Below, in pieces: positions 1-64,000 of a DNA stretch of 64,000 nucleotides. This DNA comes from Yoonia sp. (GTDB taxonomy: Bacteria; Pseudomonadota; Alphaproteobacteria; Rhodobacterales; Rhodobacteraceae), in assembly GCF_014859355.1 (NCBI RefSeq), contig NZ_JACUUJ010000002.1:77115-141114 (forward strand). Reading direction: 5' to 3'. The position numbers were made by a program, and so were the translations under genes. The notes beneath the pieces were generated by a model, which saw nothing but the letters and a program-made list of their open reading frames with translations, had not been told where the DNA came from and made no database searches. Position 1 is the stretch's first letter, and each line of letters begins with the position of its first letter.

Positions 1-2074
<2,074 letters not shown>

Positions 2075-2192
2075 TTAAAAAAAGACTAGGCGAACAGGTG
2101 ATTCGCAGTCAATCCCCTGATTCGTCGATTTTGGTCGGAATGGTGTCATTACACTGCTTTTATCCGCTTTTCTTGCGTCGGGCGTACAGCGA

Positions 2193-4343
2193 TCAGAAGG
2201 TCATCTTGAAACCGATCAGTGCGCTGCTTTCGTTTCTGCCTGTGACATGGCCCTGATTGACAGCGTGAACGCCTTCAAACACAGTTTCCCAGTTGCGCCC
2301 AAGCGGTATCTGATAGGACAGGTTCAGGTTGGTTTGTCGGCTTGGCGGGCTTAGACCGAAGGCGATGTCATCATGATTGAAACCATCAGCCGACCGTGAG
2401 ACGGGCAGGTTGATGGACGCCGAACCACCAGTAACGACCGTGGGGCGCGACAGGCCAAGCGTCATGCGATCGCCTTTGGAAAACAGGTTGCGATGGCCAA
2501 AGTCGACCCGCAGGCTGTTGAACGAAATTGCCGTGACATCCTGCAAGAAAGTGCTGCGCACCGATGTGGCATGACCCGCGTAGCCGTGGATGCTAAAAAA
2601 GGTGTCATCAGTCAGCGATGACATCATCGCCATTTCGACCGCCAGTGCATCCGTGCCCGTGCCTTGGTCTTGAGGGCTGGAAAGGCCGAGAAGTGCGCCG
2701 TTGTCGTGGATCGCGGCGACCCCCAGGCTGAACCGGCTGTTTCCGCTTGTGAACGTCCGCGCGACTGACAGCCCCACGGCGCTGTCGCTGCTGTCTTCGA
2801 CTGGAACCGCGATGGTCGAGGTCAAGCCGGTCTGATCGTCGTGCCACTGCATGATCTGGTGGGCCTGATCGTAGACCATGCCGGTGATGGGCGGTGCGGC
2901 GACGCGCATCTGGGCAAGGTCGCTGCCCAGCAACTGTTCAAGCTTGCCATCCAGCAAGGGGGGCGCATCCGTGGTCGCCACCAGTGCATCCGCCGGCATC
3001 AGGAAACCGCCGCCCAGACTATCGGCCACCACAACCGAATGGCGTGACAGGGTCTGTGCCACGGCATTCCCCGTTGCCGCGCCGGTTACGATCATCGGGG
3101 CGTCGGTTGATCGTATCGTGCCATCGGCGAGTCGGACCGCCGTTTGACCGATGGGCAGAAGCGCGGCACGGATATCCAGAAACCCGTGACCGAATTCGTC
3201 ACTGTAGCCATGCCAAAAACCGCTGGCCAGTTCGACTGTCGCGTCAGGTGCGAAAAAGGAATTATCGGCTGACGCCAGCAAACGAAGGCGCAGGTCATGC
3301 GGATGAAGATCCGGAAACGCCTCGCCCAGCAGGGCGAGCGCGCCCGACACCTGCGGTGCAGCAAAGGATGTGCCAATCACGAAATCATAGGCCGTGTCCG
3401 ATGATGCGCTTGCGGCAGTCCAGCTTCCGTCGGCGACCAGACACCAACGCGCCGCCTCATGACAGGGGGCCGATATACGGGTGACCGACTGTATCTTGTC
3501 ATCGTCAAAGCCGGGTACGCCGCTGATCACAGCAAGCCACCCCGGTTCAAGTGCGGGGCGCAGCAGTGGCAAGGCTTCCATCAATGTTGCTGTTGTCCCG
3601 TCAACATTGTTCGAGGCCGCAAAAACGACAACGCCATCTGCTGTATATGTATCAAGTGCGGACAGATAAGCGGCCCCGTCCGCACTGCCAAAAGTTTGGT
3701 TGAAGCTGGACGAATTGATTTTTGAAATGGGGTATCCCCATGAATTGTTCTGCGCCACCGCGCCAAGCCGCGCCGCTTCTTGCGTGGCAGATGCCATTGC
3801 GGCAAGGTTGGCAAACGACCCGAACGCAAGGTCTGCGCCGGGCGCAATGCCGATCATGGTTGCGGAATTGCCCGCGATGACCGACGCGACTTGCGTGCCG
3901 TGATCAGTGACATCCAGTGATGATTGCGGCAATTCAAGCGCCTTGCCGGCGAATGCTTCATGCGTTGTCAGAAACCCGCTATCCACCACAGATACGGTTT
4001 GCCCGCGTCCTGTCAGCCCGATCGCATGCGCATATTCCGCCCGTGCTGCGGCAAGCGGATAACTGTCGTATTTCGGAATTGCGGATTTTCCAAAGCTCCA
4101 TGAGTTGCGTTGTCGTGTATAACGCGGATCCTCTTCGCGGAGCTGGGTCGCGATAACGTTCTGCGTATCCGTGAAGGTTTCCAGATAGAAAACTGACAAG
4201 ACCTCTGACGCGGCTGTCGCGAAATCTGTGAGTGACGGCGCGAATGCGTCATCATCGCCGTCCTGACAGGCTGCGACCAGCATGCCAAGTGCAAGAAGAC
4301 TCAATCGGCCAAAAGCCACATTGCACCCTTTTTTTCGCATCAT
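2193..4343 (-). CDS. subtilisin-like (S8) serine protease autotransporter, probable lipoprotein
   Basis: 716-aa ORF. Signal peptide ends in the lipobox-like LVAAC. Subtilase triad motifs are present: VVDSGF (Asp), HGTQVASVIAG (His) and GTSFAAPQVSGALALL (Ser). The C-terminal ~270 aa are beta-strand-like and end in ...IGFKMTF, the terminal aromatic typical of an outer-membrane barrel. Confidence 0.8.
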   Translation of the reverse strand: MMRKKGCNVAFGRLSLLALGMLVAACQDGDDDAFAPSLTDFATAASEVLSVFYLETFTDTQNVIATQLREEDPRYTRQRNSWSFGKSAIPKYDSYPLAAARAEYAHAIGLTGRGQTVSVVDSGFLTTHEAFAGKALELPQSSLDVTDHGTQVASVIAGNSATMIGIAPGADLAFGSFANLAAMASATQEAARLGAVAQNNSWGYPISKINSSSFNQTFGSADGAAYLSALDTYTADGVVVFAASNNVDGTTATLMEALPLLRPALEPGWLAVISGVPGFDDDKIQSVTRISAPCHEAARWCLVADGSWTAASASSDTAYDFVIGTSFAAPQVSGALALLGEAFPDLHPHDLRLRLLASADNSFFAPDATVELASGFWHGYSDEFGHGFLDIRAALLPIGQTAVRLADGTIRSTDAPMIVTGAATGNAVAQTLSRHSVVVADSLGGGFLMPADALVATTDAPPLLDGKLEQLLGSDLAQMRVAAPPITGMVYDQAHQIMQWHDDQTGLTSTIAVPVEDSSDSAVGLSVARTFTSGNSRFSLGVAAIHDNGALLGLSSPQDQGTGTDALAVEMAMMSSLTDDTFFSIHGYAGHATSVRSTFLQDVTAISFNSLRVDFGHRNLFSKGDRMTLGLSRPTVVTGGSASINLPVSRSADGFNHDDIAFGLSPPSRQTNLNLSYQIPLGRNWETVFEGVHAVNQGHVTGRNESSALIGFKMTF

Positions 4344-4612
4344 TGTTTTACCGAGTCGCTATGGGGCGAAGTAGCCCGGTGGCGCGAAAAAATCCATCAT
4401 ATCCGATTTTGTGTTGCAAAAGTGTCAACAGTTCGGCGCGATTGTGACGGATTTGTGCGGTATCGCTCATATCTCAGTGCGCCACAGTCAAGATGCAATC
4501 TGAGGCGACACCTGTGTGGCGCAGCAAATGCCTTGTCTGCAAAGCGAGCGAGGACACAGCAGAAAGAATTGTCTACTCGTCGCGGGGGCGGACCTGCTCT
4601 AGCATTTGACGC

Positions 4613-5161
4613 ATGGTTTTGGAGCTGATTCTTTTAGGCGTTGTCATTGGTGCAAATAACTTTGCGACCGCCTTGATGCTGGGCGCGCTTGGCCACCACA
4701 AGAAGCGTTGGCGCATCATCATCACCTTTGCGATGTTCGAATTCTGGGTGCCCCTTATCGGCCTGTGGATTGGCCGCACGATTGCCACGCTGGTGGCATT
4801 TCAGGTTGGATGGATCGGCCCTGTTCTGTTGGCATGTCTGGGTGTTTGGATGCTGACCCAAGCGGGCCGCCAGTCGGCCGATGATCGGATCAAGGCAAAA
4901 GCTCTGACCGGTTGGGGTGGGCTTCTTGCGCTTTCAGCCTTGCTGAGCCTTGATAACCTGATCATCGGCTTCAGCCTTGGTTTCAGCGACATTCCTGCCT
5001 TGGTCGTGGCTGTGGTGATCATGATGTTTTCGGTTGCTTTTTCCTGGATCGGACTGAAACTTGGGAACAGGGCCAAGGGCTATTACGCGACATTGGCCGA
5101 AATTGGCTGTGCGCTGCTTTTGCTGGGCATGGCAGGGGTGAGCCTGTCTGGCCGAGTGTGA
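4613..5161 (+). CDS. mntP: MntP/DUF204-family putative manganese efflux pump
   Basis: 182-aa ORF with ATG start. Multi-pass hydrophobic protein with an internal duplication (GANNFATAL... and LDNLIIGFSLG...) typical of MntP-type exporters. Confidence 0.65.
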   Translation: MVLELILLGVVIGANNFATALMLGALGHHKKRWRIIITFAMFEFWVPLIGLWIGRTIATLVAFQVGWIGPVLLACLGVWMLTQAGRQSADDRIKAKALTGWGGLLALSALLSLDNLIIGFSLGFSDIPALVVAVVIMMFSVAFSWIGLKLGNRAKGYYATLAEIGCALLLLGMAGVSLSGRV

Positions 5162-5283
5162 TATTAATCCGGGCAAAGGGTTTGTGGTTTGATGTCGGTT
5201 AATGTGCCGGCTGTCTGTCTGGGTGATCAAAGAAACTGAATGGGTCTTTGCGCGGTTTGGCGCACCCTGTGATGAGGACGCGC

Positions 5284-7152
5284 ATGCCGGAAAAAAACCA
5301 TAAAACACTGGGAAAGCAACCAAGTGCAGCACCTGAACCCGCTGTGCTACCACTGCCTGTCGCCGAAGAATCGCGTTCAGGGCTGGATGCTGAGCCCCCT
5401 GAAATTGTGCGAAACCTTCCCTTTGATACGCCGGATCGTTACAGCACGAAAAGTCTTGACCGGGCGGCAAATGCGCATCTGGCCCGCTTCACTTTGGGCA
5501 TTTCCCCCTATGGGCTGACGTCAACATGGGTGGCGTGGTGGACGCATCTGGCAGGGTCGCCGGGCAAACAGTTGCAGTTGATCGAAAAAGCGACCCGCAA
5601 AGCGATGCGTCTTGCGGTGCATGCGGGTGAACTTGCCCGCTATCCTGATGCGGCACCTTGTATTGAACCCTTGCCCCACGACCACCGGTTTGATCACGAC
5701 GCCTGGCACAAATGGCCGCATAATCTGATGTACCAAGGTTTTTTGCTGACGCAGCAGTGGTGGTATAATGCGGCGAGCGATATTGACGGGCTTAGCACAC
5801 GCGAAGAACAGGTTATTTCTTTTGTCAGCCGTCAGCTATTGGATATGGTATCGCCTTCCAACTTTGTGGTCACAAACCCTGAGGTTGCCGCTGCTACACT
5901 TCGCGAAGGGGGGGCGAACCTGCTACGCGGCTTTCAGAACTTTCTGGAAGATTGGGAGCGTGCAATTTCCGGCAAACTTCCTCTTGGCACGGAAAATTTC
6001 AGGCCTGGTCACGCGGTCGCGGTGACGCCGGGCAAGGTTGTTTTCCGCAATCGGTTGATTGAGCTGATCCAATATACCCCCCAGACAACCAAGGTGAAAC
6101 CCGAACCTATCCTGATCATTCCCGCGTGGATCATGAAGTATTACATTCTTGATCTGAGCCCGCATAATTCGCTGGTCAAATACCTTGTCGCGCAGGGTTT
6201 CAGCGTGTTCATGATTTCATGGCGCAACCCCACGGCAGAAGACCGTGATCTGGGGATGTCGGATTATCTTGAGGCCGTGACAGAGGCTCTGGATGCCGTC
6301 AGCGCCATCGTCCCTGATGTGAAAATTCATGCGGTGGGATATTGCCTTGGCGGCACATTGATGGCGGCAAAAGCGGCGCAAATGGCGCGGGACCGCGATA
6401 ACCGCCTTGCCACATTGACACTTTTGGCGACGCAGACAGATTTCGAAGAACCCGGAGAGCTTCAGCTTTTTGTCAGCGAAAGCGAGGTTGCCTATCTTGA
6501 GAACATGATGTGGGATCAGGGCTATCTGGACACAAAGCAAATGGCGAGCGCATTTCAATTGCTGCGCTCGGCTGATCTGATCTGGTCGCGTTATGTGCAT
6601 GAATACCTGATGGGCAGCCGGCAAGAAATGTTCGACCTGATGGCATGGAATGCGGATGCGACACGGATGCCGTATCGGATGCACAGCGAATATTTGCGCA
6701 AAATGTATCTGGGCAATGAACTGGCCGAGGGAAAGTATATGATCGACGGCAAACCCGTCACCGTGCGCAATATCCGGGTGCCGATTTTCTGTGTCTCAAC
6801 CTTGACCGATCACGTGGCCCCATGGCCGTCAGTTTACAAACTGCATTTGCTTGCAGATACGCAGATCACGTTTGTTTTGACCACCGGAGGTCATAACGCG
6901 GGGATCGTGAATGAACCGGGACGAGAGGGCCGGAGCTATCAATTATGCACGACTGAAAAAGGTGAAACATACGTCGCGCCAGAAGATTGGCAGGCGGCTG
7001 TCGATCGCCAGCAAGGGTCATGGTGGCCTGCGTTTGTCACGTGGTTGTCAGACCGATCCGGCACCCCGGTCACCCCGCCGCGCATCGGGGCAAGCAAAGG
7101 GCGCTATCGCCCGATTGATAATGCGCCGGGGTCGTATGTCTTGCAGCGATGA
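5284..7152 (+). CDS. phaC: class I poly(R)-hydroxyalkanoate synthase
   Basis: ORF 5248..7152. Lipase-box GYCLGG with the catalytic Cys, an alpha/beta-hydrolase C-terminal half and a PhaC-type N-terminal half. Start set at ATG 5284 (GAGGA lies 5 nt upstream); TTG 5248 or ATG 5272 are also possible. Confidence 0.85.
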   Translation: MPEKNHKTLGKQPSAAPEPAVLPLPVAEESRSGLDAEPPEIVRNLPFDTPDRYSTKSLDRAANAHLARFTLGISPYGLTSTWVAWWTHLAGSPGKQLQLIEKATRKAMRLAVHAGELARYPDAAPCIEPLPHDHRFDHDAWHKWPHNLMYQGFLLTQQWWYNAASDIDGLSTREEQVISFVSRQLLDMVSPSNFVVTNPEVAAATLREGGANLLRGFQNFLEDWERAISGKLPLGTENFRPGHAVAVTPGKVVFRNRLIELIQYTPQTTKVKPEPILIIPAWIMKYYILDLSPHNSLVKYLVAQGFSVFMISWRNPTAEDRDLGMSDYLEAVTEALDAVSAIVPDVKIHAVGYCLGGTLMAAKAAQMARDRDNRLATLTLLATQTDFEEPGELQLFVSESEVAYLENMMWDQGYLDTKQMASAFQLLRSADLIWSRYVHEYLMGSRQEMFDLMAWNADATRMPYRMHSEYLRKMYLGNELAEGKYMIDGKPVTVRNIRVPIFCVSTLTDHVAPWPSVYKLHLLADTQITFVLTTGGHNAGIVNEPGREGRSYQLCTTEKGETYVAPEDWQAAVDRQQGSWWPAFVTWLSDRSGTPVTPPRIGASKGRYRPIDNAPGSYVLQR

Positions 7153-7173
7153 CGCTTTATTTGGGTGACTGCG

Positions 7174-7563
7174 TCAAAGCAAACCCTCTTCTTCCAACAC
7201 TTTACGGGCGGCGCGAAAACATTCGATCGCTTGTGGCACACCGCAGTAAATGCCGATCACGTGGATGATGGCGCGGATTTCATCAACCGAAACGCCATTG
7301 TTCAGCGCGCCGCGGCAGTGAAGTTCCCATTCGTGCATTTTGCCAAGCGCACCGAGCATAGACAGGTTCATCATCGAACGGGTCTTTGCGTCGATCACGC
7401 CGTCACCCCAGCCAAACCCCCAGCACCAGGCTGTCATCGCTTCCTGAAACGGACGGTTGAAATCATCGGCGGCAGCAAGGTTGGTTTCGACATAACCCGC
7501 GCCAAGCGTCGCCTTGCGTTGTTCCAGCCCTTTTTTGAAAAGGTCTTCATCAAAAATGGTCAT
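7174..7563 (-). CDS. carboxymuconolactone decarboxylase family protein (PcaC-like)
   Basis: 129-aa ORF. WGFGWGDGVIDAKTRSMMNLSMLGALGKMHEWELHCRGALNNGVSVDEIRAIIHVIGIYCGVP matches the CMD/AhpD-like family pattern. Confidence 0.75.
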   Translation of the reverse strand: MTIFDEDLFKKGLEQRKATLGAGYVETNLAAADDFNRPFQEAMTAWCWGFGWGDGVIDAKTRSMMNLSMLGALGKMHEWELHCRGALNNGVSVDEIRAIIHVIGIYCGVPQAIECFRAARKVLEEEGLL

Positions 7564-7655
7564 GCGGTCCTCGGCTTTGGCTGTTGCTTTGGCCTATGAT
7601 GTCGCACATGCCGATGCGTGGGTAAAGATGCTGCCATCGCCCTGATATGGCCGCC

Positions 7656-7970
7656 TTAAAGCGCCAGTTCACCACCGCGCCGGGCCTTCATATCCAGCAG
7701 CACAGGAAACGGGCGAAAGATCTGATCGGGGATCGTGCGGTTGGATTTGGGCAGGCAGGCAAAGACGGTTTCAAGGTTTTCCTGCACGCTCATCAACGGG
7801 AAAATCTTGCGGTCTTGGGGAACATAGGCGATGCCGGCCCGCGCGGCGGCAAAGGCGGTGGGGTGATCAAGCATTTGCCCGCTTACTGACCGGCAGCCAC
7901 CGGAATAGGGGTGCCGCCCCGATATCGCCTTGAAAAGGCTGGTTTTGCCCATACCGTTGGGGCCGATCAC
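7656..7970 (-). pseudogene. truncated urea/branched-chain-type ABC ATPase remnant (urtD/urtE-like)
   Basis: 104-aa fragment with Walker A IGPNGMGKTS and GIAYVPQDRKIFPLMSVQENL. It stops at ...RRGGELAL just before the expected ABC signature. Walker B and the H-loop are missing, and no second ATPase gene is present. Confidence 0.6.
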
Positions 7971-8971
7971 GGCGCGTAATTCGGGTTCACAAATCTGTCC
8001 ATTGGATTGTGTAAAAAAGCAAGGTTGATCGCCGGTGCGTCGCCGCCGGTGAACCAGTTGGACAAAAGCGCAACAAACGTCGCGCCGCTGGCCGTGCCAT
8101 AAAGCCGCCCGCGCCCGCCGATGGCGACCCAGACAGCAAGGTAGATCGACGCGATCGGCGCGATTTCAGCGGGGTTGATGATGCCTGGTTGGGGATAATA
8201 CAGCGCGCCCGCAACCCCGGCGACCATCGCTTTCAGGGTAAAAATGAACAGTTTGTAGCGTTCGACATGATACCCAAGAAACCGGACGCGCGCTTCGTTA
8301 TCGCGGATCGTCTTGTTCACGCCGCCGAATTTACCTGACGCGACCCATGCGCACAGCAGATACCCCAATGCCAATGCCAATGCCAATGCCAACGCCAGCG
8401 CAGAGGCGTAAAAGAAGGCCAGCGAAATCGTGGATTGCGGTGGCTATTCAAAGCCGGGGATGTTCTGCAGCCCCGACAGGCCGTTGTTGCCGCGCAAGCC
8501 GCTGTCATTCTGGAACTGGTAAAGCGCCAGCGCCAGTGTGCCTGCCTGTGTCAGGATCGACTGGTAAACCCCGGTGACCCGGCTGCGGAAGGCATGCCAG
8601 CCAACGACCAGTGCCAGCAGCCCCGGCACCAGCACCACTATCAGCAATTGCAATGGCAGGCTGTCGGCAAAGGCCCAGAGCCTTGGAAATTCGGAACTGC
8701 CAACCACCCCGAAAATCTGGTTTCCGATGGCATAGCCGCCAACCCCGAAAAAGGCGAAATGCCCAAGACTGGGAATGCCACAATATCCAAACACCACGTC
8801 CATTGCGATGGCGACAAGACACAGGCAGAGTGTTTTGCCCAATGTTTTCACAAATGACGTGGAAATAACACCGATGCCTGTCTCTGAGAGCATCGTCACG
8901 CCGATAATGAATAGGCTGAGCGCCACAAGTAACCACAAGGTTGATGGGTTGCGCATCAAAAAACTTTTCAT
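7967..8971 (-). pseudogene. urtC: urea ABC transporter permease relic (urtC-like), frameshifted and C-terminally fused or deleted
   Basis: Two ORF pieces, 8444..9052 (MKSFLMRNPSTLWLL... from 8971) and 7967..8392 (...IRDNEARVRFLGYHVERYKLFIFTL...GIINPAEI...), lie in different frames. The C-terminus runs directly into the ATPase remnant. Confidence 0.6.
8365..8394. repeat. hexanucleotide microsatellite (CCAATG)x4 plus one CCAACG, inside the urtC relic
   Basis: Read directly: ccaatgccaatgccaatgccaatgccaacg. On the minus strand it encodes the ALALALAL run at the start of ORF 7967..8392. Confidence 0.9.
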
Positions 8972-9024
8972 GAAATGGGCCTTTGTTGGGCGAGGTTTTG
9001 CGCCGCGCGATGCGCGTCGCCAAG

Positions 9025-9081
9025 CTGGAGGGGTTTCACCCCTCCAGACCACCCCAAGGTATTTTTGAACAAAAGAAGGGG
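9025..9081 (+). repeat. intergenic hairpin-plus-tail module, copy inside the urt relic
   Basis: Perfect hairpin ctggagggg-tttca-cccctccag, then accaccccaaGGTATTTTTGAACAAAAGAAGGGG. The tail matches 57425-57448 at 22 of 24 positions. Confidence 0.6.
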
Positions 9082-9088
9082 TATGCGT

Positions 9089-9712
9089 CTAATCCGCGGC
9101 GGCGCGGCCTTTGAGGGCGACGATGCCCTTGGGCCGGAACTGGATAAAAAGAATGATGAAGATGATCATGAAGGTTTGCGCGGCAAGGGTGTTGGACGGG
9201 TTGAACCATTCGATCCCCTTTTGCAAAAAGCCGATCAGTGAAGCGCCCGCCAGTGTGCCCCAGACGTTGCCAACGCCGCCTACCACGACTGTCATGAAGG
9301 ATTACACGATATAATCCGCGCCCGTTTCAGAAGTGACTTTGGCATAAACTCCGATCGCCACGCCTGTAATTCCAGCGATGCCGGACCCCAGCCCGAAGGT
9401 CAGCAGGTTGATCCCCATGGAGGCCGCCATGCCGGGATTCTGGGTGACGGGGCGCACTTCCAACCCGAGGCGCGTCCGTTTGAGAATGTAGATGATCAGC
9501 GCCAGCACAAAAATCGCAACCCGGATATAGCTGATCTGGAGGATCTCGCTGAACACCAATGCGCCGTCCAGCCATGCGGGTGATGTCAGGGGGAGGGCCT
9601 GTGTGCCAAAGATATTTTTCGCCAGTTGTTGCAGCGCGATCGAAATGCCGAATGTCGCCAGCAGAGTTTCCAGTGGCCGGTGGTACAGGTGGCGGATAAC
9701 CAGCCGTTCCAT
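9089..9712 (-). pseudogene. urtB: urea ABC transporter permease relic (urtB-like), N-terminally truncated and frameshifted
   Basis: Pieces 9302..9712 and 9089..9295 carry LivH/UrtB-like permease segments (...LGLEVRPVTQNPGMAASMGIN..., ...MTVVVGGVGNVWGTLAGASLIGF...). Together they give only about 200 aa, in two frames. Confidence 0.55.
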
Positions 9713-9737
9713 GGCAGCCTCCGCACCGCGGCGTGGT

Positions 9738-10665
9738 TCAGTAGTTGCATGTCAACTGCACGCAGGTTTGCGTTTCGGTGTTATACATCCCGCAACCAAG
9801 TGTCTGCCAATCCGAGATCAGCACAGCGCTTTCCGGCAGGAAATCTGTCCATGCGTCGCCGGGCACTTCGGTGGTTTGGCTGATGATGTCAAACTGCCCA
9901 TCGGCCTGAATTTCACCAATCAGCACCGGTTTGGCGAGGTGGTGGTTCGGCAGCATAACGGCCGTGCCATCGGTCAGATTTGGAAATTCCTGCCCGTACA
10001 TCGCGCTGCGCAAGTCATCGACAACGGTTGTGCCTGCCTTTATCACTGCGTTCGCCCACATGTTGAAACCGATATAATGCGCCTCCATCGGGTCGTTGGT
10101 AACGCGGTTTTCACCCATGAACGCCTTTCATGCGGCGATGAATTCCACGTTGGTGGGGTATCTGCGGACTGGAAATAGTTCGCCGCAGGAATCGCCTGCT
10201 GGTTCGGCGCGGCACCGGTGTAGAACACATTGCGCGCGCTTTCTTCGCCTTCATATTGCACAGGATAGAACAGCAGTCCGTTCAGTTCCTCGATTACCGG
10301 CAGCACGGATTTGTGATTGACGCTGGTCCAGTTGCCAAAGATCATGCCCACCTCGGATACGGTCAGCAATTCGCGAGCTATTTCGGCAAACAGCGGCCAG
10401 TCGGACACAGGGTCAAGTCGGACACAGGGTCAGCCACGACGGCCTCGATCTCGCAGTCCAAAAGATCGCCCGCCGCGTTTTGCTGTGCGATCAGCATCAG
10501 CATCACGTCTTTCAGCGTGGTTTCGGAAATGGCCATCGACCCTGACAGCGAATGCAGCATGCCGACCTTGATCGGGGCGGCGCAATCTTGTGCGGTGGCG
10601 ATACCAGTGGTGGCCAGCGAGGCCGCAAGCGCGGATGCACTGATAAATGTCTTATGTGGCATCAA
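9738..10665 (-). pseudogene. urtA: urea ABC transporter substrate-binding protein relic (urtA-like), multiple frameshifts
   Basis: Three overlapping ORF pieces in different frames: 10378..10665 (signal peptide plus KVGMLHSLSGSMAISE), 10043..10408 (...[13 protein letters not shown]...[12 protein letters not shown]) and 9738..10118 (...CVQLTCNY C-terminus). One break coincides with the 17-bp tandem duplication at 10400-10433. Confidence 0.6.
10400..10433. repeat. 17-bp tandem duplication inside the urtA relic
   Basis: gtcggacacagggtcaa followed immediately by gtcggacacagggtcag. It lies at the frame break between ORF pieces 10378..10665 and 10043..10408. Confidence 0.9.
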
Positions 10666-10858
10666 TATATGTTCCCGTTTTATCGCGGCGTTGCCCTATG
10701 AACGGTTCGACCGGCATGGTAACAGGGTGTCCGCAACAGTGATGTTGTCGCCGCGCAGCGTGTCTCAGGCTGCGGGCGCTCAATTCAGGCATAAATGCTG
10801 AATTGTAAATTTCAGCGCCGTCAAAACGGAAAATGCCAGTTCATAAGGCAGGGCAGAA

Positions 10859-11779
10859 TCAATTCTTTGGAATGGCGGCAAAGAATGGGCGCCATGCGGC
10901 AATCACCGTATCCGGACATTCTTCGGCCAGATAATGCCCGCCGGGCAAGGCCCAGCCGCGCACATCGGTGGCCCGTTCACGCCACAGCGCCAAGCAATCA
11001 AAATGCGCCTCTATCGCGCCATCCCGGCCCCAGAGCGCCAGCAGAGGCATGGCCAGTTTGCGGGGGTCTGCATCATCATGGGCGATGTCGATCGTTGCGG
11101 CGGCGCGGTAATCTTCGCAAGCGCCATGAATGGCTGCTGGATCGGCAAAGCGGGTCAGGTATTCATCCAGCGCCTGTTGCACGAAAGGTGTCAGGCCAGC
11201 CTTGCCCGCCCCACATTTGGACAGCCAGAAAAACGCAGGGTCAGGTTTGATCAAAGTTTCGGGGAAAGGGTGCGGCAGCGTCAGCCAATACCAGTGCCAA
11301 TAGGTGTGGGCAAAGGCACTGCCGGCGTCGCGATACATTTCGCGCGTGGGCGCGATGTCTAACGTGGCAAGTGCCAGCACTCGGTCGGGGTGATCGGCGG
11401 CCAGCCGATGCGCCACACGCGACCCGCGATCATGCGAACCGACAAGAAACCGATCATGCCCCAACGCATCCATCACCGCCAGAATATCGCCTGCCATCGC
11501 ACGTTTGGAGTAGGGCGTGTGCTGCGCATCGGTGACCGGTTTGAACGACCGGCCATACCCACGCAGGTCAGGGCAGATCACCTGATGATCCCGCGCCAGA
11601 TCTGCGGCAACGATATGCCACATCGCTGATGTCTGCGGATAGCCATGCAGCAGCACAACGGGTGGCCCGGACCCGCCGATTCTACAAAAGACAGGGCCAT
11701 CGGCCGTTGCAAAATATCTTTCCTTGAAACCGTCAAAGAAAGTCTGGGCGACAGGTGCGGATGCGACGGCTGGATGCAT
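10859..11779 (-). CDS. alpha/beta hydrolase, haloacetate (fluoroacetate) dehalogenase / epoxide-hydrolase-like
   Basis: ORF 10859..11830; likely start is MHPAVAS at 11779. Motifs LLHGYPQTSAMW, SHDRGSRVAHRLAADHPDRV (nucleophile Asp), YWHWYWL and DPAAIHGACEDYRA closely follow the haloacetate dehalogenase pattern. Confidence 0.8.
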   Translation of the reverse strand: MHPAVASAPVAQTFFDGFKERYFATADGPVFCRIGGSGPPVVLLHGYPQTSAMWHIVAADLARDHQVICPDLRGYGRSFKPVTDAQHTPYSKRAMAGDILAVMDALGHDRFLVGSHDRGSRVAHRLAADHPDRVLALATLDIAPTREMYRDAGSAFAHTYWHWYWLTLPHPFPETLIKPDPAFFWLSKCGAGKAGLTPFVQQALDEYLTRFADPAAIHGACEDYRAAATIDIAHDDADPRKLAMPLLALWGRDGAIEAHFDCLALWRERATDVRGWALPGGHYLAEECPDTVIAAWRPFFAAIPKN

Positions 11780-11836
11780 GGTTACACCTTGTTCAATCGG
11801 GATCATCTTGCTGTCGTAGTCCCTGCCCAAATTCGC

Positions 11837-12652
11837 TTAATCACCAAAAATCTGCGTCCAGGATGCCAACAATGCGGGCAAACCATCTGCCGGGCCAGAG
11901 ATCAGGCATTGTTCACCGTCAACCACGGCCAGACAAAGCATCTGATTGGGCTGTTTGGTTTGAATGCCGATCAACATCGGGGTTGCCGGTTTTCCCACAA
12001 CAGATTTGTGGCGCTTGCGAAACAGGGTGATCTGGGTTTTCCAGATGTCTTGCAGGCGGGCTGTGTCGCCGGTGGTCTGGGGCGGTTGCCCATCCGCGAC
12101 ATGATAACTGGCGGTGATCAGTGCTACATTCGCTGCCACAAACTGCTGCAATGCGGTGGCTGGCTGTCGCACGGTATCGACCGCCCACGCGCTGGCAAGG
12201 GCCGCGGTCGCAACCCCGGCCTCGGCGCTGGAACCAAGCGGACGCGGTGCAGTGCTGATCACGGTGACCTGTGGTGTCGCGTCGCAAAGCTTTTTCAGAA
12301 GTGTGCCAATGGCCGCAAGTGGCGCGGGATCATCGCGTGAAAAGATTTGCCCCACGATGTCATCCTGCGCCGTAACATCGCCAGATATTTCGACAATGCC
12401 TTTCAAACGTCGCCCGGCCACAACCGCATGAACGTTTGTCTGGCCAATGCCAAAGATCAACGTGCGTTCCAGCACGGTGTCGTCGATTTCGCGCAAGATG
12501 GCAGCAAGTGGCGGCAGATCGTGGCTGATCAAGCGCTTGCCGTCTTTTAACCTGGCGTTTTTTTCAACAAGCGCCGCCAGTTTGGTGGCGATGACGGATC
12601 GGTCAGGCACAACACGCCCCCTTTGCGACAGTTGCGGGCCGAACAGCATCAT
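11837..12652 (-). CDS. hypothetical protein, last gene of the kinase/GTPase cluster; possibly two Roadblock-like halves
   Basis: 271-aa ORF whose ATG overlaps the upstream stop (ATGA at 12649-12652). No motif I recognise. Its C-terminal half (MLIGIQTKQPNQMLCLAVVDGEQCLISGPADGLPALLASW) has a strand-strand-strand-helix pattern like the upstream Roadblock-like protein. Confidence 0.5.
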   Translation of the reverse strand: MMLFGPQLSQRGRVVPDRSVIATKLAALVEKNARLKDGKRLISHDLPPLAAILREIDDTVLERTLIFGIGQTNVHAVVAGRRLKGIVEISGDVTAQDDIVGQIFSRDDPAPLAAIGTLLKKLCDATPQVTVISTAPRPLGSSAEAGVATAALASAWAVDTVRQPATALQQFVAANVALITASYHVADGQPPQTTGDTARLQDIWKTQITLFRKRHKSVVGKPATPMLIGIQTKQPNQMLCLAVVDGEQCLISGPADGLPALLASWTQIFGD

Positions 12653-13011
12653 GCACCATGGCTGATCTTCTCAAGACAGGGGCGGGCATCAGACAGAAAG
12701 CCCGGCACGTCAAGATTGGGTGCGCAGACGCAGCACAACACATCGCTTGGTTCTGATTCCGAACGTAGAAAGATCCTGAGCTGGTTTTTTGTGGCAACAA
12801 AGGCCACGTTGCCAGGATTCGCGCCCAGCATGACCATTTTGGCATCACCCAAAACAATCGCAGCTTCGGCGCACAGCATGTCCAGCGTTTCCCGCCGCAA
12901 TTGCGTTTGTGAATTTGTTACCAGAACCATCTGAGTTGACAGATCGGCAAAGGCAACTGTTTCACAGCCGGCATGCCTGTCCTGCAATGCGTCCAAGTCA
13001 TCCATGACCAT
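12649..13011 (-). CDS. small Roadblock/LC7 (MglB)-like protein, tentative
   Basis: 120-aa ORF. Size and predicted alpha-beta-beta-alpha-beta-beta-beta-alpha pattern (ETVAFADLS, MVLVTNS, helix ETLDMLCAEAAIVLG, NVAFVATKN, LRIFLRSES, VLCCVCAP, helix FLSDARPCLEKI) fit the Roadblock fold. No profile search was run. Confidence 0.45.
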   Translation of the reverse strand: MVMDDLDALQDRHAGCETVAFADLSTQMVLVTNSQTQLRRETLDMLCAEAAIVLGDAKMVMLGANPGNVAFVATKNQLRIFLRSESEPSDVLCCVCAPNLDVPGFLSDARPCLEKISHGA

Positions 13012-13093
13012 GGTTTTTGCCCGCCTTTTTGCGCTTTTTGCACTTAACTACGTCAAAACAGGCCAAGGGGGAAGCCTGGACAAGCACGTGTTG

Positions 13094-13948
13094 TCAGGAT
13101 GATCTGATGATCGGGTCAGTAAAAGCGGCCGTATTGGCAGGCAGTCGCGGTTTTGCTGTCTGGTCACTTTCGGTCGGGCGCATGACACGGCGGGGGGTTA
13201 CGGGCGCCATCACCGGGGCGGGCAATTGCGTAACATTGGCATAGTTATACAATCCTTCGGGTGTCCGTGCTGCCAATTCAGACAGCCGCTGAATCATGTC
13301 GATCAGGTGATTCACAAAAGGGCCTGCGCCGCTTGCATCCCATTTATCAGGGTCGTCGCCGGCTTGAAGCGCCTGGATCAGTGAAATCGGGAATGTGCCG
13401 GCGAACTGGCCCTTTGTTTCGCGCATCACACGTTTTAGCACGCGGCGACGGTCATTTTCAGTTGTCAGTTTGTCAAATCGCGTGATCAGCAAGATCGAAT
13501 TGTCGCGCACTAGTTGGGGGATCGTATCCCATACGGCCGACTCTGATTGGCGCCAGGCCTGCGTTGCATGGGTGCACCAGATGACAGCGTCAACTTCTGT
13601 CAGGACGCGTTCCCAGACGGTGGATGACATATTCGGGTCTGAAATCCCCGGGAAGTCGATCAGATCACAAACGTCAAGGATATCTGATTCAAGGAAAAGG
13701 CGGATCACCCGGGTTTCATGGACCGGGACGTTAATAAGCTGGTCAATCGATACGGGTTCGGTCGATCCGTCAACGTCAACCCGGTATGGGGCGTCGGTGC
13801 CATGCGACATCCAGACCGGTGACAAGCGGGTTGCAGTTACTTTTTCGGGCAGCGGGCGCGCGCCCAACAAAAGATTGGACAGCGTGCTTTTACCTGCGCT
13901 GAATTCACCCATCAGGGCAATACGGGGTTTGCGCTGCGCGGTCATCAT
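13094..13948 (-). CDS. short dynamin-like/P-loop GTPase (GTPase domain only)
   Basis: 284-aa ORF. G1 GEFSAGKST, G3 DFPG (LIDFPGISD) and G4-like TRFDK. ATGA overlap with the upstream BDLP gene. Confidence 0.7.
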   Translation of the reverse strand: MMTAQRKPRIALMGEFSAGKSTLSNLLLGARPLPEKVTATRLSPVWMSHGTDAPYRVDVDGSTEPVSIDQLINVPVHETRVIRLFLESDILDVCDLIDFPGISDPNMSSTVWERVLTEVDAVIWCTHATQAWRQSESAVWDTIPQLVRDNSILLITRFDKLTTENDRRRVLKRVMRETKGQFAGTFPISLIQALQAGDDPDKWDASGAGPFVNHLIDMIQRLSELAARTPEGLYNYANVTQLPAPVMAPVTPRRVMRPTESDQTAKPRLPANTAAFTDPIIRSS

Positions 13949-16029
13949 GCTGCTCCTTCGATGGCGTCGGCACGCGTGTCGCTCAGTTCGTCAAAGATGA
14001 AATCGAACAGCTCTTGACGTTTCTGTTGCGCGGTTATGCCAAATATTTTTTCCAGTTCCGCAACGCCGATATGTGACTTTTCGCTCATATCCATCAGAAA
14101 ACTGCGCTGTTCCAACAAAAATTCGCGCAGTTCCGCTTGCGCCATGCCGCGGATGACTTCCGCTTGCCGGATTTTCAGTTCATCCACGATCGGTGTGGTT
14201 TCTGCCTCAATCAAGTCATAGAAGCCGCTGGCAAAGGCGCGGTAACCTTTGCGACGTTGCCACCACCCTTTCCACCATGATGTTTGCAGGTCCAATGCGA
14301 TGGTTTTGCCCAATGATACGGGCGCGGGGATTTCTGGCGCAGCAGGCGGCGTGATCGAAAAGTTTTCGACAGCAACCCCAAAAGCCGTGCGGTATGTGTC
14401 GGCCAGATCATTTGCCGCTGCCGCAAAGACCTGTTCGCAGGTCGATGCCACATTGCGGCGCATCACCTGATAGCTGGTGCGCAACAGCATCCGCAGGCCG
14501 TCGGGGCTGTATTGCCAAACTTCGTCTTCGCCATTGGTTTCAAGATGTTGCAGCAGCGATTCCAACGCCCGTTCAAGGAATCGCTTGTGCGATTGGTCTA
14601 CCCGTGATGCAAATTGTTGAAACACGATATCCAACCGGTCATTCAGAAAGGTCAGGTTATTGGCTTCCAGATTGCGCAGGTGCATTTTCAGTTCGGCCTG
14701 CGGCATGATTTCGATAGCGTCACCATCCAGGCGCATCGACACCACCGAATCAGAGGCGCGCACGCCACCGACAAGGTTCAGCGCACGTTTGCGCGACGCA
14801 GCAAGGATTTCTGTGCCTGCGCCTTCGACGATGCGTTCTGACAGGGCTTTGTATAGCTGGGGAACACCGGAGAGATGCCAGACAAGTTCATTGATTTCCA
14901 TGTCGGCGGTTTCAGCGCTCAACGATGCTTCGGCCCAGTTGAACATGGCTTCGGCGCTATCGGCAACAATGGCGTCAAGATTTTCTGCAAGTGCCATATT
15001 GGCCCAATAGGCGCTGCCAAAAATCAGCTCAGGATCCGCCGGGCCGTTGTTGTCGGCTAGGGTTTTCAAAATGCTGTCACGGATTTCAGGCACCTGGCTC
15101 GCGGGATCTGCCAATTCGTCGATCCGGTTCACGAAAATCACGACTTCACGTGATTTGACGTTCGCAATCAGCCGGATCAGCCCCATGTCCATCGAACTGA
15201 GCGCCTGATGTGCCGACAGCACGACGACGCAGATGCGGCTGTCACGCAGCGCGTTGATCGTGATTTGTTCGCGCATCATAAAGGTGTCGTTCACGCCGGG
15301 TGTATCACGCAGGCACAGCGCCATCGGAATTGCATCCGCCTTCAGGTAAAGATCGGCGGATTTGGTGATATCGGCAAAGCGGCCTTGCTGGTCTTGTTCG
15401 TCCAGATCTTCGAAATCGTCACCCATGCAGACATAGCGCTGCACAAGATCATCATTGATGTCGGCGTAATTGTGTTTTTGACCCAGAAGAAGTTCAAATT
15501 TCCGGCCCAGGCGGGCTTTGGTTTTTTCACGCATTTCGGCGATCTGCGTTCGGATTTTTTCCAGTTCGTCGTCAGCACCGGCCCGGCTCGATAATTCACC
15601 GATTCGGCCGCCGTTTTCGACCAGATGGTCCCATTCGTTCTGACTGAAGAATTGAAAGGTCGCTGTGGGGGCATCCGCAGGCAAGGGCGTATTCAAGTGT
15701 AGCGACGTCACAACCGACGTCCATGGGTTTACGTCAGCGGGCAGCAGATCAGGCCGGCCGATCATCGCGTTGACCAGCGAAGTCTTGCCCGACTTGATTT
15801 GCCCAATCATGGTTACGCTTGGTTCAAATGCACGTAATTGCTTGATAATGCGGACAGATTTTTTTTCTGCGTCAGCTCCGCCCAGTTTTACAATATCCGC
15901 CAGCGTCAATTCGAGGTCGTTGACCTCGTCATGAAATGCCTCAAGCTTTTCAAGGCCAAGCCGCATGAAAGGGTGATGGGCTGCCGGAACCTTGTAACCG
16001 TCCCCCTTTGTCAGCTCTTCCATTTTCAT
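13945..16029 (-). CDS. bacterial dynamin-like protein (BDLP/DynA/LeoA-type large GTPase)
   Basis: 694-aa ORF. G1 GQIKSGKTS (res 75-83), G3 DTPG (res 242-245) and G4 NRID (res 301-304). A long helical C-terminal stalk carries the W/K/R-rich patch TSWWKGWWQRRKGYRAF (res 583-599). GAGGA-type SD before the ATG. Confidence 0.75.
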   Translation of the reverse strand: MKMEELTKGDGYKVPAAHHPFMRLGLEKLEAFHDEVNDLELTLADIVKLGGADAEKKSVRIIKQLRAFEPSVTMIGQIKSGKTSLVNAMIGRPDLLPADVNPWTSVVTSLHLNTPLPADAPTATFQFFSQNEWDHLVENGGRIGELSSRAGADDELEKIRTQIAEMREKTKARLGRKFELLLGQKHNYADINDDLVQRYVCMGDDFEDLDEQDQQGRFADITKSADLYLKADAIPMALCLRDTPGVNDTFMMREQITINALRDSRICVVVLSAHQALSSMDMGLIRLIANVKSREVVIFVNRIDELADPASQVPEIRDSILKTLADNNGPADPELIFGSAYWANMALAENLDAIVADSAEAMFNWAEASLSAETADMEINELVWHLSGVPQLYKALSERIVEGAGTEILAASRKRALNLVGGVRASDSVVSMRLDGDAIEIMPQAELKMHLRNLEANNLTFLNDRLDIVFQQFASRVDQSHKRFLERALESLLQHLETNGEDEVWQYSPDGLRMLLRTSYQVMRRNVASTCEQVFAAAANDLADTYRTAFGVAVENFSITPPAAPEIPAPVSLGKTIALDLQTSWWKGWWQRRKGYRAFASGFYDLIEAETTPIVDELKIRQAEVIRGMAQAELREFLLEQRSFLMDMSEKSHIGVAELEKIFGITAQQKRQELFDFIFDELSDTRADAIEGAA

Positions 16030-16188
16030 CCTAGTCCGTCCTCAATTAAAAATTGGGTGTTCACCAGTCATTTGTCCGCAGTTGCGCCAATGGATGCGAT
16101 CAACACCTGTTTATTGCTATTATGGAAACAGATCAGAACGGCAAAAATATGGCGGCTGTTTTAGAAATCGGCCAAGTTTTGTCACGGT

Positions 16189-17511
16189 TTATGCAGCAAG
16201 ATCCGCCTGAAGCTCATGCTTGATCTGAATCATCAGGCTGAGCGCCTCGACTGCGGCGCTGTCGCGCTTTTCCATTTGCATCAATTGGACAAGGTCTGCG
16301 GCATCCATCGCGGTGTCGCGCACACGGGTCAGCGCCGGGTCGGCATCATCACCATTCGCGTTCAGATATTCACTAAGCCATTGCAGATGTTCCACCGTTT
16401 TATCCATGATCTGTGCCGGGGCGGCGTCCCCCAATTCGGCCGCCAGATCAAGCAATGTCTGACTTTGATCGATGATATAATCCAGCACATGTTCATACGC
16501 CGCACGAGTCGCGGGGTGCAGGGTTACGGTTCTTTCGTCAGAATGCGCCGTGTGGTCATCGGCAGGCACAATGTCTGCGGCTGGTGCGGGTGCATCAGGC
16601 GCAACGACGACGGGTTCAGGGTCAATTGCCGCAAGGTCCGACACGTCGTTTGATTGCGGTGTTTCCAGTTGCGCGGCGGCGTTGCTGATCGCATCGGGGT
16701 GTTGCAAAAGCAAAACCTCGGCCATGTCCAACGTCGATTGGTGGCCCATTTCGACCTGTTTCAGTATTGCGGAAATCAGTGCCAACCCGCCACTGCTGCG
16801 CATCTTGTTCTTATCGACGCTGCCATCGGGCTGGCGCGCGGCCAGGGCATCGCGGGTCGCGATCGGCATTATCTGGTTGAATTCATCCCGTGCGACATCC
16901 CGGATGGTGTCCAGCGTTGCATCCAGCACCCCTTCGGCCATCAGCGTGTCGGCCTTGGTGACCATCAGAAAACCATGATCCTTGATCAGGTCCGGCATCT
17001 GTCCCCAAATTGCCTGTTCGGCTGGACGAAATGCCTGTGAACACCAAATTGCGATATCACAGCGTTTGGACGCCCATTGGCTGGCCCGCTGCAGGGCGGT
17101 TGGGTCATGCGGGGCGACCACCTCTAGCACGGAAATCTTACGCAGTGCAGGTAAGGGTAACTGCATTTCGACAAAGGCAGGTGACAGCACCGCGACCTGT
17201 TGGACATCACTGTGCGACAGCGTTTGCCGAGTGCCGTCAGGCAAGGTGCAAATTGTCTGCGCTGTCTTGTTGAAAGACAATTGCAGGGTGGGCAGGCGCA
17301 GGCCTTCCGCCATGATGTCGGCGCCAACAAGCAGGTTGACCAAATTTGATTTGCCCGATCCAGGCAAGCCCATCAAGGCAATCCGTACAGGTTGTTCCAG
17401 GCGCGCCAGGATCTTTGTTGCGCGATCCTGAACCTCGGGGGGCAGACGACCGCCCGCGATCGCTTGGGTTAGGTCGTGCTGTATCTTTTTTTTACGCGCT
17501 TGATCCGACAT
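16189..17511 (-). CDS. P-loop GTPase-like protein with degenerate switch II and an acidic helical C-terminal half
   Basis: 440-aa ORF. G1 GLPGSGKSN and G4 TKAD are present. The position where DxxG is expected reads ISVLEVVAPHD, with no Asp and no Gly. The start overlaps the PP2C stop by 1 nt (TAATG). Confidence 0.6.
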   Translation of the reverse strand: MSDQARKKKIQHDLTQAIAGGRLPPEVQDRATKILARLEQPVRIALMGLPGSGKSNLVNLLVGADIMAEGLRLPTLQLSFNKTAQTICTLPDGTRQTLSHSDVQQVAVLSPAFVEMQLPLPALRKISVLEVVAPHDPTALQRASQWASKRCDIAIWCSQAFRPAEQAIWGQMPDLIKDHGFLMVTKADTLMAEGVLDATLDTIRDVARDEFNQIMPIATRDALAARQPDGSVDKNKMRSSGGLALISAILKQVEMGHQSTLDMAEVLLLQHPDAISNAAAQLETPQSNDVSDLAAIDPEPVVVAPDAPAPAADIVPADDHTAHSDERTVTLHPATRAAYEHVLDYIIDQSQTLLDLAAELGDAAPAQIMDKTVEHLQWLSEYLNANGDDADPALTRVRDTAMDAADLVQLMQMEKRDSAAVEALSLMIQIKHELQADLAA

Positions 17512-18551
17512 TATTTTACTCCGGCAGCAATTTTCGCTGGCGGCAAAGATGATTCCTCATCTGATGCTTTCGTATCTGATGGGTTCAATGATTTCAGCGG
17601 TTTCACCTGCTTTACCTTCGGCGCTGGCGCCTTGTGCGGTGTGACGGCAGCGATCGGTTCTGGTATGGCAACATCGTTCAATTCGACCAGACGGGTGATA
17701 GACGCGTCGTGCGTTTCGACATGGCCCAAAGGCTTGGCGCGGATGGCGCGGATTACGGGTTTGTTGTGGTTCAGCTTGATGACCGAAAACGATACGTTAT
17801 CCTGATCCGGGTCGGCGAGGGATTCAATCGCTTCGAGCAGATATCCAGCGATTTCGGCGCTTTTGCGGCGGCGATAACGGTGAAGGATCTTTTGAATTTG
17901 CTTGTCCTCAAGGTATTGCAAACCATCGCTGGAGACGATCACAATATCGCCGACCTCAAGCTGAAAAGGTATTTGGGGGCAATCCGATTTGGCAACACGT
18001 TCCCCCAGAATAACCGAGGTCAGGCAGTTGCGATCAGGGTGGTTTTTTCCTGCTTCGGGCGCCAGCAATCCCGACTTTACCATAAAGTCGATCTGGGGCG
18101 CCATGGAATGGTCTTCGTTCAGTTGTTGCAGTTTGCCGCCCCGGAAATGATAGAGAGGCGAATCGCCAATCGACATCCAGAACATCCGGTTCTCAATCAA
18201 AACCAATGATACAAGCGTGGCCCCCATTCCGCGGGTTTCGGGGTTCTGCTGGACATGCGCACGCACGCAATTATTCGCATTTACGGCCGCCGAGGTCAAA
18301 AATTGCGGGATCTCGTTTTCGAAATCGGCAAAGTTCGCGCTTTGGAATTTCAGTTCACTGAAAACTTCTGTCACAACGATCTTGCTGGCAACATCACCAG
18401 CCGCATGGCCGCCCATGCCATCTGCCAAAACGACAACGCCGCTATCGGCGCCAAATGGGAAATCGGTGACGATGGCATCTTCTTGATAATCGCGGCCACC
18501 CTGGCAGATTGCTGATGCGACATCAAAACGTGGTTCAGGCGATCGCCACAT
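17511..18551 (-). CDS. PP2C-family Ser/Thr protein phosphatase
   Basis: ORF 17511..18647; likely start is MWRSPEPRFDV at 18551. Motifs RDYQEDA, LADGMGGHAAGDVAS and VSSDGL. Lys/Pro-rich C-terminal tail. Confidence 0.85.
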   Translation of the reverse strand: MWRSPEPRFDVASAICQGGRDYQEDAIVTDFPFGADSGVVVLADGMGGHAAGDVASKIVVTEVFSELKFQSANFADFENEIPQFLTSAAVNANNCVRAHVQQNPETRGMGATLVSLVLIENRMFWMSIGDSPLYHFRGGKLQQLNEDHSMAPQIDFMVKSGLLAPEAGKNHPDRNCLTSVILGERVAKSDCPQIPFQLEVGDIVIVSSDGLQYLEDKQIQKILHRYRRRKSAEIAGYLLEAIESLADPDQDNVSFSVIKLNHNKPVIRAIRAKPLGHVETHDASITRLVELNDVAIPEPIAAVTPHKAPAPKVKQVKPLKSLNPSDTKASDEESSLPPAKIAAGVK

Positions 18552-19383
18552 CTTCGTTCTCCTCGTTTGTGCCGTTGGACCAGTTGAATGTTTCGTCACA
18601 CAGCGCCACAAACCGCAGCACCGTTTCACCGATGCGGATGATATCACCTGATCTCAGTTTTTCATTACTGATCAGCGGTTTTTCGTTCAGCCGCACGATG
18701 TTTGATTTGCCACCGTGCCCTAACAGAAATTCTTTGCTTTGGGGATCATAGACAATTGCTGCATGGTTGGTGCGCGAAATGGCGTTATCCCCGAAATCAA
18801 GCTGCACAGCCTGATCTTCGCCACGGCCAATTTGCGACATGCCTGCCATTAGCGAAAAGCTTTCGCCGCGCCCCGGACCTTCGGCAATGACAATCCAGCC
18901 AACGGGGAACTTTGCGCGTTGTGTTGCTCCGGCTTTTGGTGCGTCATTGAACAAATCAACGACATCACCGTTTGATTTTTCAAAGCCGATCAATCGGGTT
19001 TTGGTGCGCCGCGACCGTGCCGGTGATCTTGCGGCGGCGACAATGCTGGCCTCTTGTGGGGTAGGCGCGTGCTGTGCCGTTGGCTGACCGTCATCTTCCA
19101 TGTCCCAGATGCTCATCGGGTGTGCAGGTTCCGCCACGGGCGCTGCGTCCGGCGTTGGGGCGGCCGATTGTGCGGCGATCAGCTTGGCATTGACGCTATT
19201 CAGCATGTCCAATTCGCCGTGACCGCCTTCGTCATCTTCAATGGCGTGGCGTTGCAAAACCTCTTGTTCTTCGGTCAGTGCGCCGATGGTGTCGCGGTAT
19301 GACTGTTCCAGCGCATCCACCTGGTTGGTCTGCGTTTGTGCCGCGTTCCGCTTTTTTCCGATAAGTGCCCGAATAAAATTCAT
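18535..19383 (-). CDS. FHA-domain protein
   Basis: 282-aa ORF. The C-terminal ~100 aa, GRGEDQAVQLDFGDNAISRTNHAAIVYDPQSKEFLLGHGGKSNIVRLNEKPLISNEKLRSGDIIRIGETVLRF, matches the FHA signature (G-R...S-R/x-x-H...N-G/x). The N-terminal half is low-complexity and Thr/Ser-bearing. Confidence 0.8.
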   Translation of the reverse strand: MNFIRALIGKKRNAAQTQTNQVDALEQSYRDTIGALTEEQEVLQRHAIEDDEGGHGELDMLNSVNAKLIAAQSAAPTPDAAPVAEPAHPMSIWDMEDDGQPTAQHAPTPQEASIVAAARSPARSRRTKTRLIGFEKSNGDVVDLFNDAPKAGATQRAKFPVGWIVIAEGPGRGESFSLMAGMSQIGRGEDQAVQLDFGDNAISRTNHAAIVYDPQSKEFLLGHGGKSNIVRLNEKPLISNEKLRSGDIIRIGETVLRFVALCDETFNWSNGTNEENEDVAIA

Positions 19384-19444
19384 CTTTGCTACCTTATAGT
19401 TTGTTGCAAAGGCGTCGATCCAGCGGCGCCCTGACGCGGTTTAA

Positions 19445-21775
19445 TTATTGATCCATGTTCATGGAGGCGACCCACATGCTGCCTTCACGCTGCACCGCAA
19501 ACATGAACTGTGTGGTTCCCGTGTCGATCTCACGTTCTAGAATGGTTGCCAGTGTATCACGGGCTGTGATGCGTTCTGATGTGGGGATGTAGGATGTTAC
19601 GATGTCGCCGGGCCGCAGGTCTGAGGTGGTGTTCGAGGGCACATCAACGACAACGGTCCGCCAGTTGGAACCGGCAAAGGACGACTGAAACCTGATCCCG
19701 TTCAACATGACGATGTCTTGGATGACCGGCATGATCCACGCACGATCCGCGGTTTCGCCCGTTGCCGGGTCACGGGTGCCAAAAACCACCTGCACCGTGT
19801 CGCCCTGTGATGCCTGCTGATTGGCACGCAAGGTTGCCGGAATGTCGCCAATGCTGTCAATCGGCGTGCCGTTCACCGCCGTGATTTCCAGCCCTGGACG
19901 CACCCAAACCGGCGTGACTGCGCCCAAAGCGCCAACGACATTTGACCCGGGCGCATCGGATTGGAAGGGCAATTGCACAGACCATACGGATACCACACTA
20001 GGCGGCGGCAATTCGTTGCCGGGGGTCACGGCGTCAATGTCGATGATCAGTCCGTTGCCAACGGCGGCGACGGACTCTGGCGTGGCCGCGAACACAAGGT
20101 CGGCCATTTCAGTTTCGACGATGGACCGGCTGACGCGCAGTTCGGGAAATGCGATCGCCGCGGCCGGTTCCGTGCTTGTGGGGCGCGGGGTCATCACGGG
20201 TTCTGGAACAGGCTGCGTGACGACTGCCGTCATGGCCGCGATTTCCACCGCGTCCGCGCGGGGCACAGGGCGGATTTCCGGTGTTGCAATGTCGTCACTT
20301 GCTGCAACAGGGCCACCGATGATCCCAGCGTCTGTCCCGGTTCCGATTTCGGGGGCTGCTGTATCTGTTGTCAGTGTTGGTGTGGGCTGGGCCTCGGCCA
20401 TGACGGGTGCCGGATCAGCAATCGCGTCAGGCGCAACATTCGCTGACTGCACGGGCGCCGCCGGCAAGTCTGGTGCGGCTGGTTCAAAAGCAGGCGGTGC
20501 AGATGCAGGCGCTGTGGCCGGTTGATCCAGCACGGCTGTTTCAGTCACAACAACAGGTGGTGTGTCTGAAGGCACTGCGACAACCGTCGAAACAGCGGTA
20601 TCGTCACGACCCGGCATAAGCATCACACCGACGCCCACCATAATCGCCAGCACTGCCGCAGACCCAAGAAGCATTGGCAGTTTTGATTTTTGTTGCGGCG
20701 CAGCCACATCGATGACAGGGGCCGCTTTCGCGGCTGGCTTGATCGCCGTTCCCACCTTCAGTGGTGTGACATTTCCCGGAAGACCATCCATCATGTCCAG
20801 CCATTCCCGGGCGGATTGCAGACGATCCTTTGGCAGTACGGCCAAAGCCTTGTCGATGGCGGCCAAGAACGAATCTTCGTATTCAGTGATCCGGCCGACC
20901 AATGGCACATAAGGGTCGGGTTCGCTGGATGCGACGGCGGCCAAACGCGCCTGGCTGTTGGGGGGCACTTGTTTGGCAATCAAATGGTAAAAGGATGCAG
21001 CCAAGGCATAAAGATCGCTGCTGGGGCCTTGCTCGCTGCCTGCGATGTAAAATTCCTGTGGCGAATATCCGTCCTTGACCACGCGCAGGGCCGACAGAAC
21101 CCGGCTTTGCTTTGTTGCCTGTTCGCGGGCTGCACCGAAGTCAATCAACACAGGGTGAAACTGCGCATTGATAAGGATGTTGTCGGGCGAAATGTCGCGG
21201 TGAAGGATCCCTTGTTCGTGGATGAAACCAACAGCGCCAAGCGCTTCTTTCAGGATCACCTTGATCTGGGTAGGGGTCAGCCCGTGGTTGGGGTCTTCGA
21301 TCGTATCAAGCAGGTCGCGCCCTTCCACAAAATCGAGCGCCATATAGGCCGTTTCGTTGTCTTCAAAAACCTGATGCACCCCCACAATGTTGGGGTGATC
21401 CAGTTTCGCAAGGCTGCGCGCCTCTTGGACGAACAGGCGGACGATAGATTTCAATTCGTTCTGATGCGCGCGCGACCGGGCCTGCACCACATAGCGGCTA
21501 CGGCGGCAAAATGCGCCGGGGAAACATTCCTTGATCACGATCTTGCGGTCCAGGCTGTCCCGCGCAAGATATGTGATCCCGAAACCACCTGCGTTCAGGA
21601 AACTTTCGATCGTGTACTGGCCGTGCATCAGTTTTGTGCCTGGCTTCAGTTCATCGACGAAGCTGTCCTTGTCGTCTGTGTTTTCTTTCACCAGTGGCTT
21701 ACCCATCTCACATCCAGCTCTCAACTTGCGGTGGTTACACGGATTTTCCGGTAACTGTTGATTTTTATCTCTCAT
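19445..21775 (-). CDS. membrane-anchored Hanks-type Ser/Thr protein kinase with a large extracytoplasmic domain
   Basis: 776-aa ORF (start could be MGKPLV at 21706). Gly loop NAGGFGITY, VIKE Lys, HRDISPDNILI, DFGAA and SPQE. One TM segment (LPMLLGSAAVLAIMVGVGVMLM, res 366-387). Pro/Ala/Thr-rich linker (about res 395-545). Folded-looking C-terminal ~230 aa. Confidence 0.85.
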   Translation of the reverse strand: MRDKNQQLPENPCNHRKLRAGCEMGKPLVKENTDDKDSFVDELKPGTKLMHGQYTIESFLNAGGFGITYLARDSLDRKIVIKECFPGAFCRRSRYVVQARSRAHQNELKSIVRLFVQEARSLAKLDHPNIVGVHQVFEDNETAYMALDFVEGRDLLDTIEDPNHGLTPTQIKVILKEALGAVGFIHEQGILHRDISPDNILINAQFHPVLIDFGAAREQATKQSRVLSALRVVKDGYSPQEFYIAGSEQGPSSDLYALAASFYHLIAKQVPPNSQARLAAVASSEPDPYVPLVGRITEYEDSFLAAIDKALAVLPKDRLQSAREWLDMMDGLPGNVTPLKVGTAIKPAAKAAPVIDVAAPQQKSKLPMLLGSAAVLAIMVGVGVMLMPGRDDTAVSTVVAVPSDTPPVVVTETAVLDQPATAPASAPPAFEPAAPDLPAAPVQSANVAPDAIADPAPVMAEAQPTPTLTTDTAAPEIGTGTDAGIIGGPVAASDDIATPEIRPVPRADAVEIAAMTAVVTQPVPEPVMTPRPTSTEPAAAIAFPELRVSRSIVETEMADLVFAATPESVAAVGNGLIIDIDAVTPGNELPPPSVVSVWSVQLPFQSDAPGSNVVGALGAVTPVWVRPGLEITAVNGTPIDSIGDIPATLRANQQASQGDTVQVVFGTRDPATGETADRAWIMPVIQDIVMLNGIRFQSSFAGSNWRTVVVDVPSNTTSDLRPGDIVTSYIPTSERITARDTLATILEREIDTGTTQFMFAVQREGSMWVASMNMDQ

Positions 21776-22175
21776 CTAAATTGGGCCAAAAAGTGACGCC
21801 AACTTGTTGTTTGCGGGCCATTAATCAGCGCATTTTCTGATGATTGCCCCATGTTTGTGAAACAGTGCAGCCCGTATTTGCTGCGTTTACCAGTGAATAT
21901 CGCAACATTTGTGTCAAATTTGCAGCGTCTGTGGCCCGAAGGTGTAATGCATGACCCACGGCACCGCAGGACAGGCGATTTCAGCATCCATTTGACTGGT
22001 TTTAGGATTCAAAACGTAGAATCACCGTTGCTACGTGTGATTTTTGGGGCCCTTGCCAGGGCGATTCTTTGCGGGGTCGGGGCAAGGATGCGTGGTGCTG
22101 TTATTGCTGGCATGATCTTGTTCCCTCTTGTGCAAGGGTGCAGCATTGCGCCAATACAAGGTGGGGGGCGCTTGA

Positions 22176-23150
22176 ATGACACGGATATTTATTAACGGAT
22201 TTGGCCGTATTGGGCGCACGGTGTTACGCGCTTGGGCCAAGGGCGACTGGCCTGCCCTGGATATCGTCGGCATCAACGATATCGCGGCGCCGGATCTTTG
22301 CGCACATCTGTTTGCCTATGACAGCGTCTTTGGCCCCTATCCCGGCACGGCAGAGATGGTCGGGGATTCACTGGTCGTGGACGGCAAGGCGATCCCGCTG
22401 TCGCGCAGGGATGACATCAGCACCCTTGATTTGTCCGGGGTTGACGTGTTGCTGGAATGCACCGGCAAGGCCGACAGCCGCGATGTTGCCGCGCGCGGTT
22501 TGGATGCGGGGGCGGGCAGGGTGCTGATTTCCGGCCCGTCAGATGCGGCGGATGCAACTGTGGTGCTGGGGGCAAATGACGCAGTTCTGGCCGGTCAACC
22601 GATCGTTTCAAATGCGTCCTGCACCACCAACGCGCTAGCTCCGCTGGTCAAATTGCTGGATGCCACTTGGGGGCTGCAAACGGGTTGGATGACGACGATC
22701 CATTGCTACACTGGCAGCCAGCCCACCATTGATGCCCCGCGCGGCGATTATATGCGAAGTCGTGCCGCCGGCCTGTCTATGGTGCCGACAACGACTTCGG
22801 CGCAGCATTTGCTGGACGTTGTGTTGCCCGATCTCGCAGGTCGGATCGCGGCGGCGGCGGTGCGTGTGCCTACGGCATCGGTATCGGCGGTGGATTTGAC
22901 GGTGGTCTTGCGCACCATCCCAACTGACGAGGCGCTGCACGATTTTCTGTCGCTGCAACGCGGGGTCATCGGGCATACTGACAAGATGCTGGTGTCATCT
23001 GACCTGCGCGCAAGGCCCGAAAGCCTGATCATCGCCCTGCCTGAATGCCGGGTGACGGCAGGCGGGCTGGTGCGTATCTTTGGCTGGTATGACAACGAAT
23101 GGGGCTTTTCGTGCCGGATGCTGGATATGGCGGCGCGGATGGGGAAATGA
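22176..23150 (+). CDS. gap: glyceraldehyde-3-phosphate dehydrogenase family protein (type I, divergent paralogue)
   Basis: 324-aa ORF. NGFGRIGR Rossmann start, catalytic SNASCTTN and C-terminal WYDNEWGF. Confidence 0.8.
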   Translation: MTRIFINGFGRIGRTVLRAWAKGDWPALDIVGINDIAAPDLCAHLFAYDSVFGPYPGTAEMVGDSLVVDGKAIPLSRRDDISTLDLSGVDVLLECTGKADSRDVAARGLDAGAGRVLISGPSDAADATVVLGANDAVLAGQPIVSNASCTTNALAPLVKLLDATWGLQTGWMTTIHCYTGSQPTIDAPRGDYMRSRAAGLSMVPTTTSAQHLLDVVLPDLAGRIAAAAVRVPTASVSAVDLTVVLRTIPTDEALHDFLSLQRGVIGHTDKMLVSSDLRARPESLIIALPECRVTAGGLVRIFGWYDNEWGFSCRMLDMAARMGK

Positions 23151-23252
23151 AACGCCCCCGCCCCGCCCAAGGGCTGCCTACTGGGGATGCACCCTTTCCC
23201 TTTGGGTCTGCGCGCACTAGGTAGCAAGCGAACCTAGAAAACAGGCAAATTC

Positions 23253-24179
23253 ATGTCCGCGATCGTATCCGTCCAGAACCTTCGCAAATCCTACGCTGGG
23301 GGTTTTGAGGCGCTCAAAGGCGTCAACCTTGACATCCAAGAGGGCGAGATCCTTGCGCTGCTTGGCCCAAATGGCGCGGGTAAGACGACTTTGATTTCAA
23401 CGATTTGCGGGATCACGGTGCCGACATCGGGGCATGTAACCGTAGGTGGTCACGACACGCAGGCCGATTTTCGCGCCGCCCGCAGCCTGATCGGTCTGGT
23501 GCCGCAGGAAATCAACCTTGAACCGTTCGAAACCGTGTTCAGCACGGTGCGGTTTTCGCGCGGGTTGTTCGGCAAGCCGCGCGATGACGGCTATATTGAA
23601 AAAATCCTGAACCAGCTTTCGTTGGGCGACAAGAAAAACGCCAAGATCATGACCCTGTCCGGCGGCATGAAACGCCGTGTGCTGATCGCCAAGGCGCTGG
23701 CCCATGAACCGCGTGTGTTGTTTTTGGACGAACCCACCGCAGGCGTGGATGTGGAACTGCGCAAGGACATGTGGGATGTGGTCGCCGACCTGAAATCGTC
23801 AGGCGTCACGATCATCCTGACGACACACTATATCGAAGAGGCCGAGGCGATTGCCGACCGTGTCGGTGTGATCAACAAGGGCGAAATCCTGTTGGTGCAG
23901 GACAAGGCCGAAATGATGGCCCAGATGGGGCAAAAGCAGTTGCAGATCGCACTGGCCACGGCCACGCAGGATATTCCGGCAGCTTTGGCACACTACAACC
24001 TTGACCGCGCAGACGACGGGCTGACCCTGACTTACACCTACGACACGAAGGGCGAACGCACCGGCATCACGACCCTTTTGGCCGATCTGGCCAAGGCGGG
24101 GCTGAAGCTGAAAGATATCCAGACCCGTCAAAGCAGCCTGGAGGATATCTTTGTCGGGCTGGTAAAGGAAAAAGCATGA
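23253..24179 (+). CDS. ABC transporter ATP-binding protein (ABC-2 type exporter)
   Basis: 308-aa ORF. Walker [10 protein letters not shown], signature LSGGMKRR and Walker B VLFLDEPT. Overlaps the downstream permease gene by 4 nt. Confidence 0.85.
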
Positions 24180-24937
24180 ATCTGACTGCTGTCAAATCCA
24201 TTTACATGTTCGAAATGGCGCGGTTTTTCCGCACCATCATGCAAAGCCTTGTTTCGCCGGTATTGTCCACCTCGCTTTATTTCGTGGTGTTTGGTGCCGC
24301 CATCGGCAGCCGGATCGACCAGGTGGAGGGTGTCAGCTATGGCGCGTTCATCGTGCCGGGGCTGATCATGCTGTCGGTGATGACGCAGGCGACGACCAAT
24401 GCCAGTTTTGGCATCTATTTCCCCAAATTCATCGGCACAATCTATGAATTGCTGTCTGCGCCGGTGAATTTTCTTGAAATTACGGCAGGCTATGTGGGGG
24501 CGGCGGCGACCAAGGCGATGTTTATTGGGCTGATCATCCTTGGCACAGCGCATCTGTTCGTCGATCTGAACATCGCGCACCCCGTTGCCATGCTGGCCTT
24601 TCTGACGCTGACCTGCATCAGCTTTTCCCTTTTGGGGTTCATCATCGGGATCTGGGCGGGGAATTTCGAACAGTTGCAACTTATCCCACTGTTGATCATC
24701 ACGCCGCTGGTTTTTCTGGGCGGGTCTTTTTATTCGATTACGATGCTGCCGCCGGTCTGGCAGACGATCACCCTGTTCAACCCTGTGGTTTACCTGATCA
24801 GCGGGTTCCGCTGGTCGTTCTTTGGCACGGCAGACGTCAGTATCGGGGTATCGCTTGCGGCCATCGCATTGTTTACCGCGATTTGCCTGACGGCGATCTG
24901 GTGGATTTTCCGCACCGGTTGGCGGATCAGGCAATAA
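24176..24937 (+). CDS. ABC-2 type transporter permease
   Basis: 253-aa ORF with six hydrophobic spans. ATGA coupling to the ATPase gene. Confidence 0.8.
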
Positions 24938-24974
24938 CCTTGCGCTGCGTCCAAAGCGGCTTAGATGGTGTGAT

Positions 24975-25769
24975 ATGAAACGCTTTATTCCTTTTTTGAA
25001 ATCCGATCCGTTTGTCGCCGTGATCCGCCTGCAAGGCGCGATCAGCAATAGTGCGCGAGGGCTGGACAACCCCAGCCTTGCGCCTGTGATCGAAAAGGCG
25101 TTCAGCCGGGGCAAACCCGCCGCTGTGGCGCTTGAAATCAACTGTCCTGGCGGGTCGCCGGTGCAATCTTCACTGATTGCGGCGCGTATCCGGCGGCTGG
25201 CGGACGAAAAGAAAATCCCCGTTTTCGCCTTTGTCGAGGATGTGGCGGCGTCGGGCGGCTATTGGTTGGCCTGTGCGGCGGACGAAATTTTCATCGACGC
25301 CTGTTCGATCACCGGTTCGATCGGCGTCATCAGCGCCGGTTTTGGCGCGCACGATGCGATTGAAAAACTGGGTGTGCAGCGCCGTGTGCATACATCGGGG
25401 ACGTCGAAATCCATGCTGGACCCGTTCAAGCCGGAAAAGCCTGCGGATATCAAAAAGCTGAAAGGCTGGTTAGAGGATCTACACACGACCTTTACAGACT
25501 ATGTGAAATTGCGGCGCGGCACGAAACTGGCGGATAATCCTGACCTGTTCACCGGCGAGGTGTTCATCGGCCACAAGGGCATTGACGCAGGGCTGGCTGA
25601 CGGGATCGGCCATCTTGTGCCGATGATGAAACAGCGGTTTGGCGACAAGGTGAAATTCCGCCGCTATGAACAAAGCCGCCCGTTGCTGGCGCGCTTTGGG
25701 GCGCGGGTCGTCGATGACACCATTGGCGGGATCGAAGAACGCGCCGCATTCGCGAGGTTCGGCCTGTGA
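24975..25769 (+). CDS. S49 family peptidase (short SppA/SohB-like)
   Basis: 264-aa ORF. The AASGGYWLACAADEIF and GSIGV motifs are typical of signal-peptide-peptidase S49. Confidence 0.8.
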   Translation: MKRFIPFLKSDPFVAVIRLQGAISNSARGLDNPSLAPVIEKAFSRGKPAAVALEINCPGGSPVQSSLIAARIRRLADEKKIPVFAFVEDVAASGGYWLACAADEIFIDACSITGSIGVISAGFGAHDAIEKLGVQRRVHTSGTSKSMLDPFKPEKPADIKKLKGWLEDLHTTFTDYVKLRRGTKLADNPDLFTGEVFIGHKGIDAGLADGIGHLVPMMKQRFGDKVKFRRYEQSRPLLARFGARVVDDTIGGIEERAAFARFGL

Positions 25770-25933
25770 TTGTCAAATCTGTCATTCTGTTTCTGGCCTT
25801 CATTTTTGTGCTGGGTATTTTCGGGAAATGGCGTTTTCCCGGCCAGCAGCGGCTGGCCGACGCCAAATGCCCCAAATGCCAACGCTACCGCATCGGCAAA
25901 GGCCCGTGTGCCTGTGAAAAGGGCCGCCCGTGA
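25766..25933 (+). CDS. small (55 aa) membrane protein with C-terminal CxxC...CxC cluster; below the ORF-track length cut-off
   Basis: My translation from GTG 25766: VIVKSVILFLAFIFVLGIFGKWRFPGQQRLADAKCPKCQRYRIGKGPCACEKGRP*. The GTG overlaps the S49 stop (GTGA), and its own TGA overlaps the GTG start of the next gene (GTGA at 25930-25933). Confidence 0.45.
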   Translation: MIVKSVILFLAFIFVLGIFGKWRFPGQQRLADAKCPKCQRYRIGKGPCACEKGRP

Positions 25934-26706
25934 GGGCGCTTGTGACGGGCGCAGGGGCGCGGCTGGGGCAGGCAATGGCGTTGTATCTGGGTCAACGCGG
26001 CTATGACGTGGCGGTGCATTATGCAGGGTCCGCGACCGGGGCGGCCGATACGGTGGCGCAGTTGCTGGCGATGGGCCGGCAGGCCGTGGCATTGCAGGCC
26101 GATCTGTTGGACGAAAACGCAACATGCGCGTTGATCGGGCGGGCGGTTGATGCGCTGGGCGGGCCGCTGACCTGTCTGATCAACAATGCGTCGATTTTCG
26201 AATATGACAGCATCGCAACGGCAACGCGCACCAGCTGGGACCGGCATATTGAATCGAACCTGCGCGCGCCTTTCGTTCTGACCCAAGCGTTCGCGGCCCA
26301 GGCCCCTGACCTCATCCATGATACCAATGGTGAACCGGTGGCGCAGGCGCTGGTGATCAACATGCTGGATCAGCGGATACACAAACTGACGCCCGAATTC
26401 ATGAGCTATACCATCGCCAAGATGGGGCTTTGGGCGATGACACGCACCACGGCGCAGGCGCTGGCCCCGAAAATACGGGTCAACGGCATCGGGCCGGGGC
26501 CGACGTTGCAAGGGCACCGGCAATCTGTGACGCATTTTGAAAAGCAACGCGCGGCGACGATCCTGAAACGTGGTGCAAACCCTGCCGATATCACCGCGGC
26601 GTTGGGTTATTTTCTGGATGCGCCTGCGATTACCGGGCAGATGCTGGCGGTTGATGGCGGTCAGCACCTTGCTTGGGAAACGCCGGACGTGCTGGGGTTG
26701 GAGTGA
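25930..26706 (+). CDS. short-chain dehydrogenase/reductase (pteridine-reductase-like SDR)
   Basis: 258-aa ORF. TGAGARLG cofactor motif, NNAS and YxxxK (YTIAK). Confidence 0.8.
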   Translation: MRALVTGAGARLGQAMALYLGQRGYDVAVHYAGSATGAADTVAQLLAMGRQAVALQADLLDENATCALIGRAVDALGGPLTCLINNASIFEYDSIATATRTSWDRHIESNLRAPFVLTQAFAAQAPDLIHDTNGEPVAQALVINMLDQRIHKLTPEFMSYTIAKMGLWAMTRTTAQALAPKIRVNGIGPGPTLQGHRQSVTHFEKQRAATILKRGANPADITAALGYFLDAPAITGQMLAVDGGQHLAWETPDVLGLE

Positions 26707-26907
26707 CGCGGCGCTAAAGTTGTGCACCCCCTGAATCCTGCGTCACGCGAATGTTACAATTTCACTGTTTTTCAAGGCGTTAAGCATGTGTAAATAAAAA
26801 TATATAGTAAATTCAATGAATTACATATGCGCCTAATTTTTAGGCAAAGTGACGAAGCCTGCTGAAAACAAGGAAAATTTCAGGGTGTCACGGATTAACC
26901 CACCGAC

Positions 26908-26916
26908 TTATCCACA
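26908..26916 (+). promoter_or_regulatory. consensus DnaA-box sequence TTATCCACA upstream of uvrC
   Basis: Exact 9-mer read at 26908-26916. It sits in the loop of ccaccg...cggtgg (26900-26926) and forms ATCCAC-N7-GTGGAT with downstream sequence. Function is untested. Confidence 0.3.
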
Positions 26917-26991
26917 GAAACGGTGGATGCCTTTCCTCTTGCCCCTGCGACGTTACCATTGCAGCAACCACAGAATCACAGATACGTGACC

Positions 26992-28860
26992 ATGACCGAC
27001 CAGCCGATCAATCCACCCGCGACCGGATACGACCTGATACACGGGTATTTGCGCACGATTGATGCGTCGCCCGGTGTTTACCGAATGCTGGATGCGGACA
27101 GTCGCGTGCTTTATGTTGGCAAGGCGCGGAACCTGCGCGCGCGGGTCAGCAACTATGCCCGCCCCGGCAATCATTCGCCGCGTATCACGCGGATGATCAG
27201 CGAAACCGCCTCGATGATGTTTCTGACCACGCGCACCGAAACCGAGGCGCTGTTGCTGGAACAGAACCTGATCAAACAGTTGAAACCGCGCTACAACGTG
27301 TTGCTGCGCGACGACAAATCCTTTCCCAACATTCTGGTGACAAAGGATCACGCCTATCCGCAGATCAAGAAACATCGCGGTGCGAAAAAGCAAAAGGGCA
27401 ATTATTATGGCCCCTTTGCCGGGGCGGGGGCGGTCAACCGCACGCTGAACCAGTTGCAGCGGGTGTTTTTGCTGCGTAACTGTTCGGATAGCGATTTCGA
27501 GACGCGGACGCGCCCTTGCCTGCAATACCAGATCAAACGCTGTTCCGGCCCCTGTTGCGGGCTGATTTCCACAGATGATTACGCAGCGTCGGTGCGCGAT
27601 GCCGAACAGTTCCTGCAAGGCCGCACCAAGGGCATTCAGCAGACGCTGGCCGCGCAGATGCAGGCGGCCAGCGATGCGATGGAGTTCGAACGCGCCGCCG
27701 CCCTGCGCGACCGGATCAAGGCACTGACACAGGTGCAATCGGCGCAAGGGATAAACCCGCAAAGCACCGCCGAGGCGGATGTGATCGCGCTGCATACCGA
27801 TGGCGGGCAGGCTTGTGTGCAGGTGTTTTTCATCCGAGCCAACCAGAACTGGGGCAACCACGACTATTACCCCCGCGTCAGCGGCGACGAAGACCCGTCC
27901 GAGGTGATGGAGGCCTTTGTCGGTCAATTCTACGCTACGCGCGAACCGCCGCGCATGCTGATCCTGTCGCATGGGTTGGATAATGATGATCTGATGGTTC
28001 AGGCATTGTCTGAAAAGGCGGGGCGCAAGGTGGATATCACTGTGCCGCAACGCGGCGAAAAGGCTGAACTGGTACAAAATGCACTGCGCAACGCCCGCGA
28101 AAGCCTTGCGCGCAAGATGTCTGAAACGGCCACGCAGGGGCGTTTGCTGAAAGGGCTGGCCGCAGCGTTCGATCTGCCCCGCGTGCCGCAGCGGATCGAG
28201 GTTTACGACAACAGCCACATTCAGGGTGCCCATGCGGTCGGCGCGATGGTGGTGGCCGGGCCGGATGGTTTTGACAAGAACCAGTATCGCAAATTCAACA
28301 TCCGCGGCGATGACCTGACCCCCGGCGATGATTTCGGCATGATGAAAGAGGTGCTGACCCGCCGTTTCCAACGTCTGCTGAAGGAAGACCCCGAACGCAC
28401 CCAAGGCACCTGGCCCGACCTGTTGTTGATTGATGGCGGGGCCGGGCAGGTCAGTGCTGTGCGGCAGATCATGGATGATCTGGGCGTTAGTGACATTCCC
28501 ATGGTGGGCGTGGCCAAAGGCGAAGACCGCGACGCAGGCAAAGAGGAATTTCACCGCACCGGCAAACCCGTCATGGCGCTGCGCCACAATGATCCGGTGC
28601 TGTATTTCATCCAAAGGATGCGGGACGAGGTGCACCGTTTTGCCATCGGCACGCATCGTGCCAAGCGGTCAAAGGCAATTGGTGCGACCCCGCTGGATGA
28701 CGTGCCCGGCGTTGGGGCCGCGCGCAAACGTGCGCTATTGGCGCATTTCGGGTCGGCCAAGGCGGTGGCGCGCGCGAACCTTGCTGATCTGAGGGCGGTG
28801 GAAGGTGTGTCGGGGAATATGGCCCAGACAATCTATGATTACTTTCACGAAAACGGTTAA
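26992..28860 (+). CDS. uvrC: excinuclease ABC subunit C
   Basis: ORF 26923..28860; likely start is MTDQPINPP at 26992. GIY-YIG motif ([25 protein letters not shown]), UVR domain ([14 protein letters not shown]) and C-terminal HhH ([12 protein letters not shown]). Confidence 0.9.
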
Positions 28861-28912
28861 AAAGGTTCTTGCCTCCGGCGGGGACATTTATACCCGAAAG
28901 AAGCAGGATATG
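28861..28912 (+). repeat. intergenic module copy between uvrC and pgsA
   Basis: Core CTCCGGCGGGGACATTTAT at 28873-28891, followed by cccgAAAGAAGcaggatATG. Confidence 0.5.
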
Positions 28913-28946
28913 GTCAGACGTGCGCAAGCCGGTTAGACAGGGGGGT

Positions 28947-29612
28947 ATGAATATAAATTTACCAAATATCCTGACGATCTTGCGCCTGCTTGCAGCGCCC
29001 GGCGTGGTGATCATGTTTTTGTATTTTCATCGCCCTTGGGCGGACTGGTTCGCGCTGGCGTTGTTCGTATCGGCGGCGCTGACGGATTTTCTGGATGGCT
29101 ATCTGGCACGCGCGTGGAAACAGGAAAGCAAGCTGGGCGCGATGCTGGACCCGATCGCCGACAAGGCAATGGTGGTGATTGCGCTTTTGGTGATCACCGG
29201 ATTTTCCGGCATGAACCCGTGGATCCTGCTGCCCGCCACGCTGATCATGTTCCGCGAGGTGTTCGTGTCTGGGTTGCGGGAATTTTTGGGTGATACGGCA
29301 GGCACACTGAAGGTCACCCCGCTGGCGAAATGGAAAACCACCGCGCAGATGGTGGCAATTGCGCTGTTGTTCGCGACGGGCGCATTTGAACATTATTTCG
29401 GGATGCAATCCATCGGGATGAGCCAGCAGATCGTGACTGACGTGCTGGCAGGCCGCATTCCCGATGAAATGGGTCTGATCTGGAAATATCAGGGTATGAT
29501 CATCAGCTGGTGGGCCGGGATCACCATATTATGGATCGCAGGGGTTTTGACACTTGTCACCGGATGGGATTATTTCCGCAAGGCGCAACCCTATCTCAAG
29601 GATGCTCGTTAA
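28947..29612 (+). CDS. pgsA: CDP-diacylglycerol--glycerol-3-phosphate 3-phosphatidyltransferase
   Basis: Likely start is MNINLPNILTILRLL at 28947. CDP-alcohol phosphotransferase motif DGYLAR...G...DPIADK. Confidence 0.85.
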   Translation: MNINLPNILTILRLLAAPGVVIMFLYFHRPWADWFALALFVSAALTDFLDGYLARAWKQESKLGAMLDPIADKAMVVIALLVITGFSGMNPWILLPATLIMFREVFVSGLREFLGDTAGTLKVTPLAKWKTTAQMVAIALLFATGAFEHYFGMQSIGMSQQIVTDVLAGRIPDEMGLIWKYQGMIISWWAGITILWIAGVLTLVTGWDYFRKAQPYLKDAR

Positions 29613-29857
29613 TGAACGTGATGTATTTCGCTTGGGTCCGTGAACGAATCGGTATCCCACAGGAAGCCGTGGAAACAGATGCCGCGACGGTATCTGATCT
29701 GGTAGCTGAACTTGTCGCACGCGAAGACCGCTATGCCGCAGCCTTCGCCGATATTTCGGCGCTGCGCGTGGCGCTGGATCAGGAACTGTCAGATTTCGAC
29801 GCACCCCTTGCCGGTGTCCGCGAGGTTGCGTTTTTCCCGCCCATGACGGGGGGCTGA
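29612..29857 (+). CDS. moaD: molybdopterin synthase sulfur-carrier subunit
   Basis: 81 aa, MNVMYFAWVRERIG..., ending in the diagnostic GG. The ATG overlaps the pgsA stop (TAATG). Confidence 0.8.
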   Translation: MNVMYFAWVRERIGIPQEAVETDAATVSDLVAELVAREDRYAAAFADISALRVALDQELSDFDAPLAGVREVAFFPPMTGG

Positions 29858-29858
29858 C

Positions 29859-30299
29859 ATGGCCGTGCGTGTGCAGGAAGGCGCCTTTGACGCCGGTGCG
29901 GAACTGAACGGTTTTGTGCAAGGTCGGACCGATGTTGGGGCGGTTGTCAGCTTTACCGGCATTGTGCGCGATACCGCTGGCAATCTACTGGAAATGCAGA
30001 TTGAACATTATCCTGGCATGACCCAATCCGCGATTGAAAAAATCGTGCAAGAGGCACAGCACCGCTGGGATCTTTCCGATGCTCTGGTAATTCATCGCTA
30101 TGGTGCGTTAAAGCCCGGTGCGCCAATCATGATGGTTGCCACCGCTGCCGCGCATCGTGCTGCCGCGTTCGAAGCTGCCGATTTCCTGATGGATTACCTG
30201 AAATCCCGCGCGCCTTTCTGGAAAAAGGAAGTGACCGGTGCCGGTGCCGATTGGGTGGCAGCCAAGGAAGCGGACGAAAATGCCCTGAACCGCTGGTAG
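29859..30299 (+). CDS. moaE: molybdopterin synthase catalytic subunit
   Basis: 146-aa ORF. GAVVSFTGIVRD, IEHYPGM and SRAPFWKKE motifs. Confidence 0.85.
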   Translation: MAVRVQEGAFDAGAELNGFVQGRTDVGAVVSFTGIVRDTAGNLLEMQIEHYPGMTQSAIEKIVQEAQHRWDLSDALVIHRYGALKPGAPIMMVATAAAHRAAAFEAADFLMDYLKSRAPFWKKEVTGAGADWVAAKEADENALNRW

Positions 30300-30383
30300 T
30301 TTTTCCTGCCAATGGGCGTTTTTGCCGGTGCATCTTAACCCGATCTTAGTCGGCGTCAGTTCATGCTGCTGTCACCCTGATGG

Positions 30384-31199
30384 ATGGCCAGTATGGAAAA
30401 GACAACGCTTCGCCGCTGCGAGACAGCAGACTCCGCCCTGCTGGACCCGTTGCAATACGCTACGGCAAGTCGTGATGCAGATGTCATAACATTGGTGCAG
30501 GATGCGCTGTCTGCCGGGCGCACGCGGCTTGCGTTTCATCCGATTGTGACTGCGGATAAACAGCCCCGCGTTGCATTTTACGAGGGGCTGGTGCGTTTAA
30601 TGGACGATGCGGGCTGCATCATACCCGCTGCGCATTTCATGCCATCAATCGAAGAAACGGTGCTGGGTCGGCAGATTGATTGCGCAACGCTGAATCTGGC
30701 CTTGGCATTGCTGAAACAGCAGCCTGCCCTGCGTTTATCAGTCAACCTTTCAGCACGATCTATCGGCGATGGGGAATGGCGGCGGATCCTCGAACGGGGC
30801 TTGCATGACTGGCCAGGGCTGGGCGAACGGCTGATTTTCGAGATAAGTGAAACGTCAGCCATGTTGCTACCCGAAATTGTCCTGCGTTTCATGGCGCAAA
30901 TGCAACCCAGGGGCGTAGCCTTTGCTCTGGATGGATTTGGCGCGGGGTTTACCGCTTTTCGCCATCTCAAGACATTTTTCTTTGATCTGGTGAAAATCGA
31001 CAAAGGTTTTATCCGTGGGATTGAAAGCGACCCTGACAATCAAGTCTTGGCCGAAGCGTTGATAACCGTCGCCCATCAGTTTGAGATGTTCGCCATCGCT
31101 GATGGCGTTGAGACAGCGGCAGAGGCGGCATTTCTTAAAGGGATCGGGGTTGATTGTTTGCAAGGATATTATTTTGGGGTGCCAAAATTTGAATTCTGA
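30384..31199 (+). CDS. standalone EAL-domain protein (c-di-GMP phosphodiesterase-like, active site partly substituted)
   Basis: 271-aa ORF. EGL (in place of EAL) in YEGLVRL, SVNLS, FEISE, LDGFGAG (in place of DDFGTG), KIDK, ADGVET (in place of EGVE) and QGYYFG. Confidence 0.8.
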   Translation: MASMEKTTLRRCETADSALLDPLQYATASRDADVITLVQDALSAGRTRLAFHPIVTADKQPRVAFYEGLVRLMDDAGCIIPAAHFMPSIEETVLGRQIDCATLNLALALLKQQPALRLSVNLSARSIGDGEWRRILERGLHDWPGLGERLIFEISETSAMLLPEIVLRFMAQMQPRGVAFALDGFGAGFTAFRHLKTFFFDLVKIDKGFIRGIESDPDNQVLAEALITVAHQFEMFAIADGVETAAEAAFLKGIGVDCLQGYYFGVPKFEF

Positions 31200-31347
31200 C
31201 ATCCCGATATCTTGCGCTTGGAATTGCATTGCCCTGCACCAGCCAACCCAATAAGGTTCATGGTGAATGGTGGGGCGGTATGTTCTGACCCGTTAGGTGC
31301 ATTTTATGCGCGTCCCGCCAGGGAATAACCTGAAGGGAATTAATTTT

Positions 31348-32523
31348 ATGACAAATGTTGTTATCGCATCTGCTGCCCGCACCGCCGTGGGTAGTTTCGG
31401 GGGCGCTTTCGCGACGACGCCTGCCCATGATCTGGGTGCGGCAGTGCTGGCGGAAGTTGTTGCGCGCGCCGGCCTCGAAAAGGCGGACGTCAGCGAAACA
31501 ATCCTTGGGCAGGTGCTGACAGCGGCGCAAGGCCAGAACCCGGCGCGTCAGGCGCATATCAATGCCGGTCTGCCGATTGAATCCGCCGCGTGGAGCATAA
31601 ACCAGGTTTGCGGGTCCGGTCTGCGTGCCGTGGCACTTGGCGCGCAGCATATCCAGTTGGGTGATGCGGCGATTGTGCTGGCAGGTGGGCAGGAAAACAT
31701 GACGCTTAGCCCGCATGCCGCGCATTTGCGGGCAGGTCACAAGATGGGTGACATGAAATACATCGACACGATGATCCGCGATGGTCTGTGGGATGCGTTC
31801 AACGACTATCACATGGGCCAGACAGCGGAAAACGTAGCCGACCAATGGCAAATTACCCGCGACATGCAGGATGAATTCGCCGTTGCATCGCAGAACAAGG
31901 CAGAAGCGGCGCAGAAGGCGGGCAGATTCGCTGACGAAATCATGCCTTTTACCGTCAAGACCCGCAAAGGTGACATCATCGTCGATCAGGATGAATACAT
32001 CCGGCACGGATCGACCATGGAGGCGATGCAGAAACTGCGCCCTGCGTTTACCAAGGATGGGTCTGTCACGGCCGCAAACGCATCGGGTTTGAACGACGGT
32101 GCCGCAGCGACACTGTTGATGAGCGCGGAAGAAGCAGAAAAGCGCGGCATCGAACCGCTGGCGCGTATTGCATCTTATGCCACGGCCGGGTTGGACCCGT
32201 CGATCATGGGGGCGGGCCCGATCATGGCAAGCCGCAAGGCACTGGAAAAAGCCGGGTGGAGCGTGGCAGATCTTGATCTGGTCGAAGCAAACGAAGCCTT
32301 TGCAGCACAGGCCTGCGCCGTGAACAAGGATATGGGCTGGGATCCAGAGATTGTGAACGTCAATGGTGGCGCTATTGCGATCGGTCACCCGATCGGCGCA
32401 TCTGGTGCGCGTATTCTGAACACGCTGCTGTTTGAAATGAAGCGGCGCGGCGCGAAAAAGGGATTGGCGACTTTGTGTATTGGTGGTGGCATGGGTGTCG
32501 CCATGTGCATTGAACGCCCCTGA
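31348..32523 (+). CDS. phaA: acetyl-CoA acetyltransferase (beta-ketothiolase)
   Basis: Likely start is [19 protein letters not shown] at 31348. Thiolase active-site motifs [27 protein letters not shown] and CIGGGMG. Confidence 0.9.
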
Positions 32524-32590
32524 TTCAGTTCAAGGCGGTGCATGGTTGCGCCGCCTTGACGAATGTTAATTTCAAAAGGAGGAGACGAAT

Positions 32591-33316
32591 ATGGGACGTG
32601 TCGCACTTGTCACGGGCGGATCACGCGGTATTGGTGCAGCTATTTCAAAGGCGCTGAAGGATGCAGGCTATACCGTCGCTGCCACCTATGCGGGAAATGA
32701 TGAAAAGGCCGCAGCTTTTACCGCAGAAACGGGCATCAAGACATATAAATGGGATGTCGGTGATTATGAAGCCTGTGTCGCTGGAATCGGATTGATCGAG
32801 GCAGAGGTCGGCCCGGTTGAAGTTCTGGTCAATAACGCGGGTATCACCCGCGATGCACCTTTTCACAAGATGACCCCGCAACAGTGGAAAGAGGTGATTG
32901 ACACCAACCTGTCGGGCGTTTTCAACATGACCCACCCGGTTTGGCCCGGTATGCGCGAACGCAAATTCGGGCGAATCATTACAATCAGTTCGATTAATGG
33001 CCAAAAGGGTCAGTTCGCACAGGCCAACTATTCTGCTGCCAAAGCTGGTGACATCGGCTTTACCAAGGCGCTGGCACAAGAAGGTGCACGTGCGGGAATC
33101 ACTGTGAATGTAGTCGCCCCCGGCTACATCAACACCGAAATGATGGCGACTATTCCTGAGAAAGTCATGAACGAAGTGATCCTGCCACAGATTCCTGTGG
33201 GACGTCTGGGCGATCCATCTGAAATCGCGCGCGCGGTTGTATTTCTTGCGTCGGACGAGGCAGGGTTCGTGACCGGGTCCACCCTGTCGGCAAACGGCGG
33301 GCAATATATGAGCTGA
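32591..33316 (+). CDS. phaB: acetoacetyl-CoA reductase
   Basis: 241-aa ORF with a strong SD (AAAGGAGGAG). TGGSRGIG, NNAGIT and YSAAK motifs. Immediately downstream of phaA. Confidence 0.9.
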   Translation: MGRVALVTGGSRGIGAAISKALKDAGYTVAATYAGNDEKAAAFTAETGIKTYKWDVGDYEACVAGIGLIEAEVGPVEVLVNNAGITRDAPFHKMTPQQWKEVIDTNLSGVFNMTHPVWPGMRERKFGRIITISSINGQKGQFAQANYSAAKAGDIGFTKALAQEGARAGITVNVVAPGYINTEMMATIPEKVMNEVILPQIPVGRLGDPSEIARAVVFLASDEAGFVTGSTLSANGGQYMS

Positions 33317-33341
33317 CCCTTAAACGAGGTCTTGAATCAAA

Positions 33342-33374
33342 AGAGCCGTGCATTCCCGCACGGCTCTTTTTCTT
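33342..33374 (+). terminator. rho-independent terminator after phaB
   Basis: agagccgtgc / gcacggctct, a perfect 10-bp stem with a 6-nt loop, followed by TTTTCTT. Confidence 0.8.
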
Positions 33375-33512
33375 AATTCTGTCGCATTCTGTGACAGTTG
33401 AGACCGATCGCCTTTGCTTGACAAGACTGCAAAGTCCGCAGGCCAGTTAACGCAGCACAATTGTTTCATCGTTTCCGGGTGCAATTACAGCTTGCGCCAG
33501 CGCCCGGTCAGA

Positions 33513-33680
33513 TCAGTTTGCGCTAAGCTTTTTGATCGTTTCTTTCAACATCAGCTTTTGCTTTTTTAGTTTTGCGATTTCAAGATCGTCTTTTGCAGGG
33601 CTGCGTTGCATCATCTCGACCGATTCAGAGAGGTTTTGATGCTTCTTTTTCAGTTCCTGCACATGCGAACTTAAAGTCAT
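33513..33680 (-). CDS. DUF465 (YdcH-like) small coiled-coil protein
   Basis: Likely start is MTLSSHVQELKKKHQNLSE... at 33680 (55 aa). Pattern is typical of DUF465 proteins. Confidence 0.6.
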   Translation of the reverse strand: MTLSSHVQELKKKHQNLSESVEMMQRSPAKDDLEIAKLKKQKLMLKETIKKLSAN

Positions 33681-33799
33681 TATAATCCTCCTCTGGGAAT
33701 TGTTTGTAAAACTATTGCAACACATCTGATGATCTGTGTCACGCCGCACAGCAGCAAATCACCACCTTTTCATCGTCTGCTATAAAAGTTGCCAAACGG

Positions 33800-34576
33800 T
33801 TAAGGCCAGATGTCCAAAGATGCGCCATGTCGCAAAACGGACTGCACCGCAGCGGTATAGCTTTCCTGATCTCCCTGATGGCTGGTGCCGTCGTGCATGA
33901 TCAGCGCCGGGGCCAAGCGAAAAGCTGCGCGCCCTTCTTGCCGGGCTTGCAGTAAAAACAGCTCGGGCGGGCGGTTTTTGCGCCCGGCAATGGGGCAAAC
34001 CATCAGCGAACCCAGTCGCCCTGACAGCGCCGTCAACACCTCTGGCAGGCGTTCAACCCGTTGGATCAGTGTCAGATATCCTTTTGGTCCCAGCCGCCGC
34101 GTTCCAATGTCTAGCCAATCAACAAGCGGGGTTTCGCCACCCAAGGCCGTATCTCGCCCCGGATCCGTGGCGGCGGTGCCTGCACGGCGGTCAAAATAGG
34201 GGGGGTTCATGATGACGTGATCGAATCGCTTTTGCCGCAGATCGGCGGGCAGGGCGCGCAAATCGGCTGTCACAACATCAAAAACGGCTGCGTTTTCCAC
34301 CGCGTTACGCCGCGCCAGATCCGCATAGGTGGGCTGCAATTCAACACCCTTCAGGTCCAGCCCCGGCACGCGCGCTGCCAGACACAGCGACGCCACGCCA
34401 ACCCCGCAGCCAAGTTCCAGCACAGATTGCCCCGGTTTGGCGATCACAGCCGCCGCCAGCAGCACCGGATCAACGCCCGCGCGATAGCCCCGGCGCGGTT
34501 GCCATGCGCGCACGCGCCCGCCCAGAAAATCGTCGCAGGTTAAATCGTCAGTCACGGCCAAGGTCGATATTTCCAT
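33800..34576 (-). CDS. SAM-dependent methyltransferase, tRNA1(Val) m6A37 / N6-adenine-type (NPPY)
   Basis: 258-aa ORF. SAM-binding VLELGCGVG and catalytic VIMNPPYF. Confidence 0.7.
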   Translation of the reverse strand: MEISTLAVTDDLTCDDFLGGRVRAWQPRRGYRAGVDPVLLAAAVIAKPGQSVLELGCGVGVASLCLAARVPGLDLKGVELQPTYADLARRNAVENAAVFDVVTADLRALPADLRQKRFDHVIMNPPYFDRRAGTAATDPGRDTALGGETPLVDWLDIGTRRLGPKGYLTLIQRVERLPEVLTALSGRLGSLMVCPIAGRKNRPPELFLLQARQEGRAAFRLAPALIMHDGTSHQGDQESYTAAVQSVLRHGASLDIWP

Positions 34577-34772
34577 CGCGCATCACGGCTTCGGCCATGA
34601 ACAGATCGCGGTCCAGCACCATCAATCGGCGCGGCATGATGCCTATGCTGCCTTCAAGGACGCTCATATTTACGTCGAAGGTGAACCAGTCTATACCCTC
34701 GCTGTCCAGCAGGGCGGTTGCAAAGGCGATGACAGTCGGGTCGTTGGTGCGCAAAAGCTCTTTCATATCCAA
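34548..34772 (-). CDS. DUF2007 putative signal-transducing protein
   Basis: 74-aa ORF. MKELLRTNDPTVIAFATALLDSEGIDWFTFDVNMSVLEGSIGIMPRRLMV matches the DUF2007 pattern. Confidence 0.65.
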   Translation of the reverse strand: MDMKELLRTNDPTVIAFATALLDSEGIDWFTFDVNMSVLEGSIGIMPRRLMVLDRDLFMAEAVMRDGNIDLGRD

Positions 34773-34806
34773 GACCTAAGGTGACGCACGGGAGTTGTCC
34801 ATTCAC

Positions 34807-35820
34807 ATGACGGAACAGTTAATGAGCCATGATGCCGCCGCCACCAAACCGCATGAACAACTGGCCATAGCACTGGCTGATGATCTGACTGCGGTCAACG
34901 CCATGATTCGTGCGCGCATGGCGTCCGAACATGCTCCCCGCATCCCGCAGGTGACGGCGCATCTGGTCGAGGCGGGCGGCAAGCGTTTACGACCGATGCT
35001 GACGCTGGCTGCGGCGCGGATGTGTGGTTATGACGGGCCGTATCACATTCATCTGGCGGCGACGGTGGAATTCATTCACACCGCGACCCTGCTGCATGAC
35101 GATGTGGTTGATGAAAGCAGCCAGCGGCGTGGGCGGCCTACGGCCAACCTGTTGTGGGATAATACATCCAGCGTTCTAGTGGGTGATTACCTGTTCGCGC
35201 GGTCGTTTCAGTTGATGGTTGAAACCGGGTCGATGCGGGTGCTGGATATTCTGGCCAACGCATCCGCCACCATTGCCGAAGGCGAGGTGCTGCAATTGAC
35301 CGCCGCCAGCGATCTGGCGACGACAGAAGAAATTTATCTTAAGGTCGTGCGTGGCAAGACCGCCGCGCTGTTTTCCGCAGCGATGGAGGTGGGCGGCGTG
35401 ATTGCCGGGCAGGATGATGCAACCGTGCAGGCGTTGTTCGATTATGGCGACAGCTTGGGTATCGCGTTTCAGATCGTGGATGACCTGCTGGATTACGGCG
35501 GCACGCAGGCCATCGGCAAGAACCTTGGAGATGATTTCCGTGAACGCAAACTGACGCTTCCGGTTATTCGCGCGGTAGCCGCGGCAGATGATACGGAACG
35601 GGAATTCTGGGTGCGCACGATCCAGAAGGGCCGCCAGCAAGATGGTGATTTGGAACAGGCCATGGGATTGCTGGCCAAACATGGCGCGCTGGATACCACG
35701 CGGGTTGATGCGATTGCATGGGCGGACAAGGCGAAGGGTTCGCTTGCTGCGATCCCCGATCACCCGATCAAGACCATGCTGGTTGATCTGGCTGATTACG
35801 TCGTCGCGCGTATCACATAA
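34807..35820 (+). CDS. ispB: polyprenyl (octaprenyl/decaprenyl) diphosphate synthase
   Basis: ORF 34795..35820; ATG at 34807. First DDxxD in LLHDDVVDES, second in QIVDDLLDY. Confidence 0.85.
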   Translation: MTEQLMSHDAAATKPHEQLAIALADDLTAVNAMIRARMASEHAPRIPQVTAHLVEAGGKRLRPMLTLAAARMCGYDGPYHIHLAATVEFIHTATLLHDDVVDESSQRRGRPTANLLWDNTSSVLVGDYLFARSFQLMVETGSMRVLDILANASATIAEGEVLQLTAASDLATTEEIYLKVVRGKTAALFSAAMEVGGVIAGQDDATVQALFDYGDSLGIAFQIVDDLLDYGGTQAIGKNLGDDFRERKLTLPVIRAVAAADDTEREFWVRTIQKGRQQDGDLEQAMGLLAKHGALDTTRVDAIAWADKAKGSLAAIPDHPIKTMLVDLADYVVARIT

Positions 35821-35853
35821 AGAAACGCCCGCCGTCTATGGACGGGCGTTTCT
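35821..35853. terminator. bidirectional hairpin between convergent ispB and the TRAP SBP gene
   Basis: agaaacgcccg / cgggcgtttct, an 11-bp stem flanked by AAA on the left and TTT on the right. Confidence 0.7.
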
Positions 35854-35879
35854 TTGGTCAATCACGTCAGAACCGCGCA

Positions 35880-36938
35880 CTATTGAGCCACACCAATGTT
35901 CGCCTGCACGGCTTTTTGGGCTGCTGCCACCAAGGCCGCCCCGTCATACCCTTTGGCGTCCATTTCGGCGATCCATTCGGAGGTGACACTGTCGCCCAAT
36001 GCCTTGATGCGGTCTGTTTCCGCCTCTGACATCACGGCGATTTCATTGCCATCGTCATACATGAGGTCGCGGCCTACGACATCGCCCGTGTCATGGGCGC
36101 GGCCTGCCCACATCGCGGCCATCTTGCCGGAATTGGCGTCGATGATGGCGCGCAGGTCATCAGGCAGCCTGTTGTAGACATCCTTGTTCATCGCCCAGAC
36201 GAAATAAAGGTTATAAAGTGCGCGGTCGCCAGCCACATCGGTATGGCTGTCGGTCAGTTCATTCAGCTTGAGAGATGGGGACATTTCCCAAGTGATGACG
36301 CCACCATCGACAACACCTTTGGACAGGGCTTCGGGGAATTGCGGAACGGGCATCCCGATCGGGGTCGCGCCCAGTTTTTCCAGAAGCAGGGTTGCTGCGC
36401 GCGATGGCCCGCGCAGTTTCAACCCGGCAAAATCTTCGACGGTGCCGACAGCATCGCCGCGTTTGTGGACAATGCCGGGCCCGTGCATGTGGACAGCGAT
36501 GACATGCACATCCGCAAAATCATCCATCAGGAATTCCTGCGTGAAATCCCACGCAGCGGCGGATGACTCTTCGCCTTTTTTGGTCGTCATAAAGGGCAGT
36601 TCAAGCGCTTCGGCTTCGGGAAAGCGGTTGGGCTGATAGCCAGGAATGATCCAACCGCCGTCGATCGCACCGTCACGGATCAGATCATACTGGTCAGACG
36701 CAGCCCCGCCCAATTGCATGAAGGGGTAAAGTTCAACCTTGATGCGCCCGTCGGATTGTTCCGCGATGGCATCTGCCCAAGGCTGCATGAAATAGGTCGG
36801 GTTGGCACTGGCCGGCGATACAAAGTGCTGAAACCGCAGGGTCACATCCTGCGCAAGCGCAGACGTTGCGCACAAGGCAAACGCGCCAGTAAATGCGATA
36901 TGTTTCAAGAGGTGCATGTTTTGCATCCTTTGCGTCAT
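35880..36938 (-). CDS. TRAP transporter substrate-binding protein (DctP family), no adjacent DctQM
   Basis: 352-aa ORF with signal peptide ...ALCATSALAQ and DctP-like length and pattern. Confidence 0.75.
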   Translation of the reverse strand: MTQRMQNMHLLKHIAFTGAFALCATSALAQDVTLRFQHFVSPASANPTYFMQPWADAIAEQSDGRIKVELYPFMQLGGAASDQYDLIRDGAIDGGWIIPGYQPNRFPEAEALELPFMTTKKGEESSAAAWDFTQEFLMDDFADVHVIAVHMHGPGIVHKRGDAVGTVEDFAGLKLRGPSRAATLLLEKLGATPIGMPVPQFPEALSKGVVDGGVITWEMSPSLKLNELTDSHTDVAGDRALYNLYFVWAMNKDVYNRLPDDLRAIIDANSGKMAAMWAGRAHDTGDVVGRDLMYDDGNEIAVMSEAETDRIKALGDSVTSEWIAEMDAKGYDGAALVAAAQKAVQANIGVAQ

Positions 36939-37004
36939 TGGTTGGGGGAAAGCGCCACCTCTAGCGACGCAGTCTATATCGCCTTTATAGGGCTGTATTG
37001 CAAG

Positions 37005-37592
37005 TTACTCACGATCTGCGCCAGGTGGACAGGCCGTCGTATTGAACCGCATAAAGCTCACCCAGGTGTCGCCATAGCGCCGTTGTTCCAATGCTGTAAA
37101 ACCGACGGGTGCAATCTGAGCGCTGTTTTCTTCCCATACAATCAACGCGCCAGGGGCCAGCCAGCCAGATTGCAGCGCGGCGGCAAGCGCTTTGGGCCCC
37201 AACCCTTGCCCATAGGGAGGGTCCAGAAAAATCAGACTGCAGGGCGCGCCAGTTGGCAGTTTGCTGGCGTCCGTGCTGATCAGGGTCGTGTCGGCCTGTC
37301 GGCGTAGTTTGGCAATGTTTTCCCGAATCAGCCGGGCTGCGATCCGCCCGCTATCCACAAATGTGACGTCCGCTGCCCCTCGCGACAGGGCCTCCAGCCC
37401 CAATGCGCCGGTGCCTGCAAACAGATCCAGCACCCGGGCGCCGGTGATCGGATCGTCAAAGCGCCCGCCCTGCAAAACGTTGAACAGGCTTTCGCGCACC
37501 CGGTCTGTGGTGGGGCGCAGATGCGCGCCCGTGTCACCCTTGCCCACGGCGGCCAGGGCGGTACCGCGATGGGTGCCGCCAATGATCCTCAT
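37005..37592 (-). CDS. rsmD: 16S rRNA (guanine966-N2)-methyltransferase
   Basis: Likely start is MRIIGGTHRGT at 37592 (ATGA overlap with the upstream stop). LDLFAGTGALGLEALSRGA and FLDPPY motifs. Confidence 0.8.
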   Translation of the reverse strand: MRIIGGTHRGTALAAVGKGDTGAHLRPTTDRVRESLFNVLQGGRFDDPITGARVLDLFAGTGALGLEALSRGAADVTFVDSGRIAARLIRENIAKLRRQADTTLISTDASKLPTGAPCSLIFLDPPYGQGLGPKALAAALQSGWLAPGALIVWEENSAQIAPVGFTALEQRRYGDTWVSFMRFNTTACPPGADRE

Positions 37593-38803
37593 GATTTCAA
37601 AAGCGCCTTCATGTCGGTGGCCGGATTGGTGATTTGGGCGGGTGTCGGGCTGCACCCCGTTGCGATCAGGCGCTTGCCGATCATGTAGTTGCGCGGGTCG
37701 TTCATGGCGTCCACCGCGATCAGTTCATTCCCTTTGAAATACCAGTTGGACTGCACATCGGGGGTGTTGCCCTTGCGGATATAGACATCGGTATATCCCA
37801 TGTTCAGCCCTGCGATCTGAAGCTTGCAATCATATTGATCCGACCAGAACCACGGTTGCGGGTGATAGGGTGCGGCCATGCCCAGCATGTTGCGGGCGAC
37901 AGCTTCGGCCTGATCGATGGCGTTGCCGACGCTTTCCAGCCGGATACGCGTGCCTTTGAACAGGCAGGATGCGCAATCGCCTGCGGCCCAGATGTGCGGG
38001 TCGGATGTGCGGCCGTAAACATCGGTCGTGATCCCGTTGTCCACGTCCAGTCCCGCGCTCTCGGCCAGAATGGTCGCTGGATTGATCCCGATGCCGACAA
38101 CGGCCAGATCCAGTTGTAAGGTGGCGCCCTTTGTCAGCCGTGCGCCGGTGACGTGATCGTCGCCCAACAGCATCTCCAGCCCGACGCCTTCGCGGATGTC
38201 TACACCATGGCTGCGGTGCAGATTGCGGAAATAATCTGATGTTTCCGGTGCCGCGACCCGTTGCAATATCCGGTCAGCCATTTCGATCAGCGTTACTTGA
38301 AGGCCGCGTTTTGCCGCTACAGCCGCCGCCTCTAGGCCAATGTATCCGCCGCCGATGATCAAAACCCGCCTGCCTGCCACAAAAGCGGGGGCCATCGCAT
38401 CGGCATCTGCCAGATCGCGGATGCAAAAGACATTGTCCAAAATGCCCCCCACAGATTTCGGTAATGTGCGCGGATGCGCCCCGGTTGTCAGCGCCAGTTC
38501 ATCATAACTTATCACGTCGTTCCCGGTCAGGGTCACCGTTCGGCTTGTCGGATCAATCGCAACGACGCGGGTATTCAGACGCAGATTTATGTCATGATCG
38601 GCATAAAATTCGGCCGGACGCAGATACAGCCGTTCTTGGGGTATTTCCCCTAAAAGATACGCCTTGGACAGCGGGGGGCGCTGATAAGGTGGGACGTTTT
38701 CGGCGCCAATCAGGGTGATGTCGCCGGTAAAACCTTCGCTGCGCAGTTTGGCGACCAACGCCGCCCCGGCCTGTCCTGCACCGATCACAACGATGTGCGT
38801 CAT
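37589..38803 (-). CDS. FAD-dependent pyridine-nucleotide-disulfide oxidoreductase, ferredoxin/rubredoxin-reductase type
   Basis: 404-aa ORF. N-terminal VVIGAGQAG, a second dinucleotide fold VLIIGGGYIGLE, and the YQRPPLSK motif typical of ferredoxin reductases. Confidence 0.75.
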   Translation of the reverse strand: MTHIVVIGAGQAGAALVAKLRSEGFTGDITLIGAENVPPYQRPPLSKAYLLGEIPQERLYLRPAEFYADHDINLRLNTRVVAIDPTSRTVTLTGNDVISYDELALTTGAHPRTLPKSVGGILDNVFCIRDLADADAMAPAFVAGRRVLIIGGGYIGLEAAAVAAKRGLQVTLIEMADRILQRVAAPETSDYFRNLHRSHGVDIREGVGLEMLLGDDHVTGARLTKGATLQLDLAVVGIGINPATILAESAGLDVDNGITTDVYGRTSDPHIWAAGDCASCLFKGTRIRLESVGNAIDQAEAVARNMLGMAAPYHPQPWFWSDQYDCKLQIAGLNMGYTDVYIRKGNTPDVQSNWYFKGNELIAVDAMNDPRNYMIGKRLIATGCSPTPAQITNPATDMKALLKS

Positions 38804-38893
38804 AACAAACTACCTTTGGTTGCTGGTCCATTGATGCTGGCAAGTCTATATGGCAGTTCACGGAAGTTACAATTGAGTTCAGGGACAATCACA

Positions 38894-39385
38894 ATGACAA
38901 TCAAGACGGGCGATACGCTACCAGATGCAACCTTGCTGACAGTGGGTGATGACGGACCAGAGCAAGTTTCCCTTGCTGAAAAGATGAAAGACCGCAAAGT
39001 CGTGATCTTTGGCCTGCCGGGGGCATTTACCAACACCTGCACCTCGGCGCATTTGCCAAGTTTCATGATCACCTATGACGATTTCAAGTCAAAGGGCGTG
39101 GACGAGATTATCTGTGTGGCGGTCAACGATCCCTTTGTGATGAAGGCATGGGGCACATCCACAGGTGCTGCCGATGTCGGGATCACCCTGCTTGCCGACG
39201 CTGAAAGCGCCTTTACCGGTGCGATTGGAATGCAGTTCAGCGCACCGCCTGCTGGATTTGTGAACCGGTCCAAGCGGTATTCCATGTTGGTTGAAAACGG
39301 TATTGTAACAATTTTCAACGAAGAGGCCGCACCCGGCACATGCGAAATTTCAGCAGGTGAAACATTGCTGGCAGCGATGGGATGA
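38894..39385 (+). CDS. peroxiredoxin (Prx5-like, atypical 2-Cys)
   Basis: Likely start is MTIKTGDTLPD at 38894. The active site is PGAFTNTC. Confidence 0.85.
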   Translation: MTIKTGDTLPDATLLTVGDDGPEQVSLAEKMKDRKVVIFGLPGAFTNTCTSAHLPSFMITYDDFKSKGVDEIICVAVNDPFVMKAWGTSTGAADVGITLLADAESAFTGAIGMQFSAPPAGFVNRSKRYSMLVENGIVTIFNEEAAPGTCEISAGETLLAAMG

Positions 39386-39392
39386 ACACACC

Positions 39393-39416
39393 GGGGCGGC
39401 GTAACAAGGCCGCCCC
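39393..39416. terminator. GC hairpin between the convergent peroxiredoxin and mscS-like genes (no U-tract)
   Basis: ggggcggc / gccgcccc, an 8-bp stem with an 8-nt loop. No T-run follows, so its terminator function is uncertain. Confidence 0.4.
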
Positions 39417-39421
39417 CGCCC

Positions 39422-40315
39422 TTAGGCTTTGGCCTGCACAATTGTGCGTGTGGGGAAGGGAATGTCGATCCCTGCCGCATCCAGCGCCTCTTTGACGCGG
39501 CGTTTCATGTCGGCCTGATACTGGAAAAAATCGGCACTACTACACCAGACCCGCACCAGAAAATCAACTGAACTGGCGTTCAGGTTGTTGATCTGAATAA
39601 ACGGTTCAGGGGCGGTTTGGGACCGAGGATCGGCCATGATGGTATCGCGGATGACCTGTTCGGCCTTTTGCAGGTTCACGCCATAGCCCACGCCAAATGT
39701 CCATTCCGCACGCCGCGTATCATAGACCGAATAATTTACGATCGTGTTGCCCCAGACCTGCGCGTTGGGGATGATGATCTGCACATTGGCGGGCGATGCC
39801 AATTCGATGAAATTCAGCGTGATTTCCTTGATCGTGCCCATTTGCCCGCCGACTTCGACAAAATCGCCCAGCTTGATTGGTCGGAAAAAAACGATCATCA
39901 CACCGGCGGCCACGTTTGATAGCGTGCCCTGCAACGCCAGACCGATGGCCAGACCGGCGGCACCGACAACCGCAACAAAGCTGGTTGTTTGCACCCCAAA
40001 CGTGTTGAGAACAAACAGAAACGCAAAGGTGATGACGACATATCGCGCCACGTTACCCAGAAAATTAAACAGCGTAATGTCCAGATGTTTGCTTTTGCCG
40101 CCAAGCGACACCAGCCGCCGCCGCACCCAGCCGCCTGCGATAAAGCCGACCAGCAAAATCAGAATGGCGGCAAGCACATTTCCGAACATCGCCGCCAGAA
40201 ATTCAATCGTCAGCAAATCTGCAAGTGTCTGTTCGTTCCAGATCGCGGTGTTCATCACCTCTTCCACTTTATCCTCCTGCAAGAGCATCCAGTTTTGTGC
40301 CCAGTTGGGCGTCAA
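39422..40315 (-). CDS. mechanosensitive ion channel family protein (MscS-like)
   Basis: 297-aa ORF. Three TM helices followed by the MscS beta-domain motif ([22 protein letters not shown]). The start is uncertain: 40315, 40288 or 40255. Only 40255 avoids overlap with the upstream gene. Confidence 0.8.
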
Positions 40316-40568
40316 GGACGCTTAGGCCATCTACGTCATGCGTGGTCAAGATGACGTCCACGGTTTTATAGACATTCGACCATTCAGGATGGTGGTTTAG
40401 CTTTTCCGCCCAGATCGCAGCACGGGTCATGAACCCGAAAGCTTCAACAAAGTTTTTGAACTGAAAGGTTTTGTGGATCGCATCGCGCCCGTCCACCATG
40501 GCCCAACCATTATTCAGCAGCGGTGCGATCTGTTCCTTGCGTGCGGCATCTGTCAGTTTTTCGGTCAT
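40269..40568 (-). CDS. phhB: pterin-4-alpha-carbinolamine dehydratase
   Basis: Likely start is [12 protein letters not shown] at 40568 (ATGA overlap with the upstream stop). The HHPEW motif is present in [14 protein letters not shown]. Confidence 0.85.
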
Positions 40569-41749
40569 TGCTGTTCCTCCTGATGGGATTTGCGAAAAGG
40601 GCCATAGCTGGTCAGCACCTCGATTTCGTGGTCGATGGCGTCCCGTTCGGCGGTCAGGTAGCGCGCAACGGCATCGCGGAAACCCGGATCGCCGATCCAA
40701 TGCAGCGAATGGGTGGCGACCGGCAGATAGCCGCGCGCGAGTTTGTGTTCGCCTTGCGCACCTGCTTCGACCCGTTTCAGCCCTTGGGCGATCGCGAATT
40801 CAATGGCCTGATAATAACACAGCTCAAAATGCAGGCAGGGATGATCTTCTGTGCAGCCCCAATAGCGCCCATAGAGCGTGTCGCGCCCGATGAAATTCAG
40901 CGCCCCCGCCACGGCCTGGCCGTCATGCATTGCCAGCACCAGCAGCATGTCGTCGCGCAGGGTTTCTTGCGCGCAGTCGAAAAACTGCCGCGTCAGATAG
41001 GGCGTGCCCCATTTGCGATTGCCGGTGTCCTGATAGAACCGCCAGAAGGCATCCCAGTGTTCCGGCTGGATCTGGTCGCCGGTCAGGCTGATGATCTGCC
41101 CGCCGAACCCTTGCGCGGTGGCGCGTTCCTTGCGGATGTTTTTGCGTTTACGGCTGGACAGCGACGCAAGAAAACCGTCGAAATCGGCGTATCCGTCATT
41201 GACCCAGTGAAACTGCTGGCCCAGCCGGCGCAGCAGGCCCATTTCCGCACCTGCCAGCGCCTCGGCTTCGGTGCAAAAGGTGGCGTGGACTGATGATAGT
41301 TCGTTATCGGCAGCGACCTGCACCGCGCCCTGAATAAGTGCGGACATGCCTGTTGCCTCAGACCCGGGCCGGGTCAGAAAACGCCGCCCGGTGGCCGGGG
41401 TAAACGGCACGGCGATCTGTAATTTCGGGTAATACCGCCCACCCGCGTTTTCATAGGCATGCGCCCAGTTGTGATCAAAAATATATTCGCCCTGACTGTG
41501 CCCCTTGGCATAAAGCGGGGCCGTGGCGATGATTTGCCCGTTCTGCGTGGCGGTCAGATAGCGCGGTTGCCAGCCGGTGCCGGGGCCGACCGAACCGCTG
41601 TCTTCCAGTGCGCGCAGGAACCGATAGGTGGTAAAGGGATCAGCGGGTCGGCCATCGGTTGCCTCGGGGCATGCACAAGCATCCCAATCAGCAGCGTTTA
41701 TGCTGGACAGGCTGGGGTGTGTGGTGATTTCGATGGCCGCATCTTTCAT
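40565..41749 (-). CDS. GNAT-fold FemAB-like / BioF2-like acetyltransferase family protein (DUF482)
   Basis: ORF 40565..41800; likely start is [10 protein letters not shown] at 41749. Length and pattern recalled from the DUF482 family; not verified by a search. Confidence 0.6.
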
Positions 41750-41780
41750 GTCGTTCAACTTGGGCGGCAGCGGGCCGGGG

Positions 41781-42533
41781 TCAAGCCAGATAACCTTCAA
41801 ATGTTACATTATCTGCAATCTTGCGCGCAGCCGCTTCTGCTTGGGGCGATCGGATCGTCCAGCACAGAATTCCCGCACCCTGGTGTTTCAACTCCGTCAC
41901 TCGGGGGCGGGTCAGATCGGCGGCTTCATGGCTGATGAAACAGGCGCCAACGCGGTCATAGTCGGGGATGTCCCGCAGGGTGTCACAGACCTGAGAGGGC
42001 AGTTCCGGCCAGAACATCGGATCGTAACCTGATGTGGTCAGCCCGCGTGGGATGTCAGGGGTAAGCGTTGCCAGCGCCGCGACGGTATGCGGGTTGAAGG
42101 ACATCAGCGCGACTGCGCCGCGGTAACCGGTCAATGCCGCGACAGTTGCTTGTTCCAATGAGCCGATGTTTGGCCCCATGAAGCCGTCCTGATCCTTGAT
42201 TTCAATCAAAAGAGGCACGCGCCCCGCGACCAGTTCCAGCACAGTCTCCAGCGCAGGGATTGTGCCGGGATCATCGGTCAGGCGCATTGCTTCCAGCGCG
42301 GCGCGGGTGCGGGTGCGCACCGGCCCACGCGCGGCCGTCAGACGGTCCAGTTGATCATCGTGGAACACCATTGCATGCCCGTCGGCCGTCAATTGCACAT
42401 CCATTTCGATCCCATAGCCTGCGTCAATCGCGGCGCGGATCGACTCCTGGCTGTTTTCGACGCGTCCTGCGCTGCGGTCGTGCAGGGCGCGATGGGCGAT
42501 GGGCCGGTCAAAAAAAGCGGCGGGCAGGGTCAT
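41781..42533 (-). CDS. glycerophosphodiester phosphodiesterase family protein
   Basis: 250-aa ORF. IAHRALH near the N-terminus, a GIEMDVQLTADG motif and an LLIEIKD motif, typical of GDPD. Confidence 0.75.
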   Translation of the reverse strand: MTLPAAFFDRPIAHRALHDRSAGRVENSQESIRAAIDAGYGIEMDVQLTADGHAMVFHDDQLDRLTAARGPVRTRTRAALEAMRLTDDPGTIPALETVLELVAGRVPLLIEIKDQDGFMGPNIGSLEQATVAALTGYRGAVALMSFNPHTVAALATLTPDIPRGLTTSGYDPMFWPELPSQVCDTLRDIPDYDRVGACFISHEAADLTRPRVTELKHQGAGILCWTIRSPQAEAAARKIADNVTFEGYLA

Positions 42534-42991
42534 TTGATTTGAAAGATCGCTTCGATTTCGACGGCGACACCCAAAGGCAGGCTGGCCGCACTGACTGCAG
42601 ACCGCGCGTGGCGTCCTGCGTCACCCAATGCGGCAACCAGAAAATCAGATGCGCCGTTGATCACCTTGGGCTGGTCAGTGAAATTGGCGGTGGAATTCAC
42701 AAAACCCACCAGTTTGACCACCCGCACCAACCTGTCAATATCCCCCCCGCAGGCAGCCTTGAGTTGCGCCAGCAGGCTGATCGCACAAGCCCGCGCCGCA
42801 TCCGCCCCGGCAGCGGCGTCCAGATCGGCGCCAATCTTGCCAGTAATCAGCCCATCCGCATTGGCCGAGATCTGGCCCGACACATATACCATGTCACCCG
42901 CGATGACATAGGGCACATAGTTCGCCGCCGGCGCCGGAGCATCGGGCAAGGTCACGCCCAGTTCGGCCAGTTTGTCTTCGATTTTGCGCAT
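42530..42991 (-). CDS. RidA/YjgF family protein
   Basis: 153 aa from MRKIEDKLAELGVTLPD at 42991, ending ...LPLGVAVEIEAIFQIK. ATGA-type coupling with the upstream GDPD gene. Confidence 0.8.
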   Translation of the reverse strand: MRKIEDKLAELGVTLPDAPAPAANYVPYVIAGDMVYVSGQISANADGLITGKIGADLDAAAGADAARACAISLLAQLKAACGGDIDRLVRVVKLVGFVNSTANFTDQPKVINGASDFLVAALGDAGRHARSAVSAASLPLGVAVEIEAIFQIK

Positions 42992-43099
42992 GCTTTTCTC
43001 CTTGTTTGGGCGAACGCTAGCGTCACAGGCGGCCAGGTGCAATCGTTGCCCGCGCGCTTGCCGTTGATTTGCGCCAGCGTTTGGCCCAGAAATAAACCC

Positions 43100-43468
43100 A
43101 TGATGCCGTATCGCAAATTTTTGTCTGTTTTTTCCATCATGGCGCTGCCTGTCGCAGGGGTTGCAGGGCCATATGACGGCGTTTTCAAACAAACCGCCAA
43201 TGCGGAATGCGCCTTGGTCGGTGTCGATGGCGGATCGCTCAAGATCGACGACAACATCTTTACCGGGGTCGAGGTCCAGTGCCACATGACCCGTCCTGTC
43301 GATATCAATGATATGGATGCGACCATCTATACAATGGAATGTGTCGGCGAAGGCCAAACCTGGACCGAACGTGCGGTGTTGATGAACGACGCCGAAAAAA
43401 CCGGTATTTATATGATTTGGGATGGATATGTCTTTCGCTATGACCGCTGCGCAGAGGGTGAATATTAG
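43100..43468 (+). CDS. small secreted hypothetical protein with four Cys
   Basis: 122 aa from ATG 43100, with signal peptide MMPYRKFLSVFSIMALPVAGVAG. Only this C-terminal part of the long ORF 42260..43468 is credible. Confidence 0.5.
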   Translation: MMPYRKFLSVFSIMALPVAGVAGPYDGVFKQTANAECALVGVDGGSLKIDDNIFTGVEVQCHMTRPVDINDMDATIYTMECVGEGQTWTERAVLMNDAEKTGIYMIWDGYVFRYDRCAEGEY

Positions 43469-45627
43469 TTCATCTGATCGCGCAGGATGATATCCAGCAC
43501 ATCAAGGATCGCGCGTTCCAGCACTTGCCCGCCGGCCCCGGCGATGACATTCTCATCGACCCTGCTGCCCGGCGCGCGCATCGGAAGGGGGACAGGTTGG
43601 CGTTGCGCCAGAATAGGCGCCATCGTTTCACGCCATATTTCAGCCGGAAGCCCGCCGCCCGTGACGCCGGTCAGTGGCGCGTTGTCGTCATAGCCCATCC
43701 AGACACCCGTGACGTAATCGCCGGTGAAGGCAATGAACCACGCATCGCGTGATGCCTGCGTGGTGCCGGATTTCCCCGCGATCTCCCAGCCGTTGATTCG
43801 GGCGCGACGGCCCGTGCCTTCTTCGACCACGCGCGACATCATCCACGTCAACTGGCGTGCGGCGTCCTGCTGAATGACCCGTTCACCGATGCCGCTGCCG
43901 GTTGCGTCCATCAGCGGCCTGTCGTCCCCCTGAATGCGCAGGTCGACCAGACCATAAGGCGTGACCGATGACCCGCCGTTCAAAATGCCTGCATAAGCGC
44001 CTGTCATTTCCAGCAGCGTGCTTTCCGAAACCCCCAGCGCCAGTGCGGGCCCTGCGGCCAGATCACTTTCGATTCCGAACTGCGTCGCCACGGTGCGCAC
44101 CGCTTCGCGGCCCACTTTTTCTGACAGGATCACCGCGGGGACATTGCGGCTTTCAGCCATTGCCTGGTTCAGGGTCATGATGCCCTTGAATTCCCGGTCA
44201 TAGTTTTTGGGGCACCAATTGGCCGACCCGCGCACTTTCCAGCAGACAGGGCTGTCGTCGATCAGATCATTGGGGCTGAAGCCCGAATCGAGTGCGGCCG
44301 CATATATAAAGGGTTTGAACGATGACCCGGTTTGCCGCAGTGCTTGCGTGGCGCGGTTGAATGCGCCAGTGGCGCGAATGTTACGCCCGCCAACCATGGC
44401 GCGCACAGCCCCGTCTGCGGACATCACAACGATGGCGGCCTGTGCCTTTGACCCCTCGCGAACGTCATTTTCAAAGACCTTGATCAGGGCGTTTTCGGCT
44501 GCTTTCTGAATGCCCTGATCCAAAGTGGTGCGAATGATCACGTCTTCTGTTGTGTCTTTCGTAAAAAATGCAGGCCCGCTTTCCATCACCCAATCAGCGA
44601 AAAAGCCCCCTGCACGTGCGGCGGCGGCTTGCGACAGGGTCGCGGGGTTCTGGCGGGCATCGGCCGCCTGTGCGGCGGACAGATAGCCTTGTTCCTCCAT
44701 CAGCCCGATCACGACCGAAGCGCGGTCGCGGGCGCGTTCGATGTTGCCCGTGGGTGCATAGGTTGACGGCGCTTTCAGTAATCCGGCCAGCATCGCCGCC
44801 TGCGCGGGGTTTACCTGTGCCGCGGAAATTCCGAAATAGCGTTGCGCGGCGGCTTCAAATCCACGACTGCCAGCCCCCAGATAGGCGCGGTTGAGATAGA
44901 TCGTCAGGATTTCCTGTTTGGTAAAGGCGGCTTCCATTGCCAGGGCAAAGATGGCTTCTTTGCCCTTGCGCCACAGCGATGACCGGCGGCAGTCGGCCTC
45001 GTAGGCGGCCTCTGAGTCCCAGGTGTCGGGGTCGTATGGCACACCAAGGCACAGCAATTTGGCCGTCTGCTGTGTAATCGTTGACCCTCCGTTCCCCGAA
45101 AGCGCACTGCGTCCGGCTTGCAGGTTGATCCGCACCGCTGATGCGATGCCGCGCGGTGACAGGCCCAGATGGCGATAGAAACGCTTGTCCTCGGTTGCGA
45201 CAACGGCGTTGTGCAGGTGGGGGGAAACAGTTTCTGCCGTGACCATGCCGCCAAACTGGTCGCCGCGCCATGCAAAGACATCGCCCCGATAATCCAGCAG
45301 CGTGACAGACCCGCGGGTGCGCGCATCGACCAGCGTTGTCATTGGGGGCATTTGGGCGGCGTAATAATAGACTGCCCCCCCCACCAGCAGGGCAGTAACG
45401 GTGCCCATCCGCCAACCGATGGCCCACAACATGCGCATGCTCCACGCAAACGGCGCGAGCAGCCAGCCAATCAGCCCGCGTTTCTTCTTTTTGGCGGGTG
45501 TGCGGGTGCGGCGGCTGGCGCGGGTTTTGGCCAAGCCTGTTTTCTTGGCCGGCTTTTTGCCAGCAGAATTTGCGGCATAGCGCCGGTCAGCCACCAAGGT
45601 GGGTCGCTTATTGCCATTTCTGCTCAT
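43465..45627 (-). CDS. mrcA: penicillin-binding protein 1A family (bifunctional transglycosylase/transpeptidase)
   Basis: ORF 43465..45678; likely start is MSRNGNKRP at 45627. Basic N-terminal tail plus one TM. GT51 motifs EDKRFYRH and GGSTITQQ; transpeptidase SSFKP and KSGTT. Confidence 0.85.
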   Translation of the reverse strand: MSRNGNKRPTLVADRRYAANSAGKKPAKKTGLAKTRASRRTRTPAKKKKRGLIGWLLAPFAWSMRMLWAIGWRMGTVTALLVGGAVYYYAAQMPPMTTLVDARTRGSVTLLDYRGDVFAWRGDQFGGMVTAETVSPHLHNAVVATEDKRFYRHLGLSPRGIASAVRINLQAGRSALSGNGGSTITQQTAKLLCLGVPYDPDTWDSEAAYEADCRRSSLWRKGKEAIFALAMEAAFTKQEILTIYLNRAYLGAGSRGFEAAAQRYFGISAAQVNPAQAAMLAGLLKAPSTYAPTGNIERARDRASVVIGLMEEQGYLSAAQAADARQNPATLSQAAAARAGGFFADWVMESGPAFFTKDTTEDVIIRTTLDQGIQKAAENALIKVFENDVREGSKAQAAIVVMSADGAVRAMVGGRNIRATGAFNRATQALRQTGSSFKPFIYAAALDSGFSPNDLIDDSPVCWKVRGSANWCPKNYDREFKGIMTLNQAMAESRNVPAVILSEKVGREAVRTVATQFGIESDLAAGPALALGVSESTLLEMTGAYAGILNGGSSVTPYGLVDLRIQGDDRPLMDATGSGIGERVIQQDAARQLTWMMSRVVEEGTGRRARINGWEIAGKSGTTQASRDAWFIAFTGDYVTGVWMGYDDNAPLTGVTGGGLPAEIWRETMAPILAQRQPVPLPMRAPGSRVDENVIAGAGGQVLERAILDVLDIILRDQMN

Positions 45628-45782
45628 GTTCCGCTCGACTGATTGTTGTTGTCGCTTTTCGCAGATCATAGCTGGCATTGGGATTTGCTGCCAGCGGCTT
45701 TCCCTGCGCTATCAGGCATTCTGTTCTGTCTGATTGGATTCCGCGATTTCCCCGTGCTGCGCTTCAAGAATAGCTTAAAATT

Positions 45783-45819
45783 TGTGCAAAATACAAAAAA
45801 TGTGCAAAAAATGTGCAAA
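45783..45819 (+). promoter_or_regulatory. three direct TGTGCAAA repeats in an AT-rich block upstream of glnK-amtB
   Basis: TGTGCAAA at 45783-45790, 45801-45808 and 45812-45819, about 130-165 nt upstream of the glnK GTG. Confidence 0.35.
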
Positions 45820-45947
45820 TAACACTACATTGACCGAGTATAAAGCCCCTGCCGGCCTTGCTGCATCAGCTTGCACACGCTCTTTCTCGTCGGGCAAGCA
45901 ACGTCAACGGGATGTGGCGCTGCGGTATCATTTGCAAGGGGAAGACT

Positions 45948-46286
45948 GTGAAACTCATCATTGCAACAATCAAACCGTTCAAGCTGGAGGAGGTGCGCGA
46001 GGCGCTGACCACCATCGGTGTGCGCGGCATGATGGTGTCAGAAATCAAGGGCTTTGGATCGCAATCCGGCCATACCGAAATTTACCGCGGCGCAGAGTAT
46101 GCCGTGAATTTTGTGCCAAAGGTCAAATTGGAAATTGTCGTGCCTGACAGCATGGCAGACCAGGTTGTCTCGACGATCGCCACTACGGCCAAGACCGAGA
46201 AAATCGGAGACGGAAAGATTTTTGTGCTGGACGTGGAAAGCGCGATGCGTGTGCGCACTGGCGAAACCAATGATGACGCGCTTTGA
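45948..46286 (+). CDS. glnK: nitrogen regulatory protein P-II
   Basis: 112 aa from GTG 45948 (SD AAGGGGAAG). VKLIIATIKPFKLEEVREAL..., T-loop YRGAEY, and position directly upstream of amtB. Confidence 0.9.
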   Translation: MKLIIATIKPFKLEEVREALTTIGVRGMMVSEIKGFGSQSGHTEIYRGAEYAVNFVPKVKLEIVVPDSMADQVVSTIATTAKTEKIGDGKIFVLDVESAMRVRTGETNDDAL

Positions 46287-46302
46287 TCGCGGCGGAACGA
46301 GG

Positions 46303-47658
46303 ATGAAACCCATGAAATCGCTTAAATTACTCACAATTGGTGCAGGCGCGGCCTTGCTTCCGACATTTGTGCTTGCGCAGGAAGCGGCAGAATTGGCCGT
46401 AGATATCGCAGAAGCTGCCGCCCCATCGTTTGATGAAATCGGCCCCTATATCATGACGACCCTGCTGTTCCTTGTGGGCGGCTTTCTGGTGTTCTTTATG
46501 GCTGCAGGTTTTGCCATGCTCGAGGCAGGTCTGGTCCGGTCCAAGAATGTGACAATGCAGTTGACCAAGAACATCGCGCTCTTTGGTGTCGCCAGTTTGA
46601 TGTTCTGGTTGGTCGGGTTTAATCTGATGTATCCGGGCGATTTCAACGGTTATATCGGCGGTTTCTTCAACATCACTGTGTTGGAAGAGGTCGGCCTTGA
46701 TGCTGCGGATGCAGATCTTGGGTATGCGTCGGTAGCGTCAGACTTTTTCTTTCAATTAATGTTCGTCGCCGCAACTGCATCCATCGTATCGGGTGCGCTG
46801 GCCGAACGGATCAAACTGTGGCCCTTTCTTGCCTTTGTGGTCGTGCTAACGGGCTTCTTCTATCCAATTTCCGGTTCCTGGCAGTGGGGTGGCGGATGGT
46901 TGTCCGAAATGGGCTTTAGCGACTTTGCCGGTTCGACAGTTGTGCATTCTGTCGGTGGTTGGGCCGCGCTTGCCGGTGCGATCGTTCTGGGTCCGCGGAT
47001 TGGCAAATACAAAGACGGTCGCACAAACCCGATGCCGGGTTCCAACTTGGCGCTTGCAACATTGGGCACCTTTATCCTGTGGTTGGGCTGGTTCGGTTTC
47101 AACGGTGGGTCGCAATTGGCCGCTGGCACCGTGGGCGATATCACCGATGTCGGCCGGATCTTTGCAAACACCAACATGGCGGCTTCGGCTGGTGCGGTCG
47201 CGTCGCTGATCCTGACGCAGATCCTGTATAAGAAGGTCGATCTGACAATGGTGTTGAACGGTGCGTTGGCCGGTCTGGTCTCTATCACAGCCGAACCTTT
47301 GGCGCCCACACTGTTTGGCGCACTGTGGATCGGTGCAATCGGTGGTGTGATCGTGGTCTTTGCCGTGCCAATGCTGGACAAGCTGAAGATCGACGATGTG
47401 GTCGGTGCGATTCCCGTTCACTTGCTCGCCGGTATCTGGGGTACGCTTGCGGTCGTTTTCTATAATAGCGACGCCAGCCTGGTGACACAGATCACGGGCA
47501 TCTTTGCCTATGGTATCTTTACCTTTGTCGGTTCGCTTGTCGTGTGGTCCATCCTGAAGGCTGCAATTGGCATCCGTGTTACTGAAGAGGCTGAAATCAA
47601 TGGTCTGGACATGGCCGAATTGGGGATGGAAGCCTATCCTGATTTCGTGAAGGGCTGA
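46303..47658 (+). CDS. amtB: ammonium transporter
   Basis: Likely start is MKPMKSLKLL at 46303, with a signal peptide. Amt motifs DFAGSTVVHSVGGWAAL and GAIPVHLLAGIWGTL. Confidence 0.9.
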   Translation: MKPMKSLKLLTIGAGAALLPTFVLAQEAAELAVDIAEAAAPSFDEIGPYIMTTLLFLVGGFLVFFMAAGFAMLEAGLVRSKNVTMQLTKNIALFGVASLMFWLVGFNLMYPGDFNGYIGGFFNITVLEEVGLDAADADLGYASVASDFFFQLMFVAATASIVSGALAERIKLWPFLAFVVVLTGFFYPISGSWQWGGGWLSEMGFSDFAGSTVVHSVGGWAALAGAIVLGPRIGKYKDGRTNPMPGSNLALATLGTFILWLGWFGFNGGSQLAAGTVGDITDVGRIFANTNMAASAGAVASLILTQILYKKVDLTMVLNGALAGLVSITAEPLAPTLFGALWIGAIGGVIVVFAVPMLDKLKIDDVVGAIPVHLLAGIWGTLAVVFYNSDASLVTQITGIFAYGIFTFVGSLVVWSILKAAIGIRVTEEAEINGLDMAELGMEAYPDFVKG

Positions 47659-47688
47659 TCAGATCCTGATCAATGCAAAACAACTTGC

Positions 47689-47720
47689 CCCGGGCGTCAG
47701 CGCCCGGGTTTTTTATTTTT
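47689..47720 (+). terminator. rho-independent terminator after amtB
   Basis: cccgggcg-tcag-cgcccggg followed by TTTTTTATTTTT. Confidence 0.85.
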
Positions 47721-47737
47721 GACAAAGTGCAGGGGTC

Positions 47738-47812
47738 GTGTTTTGCAAAACACACCAAATTTCGCGAAATTTGGTGTCTCCGGCGGGGATATTTATGCGT
47801 GGAAGAAGCGAG
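47738..47812 (+). repeat. intergenic module copy between amtB and the dipeptide epimerase gene
   Basis: Palindromes gtgttttgcaaaacac (47738-47753) and acaccaaatttcgcgaaatttggtgt (47752-47777). Core CTCCGGCGGGGATATTTAT (47778-47796), then gcgtgGAAGAAGcgag before ATG 47813. Confidence 0.6.
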
Positions 47813-48781
47813 ATGCTTAGAATTGACGTCGCGCATGATGCGTTTGCATTGACAGATGTCTTTACCATCAGCCGTGGCGCGCGCACACAGGCCGATGTGC
47901 TGACGGTATGTCTGCGCGGGGGCGGCCAAGCGGGACGTGGCGAATGTGTGCCCTATGCCCGCTACGGCGAAACGCTCGACAATGTGAGAGCGCAGATTTC
48001 CGCGTTGCCGGGAAATGTCGCACGCGACAGTTTGCAACATATGTTACCACCGGGTGCGGCGCGCAACGCAGTGGATTGCGCGTTCTGGGATCTGGCGGCC
48101 AAGCAGGCAGGCAAGCGGGTGTGGGATTTGCTGGGCCTGCCCGCGCCAAAGCCCGTCGTGACAGCCTTTACCTTGTCGCTGGACACGCCTGCGGCAATGC
48201 AGGCGCAAGCGACGCGGCATCGCCATCGCCCTTTGCTGAAAATCAAGCTGGGCACTGCTGATGATATGCCCCGGCTAGAGGCGGTGCGCCGCGGCGCACC
48301 TGATGCGGCGATCATCGTTGATGCGAACGAAGGCTGGACCGCCGATATATATGCCGACCTTGCGCCGCATCTGATCCGCCTTGGGGTGCGGATGGTCGAA
48401 CAGCCGCTGCCGGCGGGTGCCGATGATTTCTTGGCTGAAATCGCGCGCCCCTTGCCGGTTTGTGCCGATGAAAGCTGCCATGACCGGGCCAGTTTACCGG
48501 GGCTGGTCGGCAAATATGACATGGTGAATATCAAGCTGGACAAAACGGGCGGGCTGACCGAGGCGCTGGCGTTGCGTGAATCGGCGCTTGCGGCGGGGTT
48601 TGATGTGATGGTCGGTTGTATGGTTGGGTCGTCCCTTGCCATGGCACCAGCGACACTTGTCGCGCAAGGTTTGGCCTACTCGGACCTTGACGGGCCGCTG
48701 TTATTGGCCGAAGACCGACCGATACCATTGCACTTTGATGACCGCGGCGTGCATCCGCCTGCGGCAGCACTTTGGGGATGA
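47813..48781 (+). CDS. dipeptide epimerase (L-Ala-D/L-Glu epimerase-like, enolase superfamily)
   Basis: Likely start is MLRIDVAHDAF at 47813 (alternative ATG at 47795). Motifs KIKLG, DANEGW, EQPL, CADES and NIKLDKTGG. Confidence 0.75.
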   Translation: MLRIDVAHDAFALTDVFTISRGARTQADVLTVCLRGGGQAGRGECVPYARYGETLDNVRAQISALPGNVARDSLQHMLPPGAARNAVDCAFWDLAAKQAGKRVWDLLGLPAPKPVVTAFTLSLDTPAAMQAQATRHRHRPLLKIKLGTADDMPRLEAVRRGAPDAAIIVDANEGWTADIYADLAPHLIRLGVRMVEQPLPAGADDFLAEIARPLPVCADESCHDRASLPGLVGKYDMVNIKLDKTGGLTEALALRESALAAGFDVMVGCMVGSSLAMAPATLVAQGLAYSDLDGPLLLAEDRPIPLHFDDRGVHPPAAALWG

Positions 48782-48783
48782 CC

Positions 48784-49644
48784 ATGCGCACAGTCTATGT
48801 CAACGGCAACTACCTGCCTGAAAATGAAGCGACGATTTCGATCTTTGATCGGGGCTTTCTGATGGCTGACGGGGTTTATGAGGTGACTTCTGTGCTGGAC
48901 GGCAAGTTGATCGACTTTGCAGGCCATGCCAAGCGGCTGGAGCGATCCTTGAAGGAGCTGGATATGCCGCATCCTGCTGAACTGCCTGATCTGCTGGTTA
49001 TCCACCGCGAACTGGTCCGGGTGAACGGTATCGTGGAAGGGTTGGTTTATCTGCAAATTACCCGTGGTGCGCCCGGTGATCGCGATTTTGCATTTCCTGA
49101 CCCTGAAACAACAGCGCCGACGGTGGTTTTGTTTACCCAGAACAAACCGGGTTTGATTGATAGCCCTGCAGCTCGGATCGGGATCAAAGTGATTTCCGTA
49201 GATGATTTGCGCTGGGCGCGGCGCGACATCAAGACGGTGCAGTTACTTTATCCGTCGATGGGCAAGATGATAGCGAAGGCAGCGGGCGTTGATGATGCGT
49301 GGATGGTTGAAGATGGCCACGTCACCGAAGGGACATCCAACAACGCCTATATCGTTCAGGGTAGCACGATCATCACCCGTCATCTTGGAAATGAAATCCT
49401 GCACGGGATCACCCGCGCTGCCGTCCTGCGCTTTGCCCGTGAAGCGCAGATGACCGTCGAGGAACGCAGCTTTACCATTGCCGAGGCGCAGGCGGCTGAT
49501 GAGGCGTTCATCACATCTGCAAGCGCCTTTGTCATGCCCGTGGTCGAGGTGGACGGGCAGGCTGTCGGGACTGGTTCACCGGGTCCGGTTGCGGCGCGTT
49601 TGCGCGAAATCTATCTGGAAGAAAGCCGCAAGGCGGCGGTCTGA
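48784..49644 (+). CDS. class IV aminotransferase (D-amino-acid aminotransferase-like)
   Basis: MRTVYVNGNYLPENEATISIFDRGFLMADGVYEV... is a typical fold-type IV N-terminus. The start could be 48778 (ATGA overlap with the epimerase stop) or 48784. Confidence 0.75.
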   Translation: MRTVYVNGNYLPENEATISIFDRGFLMADGVYEVTSVLDGKLIDFAGHAKRLERSLKELDMPHPAELPDLLVIHRELVRVNGIVEGLVYLQITRGAPGDRDFAFPDPETTAPTVVLFTQNKPGLIDSPAARIGIKVISVDDLRWARRDIKTVQLLYPSMGKMIAKAAGVDDAWMVEDGHVTEGTSNNAYIVQGSTIITRHLGNEILHGITRAAVLRFAREAQMTVEERSFTIAEAQAADEAFITSASAFVMPVVEVDGQAVGTGSPGPVAARLREIYLEESRKAAV

Positions 49645-49647
49645 TCC

Positions 49648-49941
49648 CTAATCGTGTGATTTCTTGAATGCATCCTGTGCTGCGGCGCTGGCCTCGGTCT
49701 GATATTTGTCGCGCCATGCGGTGTAGGGCATACCGTAAAACGCTTCCCGGCCTTCGTCCTTGGTCATTGCAATGCCGCGTTCGTTCGCGGCTTCCTGATA
49801 CCAGCGGGACAGGCAGTTCCGGCAGAACCCGGTCAGGTTCATCATGTCTATGTTTTGCACATCGGTCCGGTCGTCCTGCAAATGCTGACGTAAGCGGCGA
49901 AAGGCGGCTGCTTCCAGTTCGATACGGGTCTGGTCGTCCAT
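49648..49941 (-). CDS. DUF1244 family protein
   Basis: Likely start is MDDQTRIELEAAAFRRL at 49941. The motif VQNIDMMNLTGFCRNCLSRWY is characteristic of this family as I recall it. Confidence 0.65.
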   Translation of the reverse strand: MDDQTRIELEAAAFRRLRQHLQDDRTDVQNIDMMNLTGFCRNCLSRWYQEAANERGIAMTKDEGREAFYGMPYTAWRDKYQTEASAAAQDAFKKSHD

Positions 49942-49954
49942 ATGAATCCTCCTT

Positions 49955-50692
49955 TTATAGGCCAGATTGGGCCAAAACATCACTTAGAACAGGGGCAAGG
50001 CGGGCCGCCCAAAGGGCTTGGCCCCCGTGATCGGCGATCAGATCCTGCCGCAGTTCCAGCAGAACATTCGGCCGGCCGAATTGCAACGCGTGTTGGTCAA
50101 TCGCGTCGCCGGGCAAATGCCCTGCATAGGGTTCGTTATCACCGACGCACCAGCCCCGATCACGCAAGGCCGCCATCAGCGGTGCCGCCAGTCGCGCATC
50201 ATGCGCATAAAGCACACCAACTTCCCATGGGCGCGGGTGCTTGCCGCGCAGGCGAGGGGTAAAGCTGTGGATTGCGCAGATCACTGGGTTGGTGCGTTGG
50301 CGCGCCAGATCGGCATAGGCGGCGTGATAGGGACGGTAAAGCCGTCGCAGCCTTTCCTCACGGTCGGCATCGGTGGCGTGACGGTTGCCGGGGATGATCG
50401 TGCCGTCATACAGGCGCATCAGCAATGTGGGGTCATCTTCGCCCCTGTTGGGATCAATCACCAGTCGCGAAAACCGTGACAAGATTGCGGGGCTGTCCAA
50501 TGCAAGGGCCAGTGCGCGTGTCACCCCTGCCGCCCCGACATCATAGGCGATATGGCGCTCCATATCTGCGGTTGGCAGGCCCAGATCGCCGCCATTCACC
50601 CAATGCGGCACATGGTTTGACGCGTGATCGCAGGTGATCAACCAGCGCCCCGGACCATCCGCGCCCAAAATTTCGAACGGCATTTCTATCAT
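49955..50692 (-). CDS. N-formylglutamate amidohydrolase family protein
   Basis: 245-aa ORF. N-terminal ITCDHASNHVP plus HSFTP, as in the FGase family. Confidence 0.7.
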   Translation of the reverse strand: MIEMPFEILGADGPGRWLITCDHASNHVPHWVNGGDLGLPTADMERHIAYDVGAAGVTRALALALDSPAILSRFSRLVIDPNRGEDDPTLLMRLYDGTIIPGNRHATDADREERLRRLYRPYHAAYADLARQRTNPVICAIHSFTPRLRGKHPRPWEVGVLYAHDARLAAPLMAALRDRGWCVGDNEPYAGHLPGDAIDQHALQFGRPNVLLELRQDLIADHGGQALWAARLAPVLSDVLAQSGL

Positions 50693-50815
50693 GTCTTGGT
50701 GTCATTCCTTTGTCACTGCGTTTAGGCTAGTTGTAGCTGGAATGGAATTGCGCAATAACGAACCGACCCGGACCGTTACCGCTAACAAATATCTAGACCG
50801 ATGAAGGATGACCCT

Positions 50816-52261
50816 ATGAGACGCCATTGCAATGTGAAGATCGTTGCCACGCTTGGACCTTCTTCCAACGACTATGACATGATCCGTGCCCTGCACGAAG
50901 CGGGCGCAAATGTCTTTCGCCTGAACATGTCGCATGGTGATCATTCCGAGATCAAGCATCGTCACAGCATCATCCGTCAGGTGGAAAAGGATTTGAATAG
51001 TCCGATTGCCATTCTGGCTGATTTGCAGGGGCCAAAGCTGCGTGTCGGCGTTTTTGCCAACGGCGAAGAAGAGCTGGTCGAGGGCGCGACCTTCCGGCTT
51101 GATCTGGATGACGCCGAAGGTGATGCAACGCGCGTCAAGCTGCCGCACAAGGAAATTTTTGATGCGTTGGAACCCGGCGCGCATCTGCTGGTCAACGATG
51201 GCAAAATCAAGCTTCGGGTCAAGGATTGTGGCGCGACATTTGCCGATTGCGAGGTCATCGTCGGCGGCACGATTTCGAACCGCAAGGGCGTGAATGTGCC
51301 TGATGTCGTATTGCCGCTGGCTGCACTTTCGGAAAAGGACCGCAAGGATCTGGAATTCGTCTGTGAATTGGGCGTGGACTGGCTGGCGCTGTCGTTCGTG
51401 CAGCGTCCCGCCGATGTGCAGGATGCGCGCGCCTTGGCAAAAGGCAGGGCTGCGATTCTGTCAAAAATTGAAAAGCCCGCAGCGGTCAAAAACTTTGACG
51501 ACATCCTGAAAGTCAGCGACGGGATCATGGTCGCGCGTGGCGATCTGGGCGTTGAATTGCCAGTGCAGAACGTGCCGCCGATCCAGAAACAACTGATACG
51601 CAAATCGCGTGCTGCAGCCAAGCCGGTGATTGTGGCGACCCAGATGCTGGAATCTATGATCGACAGCCCGATGCCAACACGCGCAGAAGTGTCCGATGTG
51701 GCGACGGCCATCTATGAAGGCGCTGATGCGATCATGCTGTCGGCCGAATCGGCCGCTGGTTCCTATCCGATCGAGGCTGTGACAACGATGAGCAATGTCG
51801 CAAACGAAGTGGAAGCCGACCCGACCTATCTGGATATTATCGCTGCATCGCGCAAATCAGAAGGCAAGACGGTGGCGGACGGGATCGTTTCTGCGGCACG
51901 GGAAATTGCGGAAACAACGGATATCAAGGCGATCTGCTGCTTTACGCAATCGGGCACGACCGCGCTTTTGGTGTCGCGCGAACGCCCGCGTGTGCCGATC
52001 ATTGCGTTGACGAACAATATCGGCACCGCGCGCAGGCTGTGTTTGTCCTGGGGGACGAATTGTGTTGTGACGGGGCATGTGGACAGGTTCAAAGATGCTG
52101 TTCTGGCGGCTGTGCGTGCGACGCTGACACAGGAATTGGCCACTGAAAAAGACATGATCGTGGTGACGGCTGGCGTGCCTTTCAATACACCGGGGTCAAC
52201 CAACATCCTGCGTGTCGCGCCCTGTGCAGAACGTTTGATTTACAGCGCCGATCAAGACTAA
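50816..52261 (+). CDS. pyk: pyruvate kinase
   Basis: Likely start is MRRHCNVKIVATLGPSS at 50816 (GAAGGA lies 7 nt upstream). NMSHG and MVARGDLGVE motifs. Confidence 0.9.
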   Translation: MRRHCNVKIVATLGPSSNDYDMIRALHEAGANVFRLNMSHGDHSEIKHRHSIIRQVEKDLNSPIAILADLQGPKLRVGVFANGEEELVEGATFRLDLDDAEGDATRVKLPHKEIFDALEPGAHLLVNDGKIKLRVKDCGATFADCEVIVGGTISNRKGVNVPDVVLPLAALSEKDRKDLEFVCELGVDWLALSFVQRPADVQDARALAKGRAAILSKIEKPAAVKNFDDILKVSDGIMVARGDLGVELPVQNVPPIQKQLIRKSRAAAKPVIVATQMLESMIDSPMPTRAEVSDVATAIYEGADAIMLSAESAAGSYPIEAVTTMSNVANEVEADPTYLDIIAASRKSEGKTVADGIVSAAREIAETTDIKAICCFTQSGTTALLVSRERPRVPIIALTNNIGTARRLCLSWGTNCVVTGHVDRFKDAVLAAVRATLTQELATEKDMIVVTAGVPFNTPGSTNILRVAPCAERLIYSADQD

Positions 52262-52291
52262 TATCCGACCGGACCTGAAAGGGATCTGCGG

Positions 52292-52516
52292 ATGGATATT
52301 GACCTGATTTTTGTCGTCGGCAGTGTTATTGGGGCGTTTTCCATACCCGCCTTGGTCAGCGCCTTTGCTGACCGGCGGGCACCGCGGGCGGCGGCTGTTG
52401 CCATCGTGATAAGCGCCGCCATGGTCGCTTATGCGATGCAGATGCGTCTGGAACCTTATGTGCTGGAAAATCTGGACGATGTTTTTATCAGCGTCATTGC
52501 CCGTTATATCAACTAA
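52292..52516 (+). CDS. small hypothetical membrane protein (two TM)
   Basis: 74-aa ORF with two hydrophobic helices and no recognisable motif. Confidence 0.45.
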
Positions 52517-52628
52517 GCCGCTTGCAACAGACATGGATGCGACCTATAAGGCATCCCTGATATCGTGCGGCCGGCCAACATGGCATGCCGAGTCGCACGA
52601 TCCGACCGAACCTATAAAGGAGACGGAA

Positions 52629-52829
52629 ATGCCGAAGATGAAGACAAAATCGAGCTGCAAAAAGCGGTTCAAAGTGACGGCCACGGGCCGCATTCTGGCA
52701 GGCCAAGCCGGAAAGCGCCATGGCATGATCAAGCGCACTAACAAGTTCCTGCGTAATGCACGCGGCACGACAACCCTGTCGAAGGCTGATGAAAGCATCA
52801 TCAAGCCAATGATGCCCTACGCACGCTGA
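52629..52829 (+). CDS. rpmI: 50S ribosomal protein L35
   Basis: [22 protein letters not shown]... (66 aa) with SD AAAGGAGA. Confidence 0.9.
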
Positions 52830-52844
52830 TAAGGAGAATTTGAT

Positions 52845-53204
52845 ATGCGCGTTAAAGGTGGAACCGTCACGCACCGTCGTCACAAGAAAGTTCTCGACGC
52901 TGCCAAAGGCTATTATGACCGCCGCTCTTCAACCTTCAAGGTTGCTGCGCAGGCTGTTGACAAGGCCAACCAATATGCAACCCGCGACCGTCACAACCGC
53001 AAGCGCAATTTCCGCGCGCTGTGGATTCAACGGATCAATGCCGGGGTGCGTGCGGTTGATGCGACTCTGAACTATTCCAAATTCATCAATGGTCTGGCGC
53101 TGGCCGGAATCGAAGTTGACCGCAAGGTTCTTGCCGATCTGGCTGTGAACGAACCTGATGCATTTGCAACGATTGTTGGCAAAGCCAAGGCTGCGATGGC
53201 CTGA
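52845..53204 (+). CDS. rplT: 50S ribosomal protein L20
   Basis: [28 protein letters not shown]... (119 aa). Confidence 0.9.
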
Positions 53205-53226
53205 GGCCAAAACGGCAGAAGATGAT

Positions 53227-53257
53227 AAAAGGCCGCTCCGGTTCGGGGCGGCCTTTT
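53227..53257 (+). terminator. rho-independent terminator after rplT
   Basis: aaaaggccgc / gcggcctttt stem extended through the loop (ccg-gtt-cgg), ending in TTTT. Confidence 0.7.
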
Positions 53258-53281
53258 GCATTGGGCTGTCGGATGCTGCGT

Positions 53282-53339
53282 GAACCTTGCAACCGCACGC
53301 CGCTTTCGCTAGCACCGCCGAGACAGTTGCAAGGGGTTC
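53282..53339 (+). promoter_or_regulatory. pheS leader stem that includes the Shine-Dalgarno sequence
   Basis: gaaccttgcaac (53282-53293) pairs with gttgcaa-gg-ggttc (53326-39), giving 12 bp with a 2-nt bulge. The right arm contains AAGGGG, 7-12 nt before ATG 53343. Confidence 0.35.
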
Positions 53340-53342
53340 CCG

Positions 53343-54416
53343 ATGGACGAGCTGAGATCCAAATACCTGAACATGATCGCTGACGCCGCTGACGAGGCGT
53401 CGATCGAGGACCTGCGCGTGCAGTCCCTTGGCAAAAAAGGCGAGATCAGCATGAAAATGCGTGAACTGGGCAAGATGAGCCCCGAAGAACGCCAGGTGGC
53501 CGGCCCCGCGCTGAACGCGCTGAAGGACGAGATCAATTCCGCACTGGCCGCGAAAAAGGCAGCCCTTGCCGATGCCGCGCTTGATGCACGGTTGCGCACC
53601 GAATGGCTGGATGTGTCCCTGCCGGGACGCGCCCGCCGTCGGGGCACGATTCACCCGATCAGCCAGGTAACCGAAGAAGTGACCGCCATTTTTGCCGATA
53701 TGGGCTTTGCCGTGGCCGAAGGCCCGCAGATCGAATCAGATTGGTATAATTTCGACGCGCTGAACATCCCCGGCCACCACCCCGCCCGGGCCGAGATGGA
53801 CACCTTCTATACCCACCGCGCCCCCGGCGATGACCGGCCGCCGCATGTGCTGCGCACCCACACCTCCCCCGTGCAGATCCGCAGCATGGAGACAACAGGC
53901 GCGCCGACGCGCATCATCTGCCCCGGTCGCGTCTATCGCGCCGACTATGACCAGACGCATACCCCGATGTTCCATCAGGTTGAAGGGCTGGCAATTGATA
54001 AAGATATCTCGATGGCCAACTTGAAATGGGTGCTGGAGGAATTCGTGAAAGCCTATTTCGAGGTCGACCACGTTGATATCCGTTTCCGTGCGTCGCATTT
54101 CCCCTTCACCGAACCATCGGCCGAGGTCGATATCCGCTGTTCATGGGAAGGCGGCACGCTGAAAGTGGGCGAGGGTGATGACTGGCTGGAAATTCTGGGA
54201 TCAGGCATGGTGCATCCGAAGGTGCTGCAAGCGGCGGGCGTGGACCCGACGCAATGGCAGGGCTTTGCCTTCGGCATGGGCATCGACCGGATTGCGATGC
54301 TGAAATACGGGATACCGGATTTGCGGGCATTCTTTGATTCAGATTTGCGTTGGTTGCGGCATTATGGGTTTGCCGCGCTGGATGTGCCCACGCTGCATGG
54401 CGGGCTGAGCAGGTGA
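53343..54416 (+). CDS. pheS: phenylalanine--tRNA ligase alpha subunit
   Basis: 357-aa ORF. Class II motifs [21 protein letters not shown] and [17 protein letters not shown]. Confidence 0.9.
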
Positions 54417-54468
54417 TGGGTGCAAGCAACCATCCTACGACACGCGCCCGCAATCGAAAGGCCAATCG

Positions 54469-54897
54469 ATGACCGACGACATCGAAGACCTGCAAGACAC
54501 CTACCCCGGTGCGGGCACCTTTCGTTTTGGCGATACGCCGGAACTGTGCCAATATCTGATCGGCCTTGTCCGGCAGCGCAAGAAAACCGCGACCAGTGCG
54601 GCGGCGTCGGAATTTGATGATGACCCCGACGCCATGCCCGTTGAGGGCCGCTGCGACATTGCCGCCAACTGGGATGGCACGCCGGCGCTGGTGATCCGCA
54701 CCACAAAGGTGCAGCACATCCGGTTTTGCGACGTGACCGAAGATATGGCGCTGGCCGAGGGTGAAAACGACAGCCTTGAAAAATGGCGCAAGGCGCACAA
54801 AGCCTATTTCACACGCAACGGCGGCTTTGACCCTGAAATGATGCTGGTGTTCGAGCATTTCACGCTGATTGAGGATTTGGCCGGGCGTGAATTATAA
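54469..54897 (+). CDS. ASCH-domain protein
   Basis: 142-aa ORF. RKKTATSAAA, FCDVTEDMALAEGENDSLEKWRKAHKAYF pattern. Confidence 0.7.
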   Translation: MTDDIEDLQDTYPGAGTFRFGDTPELCQYLIGLVRQRKKTATSAAASEFDDDPDAMPVEGRCDIAANWDGTPALVIRTTKVQHIRFCDVTEDMALAEGENDSLEKWRKAHKAYFTRNGGFDPEMMLVFEHFTLIEDLAGREL

Positions 54898-54985
54898 GAG
54901 CCGGGGCGAACCCCGCGCTGTGGTCTTTCGCATTGCGGCGTAATCGGGTAAGCCCGCTGCAACATAACATACGCTGGATATACCG

Positions 54986-57382
54986 ATGAAATTCACGCTT
55001 TCCTGGTTGAAACATCACTTGGATACAGATGCCTCTGTCACCGAAATCGCCGACGCACTGACCGATCTGGGGCTTGAGGTTGAAGGTATCGAAAACCCCG
55101 CCGAGCGACTGGCGAATTTTACCATCGGTTATGTGCAATCGGCGGAAAAACATCCCGATGCCGACAAGCTGCGCGTCTGTCAGGTGGATACCAAGGATGG
55201 CCCTACCCAGATCATCTGCGGCGCGCCCAATGCGCGGGCGGGCATTACCGTGGTCATCGCAGCCCCCGGCACCTATGTGCCCGGCATCGACACCACGATT
55301 GGCGTGGGCAAGATCCGTGGGATCGAATCCTATGGGATGATGTGTTCCGAACGCGAAATGGAACTGTCAGACGAACATGACGGGATTATCGAACTGCCCT
55401 CGGGCGAGGTCGGGCAGAGCTTTACCGACTGGCTGGCGCTGCATGATCCGGCAAAGGTTGATCCAGTCATCGAAATCGCGATCACCCCGAACCGCCCCGA
55501 TGCGCTGGGCGTGCGCGGCGTTGCGCGCGATCTGGCCGCGCGGGGGCTTGGCACGCTGAAACCGCTGACGGTTGATCCGGTGCCTGCCAGCTTTGTCGCT
55601 GATCTGAAAGTGTCCATTGATGATGATACACTGGACGTTGCGCCATTTTTTTGTGGTCGATTGATCCGTGGTGTCAAGAACGGCCCCAGCCCTGCATGGC
55701 TGCAACAGCAGTTGCGCGCCATCGGCCTGCGCCCCATCAGTTTTCTTGTGGATGTAACGAATTGGTTCACCTATGACCTGAACCGCCCGCTGCACGTGTT
55801 TGACGCGGATAAAGTCACGGGCAACATCCGCGTTCATCGCGCCAAGGGTGGCGAAACCCTGACCGCACTGGACGATAAAACCTATACTTTGCAACCGGGC
55901 CAGATGGTCATTTCCGATGACAACGGTCCCGAAAGCATTGCGGGCATCATGGGCGGGCTTGACACCGGCTGCACGATGGACACCGTGAACGTCTTTGTCG
56001 AAAGCGCCTATTGGGATCCGATTCAGATCGCCCATACTGGCCGTGCACTGAAAATCAATTCCGATGCGCGCTACCGGTTTGAACGCGGCGTCGATCCGGC
56101 CTTTACGCCCGAAGGGCTGGAACATGCGGTGCGCATGATCTCCGATCATGCGGGTGGCGCGGTGTCAGAGTTGATAAAGGCGGGGCAGGTGCCTGATACG
56201 TCGCGCGCCTACAGGCTGGATGCAAAGCGGGTGATTTCGCTTGTTGGTATGGACATCCCCGAGGCGACGCAGCGCCAGACGCTGTGCGCACTTGGCTTCC
56301 GGTTGGACGGCAATATGGCCCATGTGCCAAGCTGGCGCCCTGATGTGCAGGGCGAGGCTGATCTGGTGGAAGAGGTCGCGCGCATCGCGTCGCTGACCAA
56401 ATTGCAAGGCAAACCCTTGCCACGCAGTGCGCCCGGTGTGCCCAAGCCGATACTGACGCCGGGGCAGGTGCGCCAGCAGGTTGCAAAACGGACGGCGGCG
56501 GCGCTGGGTTATAATGAATGCGTGACTTATAGTTTTGTCGATGCGCAGGCGGCGCGCCTGTTTGGCGGTGGCGACGATGCGACCATGCTGGAAAACCCGA
56601 TTTCGTCGGAAATGTCACATATGCGCCCCAACCTGTTGCCCGGTTTGTTGCGTGCCGCTGCCCGCAATCAGGCACGCGGGTTCATGGATATGGCCCTGTT
56701 CGAGGTCGGTGCCGGTTTCCACGGTGGTGAACCCGGTGAACAGCATATGCTGATCAGCGGTGTCTTGATCGGGCGGACCGGGCCAAAAGACGTGCATGGC
56801 ACATCGCGGCCCGTGGACCTTTATGATGCCAAGGCGGATGCCGAGGCCGTGCTGGCCGCCATCGGTGCACCCGCCAAGGTGCAGATCCTGCGCGGTGCCG
56901 AAGGCTGGTGGCATCCCGGTCGTCACGGCAAGATCTGCCTTGGCCCGAAAAAGGTGCTGGCGGTGTTTGGCGAATTGCACCCCAAGGTGCTGCAAGAGAT
57001 GGATATCAAAGGCGCTGCGGTCGCTTTCACCATCTGGCCGGACGAAGTGCCGCTGCCGCGCAGCAAGACAGCGACGCGGCCTGCATTGGCGGCGACGGAT
57101 TTGCAGGCGGTGGAACGTGATTTCGCTTTTGTGGTCGATGCCGAAGTCGAGGCGCTGACGCTGGTCAATGCCGCCGCCGGTGCGGATAAGGCGCTGATTG
57201 CCGATGTGCGGGTGTTTGATGAATTCATCGGGGGCAGTCTGGGCGCTGGCAAGAAATCGCTGGCCGTCACGGTGCGCCTGCAACCGACAGAGGCCACGTT
57301 AAAAGACACCGATATCGAAGCGGTCAGCGCGAAAATTGTGGACAAGGTGACAAAAGCGACCGGCGGTGTGCTGCGCGGATAA
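54986..57382 (+). CDS. pheT: phenylalanine--tRNA ligase beta subunit
   Basis: 798-aa ORF. MKFTLSWLKHHLD N-terminus, tRNA-binding domain HPDADKLRVCQVD, and B3/4, B5 and FDX-ACB regions in the expected order. Confidence 0.9.
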   Translation: MKFTLSWLKHHLDTDASVTEIADALTDLGLEVEGIENPAERLANFTIGYVQSAEKHPDADKLRVCQVDTKDGPTQIICGAPNARAGITVVIAAPGTYVPGIDTTIGVGKIRGIESYGMMCSEREMELSDEHDGIIELPSGEVGQSFTDWLALHDPAKVDPVIEIAITPNRPDALGVRGVARDLAARGLGTLKPLTVDPVPASFVADLKVSIDDDTLDVAPFFCGRLIRGVKNGPSPAWLQQQLRAIGLRPISFLVDVTNWFTYDLNRPLHVFDADKVTGNIRVHRAKGGETLTALDDKTYTLQPGQMVISDDNGPESIAGIMGGLDTGCTMDTVNVFVESAYWDPIQIAHTGRALKINSDARYRFERGVDPAFTPEGLEHAVRMISDHAGGAVSELIKAGQVPDTSRAYRLDAKRVISLVGMDIPEATQRQTLCALGFRLDGNMAHVPSWRPDVQGEADLVEEVARIASLTKLQGKPLPRSAPGVPKPILTPGQVRQQVAKRTAAALGYNECVTYSFVDAQAARLFGGGDDATMLENPISSEMSHMRPNLLPGLLRAAARNQARGFMDMALFEVGAGFHGGEPGEQHMLISGVLIGRTGPKDVHGTSRPVDLYDAKADAEAVLAAIGAPAKVQILRGAEGWWHPGRHGKICLGPKKVLAVFGELHPKVLQEMDIKGAAVAFTIWPDEVPLPRSKTATRPALAATDLQAVERDFAFVVDAEVEALTLVNAAAGADKALIADVRVFDEFIGGSLGAGKKSLAVTVRLQPTEATLKDTDIEAVSAKIVDKVTKATGGVLRG

Positions 57383-57390
57383 GCTGGAAG

Positions 57391-57448
57391 CAAGGTTTTT
57401 GCAAAAACCTTGGCCTCCGGCGGAGGTATTTTTTAACAAAAGAAGGTG
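57391..57448 (+). repeat. intergenic module copy between pheT and ytoQ
   Basis: Palindrome caaggtttttgcaaaaaccttg (57391-57412). Core CTCCGGCGGAGGTATTTTTT (57415-57434), then AACAAAAGAAGGTG. Confidence 0.6.
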
Positions 57449-57454
57449 AATGTC

Positions 57455-57898
57455 ATGCTTACGATTTATCTGTCAGGCGAAATTCACACCGATTGGCGTG
57501 ACCAGATTATCGCCGGCGCGGCAGATCTGGATGTGGAATTTACCGGCCCGGTGACAGACCATGCCGCATCGGATGATTGCGGTGTTGCGATCATGGGGGC
57601 AGAGCCGGACAAGTTCTGGCATGATCACAAGGGTGCAAAGCTGAGCGCCATCCGCACCCGGAATGGGCTGGATATGGCAGATATCGTTGTGGTCCGCTTT
57701 GGCGAAAAATATAAACAATGGAACGCGGCATTTGATGCGGGCTATGCCGCTGCGCTGGGTAAGTCGCTGATCGTGATGCATCAGGACGAACATCAGCATG
57801 CGCTGAAGGAAGTCGATGCCGCGGCCCTTGCCGTTGTGAAAGAGCCGCAGCAGGTTGTTGACATCTTGCGCTATGTGCTGACCGGTAAACTGCCCTAG
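57455..57898 (+). CDS. ytoQ: YtoQ family protein (nucleoside 2-deoxyribosyltransferase-like fold)
   Basis: Likely start is MLTIYLSGEIHTDWRDQI at 57455. The FGEKYKQWNAAFDAGYA motif matches B. subtilis YtoQ as I recall it. Confidence 0.8.
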   Translation: MLTIYLSGEIHTDWRDQIIAGAADLDVEFTGPVTDHAASDDCGVAIMGAEPDKFWHDHKGAKLSAIRTRNGLDMADIVVVRFGEKYKQWNAAFDAGYAAALGKSLIVMHQDEHQHALKEVDAAALAVVKEPQQVVDILRYVLTGKLP

Positions 57899-58593
57899 GC
57901 GGCGCGCGCTGGAATGTTGCGCGCCTTGTCCACAGCAGGCCGCGCAAAGAACCGATCAACATAGGCAGGCACGTTTTTCAGATCGGTATAGCCAACAGCA
58001 TCTTTGGTGCCGTAAAATTCCAGCGCGTTGATCCAGGGCGCAATGGCCATGTCAGCAATGGAATAGTCGCCCGCGATCCAGTCGCGGCCTTCCAGTTGCT
58101 TTTCCACGACAGCCAGCAGGCGGATCGCCTCGTCCCGGTAACGGTTACGGGGGCGGTCATCGGCGATATCCTTGCCTGCGAATTTGTAAAAGAACCCCAT
58201 CTGCCCCAGCATCGGCCCCAGCCCGCCCATTTGCCACATCAGCCATTGGGTGATCTGTGATTTCTCGCTTGCCGTCTGACCGATGAATTTGCCGGTTTTT
58301 TCGGCCAGATACAGCAATATCGCCCCGCTTTCGAAAATGCCGATCGGGCCATCAGGGCCGTTGGGGTCGATGATCGCGGGGATCTTGTTGTTGGGGTTCA
58401 GCGACAGAAATGCATCGCTTTTGACATCCGCATCGCTGAGCGTGACAAGGTGTGGTTCATAGTCCAGCCGCATTTCTTCCAATGCGATGGATGCCTTGAC
58501 CCCGTTCGGGGTTGGAAAGGAATAGAGCTGGATAATGCCGGAGTTCTTCGCGGGCCAGCGTGCCGTGATCGGAAATTGGGACAGATCGGTCAT
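57895..58593 (-). CDS. glutathione S-transferase (Nu-class, YfcG/YghU-like)
   Basis: 232-aa [29 protein letters not shown] and [14 protein letters not shown]. Confidence 0.85.
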
Positions 58594-58754
58594 TGTTTCA
58601 TGCCTCTTTTGTCAAAAATTGCTTGGCTACGACCTATTCTGATCTGAGCCACAATAAAAGGCGTGGCCATGTTGACCAATTTGGGTATGTCTGTGCGCAA
58701 TTGCGCGAAAACGAGTTAAACCGCGCGTCGGTCAAACATATCGGGAACACTGTC

Positions 58755-59183
58755 ATGATCAAGGAATTCAAGGATTTCATCGCCAAAGGCAACGTCATGG
58801 ACCTTGCCGTCGGGATTATCATCGGCGCGGCTTTTACTGCCATCGTATCCAGTCTTGTGGGGGATCTGATCAACCCGATCATCGGTCTGGTCTTGGGCGG
58901 TGTGGATTTCACATCAATGTATGTGGTGCTGTCGGGCGATGTGCCTGCCGGTGTTGGCCTTGATGCCGCCCGCGATGCCGGGGCCGCGGTTTTTGCTTAT
59001 GGGGCGTTCATCACGGCTTGCATCAATTTCCTGATTATTGCCTTTGTGGTGTTCATGCTGGTGAAGGCCGTCAATAAGCTCAAGACAGCAGCAGAAACAG
59101 AAAAACAGCCAGCCCCCGAAGCCCCAAAGGGGCCAAGCGAACTTGATGTGCTGTTGGAAATCCGTGACGCGCTGAAGAAATAG
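58755..59183 (+). CDS. mscL: large-conductance mechanosensitive channel
   Basis: Likely start is [27 protein letters not shown] at 58755, the canonical MscL N-terminus. Confidence 0.9.
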
Positions 59184-59184
59184 C

Positions 59185-59226
59185 GCGCGCCGCAAAGCTC
59201 GCTGTGCGGCGCGCAGGCGTTTTTTG
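59185..59226. terminator. bidirectional terminator between convergent mscL and ald
   Basis: gcgcgccgca / tgcggcgcgc, a perfect 10-bp stem followed by aggcgTTTTTTG. Confidence 0.75.
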
Positions 59227-60345
59227 TTACGCCTTAAGCGCGTCAGTCGGCGACATCACGTCAAGCCCCAAGGCTTTGCCGACGGCGGCATAGGTCAAGG
59301 CACCCGCATGGACGTTCAGCCCGTTCAGCAAATGCGGGTCATCCTGGCAGGCTTGCCGCCAGCCCTTGTCCGCCAAGGCCAGCATGAACGGCATGGTGGC
59401 ATTGCCCAGGGCAATGGTCGATGTGCGCGCGACGGCGCCGGGCATATTGGCCACGCAATAATGCATGATGCCGTCAACCTCATAGATAGGGTCATGGTGC
59501 GTGGTTGCCTTTGACGTCTCGAAACAGCCACCCTGGTCGATCGCCACATCCACCAGCGCCGCACCGGGTTTCAGTTCAGCCAGTTGCGCGCGCGAAATCA
59601 GCTTGGGTGCGGCCGCGCCGGGGATCAGGACGGCACCGATGATCATATCCGCCTCGCGCGCGAGGTCGATCGTGTTACCTGCGCTGGCATAGGATGTCTT
59701 GAACGCGCCGCCAAAGGCATCGTCAAGGTAACGCAGGCGCGGCAAGGATCGGTCCAGCACGGTGACATCCGCGCCCATGCCAGCGGCAATCCGCGCCGCA
59801 TGGGTGCCAACGACACCGCCGCCAATCACGACAACCCGCGCTGGCCCCACGCCTGGCACGCCGCCCATCAACACACCGCGTCCGCCGTTCGCCTTTTGCA
59901 GGGTCCATGCGCCAACTTGCGGTGCCAGACGGCCTGCGACCTCGGACATCGGGGCCAGCAGGGGCAGGCCGCCGCGATCATCGGTGACGGTTTCATAGGC
60001 GATGCAGGTCGCGCCCGACGCTATCAGGTCGCGGGTCTGATCGGGGTCGGGTGCCAGATGCAGATAGGTGAACAGGATTTGCCCTGCGCGCAGCATCTTG
60101 CGTTCTGCGGGCTGTGGTTCCTTGACTTTGACGATCATGTCGGCGACGGCGAAGACATCTGCCGCCGTGGTGGCAATGCTGGCGCCCGCCGTGATGTAGT
60201 CATCATCGGTAAAACCAGCGCCGACGCCGGCGTCGGTTTCGACGGTGACCTTATGGCCATGGGCAACAGCCTCATGCGCGGCGATGGGTGTCAGACCTAC
60301 CCGGAATTCCTGTGGTTTGATCTCTTTCGGGCATCCGATGTGCAT
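59227..60345 (-). CDS. ald: alanine dehydrogenase
   Basis: 372-aa ORF. MHIGCPKEIKPQEFRVGLTP N-terminus and NAD fold VVIGGGVVGTHAA. Confidence 0.9.
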   Translation of the reverse strand: MHIGCPKEIKPQEFRVGLTPIAAHEAVAHGHKVTVETDAGVGAGFTDDDYITAGASIATTAADVFAVADMIVKVKEPQPAERKMLRAGQILFTYLHLAPDPDQTRDLIASGATCIAYETVTDDRGGLPLLAPMSEVAGRLAPQVGAWTLQKANGGRGVLMGGVPGVGPARVVVIGGGVVGTHAARIAAGMGADVTVLDRSLPRLRYLDDAFGGAFKTSYASAGNTIDLAREADMIIGAVLIPGAAAPKLISRAQLAELKPGAALVDVAIDQGGCFETSKATTHHDPIYEVDGIMHYCVANMPGAVARTSTIALGNATMPFMLALADKGWRQACQDDPHLLNGLNVHAGALTYAAVGKALGLDVMSPTDALKA

Positions 60346-60575
60346 GGTTCTTCCTCCGCTGTTGTTAAAACTAACTTATTGCAGACTCTATGCGATTGTC
60401 AGGCACCGTCTGCGACGGTTTCGGTTTTTTTTGAAGATATACCAGCCGCGCTTTGATTTTATCTTGAAACACGATGTGCGTCTCTCCCAGAGGGTCGACG
60501 CAATTTGTGATGTTTACCTGAATGACTGATCTGGTTGCGATGTCTTGGCCGCAAACCGGCGGCGGGCAATGGATT

Positions 60576-61793
60576 TTAGCTAAAATCCTTTACCGTGTTT
60601 GCGTCATTAGTTGAGGGGAGTAACCCATATGGTGCGGCAAGGTTCCACACATGGTCTGGCACCATGTTCTTGATTTTGGCGGGTTCTTCGCGTTGCAGGT
60701 GCAGAACGGTTTCCGCCGCTTTCATTTCCAGCCGCGCGCGCGCAAATTCAAGGCCCCGCGGCCCGATCCGGGGCATCAGCCAGCCCATGATCCCGCGCAT
60801 GAAATCGGGCATGCGGCGCAGCGGTAAGCCACCCGCCGCCAGACGTGTGTTTGCGATAAACCCCTTCACGGCGCCCGCCCGTTTGCCGCTTGACCCGGGG
60901 GCGGCCAACCGCACCTCTTTCGCCAGACTGTCCAGCATTTCCTGCCCGCGGGAGTTGCGTACGATCAGCCATTGATCGCCTTCACCGGCCATATAACCTA
61001 CGGTGATGTCGGCCAACCGGTTGGTGTAATCGACGCAGGTGCGGCAGGTCAGCGGAAAGAAATTGCGCGGCAGGTCGGAAATGGGAAGTTTCAGAAAAGG
61101 GATCAGCCGTTTGGTGCCATCGGTGAACCGCAGTTCCACATGATAATCGGCGCGAAATTCCAGATAGGTCACGGTGTCGGGCGCGTCTGTCAGCCTTGCT
61201 AGAAAACCGTGGAAATTCTCGGTTGTGGTGTTGTCGGAACAGGGGGTGCCGATCACGTAGATCCTGTCGAACCCCAGTTGTGTTTCTAGTGCGCGCAAGG
61301 CGTATATCTGACAAGGGATTCCGATGACGGCGATGCGCCTGTGCCCGGCATCGCGCGCCGGTTCCAACAGCGCCAAAAGCGGCGCATAGCCCATTCGCAT
61401 GCCCCGCGCCTCGGCCATATTCGCAGAGTCGGTGATGATCGCGGGGCGGGGGCGCCAGCGATCTGTCGCATCGGGCACCATCGTCAACACCGCATCCACC
61501 GCGCCGGTTTCGAGCAGACGTTCGGCCAGCCGTGTGGTCAGCCCCGTCCATTGCGCGCCCTCGCGCGGTTGGGCCAGGGCAGCGCGATACATCGCACCTG
61601 TGACGCCAAAAAACCGTTCGTCGCCGCCGGTTCCGGCGGTCCGGCCATGCACCCGTGATTCCAGCGTGGGATAGTCGGGTTTGATGAATTGGCAGGCCTT
61701 GCCGCAGGCGGTCGGGTCGGCCATGCGCGACACCCCGCAGTCTGTGCAAAGACCACGCGGTGCGGGGTCACGGAAATCGGGGGTTGTTGTCAT
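60576..61793 (-). CDS. FrhB/BciB-family (coenzyme F420 hydrogenase beta-subunit-like) flavin/Fe-S oxidoreductase
   Basis: 405-aa ORF. N-terminal Cys cluster CTDCGVSR...CGKAC and central IGIPCQIYALR and GTPCSDN motifs, recalled from the FrhB family; not verified. Confidence 0.55.
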   Translation of the reverse strand: MTTTPDFRDPAPRGLCTDCGVSRMADPTACGKACQFIKPDYPTLESRVHGRTAGTGGDERFFGVTGAMYRAALAQPREGAQWTGLTTRLAERLLETGAVDAVLTMVPDATDRWRPRPAIITDSANMAEARGMRMGYAPLLALLEPARDAGHRRIAVIGIPCQIYALRALETQLGFDRIYVIGTPCSDNTTTENFHGFLARLTDAPDTVTYLEFRADYHVELRFTDGTKRLIPFLKLPISDLPRNFFPLTCRTCVDYTNRLADITVGYMAGEGDQWLIVRNSRGQEMLDSLAKEVRLAAPGSSGKRAGAVKGFIANTRLAAGGLPLRRMPDFMRGIMGWLMPRIGPRGLEFARARLEMKAAETVLHLQREEPAKIKNMVPDHVWNLAAPYGLLPSTNDANTVKDFS

Positions 61794-61920
61794 GGTGCAA
61801 GCCTAGCGGGGCATCTGGCACTGTCCAGCGCGAATTTCAGGGCCGGCCCATTGCCCGCGCCCCCTTTCCCTTGGGGCACAGGCGCGTTAAAGGGGCGCAT
61901 TGCAACCAAGGAGCCAGCCA

Positions 61921-62943
61921 ATGGGCTACAGAATCGTCGTCGTCGGCGCCACGGGCAACGTGGGTCGCGAAATGCTGAACATCCTCGCGGAACGCCAGTT
62001 TCCCGTGGACGAAATTGCCGCACTTGCCAGCCGCAAATCGCTGGGCACCGAGGTCAGCTTTGGCGACAAGACCCTGAAAACCCTTGATCTGGATACCTTT
62101 GATTTCACCGGTTGGGATATCGCATTGTTTGCCATTGGGTCAGACGTGACCAATGCATATGCGACTAAATCCGCCAAGGCCGGTTGCGTGGTCATCGATA
62201 ACTCCTCGCTCTACCGCTATGACGCCGATGTGCCGCTTGTCGTGCCAGAGGTGAACCCGGAAGCGGTGCGCGGCTATACCAAGAAAAACATCATCGCGAA
62301 CCCCAACTGTTCGACAGCGCAAATGGTTGTCGCGCTGAAGCCGTTGCATGACCGTGCGCGGATCAAGCGGGTTGTCGTCAGCACCTACCAATCCGTGTCA
62401 GGCGCCGGCAAGGAAGGCATTGACGAGCTTTGGGACCAGACCAAAAGTATCTATAATCCGACAGATGACAAACCGGCCAAGAAATTCACCAAGCAGATTG
62501 CGTTCAACGTGATCCCGCATATTGACGTGTTCATGGACAGTGGCGACACCAAGGAAGAATGGAAAATGGTCGCCGAGACCAAGAAAATTCTGGATCCCAA
62601 GATCAAGGTCACTGCAACCTGTGTGCGGGTGCCGGTGTTTGTCGGCCATTCCGAGGCGATCAACATCGAATTCGAGGACCATCTGGACGAAAACGAAGCC
62701 CGCGATATCCTGCGCGAATCCCCCGGTATCATGGTAATCGATAAGCGCGAAGACGGCGGCTACGTCACGCCAATCGAATGTGTGGGTGATTATGCGACCT
62801 TTATCAGCCGCATCCGGCAGGACAGCACAATCGACAACGGTTTGAACCTGTGGTGCGTGTCTGACAACCTGCGTAAGGGGGCCGCTTTGAACGCCGTGCA
62901 GATCGCCGAAACGCTGGGGCGGTTGTGCCTGAAAAAAGGTTGA
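61921..62943 (+). CDS. asd: aspartate-semialdehyde dehydrogenase
   Basis: Likely start is MGYRIVVVGATGNVGREML at 61921 (SD AAGGAG). The active site is NPNCSTAQ. Confidence 0.9.
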   Translation: MGYRIVVVGATGNVGREMLNILAERQFPVDEIAALASRKSLGTEVSFGDKTLKTLDLDTFDFTGWDIALFAIGSDVTNAYATKSAKAGCVVIDNSSLYRYDADVPLVVPEVNPEAVRGYTKKNIIANPNCSTAQMVVALKPLHDRARIKRVVVSTYQSVSGAGKEGIDELWDQTKSIYNPTDDKPAKKFTKQIAFNVIPHIDVFMDSGDTKEEWKMVAETKKILDPKIKVTATCVRVPVFVGHSEAINIEFEDHLDENEARDILRESPGIMVIDKREDGGYVTPIECVGDYATFISRIRQDSTIDNGLNLWCVSDNLRKGAALNAVQIAETLGRLCLKKG

Positions 62944-62965
62944 TGAATTCAAACATCGTGCCGAA

Positions 62966-62997
62966 AAGAGACGCCGCTTTGGCGTCTCTTTTTTTTG
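62966..62997 (+). terminator. rho-independent terminator after asd
   Basis: aagagacgcc-gcttt-ggcgtctctt followed by a T-run that extends to 62997. Confidence 0.85.
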
Positions 62998-63096
62998 TCG
63001 GCCCGTTGCGCGAAAAATGACCTGACACGACAGAGGATAGATGCATTAGGCCAATCAAGACGCTAAGCTTCTCATGCATCGTGCGAGGAGAGTTGC

Positions 63097-64000
63097 CATG
63101 TTTCGCCCCATTTTGATCACTGGCCTGATGATCTGCGCCGCCCCCGTTTTTGCGGATACGATTTTTGGGCAGGCGCGCATTGATAGTGTCACTATTTATC
63201 CTGGGCAAGCGACCGTTTCGCGCGATATTTTTTTGCGCTTGCCTGCGGGGCGTCACGATATCATTGTGCCCGGATTGCCCGACACCCTTGATCCGCAAGG
63301 GTTGCGGCTTGCCGCACCGGCTGGCGTGCAGATTGGTGCGGTGAACCTTGCGCGGGGCCGTTTGCCCGTTACCCAAGATCACGATCGGCCCGCCGTTGTT
63401 GCCGCCCGCGCCGCGGTTGAACAATTAGAACAGGTGATGCGCGACCGTGATGCGGCGATCGCGAAGATCCGGCTGCGGGTGCAGGCGGCGAACGATCAGA
63501 TCACATTCCTGCAAAGCCTGTCGCAAGCCAGCGCGGCCGAAACCCTGACGGCTGCGACAATCGCTGATATTCAGGCGCTTGCGCAAATGGTGGGTGCCGA
63601 AACCCTGCGCATGCGGCAAGATGCGTTTGCCGCAGAACAAGAGGCAATTGCCGCCGAACGGGCGCGCGCGGATGATACCGCGGCCTTGCAGGACGCACGG
63701 CAGGCGCTGGCCGCATTGCTGGCACCTGCAACCGACGGGTCGGTCCTGACGTTTATGCTTGAAACAGCCACGGCGCAGGATGTGACAATCACCGCTAGTG
63801 CCATCGAAGGGTTCGCCACATGGTCGCCGGTTTATGACATGCGGCTGACCACCGGCGATGATGCCGCGCTGACGCTTGACCGGTCGGTTGTTGTCAGTCA
63901 GGCGACCGGGCAGGATTGGTTGGATGTGAAACTTGTGCTTTCCACCGCGCGCCCCGGCGAACAGACTGCCCCAAGCCCGGTGTTTTCCTACCCCCGCCGG
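63097..64000 (+). CDS. DUF4139/DUF4140 (MuiA-like) secreted protein, partial (3' end outside the window)
   Basis: Absent from the ORF track because there is no stop in the window. ATG at 63097 follows GAGGAGA. MFRPILITGLMICAAPVFA signal peptide, then ARIDSVTIYPGQATVSRDIFLRLPAGRHDIIVPGLPDTLDPQGLRL, as in DUF4140 N-termini. The frame is open to 64000. Confidence 0.55.

Follow-up and report, generated by a model that had tools for sequence, protein, structure and literature searches.

An eight-gene cluster of marine Rhodobacterales coding for a kinase/FHA/PP2C set and dynamin-like GTPases, a possible phospho-regulated membrane-remodelling system

Organization of the cluster and its gene products

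The window, a 64-kb stretch of Yoonia sp. DNA, contains eight closely packed genes, all on the minus strand and together spanning positions 11837-21775. The features are listed from the kinase gene onward, with the evidence for each in parentheses.

19445..21775, minus strand: Hanks-type Ser/Thr kinase, 776 aa (Pfam Pkinase, 3e-30)
18535..19383, minus strand: FHA adaptor, 282 aa (Pfam FHA, 3.6e-7)
17511..18551, minus strand: PP2C-type Ser/Thr phosphatase, 346 aa from ATG (Pfam PP2C_2, 1.3e-11)
16189..17511, minus strand: 440-aa P-loop protein, paralogue of the 284-aa GTPase (BLASTP and motif conservation)
16110..16132, minus strand: conserved non-coding block TCTGTTTCCATAATAGCAATAAA (alignment of 11 orthologous intergenic regions)
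13945..16029, minus strand: full-length bacterial dynamin-like protein (DLP), 694 aa (Pfam Dynamin_N, 5.8e-12)
13094..13948, minus strand: dynamin-type GTPase, G domain only, 284 aa (Pfam Dynamin_N, 6e-10)
12649..13011, minus strand: Roadblock/LC7-fold protein, 120 aa (AF2 and Foldseek)
11837..12610, minus strand: two-domain protein, 257 aa, GTG start at 12610 (start-site evidence, AF2, and Foldseek)
11837-12652, minus strand: longest ORF form of the last gene, 271 aa (ORF call)

The recomputed junctions, in order from the kinase gene, are a 61-nt gap, a 17-nt overlap, a 1-nt overlap, and a 159-nt gap, followed from the DLP gene onward by a 4-nt overlap, an 82-nt gap, and a further 4-nt overlap, the last with the 271-aa ORF start. 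An earlier note on this DNA had listed the eight same-strand ORFs with the same coordinates and spacings, and the motifs that it read (HRDISPDN, DFG, DGMGGH, GQIKSGKT/DTPG/NRID, GEFSAGKS/DFPG/TRFD, and GLPGSGKS/TKAD) are every one present; its domain calls (kinase, FHA, PP2C, dynamin-type, and Roadblock for the 120-aa protein) are upheld by Pfam or by structure. The neighbours in the window are housekeeping genes (GAPDH, UvrC, PBP1A, and PheT), with no defence or mobile genes seen in the 64 kb, and there are no T6SS or cell-wall synthesis genes inside the cluster.

The kinase domain (approximately residues 48-330; nt 20786-21634) is followed by a single transmembrane (TM) segment at residues 364-390 (nt 20606-20686; hydropathy scan), a Pro/Ala/Thr-rich linker, and, at the periplasmic C-terminus, a tandem module of PDZ-like domains (residues 596-776; nt 19448-19990). 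Built from 13 orthologous kinase C-termini, a family profile matches DegP across PDZ1-PDZ2 (3mh5, E 1.7e-4), and Pfam PDZ_6/PDZ matches 7 of the 13 (best 7.5e-6); the window kinase's own PDZ match is weak (E 0.013), and the assignment depends on the family profile. The earlier proposal of an envelope-sensing kinase gains support from this module. However, in many orthologous clusters (five loci) the kinase is short and cytoplasmic, without TM or PDZ, and one clade lacks a kinase in cis, so periplasmic sensing is not a universal input. The FHA protein starts with a conserved MKFIRxLIGKK motif, which is followed by an acidic, non-conserved linker, and has an invariant R-x-K-T129-R-L-[I/L]-G-F motif (nt 18982-19017), with T129 kept in 22 of 22 orthologues, and an FHA domain at residues 167-259 (nt 18607-18885). 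Its NCBIfam matches to FhaB/FipA and OdhI are weak and far below cut-offs; the PP2C matches Stp1/IreP (NCBIfam, 2e-43) under the equivalog cut-off. The 17-nt overlap between these two genes recurs in Leisingera plasmid annotations.

The 694-aa DLP contains a G domain at approximately residues 72-354 (nt 14968-15816) and, at residues 576-596 (nt 14242-14304), the Trp/Arg-rich motif TIALDLQTSWWKGWWQRRKGY, which is conserved across a 35-sequence alignment at identities down to 24%. A hydropathy scan found no TM segment in this protein, and the Trp/Arg-rich motif is its likely membrane-binding element. The family profile matches Cj-DLP1 (5owv_A, 2.4e-13), Nostoc BDLP (2j68, 2.1e-12), and Fzo1 (3.7e-5). 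The gene for the 284-aa GTPase shares 4 nt (ATGA) with the DLP gene, and its product is a G domain only, with nearly invariant G1, G2, G3, and G4 motifs and Cj-DLP2 as its top PDB match (5owv_C, 1.1e-12). By sequence, then, the closest solved relatives of the pair are Campylobacter DLP1/DLP2. The 440-aa protein is related to the 284-aa GTPase (BLASTP; 27% identity over 218 aa, E 2e-18), although it gives only P-loop-level scores in Pfam; its G domain (residues 43-254; nt 16750-17385) has the P-loop GLPGSGKS and the G4 motif TKAD, but LEVVAP in place of the G3 DxxG. G3 is missing in all 22 orthologues of this family, while the P-loop is kept and G4 largely kept, and the C-terminal half is non-conserved and predicted to be helical. 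The earlier description of a triple dynamin-like set stands for two members, both dynamin-type by Pfam, but not for the third, a degenerate paralogue; the set is better described as a full-length DLP, a G-domain-only DLP2-type GTPase, and a paralogue without G3.

Roadblock proteins are known GTPase regulators. The 120-aa protein has no match in Pfam (including Robl_LC7) or in PDB sequence searches, but its AF2 model (pLDDT 82.9; topology a-b-b-a-b-b-b-a) aligns in Foldseek (PDB) with Roadblock 3kye, MglB 6hjm, LAMTOR2, and an Asgard Roadblock (TM-score 0.75-0.79, probability 1.0), bearing out the earlier guess. The last gene is present as a 271-aa ORF whose product has no Pfam match, and which had been called a 271-aa unknown, but it most likely starts at GTG 12610 with a 257-aa product; there is a Shine-Dalgarno-like AAGGGGG upstream, homologues are 253-262 aa, and the NCBI annotation is 257 aa. 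With this start, the last gene and the 120-aa gene are probably not truly joined by the ATGA overlap. The 257-aa model (pLDDT 86.5) has two domains, an N-terminal a/b domain and a C-terminal half (approximately residues 150-255) whose helices and strands follow the order seen in the 120-aa Roadblock model; Foldseek matches it to LAMTOR, Roadblock, and MglB over about 110 columns (E 2e-3 to 1e-2, probability about 1.0) and weakly to Mon1-Ccz1. The models thus suggest that it too is Roadblock-type, more weakly than the 120-aa protein, with which its family has no profile similarity. No other cluster protein evolves as fast; within the Yoonia clade its identity is 30-44%. Both families are small and were found only beside these DLPs, their HMMs matching 79 (Roadblock) and 75 (257-aa) of 90 loci.

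Conservation and rearrangement in Rhodobacterales

All eight genes are present in the same order and on the same strand in 46 of 58 related Rhodobacterales loci with enough flanking sequence, a recurrence beyond chance, and eight further loci lack the kinase alone. The set is kept down to 46% DLP identity (two loci), is retained in Leisingera with the regulatory half inverted so that the two halves lie on opposite strands, and is retained at another locus with the gene order permuted. The co-localisation on which the earlier note had staked its reading is thus found in many genomes and in three arrangements. The FHA/PP2C and DLP/short-GTPase overlaps are conserved junctions, whereas genes outside the eight show no conservation from one genus to another. 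The locus keeps its synteny throughout a genus-level clade and is fixed beside GAPDH in Yoonia/Loktanella, where the DLP is more conserved (75-85% identity) than GAPDH in the same genomes (73-79%). Extrachromosomal replicons carry extra divergent copies (Leisingera sp. S132 has two), and every plasmid copy is on a non-mobilizable replicon. Distant DLP pairs are also found alone at one locus. We interpret the eight genes as one functional system, vertically inherited in Rhodobacterales.

Several neighbours vary: the Leisingera cluster contains inserted LysM-domain proteins, a PG_binding_2 protein adjoins one distant DLP pair, and zapE lies near a Ruegeria variant. Within the cluster, the TCTGTTTCCATAATAGCAATAAA block, which lies in the 159-nt gap preceding the DLP gene, may serve as an internal promoter or operator, and transcription is probably as two coupled units, from the kinase to the 440-aa gene and from the DLP to the 257-aa gene.

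A proposed membrane machine and its alternatives

The reading that we favour, at slightly better than an even chance, is that the cluster is a phospho-gated DLP membrane-remodelling or repair machine acting as one functional system, possibly responding to envelope stress. A full-text literature search found no published or characterised system with this gene set, in agreement with the earlier note, which knew of none. The engine would be a heterotypic DLP pair like Campylobacter DLP1/DLP2, a pair type shown by homology, in which the TM-less 694-aa DLP probably attaches to the inner membrane from the cytoplasmic side via its Trp/Arg-rich motif and the 284-aa protein is a reduced partner with a G domain predicted to be catalytically intact. 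The 440-aa paralogue, having no G3, probably binds nucleotide and hydrolyses it poorly, and may serve in a regulatory or capping role as a G-domain partner; the two Roadblock-fold proteins may, judging from the role of the fold elsewhere, form an MglB/Ragulator-like platform, which could recruit the short GTPases or control their nucleotide state. The membrane kinase, equipped with tandem PDZ-like domains, would sense the periplasm through them and phosphorylate a Thr, a good candidate being the invariant T129 of the FHA protein in its TRL[I/L] motif. Phosphorylation there would throw a GarA/OdhI-like switch, upon which the FHA protein would engage or release the GTPase module, with the PP2C resetting the system. 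The output is likely inner-membrane maintenance, repair, or reshaping on envelope damage. Membrane binding, the kinase substrates, and the Roadblock-GTPase contacts are what we infer in this scheme.

A cell-growth or division module, with DLPs at the septum or growth pole and Ser/Thr phospho-control tied to cell-wall state, is rather unlikely. It is modelled on the actinobacterial FhaA/FhaB-PstP-PknA/PknB cluster and on Streptomyces DynA/DynB, which stabilise division rings. Housekeeping-like conservation, the FhaB/FipA and Stp1/IreP matches, and the LysM, PG_binding_2, and zapE neighbours fit such a role, but the NCBIfam matches are far under cut-offs, the flanking neighbours vary between genera, and none of the loci examined has genes for division or elongation (ftsZ, rodA, pbp) inside the cluster. 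It is also partly compatible with the membrane-remodelling reading, as remodelling at a specific site.

We consider improbable an anti-phage system, Eleos-like or a new dynamin-based one, in which the DLPs seal or sacrifice the membrane and the kinase/FHA/PP2C set senses infection. Phage protection has been reported for B. subtilis DynA, and some defence systems include Ser/Thr kinases; here the kinase matches the PD-T4-6 and mad6 defence profiles, the LeoA and LeoBC profiles weakly match both DLPs, accessory proteins evolve fast (the 257-aa protein above all), and the divergent extrachromosomal copies could be counted likewise. However, the kinase similarity is generic Pkinase, the plasmid copies are all on non-mobilizable replicons, and the locus is fixed beside GAPDH with a DLP more conserved than GAPDH, in a window of housekeeping genes. 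The Eleos-like alternative raised in the earlier note is not supported, given partial profile matches (LeoA, 31.5 bits over 41% of the profile; LeoBC, 19.9 bits), the syntenic housekeeping setting, and a search of viral contigs that found no copies; moreover, there are eight genes here, whereas the Eleos system has two, LeoA and LeoBC (10.1101/2022.12.12.520048). The cluster has the look of a resident membrane machine under regulation and not of an anti-phage system.

That a generic kinase/FHA/PP2C operon and a separate DLP operon are adjacent through ancestry only is highly improbable, for although the 159-nt gap holds a conserved non-coding block, the two halves in Leisingera are on different strands, one clade is without a cis-encoded kinase, and distant DLP pairs occur alone, the halves stay adjacent through inversion, permutation, and transfer to plasmid records, and down to 46% DLP identity, the 440-aa gene of the signalling half is paralogous to the 284-aa GTPase of the DLP half, and the eight-gene set is conserved between genera while its flanks are not.

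Comparison with known systems

Like Eleos (formerly Dynamins), the cluster has dynamin-like GTPases side by side and weak LeoA and LeoBC profile matches, but these fall well short, in score and in coverage, of what membership would need, and the context is core-genome and syntenic, without a defence neighbourhood. As in MglA/MglB and the actinobacterial conservons (CvnA-D), a Roadblock-fold protein is encoded beside GTPase genes, and the 120-aa fold resembles those of MglB and Streptomyces Roadblock 3kye. The partner GTPases here are dynamin-type, however, not small Ras-like proteins such as MglA and CvnD, the cluster has neither a histidine kinase nor DUF742, and the 120-aa protein does not match Robl_LC7. 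To our knowledge, there is no described precedent for a Roadblock-dynamin pairing.

The PDZ domains of DegS, DegP, and RseP read exposed protein C-termini in envelope stress, and DegP PDZ1-PDZ2 can be aligned with the periplasmic module of the kinase, although the similarity is weak, the module is joined to a Hanks kinase and not a protease, and it is missing from many orthologous kinases. All three domain types of the Hanks kinase/PP2C/FHA triads (T6SS PpkA-PppA-Fha1 and mycobacterial PknB-PstP-FhaA/FhaB) are present with catalytic motifs intact, and the invariant T-x-x-[I/L] just before the FHA domain recalls the self-binding phospho-switch of GarA/OdhI. In contrast to those triads, the cluster lacks T6SS or cell-wall synthesis genes, its sensor is tandem PDZ-like and not PASTA or VWA, and its presumed output is a DLP module.

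In most cases, bacterial DLPs are encoded in pairs within operons and work heterotypically (PMC6104087). As in Campylobacter jejuni DLP1/DLP2 (PDB 5owv; PMC6104087), two dynamin-family genes are adjacent and translationally coupled, and the long partner (694 aa) is similar in length to Cj-DLP1 and BDLP, with sequence similarity limited to the G domain. However, the short partner has 284 aa compared with 614 aa in Cj-DLP2 and is without a stalk or tethering arm, and such a G-domain-only DLP cannot tether membranes in the manner of Cj-DLP2. Unlike the Campylobacter pair, this cluster adds a G3-less paralogue, two Roadblock-fold proteins, and a kinase/FHA/PP2C set.

Layout and surroundings of the cluster

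Eight open reading frames (ORFs) are tightly packed on the minus strand at 11837-21775 of this Yoonia sp. (Rhodobacterales) window, as the earlier note had described; recomputed coordinates and spacings both agree with it exactly, and all of the motifs that it quoted are found in the cluster proteins. The last gene is present as an ORF, although its length is corrected from 271 aa to a probable 257 aa because the likely start codon, GTG 12610, is preceded by an AAGGGGG ribosome-binding sequence and the shorter product matches the NCBI annotation and the homologues. The 694-aa product matches an NCBI Yoonia 'dynamin family protein' at 100% identity, and the kinase has a single transmembrane (TM) segment at residues 364 to 390, with none in the other seven cluster proteins.

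Features of the cluster and its downstream flank, in gene order, with Pfam matches
minus strand: kinase, 776 aa (Pkinase, 3e-30)
minus strand: FHA protein, 282 aa (FHA, 3.6e-7)
minus strand: PP2C phosphatase, 346 aa (PP2C_2, 1.3e-11)
16189-17511, minus strand: 440-aa protein (Pfam scores at P-loop level only)
16110-16132, minus strand: conserved noncoding block TCTGTTTCCATAATAGCAATAAA, ~80 to 100 nt upstream of the start codon of the next gene, in a 159-nt gap
13945-16029, minus strand: dynamin-like protein (DLP), 694 aa (Dynamin_N, 5.8e-12)
13094-13948, minus strand: GTPase, 284 aa (Dynamin_N, 6e-10)
minus strand: 120-aa protein
minus strand: 257-aa protein
10859-11830, minus strand: alpha/beta-hydrolase gene, with a likely ATG near 11803 (Abhydrolase_1, 7.7e-28)

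The noncoding block TCTGTTTCCATAATAGCAATAAA is common to Yoonia-clade loci, in intergenic sequence that diverges around it, and could serve as an internal promoter or operator. Together with the inversion of the regulatory half of the cluster in a Leisingera locus, it suggests two coupled transcription units. Promoter and terminator predictions in the cluster do not exceed shuffled expectation and are uninformative on operon structure, and a search for CtrA boxes (TTAA-N7-TTAA) returned 0 matches. The alpha/beta-hydrolase gene is separated from the end of the cluster by a short gap and has the same orientation, but as it lies directly downstream in some Yoonia-clade loci only and is absent outside the clade, it probably does not belong to the system. 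At 2193-7152 the window codes for a 716-aa subtilase (Peptidase_S8; minus strand) and a PhaC polyhydroxyalkanoate synthase (634 aa; plus strand), which are ordinary housekeeping or metabolic genes.

Signalling proteins, GTPases, and Roadblock-fold proteins

The kinase HRD and DFG motifs, the PP2C metal-binding motif, and the FHA domain are all present and co-encoded. The periplasmic sensor of the kinase is probably a tandem PDZ-like module, since a profile of 13 orthologous kinase C termini aligns across PDZ1-PDZ2 of DegP (E = 1.7e-4) and 7 of the 13 match Pfam PDZ models (best, 7.5e-6). The C terminus of the window's own kinase matches PDZ weakly (E = 0.013), and a single-sequence PDB search with it returned nothing, DegP being found only by the 13-sequence profile. 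The FHA protein has a conserved N-terminal MKFIRxLIGKK motif and, directly before the FHA domain, an invariant R-x-K-T-R-L-[I/L]-G-F segment in which T129 is present in 22/22 orthologues; by analogy with GarA and OdhI, this pT-x-x-[I/L] pattern would fit a self-binding switch.

The 694-aa and 284-aa proteins both score above the Dynamin_N gathering threshold and have almost invariant G1-G4 motifs. Their genes overlap by 4 nt in the window, and the adjacency is kept in all 90 loci examined. The best solved relatives of the 694-aa family are Cj-DLP1 of the Campylobacter heterotypic DLP pair (5owv_A, 2.4e-13), Nostoc BDLP (2j68, 2.1e-12), and then Fzo1, and the best solved relative of the 284-aa GTPase is the other member of the Campylobacter pair, DLP2 (5owv_C, 1.1e-12). 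The 284-aa protein consists of a G domain and a tail of ~60 aa, without a stalk. In the DLP, a conserved Trp/Arg-rich segment (TIALDLxxxWWxxWWxRR, residues 576 to 596) is, from its sequence, a plausible interfacial membrane anchor. The length of the 694-aa protein suits a DLP, and its alignments to the LeoA and LeoBC defence profiles run past the G domain. Toward the C terminus of the DLP, Thr611 is invariant (22/22 orthologues) in an E-T-T-P motif (LIEAETTPIVD, residues 606 to 616; ~14182-14214, minus strand); purely as speculation, it could be a second candidate phospho-site, recalling the ETTS motif of GarA.

The 440-aa protein is a paralogue of the 284-aa GTPase, with which its residues 43 to 254 share 27% identity (E = 2e-18). 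Among the 22 orthologues examined, the P-loop is present in all and a T[KR]xD-like G4 motif in most, and the G3 DxxG is replaced by L-E-V-x-x in 22/22, so that hydrolysis is predicted to be impaired. Counterparts of the 440-aa protein can be longer, with 832 aa in a Rhodobacter calidifons locus (L072, 7330-9828) and 535 aa in a further related locus (L053).

Pfam, NCBIfam, and PDB sequence searches are all empty for the 120-aa and 257-aa proteins, including Pfam Robl_LC7 (PF03259) for the 120-aa protein, for which there is no Pfam match at E <= 0.1. One UniRef entry, an orthologue of the 120-aa protein, is named 'Roadblock/LAMTOR2 domain-containing'. Sequence profiles are blind to the fold, which only structure prediction revealed. 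An AF2 model built from a 41-sequence alignment (pLDDT 82.9) has an a-b-b-a-b-b-b-a topology, and its Foldseek matches in the PDB are Roadblock/LC7 proteins throughout (probability 1.0, TM 0.75 to 0.79), among them Streptomyces 3kye, Myxococcus MglB, LAMTOR2/p14, Asgard Roadblocks, and MglC, confirming what had been a guess in the earlier note. The model of the 257-aa protein (pLDDT 86.5) has two domains, and its C-terminal half has the same helix and strand order as the 120-aa model; Foldseek matches to Roadblock, LAMTOR, and MglB proteins span ~110 columns at lower significance (E = 2e-3 to 1e-2), Mon1-Ccz1 being matched faintly too, and we regard this protein as Roadblock-like with moderate confidence. 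The two families are not detectable paralogues, as profile-profile similarity is absent (hhalign probability, 0.1). Genomic linkage connects the Roadblock-fold proteins to the GTPases, which they may bind and regulate.

Linkage and variation among related loci

Scanning genomes with an alignment of diverse DLPs yielded at least 584 relatives, and the best 80 loci are all from Rhodobacterales (51 to 85% DLP identity), except for one contig labelled Luminiphilus. This contig (L025), assigned by its label to a gammaproteobacterial Luminiphilus sp. metagenome-assembled genome, carries the full cluster with a DLP 78% identical to the Yoonia protein and is flanked by GAPDH and hydrolase genes as in Yoonia; mis-binning of a Yoonia-like contig is the most likely explanation.

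Classification of the 58 loci with enough flanking sequence, by tblastn, phmmer, and family HMMs, reveals strong genomic linkage of all eight genes, which are present in the same order and on the same strand in 46 loci. Genera with intact loci include Yoonia, Loktanella, Cognatiyoonia, Aestuariibius, Actibacterium, Litoreibacter, Albidovulum, Jannaschia, Marivita, Tateyamaria, Shimia, and Hasllibacter. The kinase alone is missing from eight loci (Tabrizicola/Rhodobacter clade), and single loci have the regulatory half inverted (Leisingera plasmid), two DLP pairs with Roadblock-like genes and a kinase (Ruegeria variant), seven of the eight genes in order but no detected 257-aa gene, or a bare DLP pair (a distant relative with 32% identity). 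Kinase, PP2C, and FHA genes are co-encoded in 46/58 loci, and FHA and PP2C genes in 54/58. The eight-gene set is kept at 46% DLP identity (L081) and also in L092, and the order is permuted in L091 (Roadblock, 275-aa protein, kinase, 444-aa protein, PP2C, 418-aa protein, DLP). The 17-nt FHA/PP2C overlap and the overlap of the DLP and short GTPase genes both recur in annotated Leisingera records, and the neighbors of the cluster are conserved within the Yoonia clade only.

Five loci (L055, L069, L078, L081, and L087) differ in architecture, with a short cytoplasmic kinase (~445 to 475 aa) without a TM segment or PDZ, together with a longer FHA protein (340 to 454 aa) containing a long acidic linker, and the FHA protein of L092 is 708 aa; as many orthologous clusters have short cytoplasmic kinases, the input to the system varies. 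In the Tabrizicola/Rhodobacter clade, no Pkinase gene was detected within ~6 kb upstream, and a 531-aa ORF located there has no Pfam domain, so the kinase seems to be absent in cis.

A variant cluster in L088 (locus positions 8582-19885), on the 787-kb Ruegeria conchae plasmid record NZ_CP081104.1, codes for DLP pairs of 666 and 547 aa and of 680 and 429 aa, a Roadblock-family protein (HMM E = 1.7e-10), a hypothetical protein of 282 aa, and a kinase of 731 aa; the PLSDB gene table, which is incomplete, lists no FHA or PP2C gene. In L086, on a Leisingera sp. S132 plasmid, two 'substrate-binding domain' genes lie between FHA and kinase (locus positions 16535-18879), and the one that was scanned codes for a LysM peptidoglycan-binding domain, which hints at a cell wall link. 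Another plasmid of this strain carries a second, divergent cluster copy.

Possible roles and relation to known systems

For most bacterial dynamin-like proteins, neither physiological role nor regulation is known. Our preferred reading, which we regard as moderately likely, is that the cluster codes for a phospho-regulated dynamin-like machine acting on membranes. The full-length DLP and the short G-domain proteins would form a heterotypic assembly that remodels or repairs the inner membrane, and the Roadblock proteins would regulate or scaffold the short GTPases, a role like that of MglB and Ragulator with small GTPases. Gating of the assembly would fall to the kinase, PP2C, and FHA proteins, with envelope damage as the putative trigger in the PDZ-bearing versions. 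The main alternative, a role in cell division or growth comparable to that of FhaA/B-PstP-PknA/B or Streptomyces DynAB, overlaps with this reading and is unlikely as an account of its own.

Anti-phage defence of the Eleos type, suggested in the earlier note, is very unlikely. Eleos is a two-gene LeoA and LeoBC system (10.1101/2022.12.12.520048), and the matches to it in PADLOC are weak and partial, the 694-aa protein scoring 31.5 bits with LeoA (profile positions 105 to 336 of 559) and 19.9 bits with LeoBC, and the 284-aa protein scoring 27.7 bits with LeoA across 31 profile positions. The PADLOC matches of the kinase are generic, and there is no defence assignment otherwise. Defence keeps a little room because Leisingera, Ruegeria, and Rhodobacter have extra, divergent copies on plasmid records classed as non-mobilizable and because the accessory proteins evolve fast (30 to 44% identity for the 257-aa protein and 48 to 71% for the Roadblock protein), but the locus is resident and conserved. 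The window is housekeeping in character (its genes include GAPDH, ABC transporter, S49 peptidase, UvrC, thiolase, PBP1A, PheT, pyruvate kinase, and PhaC) with no tRNA genes or Rfam matches, the cluster is syntenic beside GAPDH in the Yoonia clade, where the DLP is 75 to 85% identical compared with 73 to 79% for GAPDH, and a scan of viral contigs found no relative of the DLP. Dynamin-like pairs should therefore not all be scored as Eleos defence.

A more far-reaching and less likely reading is that Roadblock-fold proteins are dedicated regulators or adaptors of bacterial dynamin-superfamily GTPases, in a machine switched as a whole by eukaryote-like Ser/Thr phospho-signalling that reads envelope state via PDZ domains. 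Such a system would have no precedent, either as a partnership of Roadblock and dynamin proteins or as a dissected signalling pathway upstream of a bacterial DLP, and, given the alphaproteobacterial host order, would bear on how mitofusin/OPA1-type machines and Roadblock/longin GTPase platforms came under regulation. Were dynamin-type GTPases regulated by Roadblock proteins, the range of this ancient GTPase-regulator fold would widen beyond small Ras-like GTPases, and heterotypic DLP machines under regulation would gain a bacterial model. The components are familiar; the conserved combination of Roadblock, dynamin, and phospho-signalling is unexpected and, with its function inferred, makes DLP regulation directly testable. 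A sensor-bearing kinase, a phosphatase, an FHA protein with a candidate phospho-switch Thr, intact and degenerate GTPases, and two Roadblock-fold proteins provide genetic handles on each predicted link from signal to kinase, FHA protein, GTPase module, and membrane, and cultured genera of Rhodobacterales, among them Leisingera, Ruegeria, Jannaschia, and Yoonia, carry copies.

No description of the cluster was found in full-text literature searches that combined dynamin, Roadblock, FHA, PP2C, Rhodobacterales, and Roseobacter, and the conflict-systems paper of Kaur et al. (2020) mentions neither dynamin nor Roadblock. Membership of the type VI secretion (T6SS) PpkA/PppA/Fha1 checkpoint is rejected for missing components, no T6SS families having appeared in those flanking ORFs of the window that were scanned or in annotated related loci. 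Membership of the conservons (CvnA-D) is rejected, as the cluster has no HATPase or DUF742 match and its GTPases are of the dynamin type, and MglAB is rejected because components are missing. The closest known entity is the paired DLP operon coding for Cj-DLP1 and DLP2 (PMC6104087), from which the cluster differs in that the second partner is cut to a G domain and in the addition of a G3-less paralogue, two Roadblock-fold proteins, and a Hanks kinase, PP2C, and FHA module.
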